Assembly: GCA_016930515.1 (NCBI GenBank)
Contig: JAFGGO010000093.1
Span: 1-38,563, forward strand
Reading direction: 5' to 3'
DNA length: 38,563 nt
DNA from: Promethearchaeota archaeon
Lineage (GTDB): Archaea; Asgardarchaeota; Lokiarchaeia; Sigyniarchaeales; SOKP01
Shown here: piece by piece, positions 1 through 38,563 of the stretch
Layout: each line of letters begins with the position of its first letter
Numbering within the stretch: position 1 is the first letter of the stretch
Notes under the pieces: model-generated
The model's database searches: none
Told to the model about the DNA's origin: nothing
What the model saw: the letters and a program-made list of their open reading frames with translations, nothing else
Translations under genes and position numbers: made by a program

Positions 1-326
1 AATTTCATTGTTGATACAACTTGTTAATTTTTTAAAACCCCATTAACAAAAATGTTAAAGAATAATTAACGGTGGTTACTTATTGCTTTTATTCTTTTTA
101 AATGTTTTCCAATAATGTCAATTTGAATTCAAATTTTATTAATCCAATAATTTACCTCAGCATTATGATTTTATAATAATTTGATTGGAAAATTTTCGTT
201 TTAGAAAAGGCATAAATATATATATTTTTTTCTCACTTTTGTATAATTTTTGATTTTATAACAAATAAAATCGATTTCAAGCAGAAATTTAAAAACACAT
301 ACTAGCCAAAATAACTGAATTATATT

Positions 327-1697
327 ATGATGCTTAATAAAAGCAAAATCAAGGCATTTTTAAAGCGATTTAACATTATAATAACCGGTTTTATTTTTTC
401 TTTTATTTATTGGATGCTTGATTTTTTATACCATTATCTTTATGTAGATATAGGCTCAAATTTTTTTAATTGTATCTTTCCCAGAGATATTCACGATTTA
501 TTCATGCGGGTTTTTATAACGATTTGTGTTATTTCTTGTAGCATTCCTATACAATATCTCAATCTCAAAAAACGAAAATTAAATACGGAATTAAAAAATA
601 GTAGTATATTTTTACAAAACCTATTTGACGCAATCCAAGACGGAATTAGCGTCTTAGACCGAGATTTAACTATTATCAAAGTTAATTCTTGGATGGACAG
701 GATGTATGGTGCGGATGGATCTATAATTGGAAAGAAATGTTACGATGTTTATCAACAAAGGACCTCTCCGTGTCCTTGGTGTCCATGCCTTAAAACCATT
801 GAAACAGGCAAATTGCACGATTCAATTGTACCCTATCCATCTCAGGAAAAACCTACTGGGTGGATTGAGCTCACTGCTTTCCCACTTTACGACGAACTTA
901 AAAAAGTGAGTAATGTTCTTGAGTATGTAAAAGACATTTCTAAACAAATGGAATACCAGACAGAACTGCAAAAATCAGAAGTAAAATATCGCGAAGCCTT
1001 TAATCGCGCTGATCTTTATAAGGATTTATTTGCCCACGACATTAGTAATTTACTCCAAGGTATTTTATTATCAAGCGAAATTATTCTGTCTCAGTTAAAT
1101 GAAAAGTCTAATTCTATCCAGATTTTCGATGCATTAAGAATTATAAAAGACCAAGTACAACGTGGTTCAAAATTAACTAAAAATGTTCGAAAACTCTCCT
1201 TACTTGAAAATCATAATCTCATGCCTGAACCTATTGAAATTATTGGATTATTAAGAAAGAGCGTGGCCCTTTTAAATAAAACATATCAAGATAAAAAAAT
1301 CGACATACAAATTGAATCTTTTACGGAAGAATTATTCGTGAATGTCAATGAATTGATTGAAGATATTTTTGATAATTTATTAATAAATGCCGTAAATTAC
1401 AATAAAAACGACAATATTGAAATCCAAATAAAAATTTCAAAAATAGAAACTGGTGTCAAAATTGAATTCATTGATAATGGTATGGGAATCGAAGACATGC
1501 GAAAAAAAGAAATTTTCCAAAGAACTTCGGTGAATTCAAAAAACACTAGTGGGATGGGTTTAGGGTTGTCTTTAGTCAAAAAAATTGTTGATTCGTTCAA
1601 TGGGGATATTTGGGTTGAAAATAAAATCAAAAACGATTATTCTAAGGGAAGTAAATTCGTCCTCTTAATTCCTGAAGTACAATTATTGATTCATTAA
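327..1697 (+). CDS. Membrane-anchored PAS-domain sensor histidine kinase
   Basis: Two N-terminal hydrophobic segments; PAS region (LFDAIQDGISVLD...GKKCY...CPWCP); H-box FAHDISNLLQGI; HATPase N/G boxes (NLLINAVNYN, DNGMGI, GMGLGLSLVK, GSKF). Confidence 0.92.
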   Translation: MMLNKSKIKAFLKRFNIIITGFIFSFIYWMLDFLYHYLYVDIGSNFFNCIFPRDIHDLFMRVFITICVISCSIPIQYLNLKKRKLNTELKNSSIFLQNLFDAIQDGISVLDRDLTIIKVNSWMDRMYGADGSIIGKKCYDVYQQRTSPCPWCPCLKTIETGKLHDSIVPYPSQEKPTGWIELTAFPLYDELKKVSNVLEYVKDISKQMEYQTELQKSEVKYREAFNRADLYKDLFAHDISNLLQGILLSSEIILSQLNEKSNSIQIFDALRIIKDQVQRGSKLTKNVRKLSLLENHNLMPEPIEIIGLLRKSVALLNKTYQDKKIDIQIESFTEELFVNVNELIEDIFDNLLINAVNYNKNDNIEIQIKISKIETGVKIEFIDNGMGIEDMRKKEIFQRTSVNSKNTSGMGLGLSLVKKIVDSFNGDIWVENKIKNDYSKGSKFVLLIPEVQLLIH

Positions 1698-1769
1698 CAA
1701 TTAATATGCTTTTTCTTTAAAATATTTCTTTTCAAATATGCTGTAATTAATTAATAAATCTTAATATTT

Positions 1770-3119
1770 CTATATTTTAAGATCTATTCCTTTTTTCTGC
1801 AATTTTTTTAGAATTTTCATAGTAGTTGAGTCAGAATCTAATTTTATTGGGTTTTCTCTTAAATCTAAAGATCGAAGCTTTGGAATGTTTAAAATTATTT
1901 CAGGCAATGTTGTTATTTTATTATTCCAAAAAATCAATTTTTTTAGTTTTTGTAATTTCCCTATCGATTTAGGAATTGATGTTATCGCATTTCGGGATAG
2001 TTCTAATATTTGAAGCATTTCAAGGCATCCAATTGATTCAGGAATGGTTGTTAATAGATTTCCAGGTAATCTTAATTCTTTCAAGGATTTTAAGCAATAT
2101 ATATTCTTTGGTATGGATTTTATCTTATTATTACTTAAATTCAAGTAGTTTAATTCACTCAATATTATAATTGGTTCAGGAAATATGCATAAACGATTAT
2201 TTGCTAATGAAATCCATTCAAGTGCCCTTAATTTATTGAATTCTAATGGAATTTCCCTAAATCCATTACTAGAAATGTTAAATTTTTTTAAATTTATTAA
2301 TTTTTCAATCACTTTCGGAAATTCGGTTAAACCTGTACTTCTTAGATTTAATTTTTTAAGATTCTTCAAGATTTGTATTGATTTGGGGATTGATTTGATT
2401 AGATTTCCACTAATATCCAAATCCTCAAGCAAGAAAAGGAGGGATATTACTTCAGGAAAATTAGAGAATAAATTATTTGATAAGTTTAATTTCTTCAGAT
2501 TTTTCAAGTGCTTCATTGTTTCTGGAAGCACTGCTAACGCACTCTTCTCCAAATTTAACACCTTGAGGTTTATTAAATTACCAAAAGATTCAGGAAGCTC
2601 GTTTATCATATTATTGTTGAGATCTAATTCTTCAAGATTCGTGAATTTACATAATGCTTCGGGTATTTGAGTTAAGATTGAATCGTCATCATAAGGATAA
2701 TCTTCGTAATAATAAGGATCTGGTGCAAATTTTTCTTTAAAGCCCGATAAATTGAATTTAATCGCATGTTTCTTTTCCTTTAATTTTAACTGAATTTCAT
2801 TCACATCTAATTTATCGAGGGTACCATCTTTAAAGATGTAAAATACTTGTTCGCGTTCGTTTTCTTCCAGAGCTTTTATGATGTGTTCATTATATGGTTT
2901 TTCTGCTCTTTTTTCTCCAATTGTTTTGAGTTTATAAAGTAGGGGTAATTCCAAGTATTCTTGAATTAATTTTGTTTGAAATTCGCTTTTTACCCATTCT
3001 TGAAAATTCGAAGAGAAATCGTTGAATTTCCTTTCCATCGTATCGCTAGATTCTTTTCCAATATATAGTTGAATAAATGTAGATCCTATCTCCTCTCTGC
3101 TTGAGAACCATATATTCAT
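1770..3119 (-). CDS. Leucine-rich repeat protein
   Basis: About a dozen 23-aa repeats of the type LxxLxLxxNxIxxLPxxI (e.g. LEELDLNNNMINELPESF, LQILELSRNAITSIPKSI) after a non-repeat N-terminus. Confidence 0.92.
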   Translation of the reverse strand: MNIWFSSREEIGSTFIQLYIGKESSDTMERKFNDFSSNFQEWVKSEFQTKLIQEYLELPLLYKLKTIGEKRAEKPYNEHIIKALEENEREQVFYIFKDGTLDKLDVNEIQLKLKEKKHAIKFNLSGFKEKFAPDPYYYEDYPYDDDSILTQIPEALCKFTNLEELDLNNNMINELPESFGNLINLKVLNLEKSALAVLPETMKHLKNLKKLNLSNNLFSNFPEVISLLFLLEDLDISGNLIKSIPKSIQILKNLKKLNLRSTGLTEFPKVIEKLINLKKFNISSNGFREIPLEFNKLRALEWISLANNRLCIFPEPIIILSELNYLNLSNNKIKSIPKNIYCLKSLKELRLPGNLLTTIPESIGCLEMLQILELSRNAITSIPKSIGKLQKLKKLIFWNNKITTLPEIILNIPKLRSLDLRENPIKLDSDSTTMKILKKLQKKGIDLKI

Positions 3120-3208
3120 TTATAATAAAATCTTTTTTCATCATTCTAATTCATATTTGAAGAATAAATAATAAATAGATGTAGATATCAAATCTTGGTT
3201 TTTTTTTA

Positions 3209-4192
3209 TTATTTTACAAATATATCATTGATTTTTCTATTATTTTTAGAATTATGATTCAATGATAAGTTAGAGGGTTTTATATGAAGAAAATTAAAAC
3301 AACCTTCCACTTTTTCATCTTCTCCAATTATTCTCATATTATCCTCTTGAATAACGCATTCAGAGAGTAGTTTAATTAAATCGTCCTTATCTCGATGATA
3401 CATGATCCAATCAAGTACTGAGCAAATTTCTATGGTTTTATGATCTTTTGAAATATTACCTATTACAAGCTCCCCGTCCTTACGAAGTAGTGCTAAACAT
3501 TTTTTAACCAAGTGTATAAAAGATATATCGTTAAGATAATCAAATAATCCTGCAGACCATATCAGATCATATTTCTTATTTGTAGAAAAATGGAATATAT
3601 TATTATGATGAAATGTTATCTTTCCTAAAAATGCTTTACATAAATTTTTGGAATAAGAAATCGCTTTTTGATCGATATCTACACATTCAAAGTGAATATT
3701 ATTAATTCCATCTTCACTTAAAAATTCAAAAATATCTCTTGTTGGGCCACTTCCTATATTTAGAATTTCTATTTCACTATTGTTGTTATTTTTTTTGTTT
3801 AGAATTCTAACCAAATTCTTAAAGTATTCTTTCCGTTTTCTCACAGCCATAGATGCTTTGTGGGCATTATAATATAAATCCCATTTCTTAAATTTTTGAT
3901 CAGGATTAATGTGTTTTTGATAGATTTTGTCAATTATTTCGTAATCACCTGCATATCCATGAGGTTTTATTAAAGTAAAACCAATTAAAGTTTCTACAGA
4001 AAAAACAGCTATAAGGAACTTCCTAATACATTTCAATTCTTTAACTTGAAGGACACCGGATTTAACTTCGTTATAAATTTTACCAAACCAAGAATCAATT
4101 AATTCATATTCGTGAATATTCGGACCTCCTCTCTCAATGAATTTTGTTATAAAATTAATGTGTTCTTTTACTTTGCTATTGATCTTTATCAC
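3209..4192 (-). CDS. Class I SAM-dependent methyltransferase (resembles the PhcB-like KPxGYAGD family)
   Basis: Motif I ILNIGSGP, acidic CVDID, YDLIWSAGLFDYL, upstream KPHGYAGDYEIID. GTG start is uncertain. Confidence 0.85.
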   Translation of the reverse strand: MIKINSKVKEHINFITKFIERGGPNIHEYELIDSWFGKIYNEVKSGVLQVKELKCIRKFLIAVFSVETLIGFTLIKPHGYAGDYEIIDKIYQKHINPDQKFKKWDLYYNAHKASMAVRKRKEYFKNLVRILNKKNNNNSEIEILNIGSGPTRDIFEFLSEDGINNIHFECVDIDQKAISYSKNLCKAFLGKITFHHNNIFHFSTNKKYDLIWSAGLFDYLNDISFIHLVKKCLALLRKDGELVIGNISKDHKTIEICSVLDWIMYHRDKDDLIKLLSECVIQEDNMRIIGEDEKVEGCFNFLHIKPSNLSLNHNSKNNRKINDIFVK

Positions 4193-4337
4193 CTTATAAA
4201 AGGGATTTCTATCTGTTTTATCAATTATTATGAAGAGATTTATTGTGGTATATAAATCTATGGGGGTAGTTTTTGCAGTACTCGTATTTTATGCACTTTT
4301 AAAAGAAACGCCAACTATAAATTGATAAATAGTACCT

Positions 4338-4778
4338 TTAAAGTGTGAACTCTCTTTTACACGACTAACAGGATTCCTCATTAATTCTAAGCCTTGTTGC
4401 GCAATTGAGGTAATAAATCACCTAGTACATTATGCACGCGCAGCTCGGCCTGGAGATGTGACCTTTATGTCTATTAAAAGTTAATATTTGTTTTTCATAT
4501 TCCATTTCTTCTTCGTTTTTTTACTTCCTTGTCATACAGCAAGATGTTGCTTTCATTCTTAATATTTTTTACAGCTTTTTTGAATATCTTATCAACTTTG
4601 CCTTATTAAGGGTTCTTAAAATCGTTCTCGTATTACTTATATCCGCTATATTCCATCTTTTTGCCAGGAAAATGCCAAGTCCTATAAATCCGATTGCGAC
4701 AGCAAGCAAGACAGTTACGATAACACTTAGGGGAAGCTCCAGCGATTGAGTAAGATTGCTGACTGTAATGACGAACCA
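4338..4778 (-). pseudogene. Decayed 3' remnant of a TM + RING-like Zn-finger surface protein (paralog of 9870-12059 and 34050-36158)
   Basis: Manual translation gives WFVITVSNLTQSLELPLSVIVTVLLAVAIGFIGLGIFLAKR...EMEYEKQILTFNRHKGHISRPSCACIMY*VIYYLNCATRLRINEESC*SCKREFTL*. This aligns to WIVVKV...PEFPLEVIIAIILIVGIGLIGLGILLVKK...EVELERQRLTCIVHKGPIVGPSYVCPNCDVIYCLNCANELKLKGEICWSCGSKFEL. Several in-frame stops. Confidence 0.85.
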
Positions 4779-4838
4779 TTAAGGATCCGATTTGTCTTAA
4801 TTTAATGTTTAAGTGAAGTAATTAAAAAGTGTAGAGTG

Positions 4839-5849
4839 CTAAAATTCGTGAAAGCACTTCGTGCAGACACGCTTTTTGGCGTATATTCTTTTAGGCACAT
4901 AGCTTAATATTTGGGTTTTATCGTCCACTTCCTTTATGGCAAAACCCATCGCATTGCAATTCGGACAAATGCGCGTTAAAATACCCGTGGACTTCGAATA
5001 AGTAGCGGAAGGCCGGGGTGTGTATGGTTGTCCATCTGATGTGTAAGAATCTTGTTCGTATGAAGATGGGTTATAGGTATCTTGCTCGTAAGACGTGTTA
5101 TAGGGATTATAATCATACGGATCCTGATATTCGGCTTCTCTTACGGGTGGTGCTTGCATCTGGGGTGGTGGAGGCGCATTCAAGCGAGGTGAATGTGCTT
5201 GTATGTGTGGCGGGGTATTATTTTGGGGATATGCTGGTGGAGTATTGCTTGGTGGCGCTTGAGCTCTGGGAGGCATCATGGAAGGAGGGCGAGTTGGAGG
5301 TCCTCGGGTTGGTGGTGACTGAAGTCTTGAAGATTCCAGACTTGAAGAATGTGTTGGAGGGCTTCGTGGGGGGGGTGCGGGAGGCGAGCTGATTTTGCTT
5401 TCTTGAGATTGCGACTTTTGTTCGTCTTTTTCTGATTTTTGTTTGTTGTGCGATTCCTTGTAAAAAGGATGCGTTGGTGGTAGTTCCTTGTGAGGGTGTG
5501 ACGATTTCGAATCATGTATTTGGGACGGTACGGGCGTCGCTTTTAAAACGGTCCGGTAGTCAGATGGTGATCGCTCCCTTGGAGAGACAGAAACCTTCAC
5601 GTCGTAGGCAGGGGCAGGTGGAGACTTGGGTGTTGGTGGTGTTCTGGCTTGCATGTGATTCTGAAACGGAATGTTTTGACCTCGAAATTTTTCTATTTCC
5701 TCTTTTAACCGTGCTATCTCGTAGTCCTTCTCTCTGACGACGAGCTCGTATTGCTGTATTTGAGCCATTAATCCATCGATATAGGCGTTATACTCTTCTA
5801 TTTTCTTCTCGTATTCGGTATACATGTCGTACATGAGGTAGTCGTTCAC
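4839..5849 (-). CDS. Coiled-coil / proline-rich / C-terminal Zn-ribbon protein (paralog 1); likely start ATG at 5834
   Basis: N-terminal heptads, long Pro/Ser/Gln-rich region, C-terminal CPNC...KKRVCTKC. N- and C-termini match ORF 13169-13822 (MYDMYxEYE; LTRICPNC.AMGFAIKEV.DKTQI.SYVP..IYAKK.VCTKCF.EF). Confidence 0.85.
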   Translation of the reverse strand: MNDYLMYDMYTEYEKKIEEYNAYIDGLMAQIQQYELVVREKDYEIARLKEEIEKFRGQNIPFQNHMQARTPPTPKSPPAPAYDVKVSVSPRERSPSDYRTVLKATPVPSQIHDSKSSHPHKELPPTHPFYKESHNKQKSEKDEQKSQSQESKISSPPAPPPRSPPTHSSSLESSRLQSPPTRGPPTRPPSMMPPRAQAPPSNTPPAYPQNNTPPHIQAHSPRLNAPPPPQMQAPPVREAEYQDPYDYNPYNTSYEQDTYNPSSYEQDSYTSDGQPYTPRPSATYSKSTGILTRICPNCNAMGFAIKEVDDKTQILSYVPKRIYAKKRVCTKCFHEF

Positions 5850-6034
5850 CTTATAAAATGATGGTTTTAGCTATTTTGGATCTTAATTATTACTAATGTG
5901 AACCATCTATTTAAATGCATACTAGAAATACTATTAATTGATTTTTAAAAAAAGGAGAATTTATTCCATTTTCAAGCATATAATTTATAGAAAAAGCTAA
6001 AAAATTTTATGTTGGCGAGGATAGAAATATTATA

Positions 6035-7663
6035 ATGAGTGAAACTATAACATTAAAGGAGGTCACGGTTTATCAAAACATGGCTTCTTTTAAAATGATT
6101 GGAACCTATCGCTGCAAGGCGGGTTTGAACGAAATTCTGGTTAACCACTTGACCAAGCGAATGGTCAAGGATTCGGTTCGCGTCAACGGTTCGGGGCCGG
6201 GAAAGCTCGTGAATATCTTGGTAGAGCGCGTTTACTCTAACGAACTCGTAAAAGAAAAGATCAAGGAGCTAACCAAAGAAAGAGATGAGAAACTGAAAAT
6301 AAAACAGCAACTAGATGACGATTTAAACGACGCTACCAATTTCAAGGTCAAATCCAACCTCGCACTCGAGAGGTTCGCGCAGGAGTTTCCCAAGTGGTTT
6401 TCATTCGGAAAGATCGACCTTGAATCCGTGAAAAACATGAATTCATTGTTTCAAACTCAAATTACGGAGGCTTCAAAGCAAATACGCTCTCTAAGCGAGC
6501 AAATTGAAAAAATCCAACTTGAAATCGACCGTTTGAATGCAGTAATATACGAACTTGGAGGTGGAAGCTCGCTCGATTCCGAAGTACACCACAAGATCGT
6601 GGTGGTGATCGATGCCGAAAAAGCGTCCGATTTTCAAGTCGAACTATCTTTTATGGTCCAAGACGCTTATTGGGTGCCGTTCTACGATATATTCATTCAA
6701 GACTCGGATGTGGATATCAATCTCATGGCAAACATTCATAATCATACGGAAATAGATTGGAACGATGTGGAAATGAATGTATCAACCGCAACTTCCGAAC
6801 CCGTAAAATTAGAAAAACCAGAACCCTATACCATCAATCATATTAGCCCCGTGAGGCCCACGACGGGGAGGATGTATCGACATTATGGAGGTGCCATGAT
6901 GAATACAGAAAAAGATGTTGACGCAAAACTCGACTTGGTGGCCCAGTCGAACATCGCATTTGAAATGTCTCCCGAAGACAAGCCTGCCCCAGAACCAATG
7001 GAAGCAGAACCAATGAGTACCGTGGACACATCAATGATATCGAATTACGGGGTCCAGTCATACAACTTGAAAAGCAAGTTCTCCATCCCTTCCGATAAAA
7101 ACCCTAAACCCGTACACCTGTTTAAGGACAAGTTACCAAGCGTCATTCAATATTTTTGGACTACTGCTTCACCAAATAGAGTGCTCTGCAATAACAAGAT
7201 AAAGAACAAGGATCGCTTGCTCCTCCCGGGACAAGCGAATGTCTATGTCAACGACGAATATATGGGATCTTCGGAATTAAGCTTGATTGCTCCAAACCAA
7301 GAATTCAAGCTTGGAGAGCGATTAACCTACGATGTGAGAGTCAAGAAATTCCTGAAAAATAAAAACGCCCAAAAAGAAGGCGTGTTAAAGGGAAAGAAGT
7401 CCGTATCGTATTCCTACGAGATTGAGATCGAAAACCTTGCAGGTGTGAAAGAAGAGCTCATTCTCTACGAGCGCATTCCCTATAGCGTATCGGAACGAAT
7501 ATCGGTAAAAGTCGGTACTTTTTCGGAAAAATACGCCCGGAATGTCATGAACGTGTTTAAATTCGTCTTGAACATGTCCGAAATCAAGGATAAAAAAGTC
7601 ATTTCATATGACTATGATGTGGTCTACGAAAAAGACGTGAACATATATCCTGCTCTACCCTAA
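6035..7663 (+). CDS. DUF4140/DUF4139 (MuiA-like) family protein
   Basis: EVTVYQNMA...DSVRV, central coiled coil, AYWVPFYDI...NHTEIDWNDV..STA.S, LLPGQANVY, YSYEIEIEN...ERIP.S. Confidence 0.85.
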   Translation: MSETITLKEVTVYQNMASFKMIGTYRCKAGLNEILVNHLTKRMVKDSVRVNGSGPGKLVNILVERVYSNELVKEKIKELTKERDEKLKIKQQLDDDLNDATNFKVKSNLALERFAQEFPKWFSFGKIDLESVKNMNSLFQTQITEASKQIRSLSEQIEKIQLEIDRLNAVIYELGGGSSLDSEVHHKIVVVIDAEKASDFQVELSFMVQDAYWVPFYDIFIQDSDVDINLMANIHNHTEIDWNDVEMNVSTATSEPVKLEKPEPYTINHISPVRPTTGRMYRHYGGAMMNTEKDVDAKLDLVAQSNIAFEMSPEDKPAPEPMEAEPMSTVDTSMISNYGVQSYNLKSKFSIPSDKNPKPVHLFKDKLPSVIQYFWTTASPNRVLCNNKIKNKDRLLLPGQANVYVNDEYMGSSELSLIAPNQEFKLGERLTYDVRVKKFLKNKNAQKEGVLKGKKSVSYSYEIEIENLAGVKEELILYERIPYSVSERISVKVGTFSEKYARNVMNVFKFVLNMSEIKDKKVISYDYDVVYEKDVNIYPALP

Positions 7664-7690
7664 TTCTTTTTTTATCGTTTTTTATTTTCT

Positions 7691-8332
7691 CTAATTTGTA
7701 TCCCTTTTTTCCCAGGCTTCTTTAATCATCGGATTCTTGTTAAAAAACTGTTCTCTAATCGGTTTTGGAACCCTGTTTAAAGGACAGGTAAAATTCACGC
7801 AATCAGTGCAGACTTTTAATTGTATGACGACGAACCATAATGTTGTTCCTCCAAGTAGAAACGCGAGGGGAATCCACAGCTGATCTATGATCAAAAACGG
7901 TATTGGGTATCCGAACAATGTAAAGGCTCCGATCAAGAATTGAATTTTTTCTGATTTAGACATGGGCCCAGGATCGTATCGTCCCGTCTTGAGTTTTCCC
8001 CTATCCACGGCGCAATGCAAGCTCCTTTGGCTATCGTTTGCGTAGTAAGGACAGTGATTACAGACCGTACGACTCTCCCATATAAAAAAGAAAAACATTG
8101 CGTAGGAGATCCAACCGATGTAAAAGATAATTTTAACAATCAATTGAAATGACGAGAACCACATTCCCAACACTACGGGACCGATGGCAATTAAAAAAGG
8201 AAGCCCAAAATATGCAGCGTATTTTAGTTTCGGGCGACAAAATAACTCCTCGTGCAAGGTACAATTGCCACACTCTTTTGGATCCTTCCACATGCAGATC
8301 TCGCTTGCCAAACCAAGAATCTTTCTTTTCAT
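7691..8332 (-). CDS. Cysteine-rich 4-TM membrane protein of unknown function
   Basis: Four hydrophobic segments; Cys clusters C-x7-CGNC-x7-C, CNHCPYY..HC, CTDCVNFTC. ATG directly follows the stop codon of the upstream gene. Confidence 0.75.
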   Translation of the reverse strand: MKRKILGLASEICMWKDPKECGNCTLHEELFCRPKLKYAAYFGLPFLIAIGPVVLGMWFSSFQLIVKIIFYIGWISYAMFFFFIWESRTVCNHCPYYANDSQRSLHCAVDRGKLKTGRYDPGPMSKSEKIQFLIGAFTLFGYPIPFLIIDQLWIPLAFLLGGTTLWFVVIQLKVCTDCVNFTCPLNRVPKPIREQFFNKNPMIKEAWEKRDTN

Positions 8333-8926
8333 TTATGAATCATCAACATTTTCGCCATATTGTTTGTCTAATCTAATGATGGAAAGCAAATCTTCTAATT
8401 TGGAAAAATCCGTATTATTAGGGTCGTCCGTTTTCGGGTTCCATCCAAATAACATTTCCGCCGACTTTCCGAAATTGACAACATACCACTTTAAAATTTC
8501 AATCTTATCTTGTTTCTCAGAAATGAATGAGATTTTTGGGACGAACTTCCGAAATCCTCGTTTAATAGCGACCTTATCTGGGCTTGCCCTGATATTCTTT
8601 ACCCAAGCAGACTTTTCACCCATTGAAGAGAATATAAGGAACGAATCTCCTTGTTTTCTGTATTCTAAAGGCGTCCTCCGTTTTTTACCGTCTTTCCTTT
8701 CGATGGTCGTTAACAACAAGATATACTTTCCAATGCCAAATAACGGTAATATATCCGCTCTATACAACGGGATCATGAGATACTTATTTAATTTCTGCCA
8801 CGATTTAAGTTTCCTTTCTCTCTGTTGCTTATCTTGAAAGTGGAAGGCATGCATTACTGATCCCATTCGAGGGAGCGCTTGATCGTCAGTTGTTTCATCA
8901 TTTGAAGGCTTCATGTTTATTCTCAC
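8333..8926 (-). CDS. Deazaflavin (F420)-dependent nitroreductase family (DDN-like) protein
   Basis: ILLLTTIERKDGKKRRTPLEY and SMGEKSAWVKNIRASPDKV resemble the DDN consensus LxTxGRKSGxxRxTPL...WxxNL.AxP. Start uncertain. Confidence 0.8.
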   Translation of the reverse strand: MRINMKPSNDETTDDQALPRMGSVMHAFHFQDKQQRERKLKSWQKLNKYLMIPLYRADILPLFGIGKYILLLTTIERKDGKKRRTPLEYRKQGDSFLIFSSMGEKSAWVKNIRASPDKVAIKRGFRKFVPKISFISEKQDKIEILKWYVVNFGKSAEMLFGWNPKTDDPNNTDFSKLEDLLSIIRLDKQYGENVDDS

Positions 8927-8980
8927 GATATAGTTGACCTATTTAAATTAAAATCTTTGCTTTACGAAATAATTGATATT

Positions 8981-9721
8981 TTATAGATTTAAAAATAAAG
9001 AAATCACTAGAGCGATAAGGATTCCTGACAGGCTTAAAATAAGAGCTTTTTCAGAGGGATTTTTTTCGTGAGTTTCATGTCGTAAATTTCCCGCTCCAAG
9101 ATACAAAAAATCACCTGCAAAAAAGGGTAATATGAAAACGAGAACAATTTCAGGAATTTCTACAAAAAAACTACAAAATACTCCTAATTAAGGAGTTGAT
9201 ACGTCCAATATTAACGTCCTTAAAGTAGATTTCGTAGACTTCTCCGATTTTAACATTAATGTGGTCGTATTTAATCTGTTAGAAAAATCGTGCGAAACGA
9301 CAGCAATTGCATTTACAAGTCCTACCGAAAGATTAAATTGAAATCCCACGCCAATTGCAAAGCCGTCCATATAAATATGGGCGTATAGTTCGATTGCGCC
9401 ATAAATCCCGCCTTTTGGGTGGCGCAAGTTGCTGCAGGATCCTTCATCACATATTTTATGAACGAAAATATATCGCTCGAGGATGAATAGAAACAAGAAA
9501 CCTAAAGCAGTAATGTAAATCACAATTTCTCCCAAAAAGTTTAGGCTCACTAATATTTTCAATAACTCTGGTAATAATTCAAATAACGCAATTCCTATTA
9601 GAACTCAAGCAGCAAAGGCAATAAAATATTCCAATTTAGGCTCGTACCTTGTTGCTAGGATATCCCCTAAAGATGTTGAAAAGAAGGTTATTATCGTTAA
9701 CAAAAGTGCAAACAAGATCAT
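8981..9721 (-). pseudogene. ZIP-family zinc/metal transporter pseudogene
   Basis: One reading frame from ATG 9721 (MILFALLLTIITFFSTSLG...FAA*VLIGIALFELLPE...AHIYMDGFAIG...AIAVVSHDFS...DVSTP*LGV...FFAGDFLYLGA..L.HETH) to TAA 8981-8983. Internal TGA at 9605-9607 and TAA at 9188-9190. Confidence 0.85.
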
Positions 9722-9869
9722 ATAGAATCTAATAAGCAAACCATAATCTTAAGTATATATACTTGGACAATTTTGACTTAGTATAAATATTAATAAACCA
9801 TTTTATAGGTTATATAATTAAAAGATAAATTAGGATCAATTCTTAAAATAATTAACCACTGGATTTAAA

Positions 9870-12059
9870 TTGAATCATCACAATCAAACAACAAAAAAAA
9901 TTTATTTTCTCTCGTTTTGTTTAGCTATCTTAATATTAATTAACATGTTTAACCTTTTTCCTAATCCTTTCAACGAGAGAAATCAGAATAATTCTTGGGA
10001 TCAACACGATATCCATAAAAGAACGGCATATTACAACAATTCAGCATCCCCAATATCCATTGACGCAACCGTAACGGGTATTGGGGCACATAATTGGATA
10101 TGGGCGGCGTCACAGCCGTGGTGTAGCGGCTCGGGAACGGAAAGCGATCCGTACGTCATTGAAAATCTGAAGATTGATGCAGAAGGTTCGGAAAATTGCA
10201 TTGAAATCTTGAATTCAAACGAATATTTCGTTATAAGCAATTGTACTCTATACAATTCAGCTTCATCAAAAGCAGGGATATCATTAAATAATGTGAGAAA
10301 TGGAATAATTATTTGTAATAACTGCTCTTTTAATAGTAGGGGGGTTGTATTGAGAATGGGTTGTTCCGATAATATCTTTAATGACAATATTATCTGTGAT
10401 AATTCGTTTTCCGGAATCCAAATGTTCGATAATAATCAAAATAACTACTTTGTTGGGAACAAATTGGGTAACCAAAGAACTGAAGATCAGGTGTGGGGAA
10501 TGCATATTGAAGGATGTAGAAATAATATAATCTTTAACAACACATTTTACAATAATACTCAATATGGATTGTTTTTTCTTTATGATTCCGACAACAATAA
10601 CATTTCACAAAATCGACTTGAATATAATATAAGAAGTGGAATATATCTTCTTCAAAGCGATGAGAACAATATATTTTATAATGAAATAAACAACATTAAA
10701 ACGATAGATAACTATTATGGAATTTATTTACAGTCCTGCAACAATAACGAGATTTGCAATAATAAAGTTAACGGCTCATCAACGGGTATTTATTTAATGG
10801 CAAATAATGCCTTAAATTCTATTATTAACAATGAAATTTATAATTCTACACGTGGAATTAACATTTATTATCAAAGCTATCAAAATGATGTCACGGGTAA
10901 TCTTATTTCGTATAATCTCAATGGAATTATTCTCCAGAGAGATTGTTATGAAAACAATGTTTATAATAATCAAATTTTCCATAACTTCGATAACGGAATG
11001 ATAATTGATGATGAATCTAATAACAACTTGATTAAAGCTAATAGGATCTATAATAACAATAAGACGGGCTTAATCGTAAATTCTAGTTATTTTAATAACA
11101 TTACTGAGAATTTAATTTACTTTAATCAATTAAACGGATTGAATCTGAACCAAAGTTCTACTAACACCCTGTATAACAATTTTTTCGTGAATAACGGACT
11201 CAACGCCGAAGACAACGGCACGGGAAACCAATGGTATTATCAAGGACTTGGGAATTGCTGGAGCGACTACGAGGGTACCGACGATGACGGCGACGGGATC
11301 GGAGATCAAGCGTATGTGGTTAACGGCTCTGCCGGTAGCCTCGACGAGTTCCCGATCATCGATTCCGCTCCCGAAGCAAGGTTTTACTTCAACAAGACGG
11401 TTATCACAATAGATATATCTTTTCAACTGGTTTACAACGGCACGGGAGGGAACCTACCGTTTTCCTACTACTGGAATTTTGGAGACGGCAATGTTTCGAC
11501 CGCCCGAGATCCCGTCCACGCGTACGCCAAGGCGGGGCTGTACACCGTGACCTTGCGAGTAGTGGACGCCAACCTGAACGAGTCGGTATATTGGATCGTC
11601 GTTAAGGTTAATAGTCCGAGTGCATTGCCCGAATTTCCCCTCGAAGTTATCATCGCAATCATTCTTATTGTTGGGATAGGATTAATTGGGCTCGGGATTT
11701 TATTGGTAAAAAAGAGAAAGACAACTGAATTGAATGTAACTAGATCGAAAGCACCCCTTATAACTAAACCTAAGTCGATAAAATATCCTAAAAAGGAAGT
11801 AAAGAAAAAAAAATTGGTTAAACATCTTTTCTTAGAAGATAGAAAGAACGCATCACTTGAGGGCGAGGATTTGACAAAAACCGAATCGGAAGTGGAGTTA
11901 GAAAGACAACGGCTCACATGTATCGTCCACAAGGGACCAATCGTGGGTCCTAGTTACGTGTGTCCAAACTGCGATGTGATCTATTGCCTGAACTGTGCTA
12001 ACGAGTTAAAGCTTAAAGGAGAAATATGTTGGTCATGTGGATCCAAATTTGAATTATAA
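9870..12059 (+). CDS. Cell-surface protein: signal/anchor, NosD/CASH-type beta-helix, PKD domain, TM helix, cytoplasmic RING-like Zn finger
   Basis: N-terminal hydrophobic stretch; Asn-rich GI.L..S.NN.I..N repeats; GNCWSDY; PKD motif YYWNFGDG...H.Y..AGLYTVTLRV; TM followed by KKRK; C-terminal C-x2-H-x10-C-x2-C-x4-C-x2-C-x10-C-x2-C. Confidence 0.88.
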   Translation: MNHHNQTTKKIYFLSFCLAILILINMFNLFPNPFNERNQNNSWDQHDIHKRTAYYNNSASPISIDATVTGIGAHNWIWAASQPWCSGSGTESDPYVIENLKIDAEGSENCIEILNSNEYFVISNCTLYNSASSKAGISLNNVRNGIIICNNCSFNSRGVVLRMGCSDNIFNDNIICDNSFSGIQMFDNNQNNYFVGNKLGNQRTEDQVWGMHIEGCRNNIIFNNTFYNNTQYGLFFLYDSDNNNISQNRLEYNIRSGIYLLQSDENNIFYNEINNIKTIDNYYGIYLQSCNNNEICNNKVNGSSTGIYLMANNALNSIINNEIYNSTRGINIYYQSYQNDVTGNLISYNLNGIILQRDCYENNVYNNQIFHNFDNGMIIDDESNNNLIKANRIYNNNKTGLIVNSSYFNNITENLIYFNQLNGLNLNQSSTNTLYNNFFVNNGLNAEDNGTGNQWYYQGLGNCWSDYEGTDDDGDGIGDQAYVVNGSAGSLDEFPIIDSAPEARFYFNKTVITIDISFQLVYNGTGGNLPFSYYWNFGDGNVSTARDPVHAYAKAGLYTVTLRVVDANLNESVYWIVVKVNSPSALPEFPLEVIIAIILIVGIGLIGLGILLVKKRKTTELNVTRSKAPLITKPKSIKYPKKEVKKKKLVKHLFLEDRKNASLEGEDLTKTESEVELERQRLTCIVHKGPIVGPSYVCPNCDVIYCLNCANELKLKGEICWSCGSKFEL

Positions 12060-12962
12060 TCATATATTTATTCGATTCTTAATTCTGCTGCGCGCCAAGT
12101 TCACATAATCCAACGAATTATCAAAACCAATAAAGTGTCTGCGCGATTTTAGGGCTGCAATTGCCGTGGTTCCCGAACCCATGAAAGGATCCAACACGAC
12201 GTCTCCCTCGTAGGTATAAAAGTGTATCAATCTGCGCGGTAATTCCTCGGGAAATGGTGCTGGATGCCCAACTTTTTTGGCAGATTCCGCAGGAAAGTTC
12301 CAAATCGATTTTGTCCATTCGACGAAATCCTCCTTTTGGATCGTGTTAATTTTTTCTCCCTTTTCGAGCGAGTTAGTCAGTTTCGAAAATATTAGAATAT
12401 ATTCGTGCACATCCCTGAGGCACGGATTGCTGGCGGAGGCAAAAGAACCCCACGCACAGGAAATACCTGCAGAGGCGCCCTTGTTCCAAATAATTTCACC
12501 TCTCATGTGATATCCGATTTCCAACATGATCTGGATGACGAACGAATGCAGTGGAATGTAAGGTTTTCTTCCAATGTTTGCAATGTTTATCGCCACCCGG
12601 CCCCCTGGAACCAGCACCCTCCAAGTTTCCAAGAAAACGCTTTTTAAAAGGCTTAAATATTCAGAAAGGCTTAAATCTTCGTCGTAGTCTTTCGTCACAT
12701 TGTAGGGGGGTGAAGTTACCATCAAATGCACGGAATCGTCGGGTAGGAGCGACATGTCTTGACTATCCCCGTGAATTATCGTGTCCAAGATGGAATCAGG
12801 AATGTCGCTAGAGTTATCCTTATATATTATTTTACGAGGTATTGACAAGGATTTATACATGTTCGTGTCGTAAAAGGGGCTCGAATCGTGATTTTCTCGT
12901 TTCGAAACGCCAAACGAGCTCGTCTTGCTTTTCGTGCCAGTTTTTGCTTTTTCATTTTGCAT
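12060..12962 (-). CDS. Site-specific DNA methyltransferase (N4-C/N6-A, beta class), apparently orphan
   Basis: Catalytic VTSPPYN precedes HPAPFP and the SAM-binding VLDPFMGSGTT. No adjacent endonuclease recognised. Confidence 0.92.
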   Translation of the reverse strand: MQNEKAKTGTKSKTSSFGVSKRENHDSSPFYDTNMYKSLSIPRKIIYKDNSSDIPDSILDTIIHGDSQDMSLLPDDSVHLMVTSPPYNVTKDYDEDLSLSEYLSLLKSVFLETWRVLVPGGRVAINIANIGRKPYIPLHSFVIQIMLEIGYHMRGEIIWNKGASAGISCAWGSFASASNPCLRDVHEYILIFSKLTNSLEKGEKINTIQKEDFVEWTKSIWNFPAESAKKVGHPAPFPEELPRRLIHFYTYEGDVVLDPFMGSGTTAIAALKSRRHFIGFDNSLDYVNLARSRIKNRINI

Positions 12963-13168
12963 TATATCATATATTGGCTTTATTTCTTTATAAAATGTGG
13001 GTACTAAAAGAAGGTTTTAAGTCAAAGTAAAAATTTATTCCTTTTAAATAAAATTTTTTAATTGTGTCTATCAATTAATATGGTTCCTCCTCAAAAGAAC
13101 AATTATATTACACGAATCTTTAAAACAATTTTATATAGTGTTTTCCGGGATTAAAATAAATTAAAGGT

Positions 13169-13822
13169 TTAAAATTCAAGAAAGCATTTCGTGCATACTT
13201 TTTTCTTAGCGTAAATTTTTTGGGGCACATAACTTATGATCTGGGTCTTATCTTCGACTTCCTTGATTGCGAATCCCATCGCACCGCAATTGGGACATAT
13301 CCTTGTTAGCGTGCCAGTGGACATGTTCTGCGTGATTATGGGCGCCGTATGGAGAACTTTCTGTCCTTGGGTGTCGATTGAGAGATTATTAGCTTGAGTT
13401 GATTGAGAATGCGTTGTTGAAATGCTTGACGTACTTTGAGGGGTTTGGGACGGGTTGGTAGGTGAACTTGAGGGGGAACTATATGGTCTTGGTGGAGGTA
13501 CTTGTGGAGGTATTTGAGCGGGAGAGGGTGTGGCCCTAATCGCAGGAAGGGGTGCCTGCCCTGAAGCACCGTGTCGCTCTTGTTGAACGCTTACTTTAAC
13601 GTCGTAAGATGGTACATCGACTCTCTCTATGGGTTTGCTACCTTGAACGACCTTGCTCCTGAGTTGGGCGTTTAACTTGGCATTATCTTCCATCAATTGT
13701 TTCATTTTAAAGTCGTTTTCTTTAGAGTAGATTTCGTGTTGCTTGAGCTTTTGCTGCAGTTCCTGAATTTTCTGCTGTAATTTTTCTATTTGATCCTCAT
13801 ATTCCTTATACATGTCATACAT
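13169..13822 (-). CDS. Coiled-coil / proline-rich / C-terminal Zn-ribbon protein (paralog 2)
   Basis: Same architecture as 4839-5849 with a near-identical C-terminal domain. Confidence 0.85.
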   Translation of the reverse strand: MYDMYKEYEDQIEKLQQKIQELQQKLKQHEIYSKENDFKMKQLMEDNAKLNAQLRSKVVQGSKPIERVDVPSYDVKVSVQQERHGASGQAPLPAIRATPSPAQIPPQVPPPRPYSSPSSSPTNPSQTPQSTSSISTTHSQSTQANNLSIDTQGQKVLHTAPIITQNMSTGTLTRICPNCGAMGFAIKEVEDKTQIISYVPQKIYAKKKVCTKCFLEF

Positions 13823-14251
13823 GAGAATGTAACTATATTGAATTTTGGTATAAATTGGTTTCTTAATGATCTTAAAGCTTGGATCTATTTAAATTTATTT
13901 TATTGATTGTTTTTAGCAATAATTTTCCATAAATCGATAAACTATCTCCAATGGAACGATTAAACTCTAATAATGATTCTCGTTCTTTTTTCTTCTTAAA
14001 AATTATTTAATTTGGAATTAAAGTCCCAAAAATGCTATTAATCGTAAAAAAAGAATTTTCTTATAAACAGGTTTTGAAATCACCTTATTTCGCTTTAATA
14101 TCACTTTTTAGCACGGCTCGAGTAAGATTTAAAAAATGCCGAAGAGATATTATTATGTAGTATTTTACATTTTTGTGAAAACCAACTTTATATAGTTGAA
14201 GATAGTTAAACGATTAAGTAGGTTTAAAATAGTTAAGGGGTAATAAGATCG

Positions 14252-14476
14252 ATGCAAACATTAAGTAAAAGCGAATTAATAGAGGAAATCAGGGAAAAAG
14301 AAAAGATTATCGAGCAACAAAACCATATAATTGAAATTCTTAGAGAATCAAACGATTTGATAAAGAAAGTAAATAAAAAAGTAATCGCCCAAAAAGAACA
14401 AGAAATAGACGATTTACAGGCAAAAATTTCTCAATTACAGGAAGAACTTAAAAAAAAGATTTCTTTATTAGCTTAG
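14252..14476 (+). CDS. Small coiled-coil protein
   Basis: ATG start after a purine-rich leader; E/K/Q/I/L heptad pattern throughout. Confidence 0.65.
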   Translation: MQTLSKSELIEEIREKEKIIEQQNHIIEILRESNDLIKKVNKKVIAQKEQEIDDLQAKISQLQEELKKKISLLA

Positions 14477-14529
14477 TGGAACCAATGGAACCAAATTTCG
14501 CTACTCCAAGAAATTATTCGATTTTAAAA

Positions 14530-14742
14530 TCATCCCGTGAAACTGATCTCTGACGAAAAGCCAGGAATGTTTCCATCGTAATCAACAAGCCCTTTTTCCT
14601 TCATTTTTTTGAGTATTAATCTAACACCTTCAAATTTTTCTTCGCATAATCGCTGGAGCTCCGGGTATTTTATAGATCCTTTTTCCTTGAGGATGTTGAA
14701 AATAAACTTCTCTTCTTCTGAAAGTTCACTCATGTATTTCAA
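14530..14742 (-). CDS. Small winged-helix (wHTH) protein
   Basis: LSEEEKFIFNILKEKGSIKYPEL...VRLILKKMKEKGLVDY fits a wHTH pattern. Confidence 0.7.
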   Translation of the reverse strand: MKYMSELSEEEKFIFNILKEKGSIKYPELQRLCEEKFEGVRLILKKMKEKGLVDYDGNIPGFSSEISFTG

Positions 14743-14786
14743 TTAACACATGATTTATTTAAATTTTTCATGTTAACAAGGCACAT

Positions 14787-15056
14787 TTATCGTTTACTGT
14801 TTTTTTTTGTTTTTTTAATTGCTTCTTCGTCATAGGTATTATGTATCTCCTTTAAGTATTTTTTTTGCTTAGAATATGATAAAAATGCGAGAGCTTTTTT
14901 TAGTTCTTTTTTTTTTTGATCTGGAATATCTAATATGTCCAGCTCGTGGCGAATTTCAGGTTTTAATACCGTGAAGATTCTTGAAAAATATTTCTTAACT
15001 ATATTGAGTTTTTCAATGTCAAATTTATCTTTATTCTGATTGCTTACCATACTCAC
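14787..15056 (-). CDS. Hypothetical small basic protein
   Basis: Co-oriented with its neighbours; GGTGA SD-like element just upstream of an ATG; no recognisable motif. Confidence 0.55.
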   Translation of the reverse strand: MSMVSNQNKDKFDIEKLNIVKKYFSRIFTVLKPEIRHELDILDIPDQKKKELKKALAFLSYSKQKKYLKEIHNTYDEEAIKKTKKNSKR

Positions 15057-15259
15057 CTTTCTAATAGCTTTCTATTTTAACAAAACGAGTTTTTCTTTAA
15101 TATTCTTAAGGAACAAATGGAATTTTGACCATTAAACACTTTTGGGGTCCAGTTTTTTTAAAAAATAAGAAAGGAACAAATTTATTTTCAAGCGATAAAG
15201 TTCCTTTTTGCAGTCAATTTGAAAAGTTGTTTCTAAAAAATAAAGATAAAAAAATAAAG

Positions 15260-15994
15260 TTAAGAGGTAAGTTTTGGCAGATATATGGCAAGAAAATATC
15301 CAATAAACGATACATATAAACAAAGCATTGCCATTGTTAATAAAATGGTAATTTGTGCCATTCCGTACCACGCCATTAAAACATAGAAAATTAAGAAAAT
15401 GGCATTTGCATATCCCAAAAGTTTAAGTTGTTTTCTTTTTTGCGTGGATTTTTTAGATAATATAAAGTAGCTATAGGCAAGATGGGCAAATGATATGATA
15501 CCATATATTGACATCACTACATATGTTAAAATTCTGAATGCGTTGTTTCCCGCTGCAGTTGTAAAGTATGTAATGTAATTAAATGGGAGTAAAATAATAA
15601 TGATTACAATTACTCCAATGAGGATTTCAATGTATTTGCTCGCTTTTTTAATTTCGTTTATCTCAGAATGAAACAAGACCATGAATAATATCCCTGCAAT
15701 TAAGAAAGCCATCGCAACCATGGTAAGATTATTGTAAATCTCAATGAAATCAATACCAGCAAAGGCCACTGTGGCGTGACCTATAATGATTAACACGAGC
15801 CCCACCAAGAATGTCCCGTATACCAAGGACAAGTATATGCCTGTTCTTTGTTTTTGTTTAAAGTGAGTTACTAAGGTGCTTATCAAGAATATCGATAGAA
15901 GCACGATAAGTCCCAACACGATGAAAAATAATATGAAGTGTTCTGAAGGGTTCATGAAGATAATGTAATACTCGTAAAATAAAAATTTTCCCAA
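15260..15994 (-). CDS. Seven-TM integral membrane protein of unknown function (likely start ATG at 15955)
   Basis: Seven hydrophobic segments with short basic loops; no catalytic motif. Confidence 0.75.
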   Translation of the reverse strand: MGKFLFYEYYIIFMNPSEHFILFFIVLGLIVLLSIFLISTLVTHFKQKQRTGIYLSLVYGTFLVGLVLIIIGHATVAFAGIDFIEIYNNLTMVAMAFLIAGILFMVLFHSEINEIKKASKYIEILIGVIVIIIILLPFNYITYFTTAAGNNAFRILTYVVMSIYGIISFAHLAYSYFILSKKSTQKRKQLKLLGYANAIFLIFYVLMAWYGMAQITILLTMAMLCLYVSFIGYFLAIYLPKLTS

Positions 15995-16031
15995 AAATAA
16001 CGTTAAAAAAATGAAAAAGAAAAAAGAATAA

Positions 16032-17756
16032 TTATGTTCCGTTTATAACCTTACATCTTGGTACATATGCTTCTTGAACGGCATAGTTGTTAAAATTGAT
16101 GGAATAATGATCTCTCCACTTCGCTTTAACGTCTTCCAACATGTCCTCGTACGCGCTTAGCTTTATCTTTCCTTCAGCACATATGGTTGTTCCCTTCGGA
16201 GTTGCCGTTATTTCTCCATCTTTTACGACAATCTGTCCGTCTTTTATGGTATATGCTGCTAGCGTGAACGCCTTCTGGATTGCGTCTCCATTCATGGTCT
16301 TAGGATCGAGCTTGTAAATTGCAAGGTCTCCGATTGCGCCCACTCCTAAATGTCCTCTATCTTTCAAACCTAATGTCTTGGCGTTTCCCGCTCGAGTTAC
16401 CGTGCAGAGTTCTCCAAGCGTATATTCTCGATCGAGGTCTCCTAAATGCGTGGTTGTCGTTGCTTTTGGACTGCATTCCTTGAGTAATTCGTTCCTTGAT
16501 TTCTTGTCCATTAACCACTTGTATACGGTAGGATAAGCAGTGAAAGGTCCACCGTTCGGATGATCAGTAGTTACAGATATTTGGAACGGATCCTTGACCA
16601 AGAGCATTAGTTCGAGACCGATTGCCCATTGAACGGCGTTAACGCCAACTTTCTTGTCAAAGAAATAAGGTACCACACCAGAACCCGATTCACCCTCAAC
16701 TTGCCCGTTAACCCATTTTACGCCTGGTTTTGCGCCCCAAGGACTGGTTCCTCCAAGATGGTGCAAGGCAAATTCCCATGGGCCGTCTCCGGTCATGGTT
16801 GTAGTAGCGTATTTTGAAAATATCACTTGACCTGCATCAAGAGACATGTGTTTATGAGCATTAACATATTCTGCAACTTCTGCTGCGCCAGATTCGAAAT
16901 TTGCCCAGCTATTTCCTGCGTAAGCGTTGAATTGACAATGTGTGATGTGTAATGTCCTGTTTCGGTCAGTTTTTGGTTCAATTGGTTCGCAAAGTTTGAA
17001 AGTGTCTATCGAATGTTTGACATTTCCCGGATGACCTAAATTATTGCAATGTACATGGATCGAATGTGGTAATTCCAGCATTTCGTTTGCCTTGGCCAAA
17101 CTTTCTACGATTTGCTTCGGCGTCACGCCCCAATGGTACACATCGTCGTTGATCGATTCAACATTTTTTCCCCAAGCCCAGTTTTCCACTCCTCCAGGAT
17201 TCACAATCTTGATGGCATAACCCTTCGTTGCTTTTAATATCCAATTGACATACGCTGCTAATTTTTCGATATTTCCTTCTCTTACATAATCCAAGACGTA
17301 CCAATTGTTTCCGAACAATGGCATTGCCATCTTGTCTAAAATGGGCATGTCGTTAAATTCTTCGTGCGTATGTCGTGCTTCCAAGAGCGGCATGGCGGGC
17401 TCAACGACAGTCGTAAAGCCTAATTTAGCATATCGGTAACCCGTTATCCAAGTGGAAGGAACGGCAAATCCAGTGCCACTCCTCGTGATTTTCGTTCTCG
17501 GCTCGTTCCACTCAGGAGGTTTATCGTCGGGTCGCAAGGACCTGCCAACATTTACTTTGGTTCCTGCAACATGAGTATGAATATCCACGCCTCCGGGCAT
17601 TACGATCATTCCCGTAGCGTCGATTACTTTTGCGTCTCCCTCATCAACTTTCTCGACAACGACACCGTTTTTCACATGAATCTCTTTTTTCTCTCCGTCG
17701 ATTCCATTTAATGGGTCGTAAACCAATCCATTTTTAATAATAATTGAGTCTTTCAT
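16032..17756 (-). CDS. fwdA: Formylmethanofuran dehydrogenase subunit A (amidohydrolase)
   Basis: IIKNGLVYDPLNG, GGVDIHTHVAG, IKIVNPGGVENW.WG, HSIHVHCNNLG.PGN, TTDHPNGGPF, QWAIGLEL. Confidence 0.95.
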   Translation of the reverse strand: MKDSIIIKNGLVYDPLNGIDGEKKEIHVKNGVVVEKVDEGDAKVIDATGMIVMPGGVDIHTHVAGTKVNVGRSLRPDDKPPEWNEPRTKITRSGTGFAVPSTWITGYRYAKLGFTTVVEPAMPLLEARHTHEEFNDMPILDKMAMPLFGNNWYVLDYVREGNIEKLAAYVNWILKATKGYAIKIVNPGGVENWAWGKNVESINDDVYHWGVTPKQIVESLAKANEMLELPHSIHVHCNNLGHPGNVKHSIDTFKLCEPIEPKTDRNRTLHITHCQFNAYAGNSWANFESGAAEVAEYVNAHKHMSLDAGQVIFSKYATTTMTGDGPWEFALHHLGGTSPWGAKPGVKWVNGQVEGESGSGVVPYFFDKKVGVNAVQWAIGLELMLLVKDPFQISVTTDHPNGGPFTAYPTVYKWLMDKKSRNELLKECSPKATTTTHLGDLDREYTLGELCTVTRAGNAKTLGLKDRGHLGVGAIGDLAIYKLDPKTMNGDAIQKAFTLAAYTIKDGQIVVKDGEITATPKGTTICAEGKIKLSAYEDMLEDVKAKWRDHYSINFNNYAVQEAYVPRCKVINGT

Positions 17757-17943
17757 GAGAGTTTTCCTTAATTATAGCTATAATTTTGTTTTATTTTTTC
17801 ACGCTTTCTGCATGAATCAATACTATTACTTGTAAGAATTTATTATTTTTATAAAATCTTATTATATTTGAAAGGAGAGTGCATTTTAACTATTTTACCC
17901 TGGAGTTATTATTAATATCCTTTTTTTCTTTTCTATCTTGTCA

Positions 17944-18621
17944 TTAATAACCTTTCGTTGCCTTGTATTGAATCATGAGCTTGTCGAGATCGATTGGATT
18001 ATTCACGTTTATGAAAGTTAAAAGTTTTTCATCGTATCTTTGTATATCTTCTTCGACGGATATGTAATTGATGTTCCAAGAGATATCCAAGAGACGTAAT
18101 AATTTATAGTTTTCTTTCTTCACGCATTTTTCGGCCGTTATAAGAGCTTTTTTAATTGGATAGATTGCAAATAAAGGTTCTAAAAACGAGTTGTTCCATT
18201 GAGGAATGCAGCAATCGTAGCCAGATTCTTCACTCAGCATGAATTTAATGACATCGTATCTGATAAGTGGAGTATCACACGAAAAGATAAAGGCTTTATC
18301 AATTTGTTTTTTAGAGAGTTCTTTAAATATCGTGAAAAACCCAATCATTGGCGTTCGAACTTCCGGGTCCTTAACGAACTCCCTATCGTCTAATAGAAAC
18401 GTGACGTTTTCGGGAAATTCAATTTTTTCTTTATAGGAATTAAGTTGTGTTTGAGAATGAGCAACGATGTATATATCGTTTTCGAACTTCCGAAGAGTCT
18501 CCAATTGATAGGTAATCAATGGTTTTCCGTGGAATTCAAAAATTCCTTTATCGGTCCCAAATCGAGAACTTTTCCCACCAATTAAAATCGCAAACGCAAT
18601 GGAATTTTCACTTGTCGACAT
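17944..18621 (-). CDS. mobA: Molybdenum cofactor guanylyltransferase
   Basis: ILIGGKSSRFGTDKG, CDTPLI, LEPLFAIY, FINVNNPIDL. Confidence 0.9.
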   Translation of the reverse strand: MSTSENSIAFAILIGGKSSRFGTDKGIFEFHGKPLITYQLETLRKFENDIYIVAHSQTQLNSYKEKIEFPENVTFLLDDREFVKDPEVRTPMIGFFTIFKELSKKQIDKAFIFSCDTPLIRYDVIKFMLSEESGYDCCIPQWNNSFLEPLFAIYPIKKALITAEKCVKKENYKLLRLLDISWNINYISVEEDIQRYDEKLLTFINVNNPIDLDKLMIQYKATKGY

Positions 18622-18761
18622 GAGTTCTTAGTTTCGGCTTGTTTTGTTTGCTCTTATTTTTAAATAATTAGGTTCAAAGTCTATATGAAATAATTAATAA
18701 ACCTATAATTACTTAATTAATTGTAGAACAACCAAAACTCTCTTTTTGAAAAAGAACTATC

Positions 18762-20279
18762 ATGTTCAAGAAAAATAAAATTAAAACGATTGATAAACCA
18801 GTCGAGCAATGCGCCGTTTTCGGCGTCACATGCGATGATATCGGCTATTCCGTTTCAAAATTGCTTTACGACGGCTTGATCGCTCTTCAACATAGAGGTC
18901 AAGAATCCACGGGTGTTTCTTTATATCACACGGGTGGAAATGGTATTTTTACCTATAAGAAGAAAGGCTTGGTCTCGAAAGTACTTAACAAGAAAAAATT
19001 GTCGCAACTCTGGGGTAATGTGGGTATAGGTCACAATAGATATGCAACCACGGGTTCCACGGAGTTTTCCTCGCATCACTACATCCAACCGTTTCACTTC
19101 AAAAACAACGATATGGAGTTTTCGTTCGCTTTTAACGGGACTATTCCCGTCTACGATAATATCAAACAAAAAATGGACGATATGGGGCGCATCTTTATCA
19201 CCAACACCGATACCGAAGTAATGGCGCAATTAATTGCATCTATCGCTCAAGGTACGGAAGATTGGGTGGAAGTGTTGAAAGTTGCGAGCCATTTTCTAGA
19301 AGGATCCTATTCCTTGATCTTGCTTACCAACGAGGGAGATATTTATGCCATGAGAGACCCGCTTGGTTTCAAGCCTCTTTGCATAGGAGAACTAAAAACT
19401 GAAAAAAGAAACCTTTATTTTATCGCCTCGGAATCGTGTGCAATGGACGCTGTTGGAGGCACGCTAATAAGGGATGTAAAACCTGGGGAAATCGTCCATT
19501 TAAGCCATCAAAAAGACATTCACACCGAGATGATCATCAAGTCGAAAACCACGGCTCGCTGCCAGTTTGAATACGTCTATTTTGCAAGACCCGATTCGAT
19601 CATCGATGGAATATCCGTGGCAAACGCTCGCTTGAATATGGGGATTCATTTGGCAAGAAACGACCCTTTATTGAAAGATCCCGAATTTAAGAAAAACGCC
19701 ATAGTCGTTCCCGTTCCAGATTCTGGCAGAAGTGCCTCCGTTGGATACGCAAAGGAATCTGGCCTCCCCTATGTAGAAGGGTTGATGAAAAATAGGTATG
19801 TTTGGAGAACTTTTATCATGCCAGGACAACTTAAGCGGGATGCCGCCGTCAAGGAAAAGCTCAATCCAATTCGGAGCGTCATCGAAGGTAGAGATGTCGT
19901 TCTCATCGATGATTCCATCGTGCGGGGAACTACTACACGGCAGATAATTTCTCTCATACGGGCTGTTGGTGCGAAATCCGTAAATGTACGAATTAGCTGT
20001 CCGCCCGTCTTAAGCGCCTGCTATATGGGAATAGACTTTCCAACGAGCGATGAACTCATAGCCGGAAAGAGCATACGATTATTTGGAGAAAATTACGTGG
20101 AAGAAATAAGAAAACAAATTGGAGCCGACTCTCTGCTTTACCAAAGACTTGAAGACTTGCTTAGTTCAATTGGGATGACGGAAAATCAACTATGTCTTGC
20201 CTGTTTGACTGGTAGGTATCCCTTGGAACGAATTCAACACCTTGCAGATTCTGAAAACGCCATTAAAATGAACAGATAA
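18762..20279 (+). CDS. purF: Amidophosphoribosyltransferase
   Basis: Propeptide followed by CAVFG; LQHRGQES; GHNRYATTG; CQFEYVYFARPDS; PVPDSG; PRPP motif VVLIDDSIVRGTT; CLAC. Confidence 0.97.
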   Translation: MFKKNKIKTIDKPVEQCAVFGVTCDDIGYSVSKLLYDGLIALQHRGQESTGVSLYHTGGNGIFTYKKKGLVSKVLNKKKLSQLWGNVGIGHNRYATTGSTEFSSHHYIQPFHFKNNDMEFSFAFNGTIPVYDNIKQKMDDMGRIFITNTDTEVMAQLIASIAQGTEDWVEVLKVASHFLEGSYSLILLTNEGDIYAMRDPLGFKPLCIGELKTEKRNLYFIASESCAMDAVGGTLIRDVKPGEIVHLSHQKDIHTEMIIKSKTTARCQFEYVYFARPDSIIDGISVANARLNMGIHLARNDPLLKDPEFKKNAIVVPVPDSGRSASVGYAKESGLPYVEGLMKNRYVWRTFIMPGQLKRDAAVKEKLNPIRSVIEGRDVVLIDDSIVRGTTTRQIISLIRAVGAKSVNVRISCPPVLSACYMGIDFPTSDELIAGKSIRLFGENYVEEIRKQIGADSLLYQRLEDLLSSIGMTENQLCLACLTGRYPLERIQHLADSENAIKMNR

Positions 20280-20309
20280 ACATAATTATTTATTTTTTAT
20301 TTTTTACTT

Positions 20310-20369
20310 ACCTATATTATTGCGTGTTAATGATCAAGTAGGTTAAATTTATAATATAGGTGCTTGATC
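20310..20369. repeat. Two interleaved inverted repeats between purF and the STM4015-like locus
   Basis: ACCTATATTAT (20310-20320) pairs perfectly with ATAATATAGGT (20351-20361). GATCAAGTA (20332-20340) pairs with TGCTTGATC (20361-20369) with one G-T pair. A TTTATAAT box lies inside. Confidence 0.55.
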
Positions 20370-20434
20370 GATTACAAAGGTAAACTCTTATATATTATTA
20401 TGATCTTTATTAATAAAAATATTTTTGGTATCTA

Positions 20435-21421
20435 ATGATGTTATTTGGTCATTATCTTGAAGAATTTAACGGAAGACCCGTGAGAGCTTTTATTGAAGAG
20501 TTTATAAAAAACAAGAAAGAAATAATAAATCCTGATCTTGTGTATTCCATCTCCACCCACTACGATTACGATGAATACAATTGGATTGATTTATTTTCCA
20601 TATTTTTAAACCTACCTGGTGTGGAGAAAACTACTGCCATAATTATCGGTTGTTGGGAAGAAATTAATCATGCGCCTACTCAGATCGTCGAAGCCCTGGT
20701 TGCTGCAAAAAACAAGTTGCCGGGATTAAGAGCAATCTTTTTTGCAGATATTATCTACGAGGACAACGAGTTGTCGTGGATAAATCAACCTGACCTCACA
20801 CCAATATTAAAAGCGTTTCCAAACTTAGAATACCTTGCGATTCGGGGAAGTAATGATCTTTCTCTTGCGGGAATTGAGCACGATAATTTAAAAACGCTTA
20901 TTATACAGTCGGCAGGCTTGGATCGTTCGGTTGTTAACCAAATAATTGAAGGAAGATTACCCTCTTTAGAACATTTGGAATTATATCTTGGATGCTCAAG
21001 ACAAGGAGCAAATTCTACAGTGAACGATTTTAAAGACCTGTTTTTTGGAAATCTATTTCCAAACTTGAAGTATCTTGGCTTAAGAAATAGCGAAATTGCT
21101 GACGAATTAGCAAAACTCATTGCAAACGCTCCTATTCTAAATTTAATTGAGGCGCTGGACTTATCGCTCGGAACATTATCTGACAAAGGATTGGAATCAT
21201 TGCTAAACAGTTCCTTGTTAAAAAACCTGAAAAAATTGGATATATATCACCATTACTGTTCGAGCAAATTGCTCCAACGCTTGAATCAATTCGCAAAAAC
21301 AACTGGAATTGATGTTGATTTCAGCGAAAAACTCTTGGAAGAACGCGATGAAGATATCGATTGGGACGACGATTACGAAGAAGACGAGGGCAGCTATCGA
21401 TATGTAGCTTACATGGAATAG
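20435..21421 (+). CDS. STM4015-like LRR-type protein, copy 1
   Basis: TTAIIIGCW, LRAIFFADI..E..ELSWINQ.DL.PIL.AFPNLE.L.IRG, LEHLELYLG, LKYLGLRNSEI.D, LDLSLGTLSD.G; acidic tail ending YRYVAYME. Confidence 0.85.
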   Translation: MMLFGHYLEEFNGRPVRAFIEEFIKNKKEIINPDLVYSISTHYDYDEYNWIDLFSIFLNLPGVEKTTAIIIGCWEEINHAPTQIVEALVAAKNKLPGLRAIFFADIIYEDNELSWINQPDLTPILKAFPNLEYLAIRGSNDLSLAGIEHDNLKTLIIQSAGLDRSVVNQIIEGRLPSLEHLELYLGCSRQGANSTVNDFKDLFFGNLFPNLKYLGLRNSEIADELAKLIANAPILNLIEALDLSLGTLSDKGLESLLNSSLLKNLKKLDIYHHYCSSKLLQRLNQFAKTTGIDVDFSEKLLEERDEDIDWDDDYEEDEGSYRYVAYME

Positions 21422-21529
21422 TCCTGTTTTTTTGCGAAATTTGAAAACCTTTATTCATACTTTTATGTGATAATTCTTTATCTTTCTAAAATATTAAAAA
21501 TATACTAATTAGGTTGAAGATGATATAAT

Positions 21530-22480
21530 TTGACAAATGACGATCACCTTAAAAACTTCGACGGGAAACCCGTAATAGATTTTTACGAGGATTTTGTAGA
21601 GAAGAAAAACGATACTATAAATCAAAATGTTGTATATAGGATATCAATGCCTTATGAAGACGACGAAAAATATAACTGGAACGACTTATTTTCGATGTTC
21701 ATAAACGCTCCCGGTTCGGAAACCACGACAGCATTAATCGTTGGGATGTGGGGTGGATGGGAGGACATGACCGACACGTCTCCTGACAATGTCGTGGAAG
21801 CACTCGTTGCTGCTAGAAACAAACTTCCGAAGCTTAAATCGCTATTTATTGGCGATATCATAGTCGAAGAATGCGAAGTCTCCTGGTTGATTCAGACAGA
21901 CCTTACGCCTATACTCAAAGCTTATCCAAACCTTGAATACTTCGCCATCAGGGGAAGTAACGAGCTCTCGCTCGAGGGCATGGCCTCTGATAGTTTAAAA
22001 TCGTTGATTTTACAAAGTGGTGGGCTGGATCGAGATATCGTGCAAGAAGTTCTAAATGGTAATCTTCCTAACTTAGAGCACCTCGAGTTATGGCTTGGGA
22101 GTCAATACTATGGCGAAATTACCAATGTGGGCGACTTCAAGGATTTAATTGCGGGTCACCTGTTTCCAAAATTAAAATATTTGGGCTTGAGAAATAGCGA
22201 GATTACTGACGACTTGGCAAGAGAATTAGCAAACTCTCCTATCTTGGAAAGACTTGAAATTCTAGATTTATCGTATGGGACTTTAGGGGACAAGGGTGCC
22301 GAAGCCTTGCTTAACAGCCCCTTGATCAAGAATCTCAAGGAATTGGATCTGCATTGGCATTATTGTTCGAAAGCGATGATGGAAAAATTTGAAAAACTTG
22401 GCCTAGAGAAAGGTATTAACATTGACTTGGAAGAAGAACAAGGTGAAGAAGAAGAGCGCTATATTGTTATGAGCGAATAA
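21530..22480 (+). CDS. STM4015-like LRR-type protein, copy 2
   Basis: Colinear tandem paralog of 20435-21421 (LKSLFIGDIIVEECEVSWLIQ, LEHLELWLG, LKYLGLRNSEITD); ends EEEERYIVMSE. Confidence 0.85.
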   Translation: MTNDDHLKNFDGKPVIDFYEDFVEKKNDTINQNVVYRISMPYEDDEKYNWNDLFSMFINAPGSETTTALIVGMWGGWEDMTDTSPDNVVEALVAARNKLPKLKSLFIGDIIVEECEVSWLIQTDLTPILKAYPNLEYFAIRGSNELSLEGMASDSLKSLILQSGGLDRDIVQEVLNGNLPNLEHLELWLGSQYYGEITNVGDFKDLIAGHLFPKLKYLGLRNSEITDDLARELANSPILERLEILDLSYGTLGDKGAEALLNSPLIKNLKELDLHWHYCSKAMMEKFEKLGLEKGINIDLEEEQGEEEERYIVMSE

Positions 22481-22564
22481 TATCTCACTTTTTTGCCAAA
22501 CGATTTTTTATTATTAAATATGTGTTTATTACAAAATATAAGCATTTACAGAATAAATTAGATC

Positions 22565-22690
22565 ATGGTATTCAATAAACGATTAGTTGAATTTGATGGA
22601 AAGCCCTAATGGACTTTTTAGAAGAATTTATTGTAAAAAAAAGGAAATTGTTAATGTGATGTATATCGCTATGTTGCAGTAAGCAAATAA
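22565..22690 (+). pseudogene. Internally deleted third STM4015-like copy (N-terminus joined to C-terminus)
   Basis: With two 1-nt frameshifts it reads MVFNKRLVEFDGKP/MDFLEEFIVKK/EIVN, compared with HLKNFDGKPVIDFYEDFVEKK and EFNGRPVRAFIEEFIKNKKEIIN. It then runs straight into DVYRYVAVSK*, compared with SYRYVAYME*. Confidence 0.8.
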
Positions 22691-22760
22691 CCAACTTAAA
22701 GAAACCAAATTTCACTGAGAATATTTTTTTTCATTACACCATTTTTTAATTTGTACTTGT

Positions 22761-23948
22761 ATGGATACAATGTCCCTTCTAGAGAAAAATTTTAAAAATT
22801 TAAATGTCAAAGATGGAATCGTCCTAATTGGAAATCCAAATGGTTGGAGAGTGAATTACTTTCAAAAAACCTTAGCTCAATTGAGACTTCCTCCCGCTAC
22901 AGTCGTGAACTATAAATCTTTGATTAAGAAAGAAGTACATTTATCCGAATATGTGCGAGAGGGAACAATAGTCAAGATAGAATCTCCTGACCAAGATTTT
23001 AAAGTAGAAAAATTATTGTTAGAGCTTGGAGCGCCTTTTATTCAAAACGAATATAATCATCTAACCATCGAAGAAATCAGATCGTTAAAATTTGATTTAG
23101 GAAGGATTTTACCTCAACGCCAGTGGTATTTGGGTTTTTTAATTTTACTTGAAACCATTGAACAGCAATTAAATGGTTGCGAACAACATTACTTGCTTAA
23201 TCATCCTTCAGATATCGGTTTGATGTTTGATAAATGCAATTGTTATAAAAAGTTATCAGAACACGAGATAAAGATGCCTATATCCTTAGATCCTGTGAAT
23301 TCTTACGACGATCTTGTGGAAAAGATGGATGAAAAGGGACTTAATCGAGCTTTTATCAAATTATCTAATGGATCTAGCGCTTCGGGTGTCGTTGCGTATA
23401 GAAGAATAGGAACTAAAGAATTAGCAATAACTACTTCAGAAATGGTTCGAAATGGTAGTTCGTTAAAGTTTTATAATTCAAAACGGATGCAAGTATATAG
23501 AGAAACCAATGACATAAGGGATCTTATTAATTTTATCTGCAGTAATAAGGCTCACGCTGAAGAATGGTTACCGAAAGCAGCAATAAAAGATCACCTTTTC
23601 GATTTGAGGGTAGTGGTCATTGATGGAAAAGCTGAGCACATCGTTCCACGCTTGAGTCGAAATCCCATGACAAATCTTCATCTCTCGAACAAGCGAGGAC
23701 GTTTTGAGGATGTCTTAAAAAGGTTAGGCATGGATGAATGGTCCTCTGCCCTTGTAACTTGCGAAAAAGCAATGTCGTGTTTTCCAAAATCATTTTATGC
23801 TGGTGTCGATCTTGTAATTATTGCCGGTTTTAGAGATCACGCCGTGCTTGAGATGAACGCTTTTGGGGACCTATTGATTGATCCAATTACCGATACTGTT
23901 TTGCCTTACTTCCAAGAAATAAAAAAATTATTCCGAATAGAGTGCTAA
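22761..23948 (+). CDS. STM4014-like ATP-grasp protein
   Basis: IGNP..RV..FQ, MFDK, FIKLSNGSSASGV, EEWLPK, FDLRVVVI, PMTNLHL.N.RG, GVDL, VLEMNAFGDLL (RimK-like ATP-grasp motifs). Confidence 0.85.
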   Translation: MDTMSLLEKNFKNLNVKDGIVLIGNPNGWRVNYFQKTLAQLRLPPATVVNYKSLIKKEVHLSEYVREGTIVKIESPDQDFKVEKLLLELGAPFIQNEYNHLTIEEIRSLKFDLGRILPQRQWYLGFLILLETIEQQLNGCEQHYLLNHPSDIGLMFDKCNCYKKLSEHEIKMPISLDPVNSYDDLVEKMDEKGLNRAFIKLSNGSSASGVVAYRRIGTKELAITTSEMVRNGSSLKFYNSKRMQVYRETNDIRDLINFICSNKAHAEEWLPKAAIKDHLFDLRVVVIDGKAEHIVPRLSRNPMTNLHLSNKRGRFEDVLKRLGMDEWSSALVTCEKAMSCFPKSFYAGVDLVIIAGFRDHAVLEMNAFGDLLIDPITDTVLPYFQEIKKLFRIEC

Positions 23949-24763
23949 TTTTGATAAACGCTAAGGAAATTATGGGGATATATGATATATTATTCGTGAC
24001 CGTGGATAGCTTGCGCTACGATGTTGCTTGTAATTGCTTGAAAAAGGGAACAACGCCTAACCTTGAACGGCTCCTCCCAGAAAATCAATGGGAAAAGAGA
24101 CACACGCCTGGAAATTACACGCTTCCAGCACATCTTTCATTTTTTTCGGGCTTTTTTCCAACACCAGAAAATAGGCCTAAGGCTTCTCGATTATTTGCCG
24201 TGAAATTTCCCCAAAATGACACCGTAAATTCGAAAACATTTGTATTCGATGCGCCAAATATCGTAAAAGGTTTTGAAAAACAGGGTTATCACACGATCTG
24301 CGTTGGCGGTGTAGGTTTTTTTAACAAGAGTAATTATCTTGGTAATATCCTCCCAAGTTTTTTTCTTGAAAGTCATTGGAAACCGCCCTTGGGAACAACT
24401 AGTCGAACTTCTACCGAAAAGCAAATTGATGTTGCGATCAAGAGCCTGACTCCGCTTGAACCTTCAAAAAGAGCATTTCTCTTTATGAATGTCTCCGCTA
24501 CTCACAGACCAAGTCATATTTTCCTTGAGGGTGCGAGACGAGACTCTATTGAAACCCAAGAAGCCGCATTGGAATATGTAGACTTTCATCTTCAAAGACT
24601 TTTTGAGTTCATGGGAAAAAGAGCGCCTACGCTCGTCATAATCTGCTCAGATCACGGAGAAGCATTTGGTGAAGACGGATATTTTGGCCACAGGCTCTCT
24701 CATCCGGTCGTTTGGGATGTGCCATACGCAGAATTCCTTTTAGGGAGGGATAAAAAAGAGTGA
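23942..24763 (+). CDS. STM4013-like alkaline-phosphatase/sulfatase-superfamily metalloenzyme
   Basis: ILFVTVDSLRYD, HTPGNYTLPAH, NVSATHRP, EYVD, CSDHGEAFGEDGYFGHR. Confidence 0.87.
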   Translation: MLILINAKEIMGIYDILFVTVDSLRYDVACNCLKKGTTPNLERLLPENQWEKRHTPGNYTLPAHLSFFSGFFPTPENRPKASRLFAVKFPQNDTVNSKTFVFDAPNIVKGFEKQGYHTICVGGVGFFNKSNYLGNILPSFFLESHWKPPLGTTSRTSTEKQIDVAIKSLTPLEPSKRAFLFMNVSATHRPSHIFLEGARRDSIETQEAALEYVDFHLQRLFEFMGKRAPTLVIICSDHGEAFGEDGYFGHRLSHPVVWDVPYAEFLLGRDKKE

Positions 24764-26097
24764 ATCAAACATCTGATGTAAGCTCGATCGAAGAACTATT
24801 TGTTAACGAACCATTCAAATCGTACGCTTACGCTTATCCTCATAAAACTACATATAGAGCATTTTCCCCTCCACTTCAATTAAAGGACCTATGGTCAAAA
24901 GAGAGAATAGACGCTTTGTTCTTATATTTTCACATTCCTTTTTGTGAAACTAAATGTTCCTATTGTAACCTATTTAGCACTTCTAAACAAATAAATGGAC
25001 TCGTTTCGAAATACTTTGACACATTGCGTCGTCAATCAGAAATCATAATGGATATTTTAAAAAACGCCAAGATCGCCACGATGGCCATTGGTGGTGGTAC
25101 TCCAACTCTCATATCGTCTTCTCAATTACATCAGTTATTCGACATTGCTAAAGAGATTTTTAAAGTAGATCCCCTTAAAGTACCCATATCCGTTGAAACA
25201 TCTCCTAAAACAATAAGTCCTGAAAAAATCTCTATATTAAAAGAGAGAGGCGTGGAAAGAATAAGCGTTGGTGTTCAGACGTTCAACGAGGCTGAAACAA
25301 GAGCACTTGGCCGCTTGCAATCAAAGGAGGAGGTTTCGAATGCTCTAGATTTGATAAAATCTCACGATTTCAATCGATTAAACATTGACTTGATATATGG
25401 CATTCCCGAGCAAACCTTGAGTTCTTTTGTGCGATCGATTGAAAGCGCTTTAATTTACAATCCTGAAGAAATTTACCTTTATCCGCTTTATATTAGGCCA
25501 TTGACTCCGTTAGGGAATAAAAAGAACGACAATGAGGACAAAAGAATTTTATTTTATCGAAAGGGTCGACAGATCCTCTTGGAGCATGGATATATGCAGC
25601 ATTCAATGAGAATGTTTCGATTAAAAACAAAAGGATCCCCTTCTTGTTCAAGCTACTCCTGTCAAGAGGATGGGATGATTGGAATGGGATGTGGATCGCG
25701 CTCGTATACGAAAAAAGTTCATTATTCTGAGGAATACGCAGTTAAACAAGAGTCTATTTTAAAAATTTTAACAAATTATATAAAAAAACCTAATAAAATG
25801 TTCCAACAAGCATTGCACGGCATAAAACTCACACTAGAGGATCAAAAAAGGCGTTACGTGTTGAAATCGATTTTAAAAGAACCGGGTTTGAGCTTAAACG
25901 ATTTTCACAAGTTCTTTAATATCGACGCTCTTGATGCAATGCCAGAACTCTTGCAATTAATGAAACAGGGTTATATTGACCAAGTTGGAAATTACTTAAA
26001 AATGACAGAACAGGGTTTGGAACGCTCTGATGTGATCAGTTATTGGTTATATTCTGATACCGTAAAGCAACTAATGGTGAACTACGAGCCATCATGA
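24760..26097 (+). CDS. STM4012-like HemN/class C-type radical SAM protein
   Basis: YAYAYPHKTTY, LYFHIPFCETKCSYCNLF (CxxxCxxC), GGGTPT, RISVGVQTF, NIDLIYGIP.Q. GTGA overlap with the upstream gene. Confidence 0.9.
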   Translation: MNQTSDVSSIEELFVNEPFKSYAYAYPHKTTYRAFSPPLQLKDLWSKERIDALFLYFHIPFCETKCSYCNLFSTSKQINGLVSKYFDTLRRQSEIIMDILKNAKIATMAIGGGTPTLISSSQLHQLFDIAKEIFKVDPLKVPISVETSPKTISPEKISILKERGVERISVGVQTFNEAETRALGRLQSKEEVSNALDLIKSHDFNRLNIDLIYGIPEQTLSSFVRSIESALIYNPEEIYLYPLYIRPLTPLGNKKNDNEDKRILFYRKGRQILLEHGYMQHSMRMFRLKTKGSPSCSSYSCQEDGMIGMGCGSRSYTKKVHYSEEYAVKQESILKILTNYIKKPNKMFQQALHGIKLTLEDQKRRYVLKSILKEPGLSLNDFHKFFNIDALDAMPELLQLMKQGYIDQVGNYLKMTEQGLERSDVISYWLYSDTVKQLMVNYEPS

Positions 26098-26966
26098 ACT
26101 TGTCCATCTTGTATCGGGGTATTTTGAAAAGCTGTAATTACAAGTGTTCTTATTGTCCATTCCATCCAAAAGACGAAAATGAGTCCACGAGAAAAAAAGA
26201 TCGGGAAATGCTAAAACGATTCGTGGGATGGATTAAAGAACATGAAGAACACGACTTTTCAGTCTTTTTCACTCCTTCGGGAGAGGCACTCATTAAGCCG
26301 AGATATCAAGAAGCTCTAATCAAATTGAGTAATTGTTCTCACGTGAAGAAAGTAGTCATACAAACAAATCTTTCTTGCGATTTAGATTGGTTAAACCGAT
26401 TAAATCGAGAACGCGTGGCGTTTTGGACCACGTTTCATCCGCAGAAAGCATTGATTTCGGATTTCATAAATAAATGTCACCAACTAACGAATTTAAAAAT
26501 TAAGTATAGCGTGGGTATTGTTGGCTTGAAAGAACATTACCGCGATATTGAACGATTGAGAAACGAACTTCTTCCAGAAATATATCTGTGGATTAACGCT
26601 TATAAAGATGTACCGCAATATTACTCTGCTCATGAAGTTGAGTTTTTAACGAATATCGATCCTTATTTTTCAGTGAACAACGCTTTGTACGAAAGTCGAG
26701 GACGATCCTGCAAGGCGGGAAAAAATGTGATTTCTGTTGACGGATACGGGCGTGTCTGGCCCTGTAATTTCGCTCGAAGGTCAATGGGCAACATTTATAA
26801 ATCAGACTTAGAGGATATTTTAAGAGAACAACCGTGTGAAAACGAATTCTGCCATTGCCATATTGGTTATGTGCATTTGGATTACCTTGAACTTGAAAAA
26901 GTGTTTGGAGAGGGTATTTTAGAAAGAATACCAAAATCGTTTTCTTGGTCAAAACCACCAATTTAG
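26094..26966 (+). CDS. STM4011-like radical SAM protein with C-terminal auxiliary Cys cluster
   Basis: ILYRG.L.SCNYKCSYCPF, FTP.GEAL, QTNLS, WINAYK, C.AG...VWPCNF...C....CHCHIGYVH. ATGA overlap. Confidence 0.88.
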   Translation: MNLSILYRGILKSCNYKCSYCPFHPKDENESTRKKDREMLKRFVGWIKEHEEHDFSVFFTPSGEALIKPRYQEALIKLSNCSHVKKVVIQTNLSCDLDWLNRLNRERVAFWTTFHPQKALISDFINKCHQLTNLKIKYSVGIVGLKEHYRDIERLRNELLPEIYLWINAYKDVPQYYSAHEVEFLTNIDPYFSVNNALYESRGRSCKAGKNVISVDGYGRVWPCNFARRSMGNIYKSDLEDILREQPCENEFCHCHIGYVHLDYLELEKVFGEGILERIPKSFSWSKPPI

Positions 26967-27113
26967 AATGAAAATCAGAACTTTCTCTTCCTCTAACAGT
27001 TTTATTTTTATCAAGAATATTTTAAAAAAAGTTCATTTTTCTACCATATACTTTTATAAAGTATCGTTATATTTGATAAAATACCGAATTATAAAATTAG
27101 AATTGATGATATT

Positions 27114-27410
27114 ATGTGGCGACATGGAGATGTTATAATAGAAAAAATTAAAAAACTTCCCGAAGGGTTATCAAAAAAGAAAACTCACATACTCGTGAAA
27201 GGAGAAATCACGGGACACGCACATAGATTCCAAGATCCTCGTTCAGTACAACTTTGGGAAGACAATGGTGCCTTATTCTTCGAAGTTCTAGAACCAAGCG
27301 CTTCATTAATACACGAAGAACACAACACGATTGAATTTAAAAAAGGAACTTATCTCGTAAAAATTCAAAGGGAATATACACCAAAAGAAATTGTAAGAAT
27401 ACGGGATTAA
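27114..27410 (+). CDS. Small His-rich conserved protein (RHGDV...GE.TGHAH...HEEH...QREY)
   Basis: 98-aa ORF with ATG start and clustered His motifs; a type of protein I recall occurring next to DUF6745 genes. Confidence 0.8.
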   Translation: MWRHGDVIIEKIKKLPEGLSKKKTHILVKGEITGHAHRFQDPRSVQLWEDNGALFFEVLEPSASLIHEEHNTIEFKKGTYLVKIQREYTPKEIVRIRD

Positions 27411-27446
27411 AACCTTCAATAATTATTTTTTATCACGGGGAAATAA

Positions 27447-28460
27447 ATGAAAACTAATAAATATAAGAAGATTCCATCTTCAGAAGCAAAAAGTCTAATT
27501 ATTGAGGAAACAACTTTAAAAGGGTTCGAAGTCGACGAGTTTCTCGACCTGCGAAAAACTAATATAAAACGACTTCCCGAAGATTTAAAAGCCCGGCGCA
27601 TAGACGCAAGCGATTGCGAAAATTTAAAAACCCTCCCTCAAGGTCTTGAGTGTTATGAATTGATATTGCACAATTGTCCACTTGAAGAAATTCATTCAGA
27701 CATTACGGTAAAATTCAAATTAGACCTTTCCAATTGTTCTCAATTAAAATCTCTACCGGAAAACCTTTCGGTCGGATCTTTAGTACTTCGGAATTGCGGT
27801 TCACTAAAAAAACTTCCCGAAGGATTGACTGTTAATTTCCTAGATGTTTCGAATTGTACATTCTCGGAATGGCCTGAGAACATTAATGTTGAATTTGGGA
27901 ATTTCATTGCACGAGATTGCGAAAACATTACTACATTACCTGCTTCTCTAAATAACATCACGCAATTAGATGTTTCTAACTGTGTCATGCTTTCGAGCAT
28001 TCCTGAAGGTGTTAAAGCCTCAGCTTGGATTGATCTTGCAAGAACACGAATCACCGGTCTCCCTAATTCGTTAAAGAAAGCAAATTTAAGATGGAGGGGT
28101 GTGCCCATTACTCATAGGATTGCCTTCCAACCCGAAACCATTACTTCTGAAGAAATCTTGAAAGAAGAGAATGTGGAGTTGAGGCGGGTCATGATAGAAA
28201 AGATGGGTTATCATACTTTTATCAAGGAAGCAAATGCCAAATTAATCCATGAAGATACGGATCCTGGAGGCCCCCGAATGCTTTACAAAATTGATCTTAA
28301 AGAGGACGAGCCACTCGTATGCTTGTCAGTGAATTGTCCTTCAACTGGAAGGAATTACATCATACGAGTACCACCAGATATGAAATCGTGCCACCAAGCT
28401 GCAGCTTGGATTGCTGGATACGACGATCCAAAAAAATACAAACCAAAAATCGAGACTTGA
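27447..28460 (+). CDS. LRR-like repeat protein with C-terminal DUF6745-like domain
   Basis: Repeats L.L.NC..L..LPE.L.V; C-terminal WRGV.I, I.KEENVELRRVMIE.MG, V.V.CPSTGR.Y..RVPP....C.QAAAW. Confidence 0.8.
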   Translation: MKTNKYKKIPSSEAKSLIIEETTLKGFEVDEFLDLRKTNIKRLPEDLKARRIDASDCENLKTLPQGLECYELILHNCPLEEIHSDITVKFKLDLSNCSQLKSLPENLSVGSLVLRNCGSLKKLPEGLTVNFLDVSNCTFSEWPENINVEFGNFIARDCENITTLPASLNNITQLDVSNCVMLSSIPEGVKASAWIDLARTRITGLPNSLKKANLRWRGVPITHRIAFQPETITSEEILKEENVELRRVMIEKMGYHTFIKEANAKLIHEDTDPGGPRMLYKIDLKEDEPLVCLSVNCPSTGRNYIIRVPPDMKSCHQAAAWIAGYDDPKKYKPKIET

Positions 28461-29928
28461 GTTGAATATAAAAGTGGTAAAAAAAGCTAATAATATCGAT
28501 AATAATAATCTAGATTCATCTCCTATTAAAAAGTTGGAAGATGGAGAATCAATAGAAGTTAAGAGCAAAAATAGCAATAATGTTTATAAAATTCGATATA
28601 CAGGGGGTGTCTACTCGTGCACGTGTCCTGCTTGGCAGTTTCAGAACAAACCCATTGAAACGAGGACTTGCAAGCACATAAAGGAATTCAGGGGAGAGGC
28701 TGCAGAAAAGAAAAGGACGGGATTTTCAAATTCAAAAACTTCGAAATCATCAAAAGCTTCGAAATCTTCTAAAAAATCAACTAAATCAAGTTCTCCAGGG
28801 GATAAATCACAATCAGAGATATCTGTAATGCTTGCACACAATTACCGGGATTACAATATTGATCCGACCGGCTGGTTAATGAGCGAAAAATTAGATGGTG
28901 TAAGAGGATTATGGGACGGAAACGAGTTTTACTCAAGACAAGGAAAAATATTTTATGTGCCTGATTGGTTTAAAGAAGGTTTACCATCCTTTGGCCTTGA
29001 TGGTGAATTTTTCATTGGTAGAAAGCGCTTCGAGGATACATCATCCATTGTTCGACGACAGGATAAATCAGAACATTGGAAGCAGGTTAAATACCTCGTC
29101 TTTGATTCTCCCGACTTGGATGGTGTATTTACCGAGCGCTTCGAGACCGTTAAAAATTGGTTTGCAAGCAATAATTGCGAACAAGTAAATATTGTAGAAC
29201 AAATTCCTTGTAAGGGTGATAAGCACCTTTGGGAAGAGTTTGAGAAAATCATATCTATTGGTGGAGAAGGCTTGATGGTAAGGAAACCGGATGACGAGTA
29301 TTTCGACGGTCGGACGAACAATATACTAAAGCTCAAATCCGTATATGACGCAGAAGCGTGCGTGAAAGGGTATACTAATGGGACGGGTAAATACAAGGGA
29401 TTGATTGGGTCATTAATCGTTGAAACACCAGAAGGAAAGGAGTTCAAGCTTGGATCAGGCCTTTCGGATCAAGATAGAGAAAATCCTCCAAAGATCGGAT
29501 CTGTTGTAACATATAAATACACCGAACTCACAAAATACGGCATACCACGGCATCCTCGATATTTCCGGGTGAGAAATGATGTGGAATGGGAAGATATAAT
29601 CAATTTAAAAACTCCTGAACGCCCCATTTCGAATATTACAATTAATAACAAAAAAACCCTTTCTAACAAAAAAAAATGTGATACCTCAAAGGAAAAAAAG
29701 AATTTTGATCTTCCTATAAAAAACACCTATTATTACGAGTTAGTAGACGAGAACTCGTCAAAATTTTGGGAGATAACAATCGATAAATCCTCCTTTACGA
29801 CTCGATACGGTAAACTAGGTTCCAATGGTACATCAACAAAAAAACAATGGTCATCTCCAGAGGAAGCGGAGATCAAGGCTAAGAAACTTCGAGAAACAAA
29901 GGAACAAAAAGGTTATCTTCTAAAGTAA
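28411..29928 (+). CDS. ATP-dependent DNA ligase (minimal bacterial/phage type) with N-terminal SWIM Zn finger and C-terminal WGR domain; true start probably TTG 28462 or GTG 28474
   Basis: SWIM YSCTCPAW...CKHI; ligase motif I SEKLDGVR, LDGEF, FD.P, GEGLM, LKLK; OB domain GKYKGLIG...GSGLSD..R...PRHPRY; WGR-like SSKFWEITI...TRYGKLG.NG...KGY. Confidence 0.92.
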   Translation: MLDTTIQKNTNQKSRLELNIKVVKKANNIDNNNLDSSPIKKLEDGESIEVKSKNSNNVYKIRYTGGVYSCTCPAWQFQNKPIETRTCKHIKEFRGEAAEKKRTGFSNSKTSKSSKASKSSKKSTKSSSPGDKSQSEISVMLAHNYRDYNIDPTGWLMSEKLDGVRGLWDGNEFYSRQGKIFYVPDWFKEGLPSFGLDGEFFIGRKRFEDTSSIVRRQDKSEHWKQVKYLVFDSPDLDGVFTERFETVKNWFASNNCEQVNIVEQIPCKGDKHLWEEFEKIISIGGEGLMVRKPDDEYFDGRTNNILKLKSVYDAEACVKGYTNGTGKYKGLIGSLIVETPEGKEFKLGSGLSDQDRENPPKIGSVVTYKYTELTKYGIPRHPRYFRVRNDVEWEDIINLKTPERPISNITINNKKTLSNKKKCDTSKEKKNFDLPIKNTYYYELVDENSSKFWEITIDKSSFTTRYGKLGSNGTSTKKQWSSPEEAEIKAKKLRETKEQKGYLLK

Positions 29929-30013
29929 GTTCTTTTTTTTCTTATATTATTAAATTAACAACAATAGGGATATTCAAACTCTTTTTTTTAAAAATAAAAA
30001 GAAACAATATTTT

Positions 30014-30643
30014 TTACTTTCTGCAGAATTCTATAAAATTCTCGTAAATTTTAATACCGTGCTTACTCGATTTTTCTGGGTGAAATTGAGTTGCGATTAT
30101 ATTTTTATGCCCTACGATTGAGCTATATTCGACTTCTCCATATTGTGTAATACCGATGGAAATCCTCGTATCTTTAGGAACCACGTGATAGCTATGGACG
30201 AAATAAAAATAACTGTCGTCTGGGATGTTTTGAACTAAAAAATGGTCTTTATCTACTAACCGTACGCTATTCCAACCGATCTGTGGTATTTTATCTACCT
30301 TACTCTTTTCGAAAAGCACGACCTCTCCGTTGAAAACTCCAAGTCCTTCGTGAAGTCCCATCTCATGACTGATCGAAAATAATAATTGTTGGCCAAGACA
30401 AATTCCAAGTAATGGTCTTCTTTCTTGTACAAGCTCGTTAATAACCGGAACGAGTCCTTTTTCGTTTAGGTGTTTCATGGCGTCTCCAAACGCACCTACT
30501 CCAGGTAAAATCACGCCATCTGCTTCTAAAATTTGTATAGGTTCATCTGTAATGATCGATTCTACGCCCACGTGTTTCAAGCACTTGTAGATGCTTTTTA
30601 AATTGCCCATTTCGTAATCAATAATTGCAATGGTAAAAGTCAC
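30014..30643 (-). CDS. hisH: Imidazole glycerol phosphate synthase glutaminase subunit
   Basis: IIDYEMGNLKS, ILPGVGAF, LGICLGQQLL, YFVHSY, QFHPEKS. Confidence 0.96.
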   Translation of the reverse strand: MTFTIAIIDYEMGNLKSIYKCLKHVGVESIITDEPIQILEADGVILPGVGAFGDAMKHLNEKGLVPVINELVQERRPLLGICLGQQLLFSISHEMGLHEGLGVFNGEVVLFEKSKVDKIPQIGWNSVRLVDKDHFLVQNIPDDSYFYFVHSYHVVPKDTRISIGITQYGEVEYSSIVGHKNIIATQFHPEKSSKHGIKIYENFIEFCRK

Positions 30644-30646
30644 TTT

Positions 30647-31462
30647 TTACAACCTCGTTGGAACGCCATTCTTTGCGCATTCATTCTTTACGAATTTGAT
30701 CGGATACTCGTTAAAGTGAAATATGGAGGCGGCCAGGGCAGCGTCGGCTTTTCCTATCTTGAAAGCGTCTATGATGTGTTGTGGATTACCTGCCCCTCCC
30801 GAAGCAATGATTGGCACGCCTAAACGCTCGCTAAACTCGCGCGTGAGCTCTAGATCGTATCCTTGTTTCACACCGTCCATATCCATCGATGTTAAGAGAA
30901 TCTCACCGCTTCCAAGCTCGGTTGCTTTCGTTCCCCATTGAATGGCGTCCATCCCCGTAGGTGTTCTTCCTCCGTGGATGTAAACTTGCCACCAACAATA
31001 ACGATTCCCAATCTTTATTTTCGTCTTGTTTTGAGCTTCTTCAGGAGAATTAACAAAAACTCTTTTTGCATCAATAGCAGTGACAATACATTGGGAACCA
31101 AAAATCTTTGCCCCTTCAGAAATTAAATCGGGATTTTTAACCGCTGCCGTGTTAAGCGAAATTTTATCGGCACCAGCTCGTAATATTTCCTTTATGTCTT
31201 CTACCGTGCGCAATCCTCCTCCAACGGTAAATGGTATGAACACTTCATCACCCGTTCTTTCTACCAAATCTATGAGTATTTTTCTCTTACTAGACGAGGC
31301 CGTGATGTCGAGAAAAACGAGTTCATCGGCGCCTTGTTCGTCGTAGAACGCCCCTAATTCGACGGCATCTCCAGCGTCTCTCAAGTTGAGAAATTTCGTA
31401 CCTTTAACCACGCGCCCTTCTGTAACATCAAGACAGGGAATTATTCGCTTTGTAAGAACCAT
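30647..31462 (-). CDS. hisF: Imidazole glycerol phosphate synthase cyclase subunit
   Basis: [60 protein letters not shown]. Confidence 0.97.
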
Positions 31463-31597
31463 TATATTGTTATGAGAAAAAAGTATTAGAATGATTAAAA
31501 ATAAGAAATGAAATTATTTGATTTTTAGCTTTTCAATCCATAATTATTCCCTTATTAATTTAGAATTTATAGAAACAAAATGATTTTGGATACGAAT

Positions 31598-33994
31598 TTA
31601 ATTTGAGGAAAGATACTTGAATAGTGCACCTACGAGCTGGCCCGTGCTGATCCCAGCGTCCCCTGGTGGGACTAGTTGGTGTTCTATAAACACTAGATTC
31701 TCTTTCAATACGTGGTTTTTTACTGACATGGAAATGGAATTATTATAAGCAACCCCTCCCGTTAAGCCTATTTTCTTGACACTCCTTTTGTTAGCCTCAT
31801 TTACAGCAATATTAGCAAATTCTCTTCCGAGTTCAATTTGTGCTTTTGCGGCAATATCTTTCTTATTATTGCCTTCTTGAACGAGCCGTAAAACGTCTAA
31901 TAAAAGCCTTGATGTGTCTATAATAATCATTCCGTCTTTTTCGAAAGACCTAACATTTAACTTTACGCTTTCTGGATTTCCTCTTGATGCCAGTCCTTCA
32001 AGACGCATTGCAGGTTCCCCTCTATATGTTTTAATCTTACAAGCACCCAAAACATAGGAAATGGCGTCAAGAACGCGACCCGTAGAGCTTGTTAAGGGAA
32101 TTAATCCCGTAGGAAAACGCCCTTCTGCTTTATTAAATTGGGTAATCAAGGTCTTCAATTCTGTCTCGCCATATTCAAGATCATTTTCTAAGTTCAACCT
32201 TCTAAGAACCTCCTCTCCTTCTTTATTTCCTAATTCGTACAATAACATCGACGCCACCATTCGAGCAGGATATTTAGTGCAACGGTCCGCTCCTATCATT
32301 GGTTGATACTTTAAATGACCTACGCGATCGTATCCATCGTAAGAACAAGCTAAGATCTCGCCACCCCATATATTTCCGTCCAATCCATATCCCACACCGT
32401 CCGTAGAAATCACGACGACGGACTCTTCGGGTTGTATTCCATTTTCGGCCATCAAGCCCAATGCGTGAGCGAAATGATGTTGTATTGGATAAATAGGGAT
32501 CTTAAATTGGCTAGCAAGTTCTTTAGCGTATTTTGATGTAATGAACTCGGGATGAGTGTCGCAAGCGATAAATTCGACTTCAGAGTCCTTGATTTGTAAC
32601 AACGACTTTATGTGGAAAACAGCGTCTTTTAAAAAGTTGAAAGTCTCGAGGTGAGTTACATTTCCTATGTGCTGCGTGGGAAAAATGCGGTTTCCCCTGA
32701 GAATGGCTCCCGTCGTTGCGAGCTCAGGACCCGTTGCGATGGCTGCGGGAAGATCCACTTTAAATGGTAATGGAAGGTATTCTGGAACATACCCCCTAGC
32801 TCTTCGAATTATTTTACTTACATTACCGTGAACTCGAATAACGCTATCATCAGCTCTTTGGTAAATAGGTCTATCATGGAGTAAGAAGAAATCCGCCAGC
32901 GAGCCCAGTTGTTCGAAAATCTTCTCGTTGTTTAAGCTCATTGGGACATTAGAAGGATTACCACTCGTGTAAATTAACGGTTTTTCTCCAATGTAATCAA
33001 AAAGAAGATGGTGAATTCCCGAATATGGAAGCACAAATCCCACGTTCGTCAAACCAGGAGCTACTTGTTTGCTTAAAAAATCGTTATCTTGACCTTCTTT
33101 TCGCTCTAATAGGGTAATTGGCCTTCGGAACGATTCGAGTAATGTTTTTTCTGTTTGAGTTAAATTGAAAAAATCTTCGATAATGCTTAAATTCGGAACC
33201 ATGACAGCAAAAGGCTTGTTTTTCCTCTTTCCCTTTGCCTTTCTTAATCGCAAAATAGTTTCATCGTTATCTGCCCGACACGCCAAATGCACGCCCCCAA
33301 TTCCCTTCACGGCACCAATATCCCCCCTCTCAACCCTTTTTGCCACGATGTTGAGAATATCACGAAACGATTTAGTGGGAACGATATTGTAATTTTCATC
33401 GCACAGAAAATATTGAGGACCGCAAATTTTGCACGCAAATGTTTGGGCATGAAAACGTCTATTTTTTACGTTTTCGTATTCTTGAACGCAAGAAGGAAGT
33501 CCTTCGACGCACAACGGGAACTGAGACATGGTTGTTCGCTCCCTGTCGTAAGGCAAGGACGTTACGGTGGTAAATCTCGGCCCGCAGTGAGCACAAGCAA
33601 TAAATGGATAATTCCAATATTTTTTTATTTTCGAATTTCTCATGTCTTCTAGACATTCATCGCAAGTGGCAATGTCTGGCGGAAGCGTGAGCCCTTTCCC
33701 TCGACCTTGCTCACTTTTGCGTATTTCAAGACCTTGAAATACCGTATCATCGTTGGCATTATTCACGAGGACTGATTCTATGTAGGAAATAGGGGGTTTT
33801 TTGAGCTCTAAATCTTTTGAAAATTGATTTAACGCCTCTGTTTCCCCTTGAAGCACCAATCGTACTCCAGCGTTTCCTTGGTTCAATATATATCCTTTCA
33901 ATCCTAAACTTGAGGCAACATCAAACAAGAACGGTCTAAATCCAACTCCTTGAACGATACCCGTGATGGTAAATTCTTGCGTAATTCTCGACAT
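31598..33994 (-). CDS. hypF: Hydrogenase maturation carbamoyltransferase
   Basis: Acylphosphatase domain GIVQGVGFRPF; Zn fingers (CDEC, CAHCGPRF, RRFHAQ..AC..CGP); KGIGG.HL; QHHFAH; DGVGYG.DG.IWGGE; PPGDAGIS.GQ. Confidence 0.97.
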   Translation of the reverse strand: MSRITQEFTITGIVQGVGFRPFLFDVASSLGLKGYILNQGNAGVRLVLQGETEALNQFSKDLELKKPPISYIESVLVNNANDDTVFQGLEIRKSEQGRGKGLTLPPDIATCDECLEDMRNSKIKKYWNYPFIACAHCGPRFTTVTSLPYDRERTTMSQFPLCVEGLPSCVQEYENVKNRRFHAQTFACKICGPQYFLCDENYNIVPTKSFRDILNIVAKRVERGDIGAVKGIGGVHLACRADNDETILRLRKAKGKRKNKPFAVMVPNLSIIEDFFNLTQTEKTLLESFRRPITLLERKEGQDNDFLSKQVAPGLTNVGFVLPYSGIHHLLFDYIGEKPLIYTSGNPSNVPMSLNNEKIFEQLGSLADFFLLHDRPIYQRADDSVIRVHGNVSKIIRRARGYVPEYLPLPFKVDLPAAIATGPELATTGAILRGNRIFPTQHIGNVTHLETFNFLKDAVFHIKSLLQIKDSEVEFIACDTHPEFITSKYAKELASQFKIPIYPIQHHFAHALGLMAENGIQPEESVVVISTDGVGYGLDGNIWGGEILACSYDGYDRVGHLKYQPMIGADRCTKYPARMVASMLLYELGNKEGEEVLRRLNLENDLEYGETELKTLITQFNKAEGRFPTGLIPLTSSTGRVLDAISYVLGACKIKTYRGEPAMRLEGLASRGNPESVKLNVRSFEKDGMIIIDTSRLLLDVLRLVQEGNNKKDIAAKAQIELGREFANIAVNEANKRSVKKIGLTGGVAYNNSISMSVKNHVLKENLVFIEHQLVPPGDAGISTGQLVGALFKYLSSN

Positions 33995-34049
33995 TCAAAT
34001 TATTTAAATTCGGAATGGAAAAAAAATCAACTGGTTTTATTTTTTAACA

Positions 34050-36158
34050 TTAAAGATGAATTTTAAGCTTGCAAGACCAACAGGGTTCTCCTCTCTTTTT
34101 AAGCACTCGAGCACAATTCATACAATAGAATGCCTCACACTTGGGACAAATATAACTCGGACCAATTATCGGGCCCTTATGGACAACGCACATGATCTTC
34201 GGTTTTTCAATTCCCATTTGAGATTCAGTTTCTTCAATTTCCTTGAGTCTTGTTTGTGTGTTCTCTGAATGTTTGAATTGCAATTCATTCGTCGTTTCTG
34301 AATTCTTTCTAACTTTATGAGCACGGTCGTTCGGATTGGGCAAGTTTCGCAGCATCAATGTGGCACTGGAATTAGTTGATTCATTAGTAAGTGGTAGCTT
34401 AGATAGAGAACCATTTCTCCTCTTGACAATTATAACTCCTATTATAAATACTGAGATCCCTATTGTGATAAGTATAACGGTCATGACGACTATAAAAAAG
34501 AAATTTAATTGACTATCGCTTGCAGAAATGTCTCTAACCTTCAGGCTTATCGTTTTAATTGCCGAATCTCCGTTTCTGTCAGTCACGGTAAGTTTTACTT
34601 CGTAATTGCCTACCATATTAAATTTATGTTCCGAAAATCTCCCTGAAGATGTCGTATTGTCACCAAAATCCCATTCAAAATTTAGTGGATCGTTACCTTG
34701 CGTTCCGTTATATGTAAATAATACTGGTTTTCCAACTTTTATATTACTTTCATTCAAGAAAAAGTCAGCAACGGGTTTCGTATCGATCTCAACGATAATG
34801 GATATGCTTTCAAAACTTGAGTTGTCATTTATATCCATTACTTTTAAAGTAACAGAATAATTTCCACTTACAGTATATTTATGAACACAATCTTGTATGG
34901 AGTTATTACATCCATCTCCAAAGTCCCACAGAAAAGATAAATGTCCATTTCCCCCGGAAGCTTCGCAATTAAACCGCACGAATTGTCTTTCCATTATGTT
35001 AGTCGTATTTACGATTAAATCGACACTTGGAATCGAATCGATTATGGGATGATTATCCAGACTTGTAGCGGTTCCAGTTATGTAATATGGAACGTTACCC
35101 GTTCCATTTCCCGCATCGTTTCCAGCGTAATCGTGCCAAAAATTTCCAATGGTTTTATTATCCCAAGCATTAAAAACTCCATCATCAATAGCGTTAAGAC
35201 CATTACTAACAAGCGAATTGAGATATATTAAATTTCTTTCACTAGAAGTTATATTAATTCCACATATTTTATTATTTATAATACTATTAAGCAAGATAGT
35301 GTTATTATCACCCTGCGTAAAAATGCATATTCCGTACCTTAAATTTTCATATATTTGATTGTTAATGATCGTGCAATTCCATGTTATTAATCCCACACTT
35401 ATACCATCTAAATTTTCTGATATGATGTTATTTTCAATTCGATTAAAATTCGAATTCAACACGGCTGCAATACCGATATTTCCGTTTCCCCAGGCGATAT
35501 TATCAGTCACGTTATTTGAATTAGAGCCCCATATTAAACATATTCCGTAATATATATTATGGTATGCTTCATTTTTTAAAACCGAATTAGAGGAGCTCCA
35601 AAATGATAGACTAATGCCAACACTATTATTGTGCATAACATTATCGCAAATGATGTTATTATTACAATAATAATTGAGTGAAATCCCGTTATATTCATTA
35701 TATGAACAATTATTTTCAAAAATCATCCCGTTCGAAACATTAAAAAGTTTAAGTCCTGCGTCGAAATACGGATAAACACCCAAACTCGAGTTGTAGAGCG
35801 TGCAATTTCTCACGACGAAATATTCATTAGAATCCACGATCTCGATGCAACTACTTGCGTTATTTCCATTAATCTTCAGGTTTTCGATGATATACGGGTT
35901 GTTTTCCGATCCATTACCGCTACACCACGGCTGAATCGCCGCCCACGACCAATTGTGAGCTCCAACTCCCTTCGCAGATCCATCAATGTATATGGTAGCC
36001 GCAGAATTGTTAAAATAAGAAATTTTAGTAATTACATCAATGGATATTTCATCAGAACTCTGAATAAACGATTTAAAAGTTAAAGGAATTAACATGAAAG
36101 GTATGGCCAATAAAAAACTTAATAAGACAATTTTTAACCTTATTTTATCATACTTCAT
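34050..36158 (-). CDS. Cell-surface protein: beta-helix, two PKD domains, TM helix, cytoplasmic RING-like Zn finger
   Basis: Paralog of 9870-12059: shared GAHNW.WAA.QPWCSG.G.E..PY.IENLKI, GNFWHDY, two WDFGD PKD motifs, TM + KRR, CVVHKGPIIGPSYICPKCEAFYCMNC...CWSC. Confidence 0.88.
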   Translation of the reverse strand: MKYDKIRLKIVLLSFLLAIPFMLIPLTFKSFIQSSDEISIDVITKISYFNNSAATIYIDGSAKGVGAHNWSWAAIQPWCSGNGSENNPYIIENLKINGNNASSCIEIVDSNEYFVVRNCTLYNSSLGVYPYFDAGLKLFNVSNGMIFENNCSYNEYNGISLNYYCNNNIICDNVMHNNSVGISLSFWSSSNSVLKNEAYHNIYYGICLIWGSNSNNVTDNIAWGNGNIGIAAVLNSNFNRIENNIISENLDGISVGLITWNCTIINNQIYENLRYGICIFTQGDNNTILLNSIINNKICGINITSSERNLIYLNSLVSNGLNAIDDGVFNAWDNKTIGNFWHDYAGNDAGNGTGNVPYYITGTATSLDNHPIIDSIPSVDLIVNTTNIMERQFVRFNCEASGGNGHLSFLWDFGDGCNNSIQDCVHKYTVSGNYSVTLKVMDINDNSSFESISIIVEIDTKPVADFFLNESNIKVGKPVLFTYNGTQGNDPLNFEWDFGDNTTSSGRFSEHKFNMVGNYEVKLTVTDRNGDSAIKTISLKVRDISASDSQLNFFFIVVMTVILITIGISVFIIGVIIVKRRNGSLSKLPLTNESTNSSATLMLRNLPNPNDRAHKVRKNSETTNELQFKHSENTQTRLKEIEETESQMGIEKPKIMCVVHKGPIIGPSYICPKCEAFYCMNCARVLKKRGEPCWSCKLKIHL

Positions 36159-36424
36159 TTTCCTAACTACCCTGTTATTAGATCACATCAAGAACCCTGG
36201 ATCTTTCTCTTGATTAATTCCTCGTATATTTAAATTTACATCAACAACGATAATTTTACAACATCTTTCCTTCTTTATAAATCCCTTTGGCATAAAAGTG
36301 AACTTTATTGATCACGATAGATAGAGACTACCTTATTGGGATCCTTAGATTTATTTGAGTTATGTTTAATTGGATGAAAGTATAATTCATCTTTTGATAA
36401 CATTAAAAGATGTGAGAAAACAAG

Positions 36425-36607
36425 ATGAGTAAAAAATACGAACATAAGATCGATACCCTCAAGGGACACGAACACAATCAGGGCGGATACTTGCATTATG
36501 GAAAGAAAAAAAAGAAATCGAAACCAAAAGCTAAAACGGTGAGTCAGAAAAAAAAAGAATTGAAAGAATATCAAAAACAGGTTGATAAAAGCAATAAAAT
36601 TTGGTAA
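36425..36607 (+). CDS. Small Lys-rich hypothetical protein
   Basis: ATG-initiated 60-aa ORF filling the gap before the hdrB 3' end, followed by a T-tract. No recognised family. Confidence 0.45.
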   Translation: MSKKYEHKIDTLKGHEHNQGGYLHYGKKKKKSKPKAKTVSQKKKELKEYQKQVDKSNKIW

Positions 36608-36714
36608 ATAATTTTTTTTTCGTTAATTTTTTGTTCTTAACTAATCTTTTAAAAATGGACATTATCTATTAAAATAAGAATACGAAAAAAAAAAAAAAAT
36701 AATTTAAATCGGGT

Positions 36715-37584
36715 TTATCCGATTTTTGCTAACACGTCGTTTGCGCGAACCCTGTGGAATTTCAAGCCGATCTCGTCGGCGCTTATACCCATGGCGAGGG
36801 CCAATAATTCCGTCAAATATAAAACCGGAATGTTGTATTCCGTTTCGTATTTCTTGGAAAGGTCTCGTTGTTGAGTGTCAAATTGTTGGAAGCAGGCCGG
36901 GCAGTTTGCGACGATCACATCTGCTCCCGATTTTTTAATGCTATCCATCTTTTTCTTCAACACTTCAGCACCGTGTTCGGGGTACGCGTTGTTCACTGCG
37001 GATCCGCAACATAAGGCCAGCTCGTCGTAATCAACTACTTGAGCCCCAGTTGCAGCTACGATTTCCTTCAAGTTTTTAGGTCTGATTGGGTCGTCGGATT
37101 CCATCCACTCTACGGGACGCATGTAGTGGCATCCAGGGTGACACGCAACTTTCAAACCGCCGAGTTGCTTGATAATCGCTCCCTTGACCTTGTCAAGGTT
37201 GGCCTTGATTACATCAACGAAGTGTTTGACATCGATTGATCCCTTGAATTCCTTGCCAATTTTCGCTAATTCGATGTTAACTTTGGCCTTCTTGTTGGAA
37301 TCGTGCTTTAATTGGGTGGAGACACCTCTCAAGGTGTTCGCACAACCGTTACACAACGAAATAATGTCTTTCCCTTCGGATTCTGCCAAGCAGAGATTTC
37401 TCGCACCAATTGCCAACCAGGCATCGTTATCGAAACTTTTCATGCCAGTTGGATCGGGACAGCAGGAAAAAGGAGCTTGCGAAGTTTGCACTCCGATTTT
37501 TTCAAAAACTTTTCTCGAAGCGGCTTCGATAAAGGGAATCCTGTTTCCAATAGTACAGCCTTCAAACATTTTATATTCTGTCAT
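36715..37584 (-). CDS. hdrB: Heterodisulfide reductase subunit B
   Basis: Two CCG domains: GCTI...SCCPDP...ARNL..AE...CNGC; HPGCHY.RP...CCGS...NCPACFQQFD. Confidence 0.93.
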   Translation of the reverse strand: MTEYKMFEGCTIGNRIPFIEAASRKVFEKIGVQTSQAPFSCCPDPTGMKSFDNDAWLAIGARNLCLAESEGKDIISLCNGCANTLRGVSTQLKHDSNKKAKVNIELAKIGKEFKGSIDVKHFVDVIKANLDKVKGAIIKQLGGLKVACHPGCHYMRPVEWMESDDPIRPKNLKEIVAATGAQVVDYDELALCCGSAVNNAYPEHGAEVLKKKMDSIKKSGADVIVANCPACFQQFDTQQRDLSKKYETEYNIPVLYLTELLALAMGISADEIGLKFHRVRANDVLAKIG

Positions 37585-37599
37585 TTTTTTAACCTCCGC

Positions 37600-38106
37600 T
37601 TATTTTAATTTCTTGTCGGCACCGATGTTTTTCAATAAGGTTTGAAGTTCGTTTACATCGGGAACCGCAACAGGTGGCAATCCTAATTGCTCTCGCCTTT
37701 TTTCAATGGCGGGTTGGGAAGGAATAGCCTTTGCGCTATCGTAAATCGCTTTTGCTTGGGCGTAAATTGAATCTGGTGCATCACCTTTAGCAGTGCTCAC
37801 ATTCTTCAAGAACGAAAACACTTCCGTTAACTCGATGTGCTGTGGGCACACCTCGTCGCAGGTATCGCAAACGGTGCATCCCCAAATCGCCAATTTATCG
37901 GCGTTCAAGAGCAAATCCTTGAATCCCAAGAGAGAACCGAGAATGATATGTCGAGGGTTGTAGCCAGATGTTCCATAAAAGTCCATGGTAACGGCAGCAA
38001 CCGGACAATTATCAGTGCAGCGATTGCATTGATAACAATACTTAATGGCTTCAGATCCTATGTGGAAATCCATTATTTGTTTTCTAAATTCAAAATCTAA
38101 TGACAT
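37600..38106 (-). CDS. hdrC: Heterodisulfide reductase subunit C
   Basis: CYQCNRCTDNCP and WGCTVCDTCDEVCP (two 4Fe-4S motifs), NPRHII, R.QLGLP; directly upstream of hdrB. Confidence 0.92.
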   Translation of the reverse strand: MSLDFEFRKQIMDFHIGSEAIKYCYQCNRCTDNCPVAAVTMDFYGTSGYNPRHIILGSLLGFKDLLLNADKLAIWGCTVCDTCDEVCPQHIELTEVFSFLKNVSTAKGDAPDSIYAQAKAIYDSAKAIPSQPAIEKRREQLGLPPVAVPDVNELQTLLKNIGADKKLK

Positions 38107-38156
38107 TTTTTTTTCACTTTTTTCGATTTTTTTTTCAATATTTATCGTTTATAAGT

Positions 38157-38228
38157 GTTGGTTTTAACCCGTGCAAGGGCAGTCATGTCCAATCTATATT
38201 TTGTACTGGACAATCAACCTAAACCAAC
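38157..38228 (-). promoter_or_regulatory. Candidate eukaryote-like SECIS element
   Basis: mRNA UGAU-UGUCCAGU-ACAAAAUAUAG-AUUGGACA-UGAC (38216 to 38182): tandem G.A/A.G core, 8-bp helix, A-rich apical loop. Basal stem GUUGGUUUA (38228-38220) / UAAAACCAAC (38166-38157). Confidence 0.7.
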
Positions 38229-38363
38229 GTTCAGCTTGCGAGAGTAAATCTCTTCGCCCTGCTCGTCAACAACCGTGACATGAGCAGCGCAGGATAGTCA
38301 GCAATCAAAGCATCTGACTATCATTTCCAAGACATTTACTACTCCTTCTGGTACATCACTCAT
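38214..38363 (-). CDS. vhuU: Selenocysteine-containing small hydrogenase subunit (split C-terminus of the [NiFe(Se)] large subunit)
   Basis: MSDVPEGVVNVLEMIVRCFDC-U-LSCAAHVTVVDEQGEEIYSRKLNVGLG*. In-frame TGA at 38298-38300 (codon 22) occupies the first-Cys position of the DPCxxCxxH Ni-binding motif. Not in the ORF track. Confidence 0.9.
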
Positions 38364-38406
38364 CTTGTTATTTCACTTCGAACATTTAATTTTGATTTTA
38401 GTACAT

Positions 38407-38563
38407 TTATTTGATCCACGGATCTGGAAGCTTCAATCCGTCCAGTGCCTTGTCTTCGAACACCTGCTTTGCTACATGCATGAGGGTTTTTTCGATACCG
38501 GCGATGTTGTGATTCGTCGCCACCAGCAGGTTGGCCTTCTTGCACATGCCTTGAGCGTCGGAC
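38407..38563 (-). CDS. vhuA: 3' end of F420-non-reducing hydrogenase large subunit (MvhA/VhuA type), truncated by the window edge
   Basis: Frame from 38562 reads SDAQGMCKKANLLVATNHNIAGIEKTLMHVAKQVFEDKALDGLKLPDPWIK*. ANL.VAT.HN is typical of MvhA, and it stops without the C-terminal DPCxxC motif. Confidence 0.85.
   Translation of the reverse strand, partial: SDAQGMCKKANLLVATNHNIAGIEKTLMHVAKQVFEDKALDGLKLPDPWIK

Follow-up and report, generated by a model that had tools for sequence, protein, structure and literature searches.

The closest described relative of the locus analysed here is the STM4011–STM4015 cassette, named after genes of Salmonella Typhimurium LT2, for which we found no paper giving a function, housekeeping or other, in the literature searched. 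Some of its enzyme types have better characterised counterparts. The ATP-grasp ligase RimK extends the C-terminal Glu of ribosomal protein S6, and tubulin-tyrosine ligase, also of the ATP-grasp fold, that of α-tubulin. The SPASM radical SAM enzymes PqqE and MftC act on peptides containing C-terminal Tyr/Glu or Val-Tyr in the PQQ and mycofactocin (MftA) pathways, PQQ being built from a Tyr and a Glu of PqqA. Lig E proteins are minimal ATP-dependent DNA ligases of proteobacteria, and PDB entry 2RA8 (Bacteroides fragilis Q64V53, from structural genomics) joins a WGR domain and an STM4015 protein in one chain.

The window, a 38,563-nucleotide stretch of DNA, comes from a host that an earlier sequence-only reading had taken to be an archaeon, probably Asgard; it is indeed an Asgard genome. 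The locus within it has all five cassette families, arranged in the customary order and with enzyme genes that overlap. It differs from the known cassette in its Asgard host, in a duplicated STM4015 with the relic of a third copy, and in an extension by p98 (a 98-residue protein), an LRR-DUF6745 protein and a SWIM-ligase-WGR protein.

An acquired island between purF and hisH

The 9.5-kb block is an acquired, self-contained island of nine intact genes in one orientation, inserted between purF and hisH of the Asgard chromosome (Table 1). ORFs were found for all nine genes where the sequence-only reading had placed them, with the enzyme gene overlaps it described (23942/23948, 24760/24763 and 26094/26097). 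Family membership was judged by NCBI curated cut-offs (NCBIfam) and Pfam, and the first six genes, which that reading had assigned to the STM4015–STM4011 cassette, score above these cut-offs for all five families. STM4011 and p98 are separated by 147 nt containing a TATA-like box, which makes two or more transcription units likely. The GTG start of STM4013 gives an N-terminus of a length consistent with its homologues. Although the ligase ORF begins at TTG 28411, upstream of the DUF6745 stop (28458–28460), translation probably starts just past that stop, at TTG 28462 or GTG 28474, in agreement with the gene call in a sister Asgard contig.

Table 1 Features of the island and its flanks in the window
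Feature	Position	Strand	Evidence or remark
purF	18762..20279	+	native left flank; TIGR01134, 438 bits
STM4015 family LRR protein, copy a	20435..21421	+	NF038076, 306.8 bits (cut-off 275)
STM4015 family LRR protein, copy b	21530..22480	+	NF038076, 332.8 bits (cut-off 275)
STM4015 relic, third copy	22565..22690	+	read from sequence
STM4014, ATP-grasp ligase	22761..23948	+	NF038074, 371 bits (cut-off 175)
STM4013, alkaline-phosphatase-superfamily enzyme	23942..24763	+	NF038075, 374 bits (cut-off 250); Pfam Sulfatase, Phosphodiest
STM4012, HemN-like radical SAM enzyme	24760..26097	+	NF006067, 551.5 bits (cut-off 380); Radical_SAM + HemN_C
STM4011, small radical SAM enzyme, SPASM-type Cys-rich C-terminus	26094..26966	+	NF038073, 379 bits (cut-off 200)
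p98, 98-aa His/Glu-rich protein	27114..27410	+	phrog_27831; invariant motifs
LRR (type-III-effector-like) + C-terminal DUF6745	27447..28460	+	DUF6745, 80.5 bits (cut-off 27)
SWIM-LigE-type ligase-WGR	28462..29928 (ORF opens 28411)	+	PRK09125, 327 bits (cut-off 200); DNA_ligase_OB_2; WGR, 49.5 bits (cut-off 22)
hisH	30014..30643	-	native right flank; TIGR01855, 220.8 bits

In the Asgard genomes of relatives purF and hisH are neighbours, with a gap of ∼105 bp in one of them. A search for STM4011 gave a single positive among 41 relatives, and among 400 Asgard genomes the host alone has it. Together these observations bear out the horizontal acquisition that had been proposed from the sequence. 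The flanks belong to the host lineage: purF has orthologues of 72–92% identity in Asgard genomes of the same genus and the same family, and the genes to the right are hisH, hisF and hypF. The source is most likely bacterial; the genome collection holds at least 532 confirmed STM4011 cassette loci among at least 599 matching stretches. A search of the host genome found no STM4015, WGR or DUF6745 outside the island, and a native Lig1-type ligase is encoded outside the island.

The cassette enzymes

The cassette enzymes look active, judging by their invariant catalytic motifs. In the family alignment of STM4014, Lys, Glu and Asn residues are invariant, among them those of an E-x-N motif. Of named families it resembles only the RimK-type glutamate ligases CofF and MptN, both matched weakly (26.8 and 15.4 bits, where the cut-offs are 300 and 350), and no solved structure was found to match its profile by sequence; ‘RimK-like’ therefore denotes a distant likeness. 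STM4013, earlier read as a phosphotransferase-like enzyme, is more exactly an alkaline-phosphatase-superfamily protein with an invariant Thr at the nucleophile position, its invariant residues being D22, T60, H64, D237-H238, H250 and H254. The STM4012 translation carries C-x3-C-x2-C. In STM4011 the invariant cysteines are C14, C18 and C21, and C206, C224, C248, C253 and C255; Pfam SPASM scores 26.2 bits (cut-off 21.5), and the nearest named relatives are peptide/protein-modifying SPASM enzymes (PapB and anaerobic sulfatase maturase).

A Glu-ending tail as candidate substrate

New here is the tail of STM4015, whose C-terminal residue is Glu in 101 of 105 family ORFs. It closes a conserved R-Y-x4-E stretch, in which R and Y are likewise conserved and which an acidic linker precedes; the variant tail of Gemmata type also ends in Glu. 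Copies a and b of the island terminate in ...RYVAYME and ...RYIVMSE, and the relic is an N-terminal fragment plus a tail, ...DVYRYVAVSK, followed by a stop. STM4015 is multi-copy beside single-copy enzymes, reaching five per locus in Nostocales among the loci sampled. Residues 73–346 of 2RA8 match the STM4015 profile (E 7.9e-74) and residues 8–66 match the window's WGR domain, although in the window WGR is carried by the ligase and STM4015 is a chain of its own.

In Gemmataceae and Myxococcota, STM4015 and STM4014 have diverged in parallel. Their respective scores are 56 and 132 bits in Gemmataceae and 119 and 190 in Myxococcota, against 230 and 311 elsewhere, while those of STM4013, STM4012 and STM4011 are unchanged in both groups; the genomes are related and the samples thus not independent. 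The same dependence applies to the mirror-tree partial correlations of STM4015, which are 0.36 with STM4014, 0.34 with STM4011 and negative with STM4013 and STM4012. A predicted complex of STM4014, ATP and STM4015 residues 255–316 scored 0.54 against 0.14 for the best control (runs agreeing in at least 50% of contacts, partner pLDDT at least 35). This score is in the weak band, where a pass is more likely to be false than true unless the pairing had a good prior likelihood. Of 80 solved complexes 58 reached the mark, as did 2 of 110 mismatched pairs; 7 of the 80 solved complexes, along with both passing mismatches, did so with scores of 0.60 or less.

Comparison with about 80 bacterial copies suggests that the enzymes modify the Glu-ending tail of the cassette's own LRR proteins. 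The explanation we favour, tentatively and at slightly short of an even chance, is that the cassette is a pathway that modifies protein C-termini, its LRR products cooperating with partners directed at DNA. We infer the STM4015 proteins to be the substrates: STM4014 would bind their free C-terminal Glu tail, activate the terminal carboxylate and ligate something to this Glu, and STM4011, STM4012 and STM4013 would then elaborate the ligated product. The matured LRR proteins may act alongside partners directed at nucleic acid: a WGR domain fused to STM4015 in many bacteria and, here and in Obscuribacterales, the SWIM-LigE ligase-WGR protein, which probably binds DNA nicks and seals them. The p98 and LRR-DUF6745 proteins would be a mobile two-protein add-on that phages also carry.

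As in the RimK/S6 and tubulin-tyrosine ligase/α-tubulin pairs, an ATP-grasp enzyme is associated with a C-terminal Glu, the STM4014 gene adjoining a family with an invariant Glu after an acidic stretch; we count the co-divergence of STM4014 and the STM4015 tail as a further likeness. STM4014 is, however, a member of none of the RimK, CofF and MptN equivalogs, and since it is coupled to two radical SAM enzymes and an enzyme of the alkaline-phosphatase fold, the product is likely to be more than a poly-Glu tail.

Accessory proteins and their linkage to the cassette

p98 is an all-β protein (structure model pLDDT 81) with the invariant motifs R-x-G-D, G-E-x-T-G-H-x-H, H-E-E-H and Q-R-E-Y in its alignment, and no Pfam or NCBIfam match was found for it. 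In every case it adjoins or is fused to DUF6745, the fusions occurring in phage-type proteins. Its neighbour, previously described as LRR-DUF6745-like, does combine an N-terminal LRR with DUF6745, and has an invariant C-terminus, ...ET. While its LRR recalls the type III effectors XopL, IpaH/SspH/SlrP and XopAC, it scores far under the cut-offs of those families, which carry NEL, XL-box or Fic where this protein has DUF6745, and the likeness implies no secretion signal or type III system. Four Asgard relatives and ten phage records have the p98/DUF6745 pair without the cassette; in Microcystis phage Ma-LMM01 it lies within the replication module, beside a uracil-DNA glycosylase.

The third accessory protein consists of a SWIM zinc finger, a Ser/Lys linker, adenylation and OB domains and WGR. 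Its ligase core matches the Lig E structures 4d05 (E 5.5e-61), 8u6x and 6gdr, sharing adenylation and OB domains, motif I (KxDG) and other motifs; unlike the bare core of Lig E, it adds the SWIM finger and WGR and is associated with the STM cassette by linkage or fusion. The SWIM-ligase-WGR assignment of the sequence-only reading holds for the ligase and WGR; for SWIM, Pfam gave no match at E ≤ 0.01, although the C-x-C...C-x-H ligands, like the K of KxDG, are invariant in seven homologues. The protein is 78% identical to a fused form in the sister Asgard contig, where SWIM-ligase-WGR-WGR-STM4015 is a single ORF of 870+ residues, and another Asgard genome encodes SWIM-ligase-WGR without the cassette.

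The sequence-only reading had asked whether these genes accompany the cassette elsewhere, and in several bacterial phyla they do, some of them fused. Among 81 cassette loci, 17 have the p98/DUF6745 pair (12 at 21–100 bp outside the cassette, 3 within its span), in several arrangements and in Chloroflexota, Acidobacteriota, Planctomycetota, Abditibacteriota and Melainabacteria. A WGR protein is likewise present in 17 of the 81, WGR-STM4015 fusions account for 11 ORFs at 9 loci, SWIM-ligase-WGR follows STM4011 at 6, and one locus has an SF1 helicase-restriction-endonuclease-WGR protein as partner. Searching from p98 relatives instead led to two long contigs in which the cassette adjoins the pair. 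When all neighbouring ORFs were clustered without bias, the recurring proteins were p98, DUF6745 and those linked to WGR, and no others. The three accessory genes are separable add-on modules and not core parts; none of them lies in the DNA available for 49 of the 81 loci, and each module also lives alone, so that the ligase may be an independent repair enzyme travelling with the cassette.

Alternative explanations

The locus had been proposed to be a conflict or DNA-damage system. On such a reading LRR, WGR and SWIM proteins would detect nucleic acid that is foreign or damaged, the four enzymes would produce a signalling molecule or make or introduce a modification of nucleotides or nucleic acids, and the ligase would reseal DNA, with STM4015 as sensor or regulator and not as substrate. 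We consider this unlikely. Its attraction lies in the DNA-directed partners (WGR, SWIM, LigE ligase and the helicase-endonuclease protein), the phage-borne pair beside a uracil-DNA glycosylase, the horizontal acquisition and weak viperin-like radical SAM matches; in addition, one bacterial locus sits among nSTAND, HicA, ADP-ribosylglycohydrolase, Tpt1 and NUDIX genes and another adjoins a bpMoxR system. PADLOC, however, returned weak generic radical SAM matches and no known system, and the flanks sampled, 110 genes from 43 bacterial loci, include few defence families, matched singly, with WD40 and TPR proteins the commonest matches overall. Branching in the STM4011 tree mostly follows bacterial taxonomy, unlike that of typical mobile defence genes, and such a system would leave the invariant C-terminal Glu, the STM4015 paralogue arrays and the STM4014-STM4015 co-divergence unexplained.

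Rather doubtful, too, is that the C-terminus of STM4015 is no more than a carrier for an amino-acid-derived small molecule or cofactor, built on it by ATP-grasp and radical SAM enzymes for later release, as in PQQ, mycofactocin and other peptide-scaffold (‘pearlin’) pathways. With PQQ and mycofactocin the island shares a SPASM-type radical SAM enzyme and a conserved C-terminal motif containing Tyr and Glu, the residue pair of PQQ; a second radical SAM enzyme and the ATP-grasp enzyme are tightly coupled to the first, and STM4015 co-varies with STM4014 and STM4011. Those pathways use a short peptide, whereas the substrate here would be a folded LRR protein of some 300 residues (300–450 across the family) whose body is conserved and which is often fused to WGR or a ligase, a poor fit for a disposable scaffold. 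The clustering of neighbouring ORFs turned up no peptidase or other enzyme for release that recurs within the cassette or next to it, and the island lacks a PqqD-like chaperone and a PqqB/C-like enzyme, having instead the HemN-like second radical SAM enzyme and the ATP-grasp enzyme.

That chance brought three unrelated elements, the STM cassette, a p98/DUF6745 pair of phage type and a free-standing repair ligase, to one insertion hot spot would fit the solitary occurrence of every module elsewhere, the probable division into transcription units and the majority of cassette loci being without add-ons, yet is improbable given that the same sets of genes are found together in at least five bacterial phyla at such close spacing and in differing arrangements, that Rosetta-stone fusions (ligase-WGR-WGR-STM4015, WGR-STM4015 including 2RA8, and p98-DUF6745) unite the modules, and that the gene order of the island is kept in the sister Asgard contig.

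Organisation and distribution of the island

The nine ORFs of the island are all intact and lie in one orientation, as the sequence-only reading had described, and comprise a five-family STM cassette followed by three further genes (see table). All five STM4011–4015 families exceed their curated NCBIfam cut-offs (in brackets), with 379 bits for STM4011 (200), 551 for STM4012 (380), 374 for STM4013 (250), 371 for STM4014 (175), and 307 and 333 for the two STM4015 copies (275), so profile searches bear out the family assignment made in that reading. Here, we compared the window with 80 bacterial cassette loci and their 10-kb flanks, searched using the window's proteins, with counts made on 81 loci. 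The five families are clustered and co-oriented in the window, in an order that matches most of the 81 loci, and the four enzyme genes from STM4014 to STM4011 overlap their neighbours by 4–7 nt. A 147-nt gap containing a TATA-like box separates STM4011 from p98, the gene of a His/Glu-rich protein, while the ligase gene probably starts at 28462 or 28474, directly 3′ of the DUF6745 stop, rather than at 28411.

Features of the island and of the loci compared with it
Feature	Sequence	Coordinates	Description
Nine-gene island	Window	20435–29928
Island flanks	Window		Left, mobA-like and purF; right, hisH, hisF and hypF
Island genes 1–6	Window		Two STM4015 LRR proteins, STM4014 predicted ATP-grasp, STM4013 alkaline-phosphatase-fold enzyme, STM4012 HemN-like radical SAM, STM4011 SPASM radical SAM
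STM4015 relic	Window	22565–22690	Decayed third copy; N-terminal fragment M-V-F-N-K-R-L-V-E-F-D-G-K-P, then stop
Island genes 7–9	Window		p98 (98 aa); LRR-DUF6745 protein (337 aa; LRR N-terminal, DUF6745 C-terminal); SWIM-type finger/Ser-Lys linker/LigE-type core/WGR protein
Tandem duplication	Window	28732–28767	Imperfect, 18 bp; Ser/Lys linker between SWIM finger and ligase core
Helicase-nuclease-WGR	L089 (Planctomycetaceae MAG)	3–4271	1423 aa; SF1 helicase (AAA_11/AAA_12), MTES_1575 restriction-endonuclease fold, C-terminal WGR
Solo SWIM-LigE ligase-WGR	L129 (Asgard G168, contig C3)	10313–11812	499 aa, 46% identical to the window's protein
Phage p98/DUF6745 pair	L100 (Microcystis phage Ma-LMM01, NC_008562.1)	154027–155558	gp175 p98-like, gp174 DUF6745 C-domain; directly upstream of uracil-DNA glycosylase gp173
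Cassette beside bpMoxR system	L104 and L105	13467–20366	Complete bpMoxR/bpX0-bpX4 system; p98/DUF6745 between STM4011 and STM4014
Decaying cassette	L102 (3.1-Mb contig)	2509–8595	Frameshifted STM4011, STM4012 and STM4014; p98/DUF6745
Second purF-like gene	L120 (G005)	7036–8046	Between purF and hisH
Second purF-like gene	L122 (G007)	7765–9192	Between purF and hisH

The cassette is widespread: collections that take one genome per species contain at least 532 loci encoding a relative, and matches to STM4011 at E ≤ 1e-20 number 2952 protein clusters. It ranges over Cyanobacteria, Planctomycetota, Chloroflexota, Myxococcota and Acidobacteriota, and takes its name from Salmonella, in which it also occurs. 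STM4011–4015 is catalogued, yet we found no published function for it in the literature searched, where the family names, DUF6745 and combinations of WGR, SWIM, radical SAM, ATP-grasp and LRR returned only gene-list mentions and surveys of Leptospira LRR proteins. The three-module form, the WGR/ligase fusions and the invariant Glu tail discussed below appear to be undescribed in this literature.

The STM4015 C-terminus and the cassette enzymes

The most telling observation on the role of the cassette is the C-terminus of STM4015. Of the 105 STM4015 ORFs in the window and the 81 loci, 101 finish on Glu, with a conserved tail (R-Y-x4-E) after an acidic linker, and the divergent Gemmata-type tail (E-Y-L-x2-G-D-x-E) has a Glu terminus too. 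STM4015 is also the sole multi-copy component of the cassette, with two copies and a relic in the window and up to five copies in the Nostocales of this sample. It diverges jointly with STM4014 in two separate clades in which STM4013, STM4012 and STM4011 do not, and its residual distances correlate with those of STM4014 (0.36) and STM4011 (0.34) and show no link with STM4013 or STM4012, values that are suggestive only, the genomes being related. The predicted complex of STM4014 with the STM4015 tail scored 0.54 against 0.14 for the best control, graded as weak support. In the STM4015 relic a different frame reads as the family tail, D-V-Y-R-Y-V-A-V-S-K, up to a stop, so that its last residue is Lys and not the invariant Glu. 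The tandem paralogues of Nostocales and relatives (up to five; L032, L051, L059, L060, L064, L072, L084 and other cyanobacterial loci) are 400–470 aa long, with tails of the form R-Y-(C/S/Y/W)-x-(V/L)-x-E and an extra N-terminal region of 100–200 aa, in which HEAT_2 in one ORF and DUF5691 in another are matched below threshold.

In each of the four enzymes the catalytic motifs show no variation. For STM4014, the only named similarity is to CofF/MptN, two members of the RimK family that ligate Glu onto a terminal carboxylate, and its scores lie below the RimK/CofF/MptN equivalog cut-offs (CofF, 26.8 bits against 300; MptN, 15.4 against 350). K158, K200, E364 and N366 (E-x-N) are invariant and the CofF/MptN matches partial; there was no Pfam match, and a profile search of solved structures gave none. 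The resemblance to alpha-L-glutamate ligases is a distant one only. STM4011 exceeds the Pfam cut-offs for Radical_SAM (32.9 bits, cut-off 29.5) and SPASM (26.2, cut-off 21.5) and carries a C-x3-C-x2-C motif and a Cys-rich C-terminal domain, the Cys residues being invariant. STM4012 scores below the equivalog cut-offs of HemW (178 bits, cut-off 205), HemN (163, 325) and ChuW (159, 400) and, by its Radical_SAM and HemN_C domains, belongs only to the broader HemN-like clade. In STM4013 the predicted layout resembles that of nucleotide pyrophosphatase and phosphoethanolamine transferase enzymes, the nucleophile position being an invariant Thr in the motif G-N-(F/Y)-T-x-x-A-H. Because of this Thr, and with no Cys or Ser of a C/S-x-P-x-R motif, STM4013 is not a formylglycine sulfatase; the idea of a sulfatase matured by STM4011, suggested by a likeness to anaerobic sulfatase maturases, is thereby ruled out.

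Taken together, the Glu tail, the multiple STM4015 copies, the CofF/MptN likeness of STM4014, the co-divergence and co-variation of the two, the complex score and the invariant enzyme motifs lead us to propose a modification of the STM4015 tail. STM4014 would ligate a group to the terminal Glu of STM4015, and STM4011, STM4012 and STM4013 would then elaborate this group on the tail. Such chemistry has precedents in RimK acting on S6, in tubulin-tyrosine ligase, and in the maturation of PQQ and mycofactocin. In its broadest form, which we offer tentatively and consider rather unlikely as a whole, the proposal is that STM4011–4015 places a post-translational modification, as yet undescribed, on the free Glu at the C-terminus of a dedicated cytoplasmic LRR family, first by a ligation like that of RimK or TTL and then by radical SAM and phosphoryl-transfer chemistry, and that these LRR proteins would act with WGR, SWIM and LigE in a new pathway sensing and repairing DNA breaks or foreign DNA, widespread in large-genome bacteria and passed to one Asgard archaeon. 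The hypothesis that LRR proteins are substrates of a predicted ATP-grasp and two radical SAM enzymes via a Glu-ending tail is testable; if borne out, it would establish a new kind of modification at protein C-termini and give the LRR and WGR proteins of bacteria a new role.

Partner genes of the cassette

Genes for p98 and DUF6745 occur together in 17 of the 81 cassette loci, always on the same strand, lying 21–100 bp outside the cassette in 12 of these and inside its span in 3; the 17 loci cover five phyla and several arrangements. WGR proteins are likewise present in 17/81 loci. SWIM-ligase-WGR(-WGR) proteins 41–42% identical to that of the window lie directly 3′ of STM4011 in six loci, and WGR is fused N-terminally to the STM4015 domain in 11 ORFs from 9 loci, a WGR-STM4015 protein from Bacteroides fragilis being present in the PDB (2RA8). 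On the sister Asgard contig, SWIM-ligase-WGR-WGR-STM4015 forms one ORF. Clustering of all ORFs neighbouring the cassettes gave no recurrent family beyond p98, DUF6745 and the WGR-linked proteins. A reverse search from p98 relatives found the cassette around the pair on two long contigs. The sequence-only reading would have fallen had these genes not accompanied the cassette elsewhere; the recurrent linkage, the fusions and the reverse search show that they do.

Each of the three modules is separable from the others. Within the DNA examined (10-kb flanks), 49 of the 81 loci have no add-on gene. Pairs of p98 and DUF6745 occur without the cassette in four Asgard relatives and stand alone in ten phage records, either member always being accompanied by the other (10/10), and p98-DUF6745 fusions exist in some proteins. 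In phage Ma-LMM01 the pair lies within the replication module (clamp loader, DNA polymerase, exonuclease). The solo Asgard ligase of G168 has metabolic neighbours (E1 dehydrogenase, gamma-glutamyltranspeptidase, Ras-like GTPase and MFS transporter), with neither the STM cassette nor p98/DUF6745 nearby. The cassette repeatedly recruits DNA-binding and DNA-sealing partners plus a phage-borne gene pair.

The ligase core in the window, an adenylation and OB domain with a KxDG motif I, scores 327.5 bits against PRK09125 (cut-off 200) and matches PDB 4d05 (E 5.5e-61), with K143 and the remaining motifs invariant. Lig E enzymes are minimal, with two domains and no additional ones for DNA binding, whereas the window's protein carries a putative SWIM-type finger at its N-terminus and WGR (PF05406, 49.5 bits, cut-off 22) at its C-terminus. 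The putative ligands of the finger, C53, C55, C70 and H72 (C-x-C...C-x-H), are invariant in seven homologues, and the Pfam SWIM model is unreported at E ≤ 0.01. The Ser/Lys linker differs in length between the window and the sister contig. At L089 the helicase-nuclease-WGR protein adjoins a cassette with p98/DUF6745. The WGR, SWIM, LigE core and helicase-nuclease partner all point towards DNA.

Structure prediction and alignment show p98 as all-beta, with clusters of invariant His, Glu and Asp; it matched no Pfam or NCBIfam family, and its model gave no clear relative among solved folds. DUF6745 (PF20530) is matched in the window at 80.5 bits (cut-off 27) over profile positions 82–206 only, an LRR of the type III effector kind replacing the N-terminal part of the profile. 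A fold search with the whole LRR-DUF6745 protein gave a list taken up by LRR matches, a feature search with residues 210–337 a single low-scoring LRR cluster, and a PDB sequence search with the DUF6745 domain no relative. Both add-on proteins, like STM4015, have conserved extreme C-termini: E-T in 17/17 aligned LRR-DUF6745 proteins, and Asp in 24/24 protein-database homologues of p98, though not in its four stand-alone Asgard forms.

Defence or conflict

The sequence-only reading saw a conflict system in the island, a role that is possible but not supported. Two settings adjoin defence-like genes: the complete bpMoxR system of L104/L105, and the decaying cassette of L102, whose neighbours have an NAD/ADP-ribose flavour (nSTAND1, HicA, ADP-ribosylglycohydrolase, Tpt1-like PTS_2-RNA and NUDIX). 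Against this, PADLOC-DB 2.0 gave no defence-system match for the nine island proteins beyond generic radical SAM similarity (PDC-M51A, E 5.9e-13; pVip, E 5e-6 or weaker), and the STM4011 gene tree mostly tracks taxonomy. Neither could we find a recurring defence family, only single matches, among 110 proteins flanking bacterial cassettes (Pfam and PADLOC), a scan made without a matched background set that argues weakly against a defence role. Of the sequence-only reading, then, co-occurrence stands, as does the horizontal transfer considered next; a conflict role, or one in modifying nucleic acids, is not supported.

Acquisition of the island

The purF of the window has orthologues 72–92% identical in same-genus and same-family genomes, and in those relatives hisF-hisH adjoins purF, at a distance of only ~105 bp in genome G008, with none of the nine island genes between purF and hisH. 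STM4011 passes its cut-off just once in a set of 41 relatives and just once in 400 genomes drawn from 85 genera of the phylum. STM4015, WGR and DUF6745 have no further occurrence in the rest of this genome, which carries an archaeal Lig1-type ligase of normal form on another contig. The island was most likely acquired by a native Asgard neighbourhood from a bacterial source, and the horizontal acquisition claimed from sequence alone holds. Its G+C is similar to that of the surrounding DNA. In a quick tree of STM4011 a long branch (1.76) leads to the pair of Asgard sequences, for which no bacterial sister is well supported (SH-aLRT 84 for a grouping with one Acidobacteriota row). The transfer is therefore not recent, and the tree names no donor. 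Neither direct repeats nor att-like sites turned up at the island borders, and a scan for promoters and terminators, at or below shuffle expectation, used bacterial models that are not meaningful for an archaeon.

On the sister contig (GCA_016839425.1) the order STM4012-STM4011-p98-DUF6745-ligase is that of the window, with identities of 78% for the ligase, 84% for STM4011 and 91% for p98. The Asgard copy is a clean case of a multi-module island, most likely bacterial-derived, within a conserved archaeal neighbourhood. The site that the island fills in the window is held, in the related genomes G005 and G007, by a second purF-like gene of divergent sequence (30–32% identity).

Follow-up and report, generated by a model that had tools for sequence, protein, structure and literature searches.

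The vhuU gene near the end of the window (the window being the whole stretch of 38,563 nucleotides analyzed here) raises the question of how one short reading frame can hold two UGA codons with opposite meanings. Read on the minus strand from 38363 to 38214, the frame gives MSDVPEGVVNVLEMIVRCFDC-U-LSCAAH...NVGLG-stop; the first UGA is predicted to encode selenocysteine (Sec), the second ends the protein, and the second also appears to be built into the very RNA structure that would direct the decoding of the first. The hydrogenase is of the [NiFeSe] type and its large subunit is split; VhuU is the small C-terminal piece, which contains Sec and supplies the C-terminal nickel ligands. We conclude that the element at 38157-38228 (minus strand) is very probably the vhuU SECIS, of the eukaryote-like Asgard type, and that the UGA it shares with the gene is read as stop. 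The features on which the argument turns are the following, all on the minus strand and given in the direction of transcription.

38407..38563, minus strand: 3′ end of a hydrogenase large-subunit gene (vhuA-like), an open-ended frame that stops 43 nt before vhuU
38214..38363, minus strand: vhuU coding sequence, 49 codons plus stop, translated with TGA as U
38298..38300, minus strand: vhuU Sec codon UGA, codon 22, in the motif FDC-U-LSCAAH at a nickel-ligand position
38221..38228, minus strand: SECIS helix I (lower stem), 5′ strand GUUGGUUU, within the last vhuU codons (N-V-G-L), predicted by RNAalifold
38214..38216, minus strand: vhuU stop UGA and 5′ half of the SECIS core, preceded by U at 38217
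38205..38212, minus strand: SECIS helix II (upper stem), 5′ strand UGUCCAGU, from minimum free energy (MFE) folds
38194..38204, minus strand: SECIS apical loop ACAAAAUAUAG, 11 nt, with an A-rich start and ending in AG
38186..38193, minus strand: SECIS helix II, 3′ strand AUUGGACA, from MFE folds
38182..38185, minus strand: 3′ half of the SECIS core, U-GA-C, with the GA at 38184-38183
38167..38180, minus strand: SECIS helix III, a mini-hairpin GCCC-UUGCAC-GGGU of 4 bp (38180-38177 with 38170-38167), from MFE folds
38157..38164, minus strand: SECIS helix I, 3′ strand AAACCAAC, which pairs with GUUGGUUU
37600..38106, minus strand: hdrC-like gene (4Fe-4S dicluster; Pfam Fer4 families), starting 107 nt after the vhuU stop
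36715..37584, minus strand: hdrB-like gene with two CCG domains (Pfam PF02754, 98.6 bits)

From the vhuU stop onward, the order 5′ to 3′ is thus U, UGUCCAGU, the loop ACAAAAUAUAG, AUUGGACA, U-GA-C, the mini-hairpin, and AAACCAAC. The sequence-only reading, made from the letters and open reading frames of the window, had taken the stop UGA (38216-38214) as the 5′ side of the core, with UGAC (38185-82) opposite, and all of its letters and coordinates are correct. The 8-bp helix with an AAAA-containing loop that it saw closed by this core is recovered by the MFE folds (UGUCCAGU/AUUGGACA), and the hairpin by itself has a folding energy of -9.0 kcal/mol; U38213 and U38185 form the non-Watson-Crick closing pair of what has been published as a “9-bp” stem. 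Its basal stem, said to reach into the vhuU coding sequence, is confirmed in two ways: in the isolated 78-nt element it forms with pair probabilities of 0.81 to 1.0, and RNAalifold predicts it, together with the upper stem and the mini-hairpin, from 84 orthologs and with no structural input. It is missing from the MFE structure of the 101-nt context (a single-sequence fold) because the upstream coding sequence competes for its 5′ strand. The UGA opposite GA is compatible in sequence with the tandem sheared G.A pairs of a kink-turn. The distance from Sec UGA to stop UGA, which had been put at about 80 nt, is exactly 84 nt. Two reservations attached to the reading were also well placed. The base before the UGA is U instead of the canonical A/G, UUGA being a minority variant (of the 84 orthologs, 76 have A here, 7 have U and 1 has C), and the helix is shorter than the eukaryotic consensus, a short helix being the norm for lokiSECIS elements. 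What the reading overlooked is the third, 4-bp hairpin inside the element, to which we return below.

The structure is backed by its conservation across the phylum. A search of 400 genomes of the phylum gave 254 that matched vhuU, nearly all with one internal TGA, and 90 loci from 21 genera and three families were compared; one of these families is GC-rich and differs considerably in peptide tail and stem sequences. In 87 of these 90 loci, the frame ends in a UGA at a distance of exactly 84 nt from the Sec UGA, and this UGA opens the stem of the SECIS. The Sec codon keeps its position in 89 of the 90. The remaining locus (L089, G198 C96), the only Cys-type split vhuU among them, has TGT at this position, ends in TAA and carries no hairpin, and a covariance model of the vhuU SECIS found no match in it even at E <= 10; having neither Sec nor SECIS, it serves as a natural control that ties the structure to the Sec codon. 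In two other loci the frame ends early while the SECIS is intact, at a TAG one codon before the usual stop (L021, G185 C58) or, only 39 nt past the Sec codon, at a premature TAA (L090, G178 C49), and these early stops are recent damage, assembly errors or tolerated variants.

Conservation was counted over an 18-pair structure in a MAFFT alignment of 84 distinct vhuU sequences; some orthologs have one extra 5′ base, and for this reason we used an alignment and a covariance model instead of an exact 9 + L + 9 pattern. Paired cells make up 95.8% of this alignment, against 25 to 45% when the 3′ partners are slid by 1 to 3 columns. Cells changed on both sides number 240, against 64 +/- 12 in shuffles, and compensatory changes occur in 15 of the 18 pairs; the shuffle statistics overstate significance because relatives are not independent, while the slid controls retain this relatedness. 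By helix, 97% of cells pair in helix I (with changes on both sides in 5 of 6 counted pairs), 97.5% in helix II (8 of 8) and 90.5% in helix III (2 of 4). The coding strand of the lower stem contains third codon positions (GUU/GUA and GGU/GGC) that covary with their partners in the untranslated region (UTR): one such pair is UA in 49 sequences, AU in 12, CG in 9 and GC in 3, and the other is CG in 43 and UA in 35. The UTR therefore follows synonymous change in vhuU. Within the core, UG is invariant across the 84 orthologs; on the 3′ side, 66 orthologs begin with G and 18 with A, the next two bases (A and C) never vary, and an AAA in the loop is likewise invariant. The base before the UGA occupies the third position in the final Gly codon; 71 of the 79 Gly cases read GGA, compared with 46% in the genomic background, and this excess fits a pressure for AUGA under which U is tolerated. 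Structure was thus found conserved in orthologous loci, where the sequence-only reading had named its absence as a ground for rejection, and both the conservation and the covariation across vhuU 3′ ends support an eukaryote-like (Loki-type) SECIS whose core UGA is the vhuU stop.

This use of a single UGA as SECIS core and vhuU stop, together with the argument from proximity, was already published in 2016. In the definition of Mariotti et al. (Mol Biol Evol, PMC4989117), a lokiSECIS opens with AUGA and continues with a stem of 9 bp; its loop of 11 nt is A-rich at first and closes with a G that usually has an A before it, and GA (AA in VhuU) comes after the stem. The authors noted that in Loki VhuU.1 the AUGA motif doubles as the UGA stop, whose closeness to the SECIS precludes recoding. 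More recently, Huang, Xiao and Zhang (2024, ISME J, PMC11227280) reported that UGA stops often overlap the AUGA motif. The element in the window shares gene family, core, stem, loop and location at the end of the coding sequence with the lokiSECIS of Lokiarchaeum VhuU.1. It has the 9-bp stem (8 standard pairs plus U.U), the 11-nt loop, and in ACAAAAUAUAG the A-rich start and AG end, and it lies at the 3′ end of a gene whose Sec UGA aligns to Cys (TGT in L089). It departs from the published description in two respects. The motif is UUGA in place of what was given as “always AUGA” (PMC4989117), a U being present in both vhuU copies of this genome, and UUGA fits the looser NNGAN core of Huang et al. 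(2024). On the 3′ side the window has GA instead of the AA reported for VhuU in PMC4989117, and GA is also the majority form among our 84 orthologs (G in 66, A in 18). The text of PMC4989117 describes neither a lower stem nor a third hairpin.

For Asgard type I eSECIS-like elements, PMC11227280 gives a core 5′-GA_[G/A]A-3′, an upper stem of 7 to 15 bp with <= 2 mismatches, a loop of 8 to 20 nt and a folding energy below -5 kcal/mol. The window element, with its hairpin at -9.0 kcal/mol, falls within all of these bounds, and its lower stem UUGG/CCAA matches the form [U/C]GG_C[C/U][A/G] listed there as specific to the frhA/vhuU family. Its likeness to the eukaryotic type I SECIS (the AUGA_AA_GA kink-turn, RF00031 and relatives) lies in the tandem G.A core, the unpaired apical As and the lower helix, as well as in a predicted action at a distance on an upstream UGA under a minimal-distance rule (PMC4989117). 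Unlike the eukaryotic form, the Asgard element has a shorter upper helix, overlaps the coding sequence instead of lying far off in the 3′ UTR, and carries an extra hairpin on its 3′ side. The Rfam SECIS families gave no hit at the gathering score over the whole window, nor at E <= 10 over 664 nt, where only chance-level hits (snoRNA, drum) appeared; similarly, SECISearch3 finds nothing in Asgard SECIS elements according to both PMC4989117 and PMC11227280. The element thus resembles eukaryotic SECIS in its predicted action and is not a member of the Rfam SECIS families. The eaSECIS of Methanococcales and Methanopyrus likewise follows archaeal selenoprotein genes closely on the 3′ side, vhuU and vhuD among them, but it has GC-rich stems with a GAA_A bulge where the window element has a UGA/GA quartet. 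In the papers searched, no report of an experiment on an Asgard SECIS was found.

Elements of the same kind occur elsewhere in the genome. A strict lokiSECIS pattern (UGA, 9 nt, an A-rich loop of 10 to 12 nt ending in G, 9 nt with 8 inner positions paired, and GA or AA) matches 10 times in the 4-Mb genome, as opposed to 2, 0 and 1 times in three second-order Markov simulations. Eight of the 10 matches lie at the 3′ end of UGA-containing frames, namely SPS, two VhuD, HdrA, two vhuU and two unnamed multi-UGA open reading frames (ORFs), and a third VhuD element found with the covariance model brings the genome to nine SECIS elements. The SPS frame ends about 27 nt upstream of its core UGA. In VhuD (L099-L128, e.g., L099:1420-1519, minus strand), the frame is closed by a UAG that sits in the 5′ internal loop of the SECIS, two bases ahead of the core UGA. 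Its last codons contain the CCGA strand of the lower stem, which is nearly invariant; overlap of coding sequence and SECIS is therefore the rule and is not peculiar to vhuU.

Several of these loci deserve mention in their own right. One unnamed frame (L095:209-661, plus strand, in G000 C43, G000 being the genome of the window) is a 151-codon ORF with three internal UGAs and the motif A-U-G-U-U-G, in which two are adjacent; as in vhuU, the UGA that ends the frame doubles as the core of the SECIS (C43:4861), and the ORF has no Pfam match. The other (L094:165-605, plus strand, in G000 C130) is a 147-codon ORF, also with no Pfam match, that has two in-frame UGAs (KR-U-FLF and SST-U-TTFFC) and a canonical lokiSECIS 5 nt after its end (core at C130:1410), and it is possibly a further selenoprotein. 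At G000 C122:12541 (L098), a long HdrA-like frame containing three in-frame UGAs ends about 90 nt ahead of a lokiSECIS, and no VhuD gene was seen between the two; published Loki HdrA genes share a SECIS with a downstream VhuD. In the GC-rich family, most VhuD homologs (L129-L148) are free of internal stops (Cys-type), and the VhuD SECIS model found no match in the 20 VhuD loci of this family; unlike these homologs, the vhuU of the same family keeps both Sec and SECIS.

The genome also encodes machinery for Sec synthesis. SepSecS is present (376.7 bits), as is a protein whose match to TIGR03574 is full-length but, at 128 bits, falls short of the equivalog cut-off, and that we accordingly call only PSTK-like; SPS is itself a Sec-containing protein. 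Neither ARAGORN nor Rfam found a tRNA-Sec in the 190-contig assembly, and we treat this as an assembly gap, not as absence. The best hit to Rfam RF01852 (35 bits, below cut-off; G000 C126:65303-65389, L091:1503-1587) is a tRNA-Ser (GCU) and not a tRNA-Sec.

How, then, could the two UGAs be told apart? A ribosome covers roughly 12 to 15 nt of mRNA 3′ of its A site. While the Sec UGA (38300-38298) occupies the A site, the SECIS would begin 70 nt farther downstream, and since this exceeds the covered length, the SECIS can be folded during Sec decoding, when it could recruit the Sec-tRNA delivery machinery by way of a putative archaeal SECIS-binding factor. Once the terminal UGA has entered the A site, the lower stem would have its 5′ strand (5 to 14 nt upstream) within the ribosome, and the upper stem would have its own 5′ strand (2 to 9 nt downstream) in the mRNA entry channel; the SECIS would then no longer exist, and the UGA would be read as stop. 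The argument that a ribosome reaching the second UGA must melt the SECIS would thus appear sound as geometry. Should termination nonetheless fail, the next in-frame stop in the window is 24 codons downstream of the vhuU stop. Across genomes such an extension would run from 2 to > 36 codons, and because its length is not conserved, no extended product seems to be selected. The VhuU tail after the His is probably cleaved off, in which case occasional read-through would cost little; VhuU processing was reportedly the subject of a paper by Sorgenfrei in 1993. Mature VhuU of M. voltae has 26 aa (PMC9929600).

It does not follow that the overlap was selected as a device for discrimination. It may instead be a frozen by-product, a view to which we give nearly an even chance, and according to which any terminal UGA near a SECIS escapes recoding, while a UGA that is both core and stop stands under double purifying selection, such that its invariance is not evidence of adaptive design. 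The arrangements in VhuD and SPS, with a UAG two bases upstream of the core and a frame that ends about 27 nt upstream of it, mean that exact overlap is needed neither for a working SECIS nor for discrimination. Moreover, Mariotti et al. (PMC4989117) explain discrimination by proximity alone, and read-through would be cheap if the VhuU tail is probably cleaved. Against this, the coincidence has been kept in 87 of 90 loci from very divergent families, together with an invariant 84-nt spacing, which is compatible with selection on the arrangement. Either way, the identification of the element as the vhuU SECIS is unaffected, for the disagreement concerns why the overlap exists and not what the element is.

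A second alternative supposes some recoding to Sec, or read-through, at the terminal UGA itself; the C-terminally extended precursor that results would be tolerated because its tail is removed during hydrogenase maturation. The position of the next stop (24 codons on) and the likely cleavage of the tail after the His would allow this, but the extension varies from 2 to > 36 codons with no conservation, and the ribosome geometry set out above would leave the SECIS unfolded at that moment; we therefore regard such a precursor as improbable.

Far less credible still is a structure unrelated to Sec, be it a terminator, a hairpin for RNA stability or processing, or a K-turn site through which the downstream hdrCB genes are regulated. 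K-turns do bind L7Ae-family proteins in many contexts, the element does lie between two genes, and a T-run does follow it in paralogous loci. However, eight other UGA-containing genes of the genome are followed by the motif, which is found behind nothing else that is notable; the Cys-type vhuU (L089) lacks it; it occurs in loci both with and without hdrC downstream; and in the window no T-run comes after it.

We consider it just as implausible that some other element (a bacterial-type hairpin or a methanogen-type GAA_A SECIS) directs the recoding of UGA-22 while the K-turn hairpin is incidental; on sequence grounds this appears largely refuted. In its favor is a 6-bp CUGCUC/GAGCAG pairing 13 nt after the Sec UGA in the window, but RNAalifold on 38 diverse orthologs found 0 conserved pairs from the Sec UGA to just before the stop, and the local fold of this stretch in the window has z = -0.34 relative to shuffles. 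These two results speak against a bacterial SECIS, a conserved hairpin immediately 3′ of the Sec UGA within the coding sequence. Nor is there sign of a methanogen eaSECIS, with its two stems and GAA_A bulge: no GAA_A pattern was found within 350 nt (minus strand, 38340-37991). A search for another recoding element, the second ground on which the sequence-only reading would have been abandoned, thus turned up no candidate.

The same reading had placed the two UGAs in a polycistronic mRNA, and this part of it stands less firmly. An hdrC gene lies downstream of vhuU on the same strand, after a gap of 94 to 122 nt, in 25 of the 30 loci of a synteny comparison. In addition, a single metatranscriptome contig, from a relative and about 88% identical, reaches from 40 nt inside hdrC across both spacer and SECIS and into the 3′ end of a vhuU gene. 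The RNA data as a whole cover only small shares (0.04) of the query and consist of contigs of relatives at 85 to 95% identity, which are silent on transcript ends, strand and level and which may include DNA carry-over. The bridging contig is therefore compatible with cotranscription of vhuU and hdrC, and together with the synteny it points weakly in that direction; an internal promoter in the A/T-rich 49-nt spacer could serve hdrC instead.

No T-run is found 3′ of the element in the window, while one is present at paralogous vhuU copies that have no hdrC. Across genomes there seem to be two types of vhuU locus, one with hdrCB downstream and one with a T-run downstream. The genome of the window has a second vhuU copy (L031, at G000 C146:16700-17750, core UGA at C146:17146) whose peptide differs by one residue; its stop and core are also UUGA, a T-run follows, and its upper stem differs from that of the window by one compensated pair and two one-sided changes.

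We return finally to the third hairpin. All nine SECIS elements of the genome, from five or more gene families (vhuU, VhuD, SPS, HdrA and two unnamed genes), carry a hairpin of 3 to 5 bp that begins 1 to 4 nt after the 3′ GA and precedes the 3′ strand of the lower stem. The positions are as follows.

38167-38180 of the window, minus strand: third hairpin of the vhuU SECIS
G000 C18:2156, C43:4861, C46:5400 and C75:2931-3032: SECIS elements with a third hairpin
G000 C122:2841, C122:12541, C130:1410 and C146:17146: further SECIS elements with a third hairpin
L099-L128 and L159-L238: further loci with a third hairpin in the SECIS

The stems differ by family (CCUC/GGGG, ACCA/UGGU, AUGG/CCAU, CCCU/AGGG, CUCG/CGAG and GCCC/GGGU). 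A comparable hairpin is found in 17% of random 30-mers of the genome, a test that was defined after the pattern had been seen. RNAalifold predicts the hairpin unaided in 26 VhuD elements. In 76 distinct VhuD elements of other metagenome-assembled genomes, 94% of its cells pair, in an alignment that was fitted to the model and so leans towards structure, and the innermost pair covaries (AU in 46, UA in 16, UG in 5 and CG in 4). A GC in its loop is present in 83 of 84 vhuU and 57 of 79 VhuD elements. No mention of this hairpin was found in the papers and supplements consulted (the search covering text only), and as a feature common to the Asgard SECIS elements examined it is possibly a new detail.

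With a third hairpin beside the core and the lower stem, the element would be a three-way junction. In a k-junction (Lilley laboratory), a kink-turn is elaborated into a three-way junction, and the SECIS would resemble this in having a G.A-tandem, kink-turn-like core beside a junction of three helices, a topology read from secondary structure. One tentative and rather doubtful possibility is that Asgard SECIS elements in general are three-way junctions whose third helix is functionally required, for example, as part of the site bound by a putative archaeal SECIS-binding factor, and that this helix was lost on the way to the eukaryotic SECIS.

As to what these findings mean, the overlap of stop and core adds no new principle, and our contribution there is one of scale: an 84-nt spacing kept in 87 of 90 loci over deeply divergent Asgard families, a UTR that tracks synonymous change in the coding sequence, and a Cys-type control. 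The third hairpin could matter in a different way. SBP2 is reported to be absent from Asgard archaea (PMC4989117, PMC9723677), and a conserved extra helix beside the kink-turn core may offer a handle on how a SECIS is recognized without it; the same helix would serve as a character by which to trace the origin of the eukaryotic SECIS.
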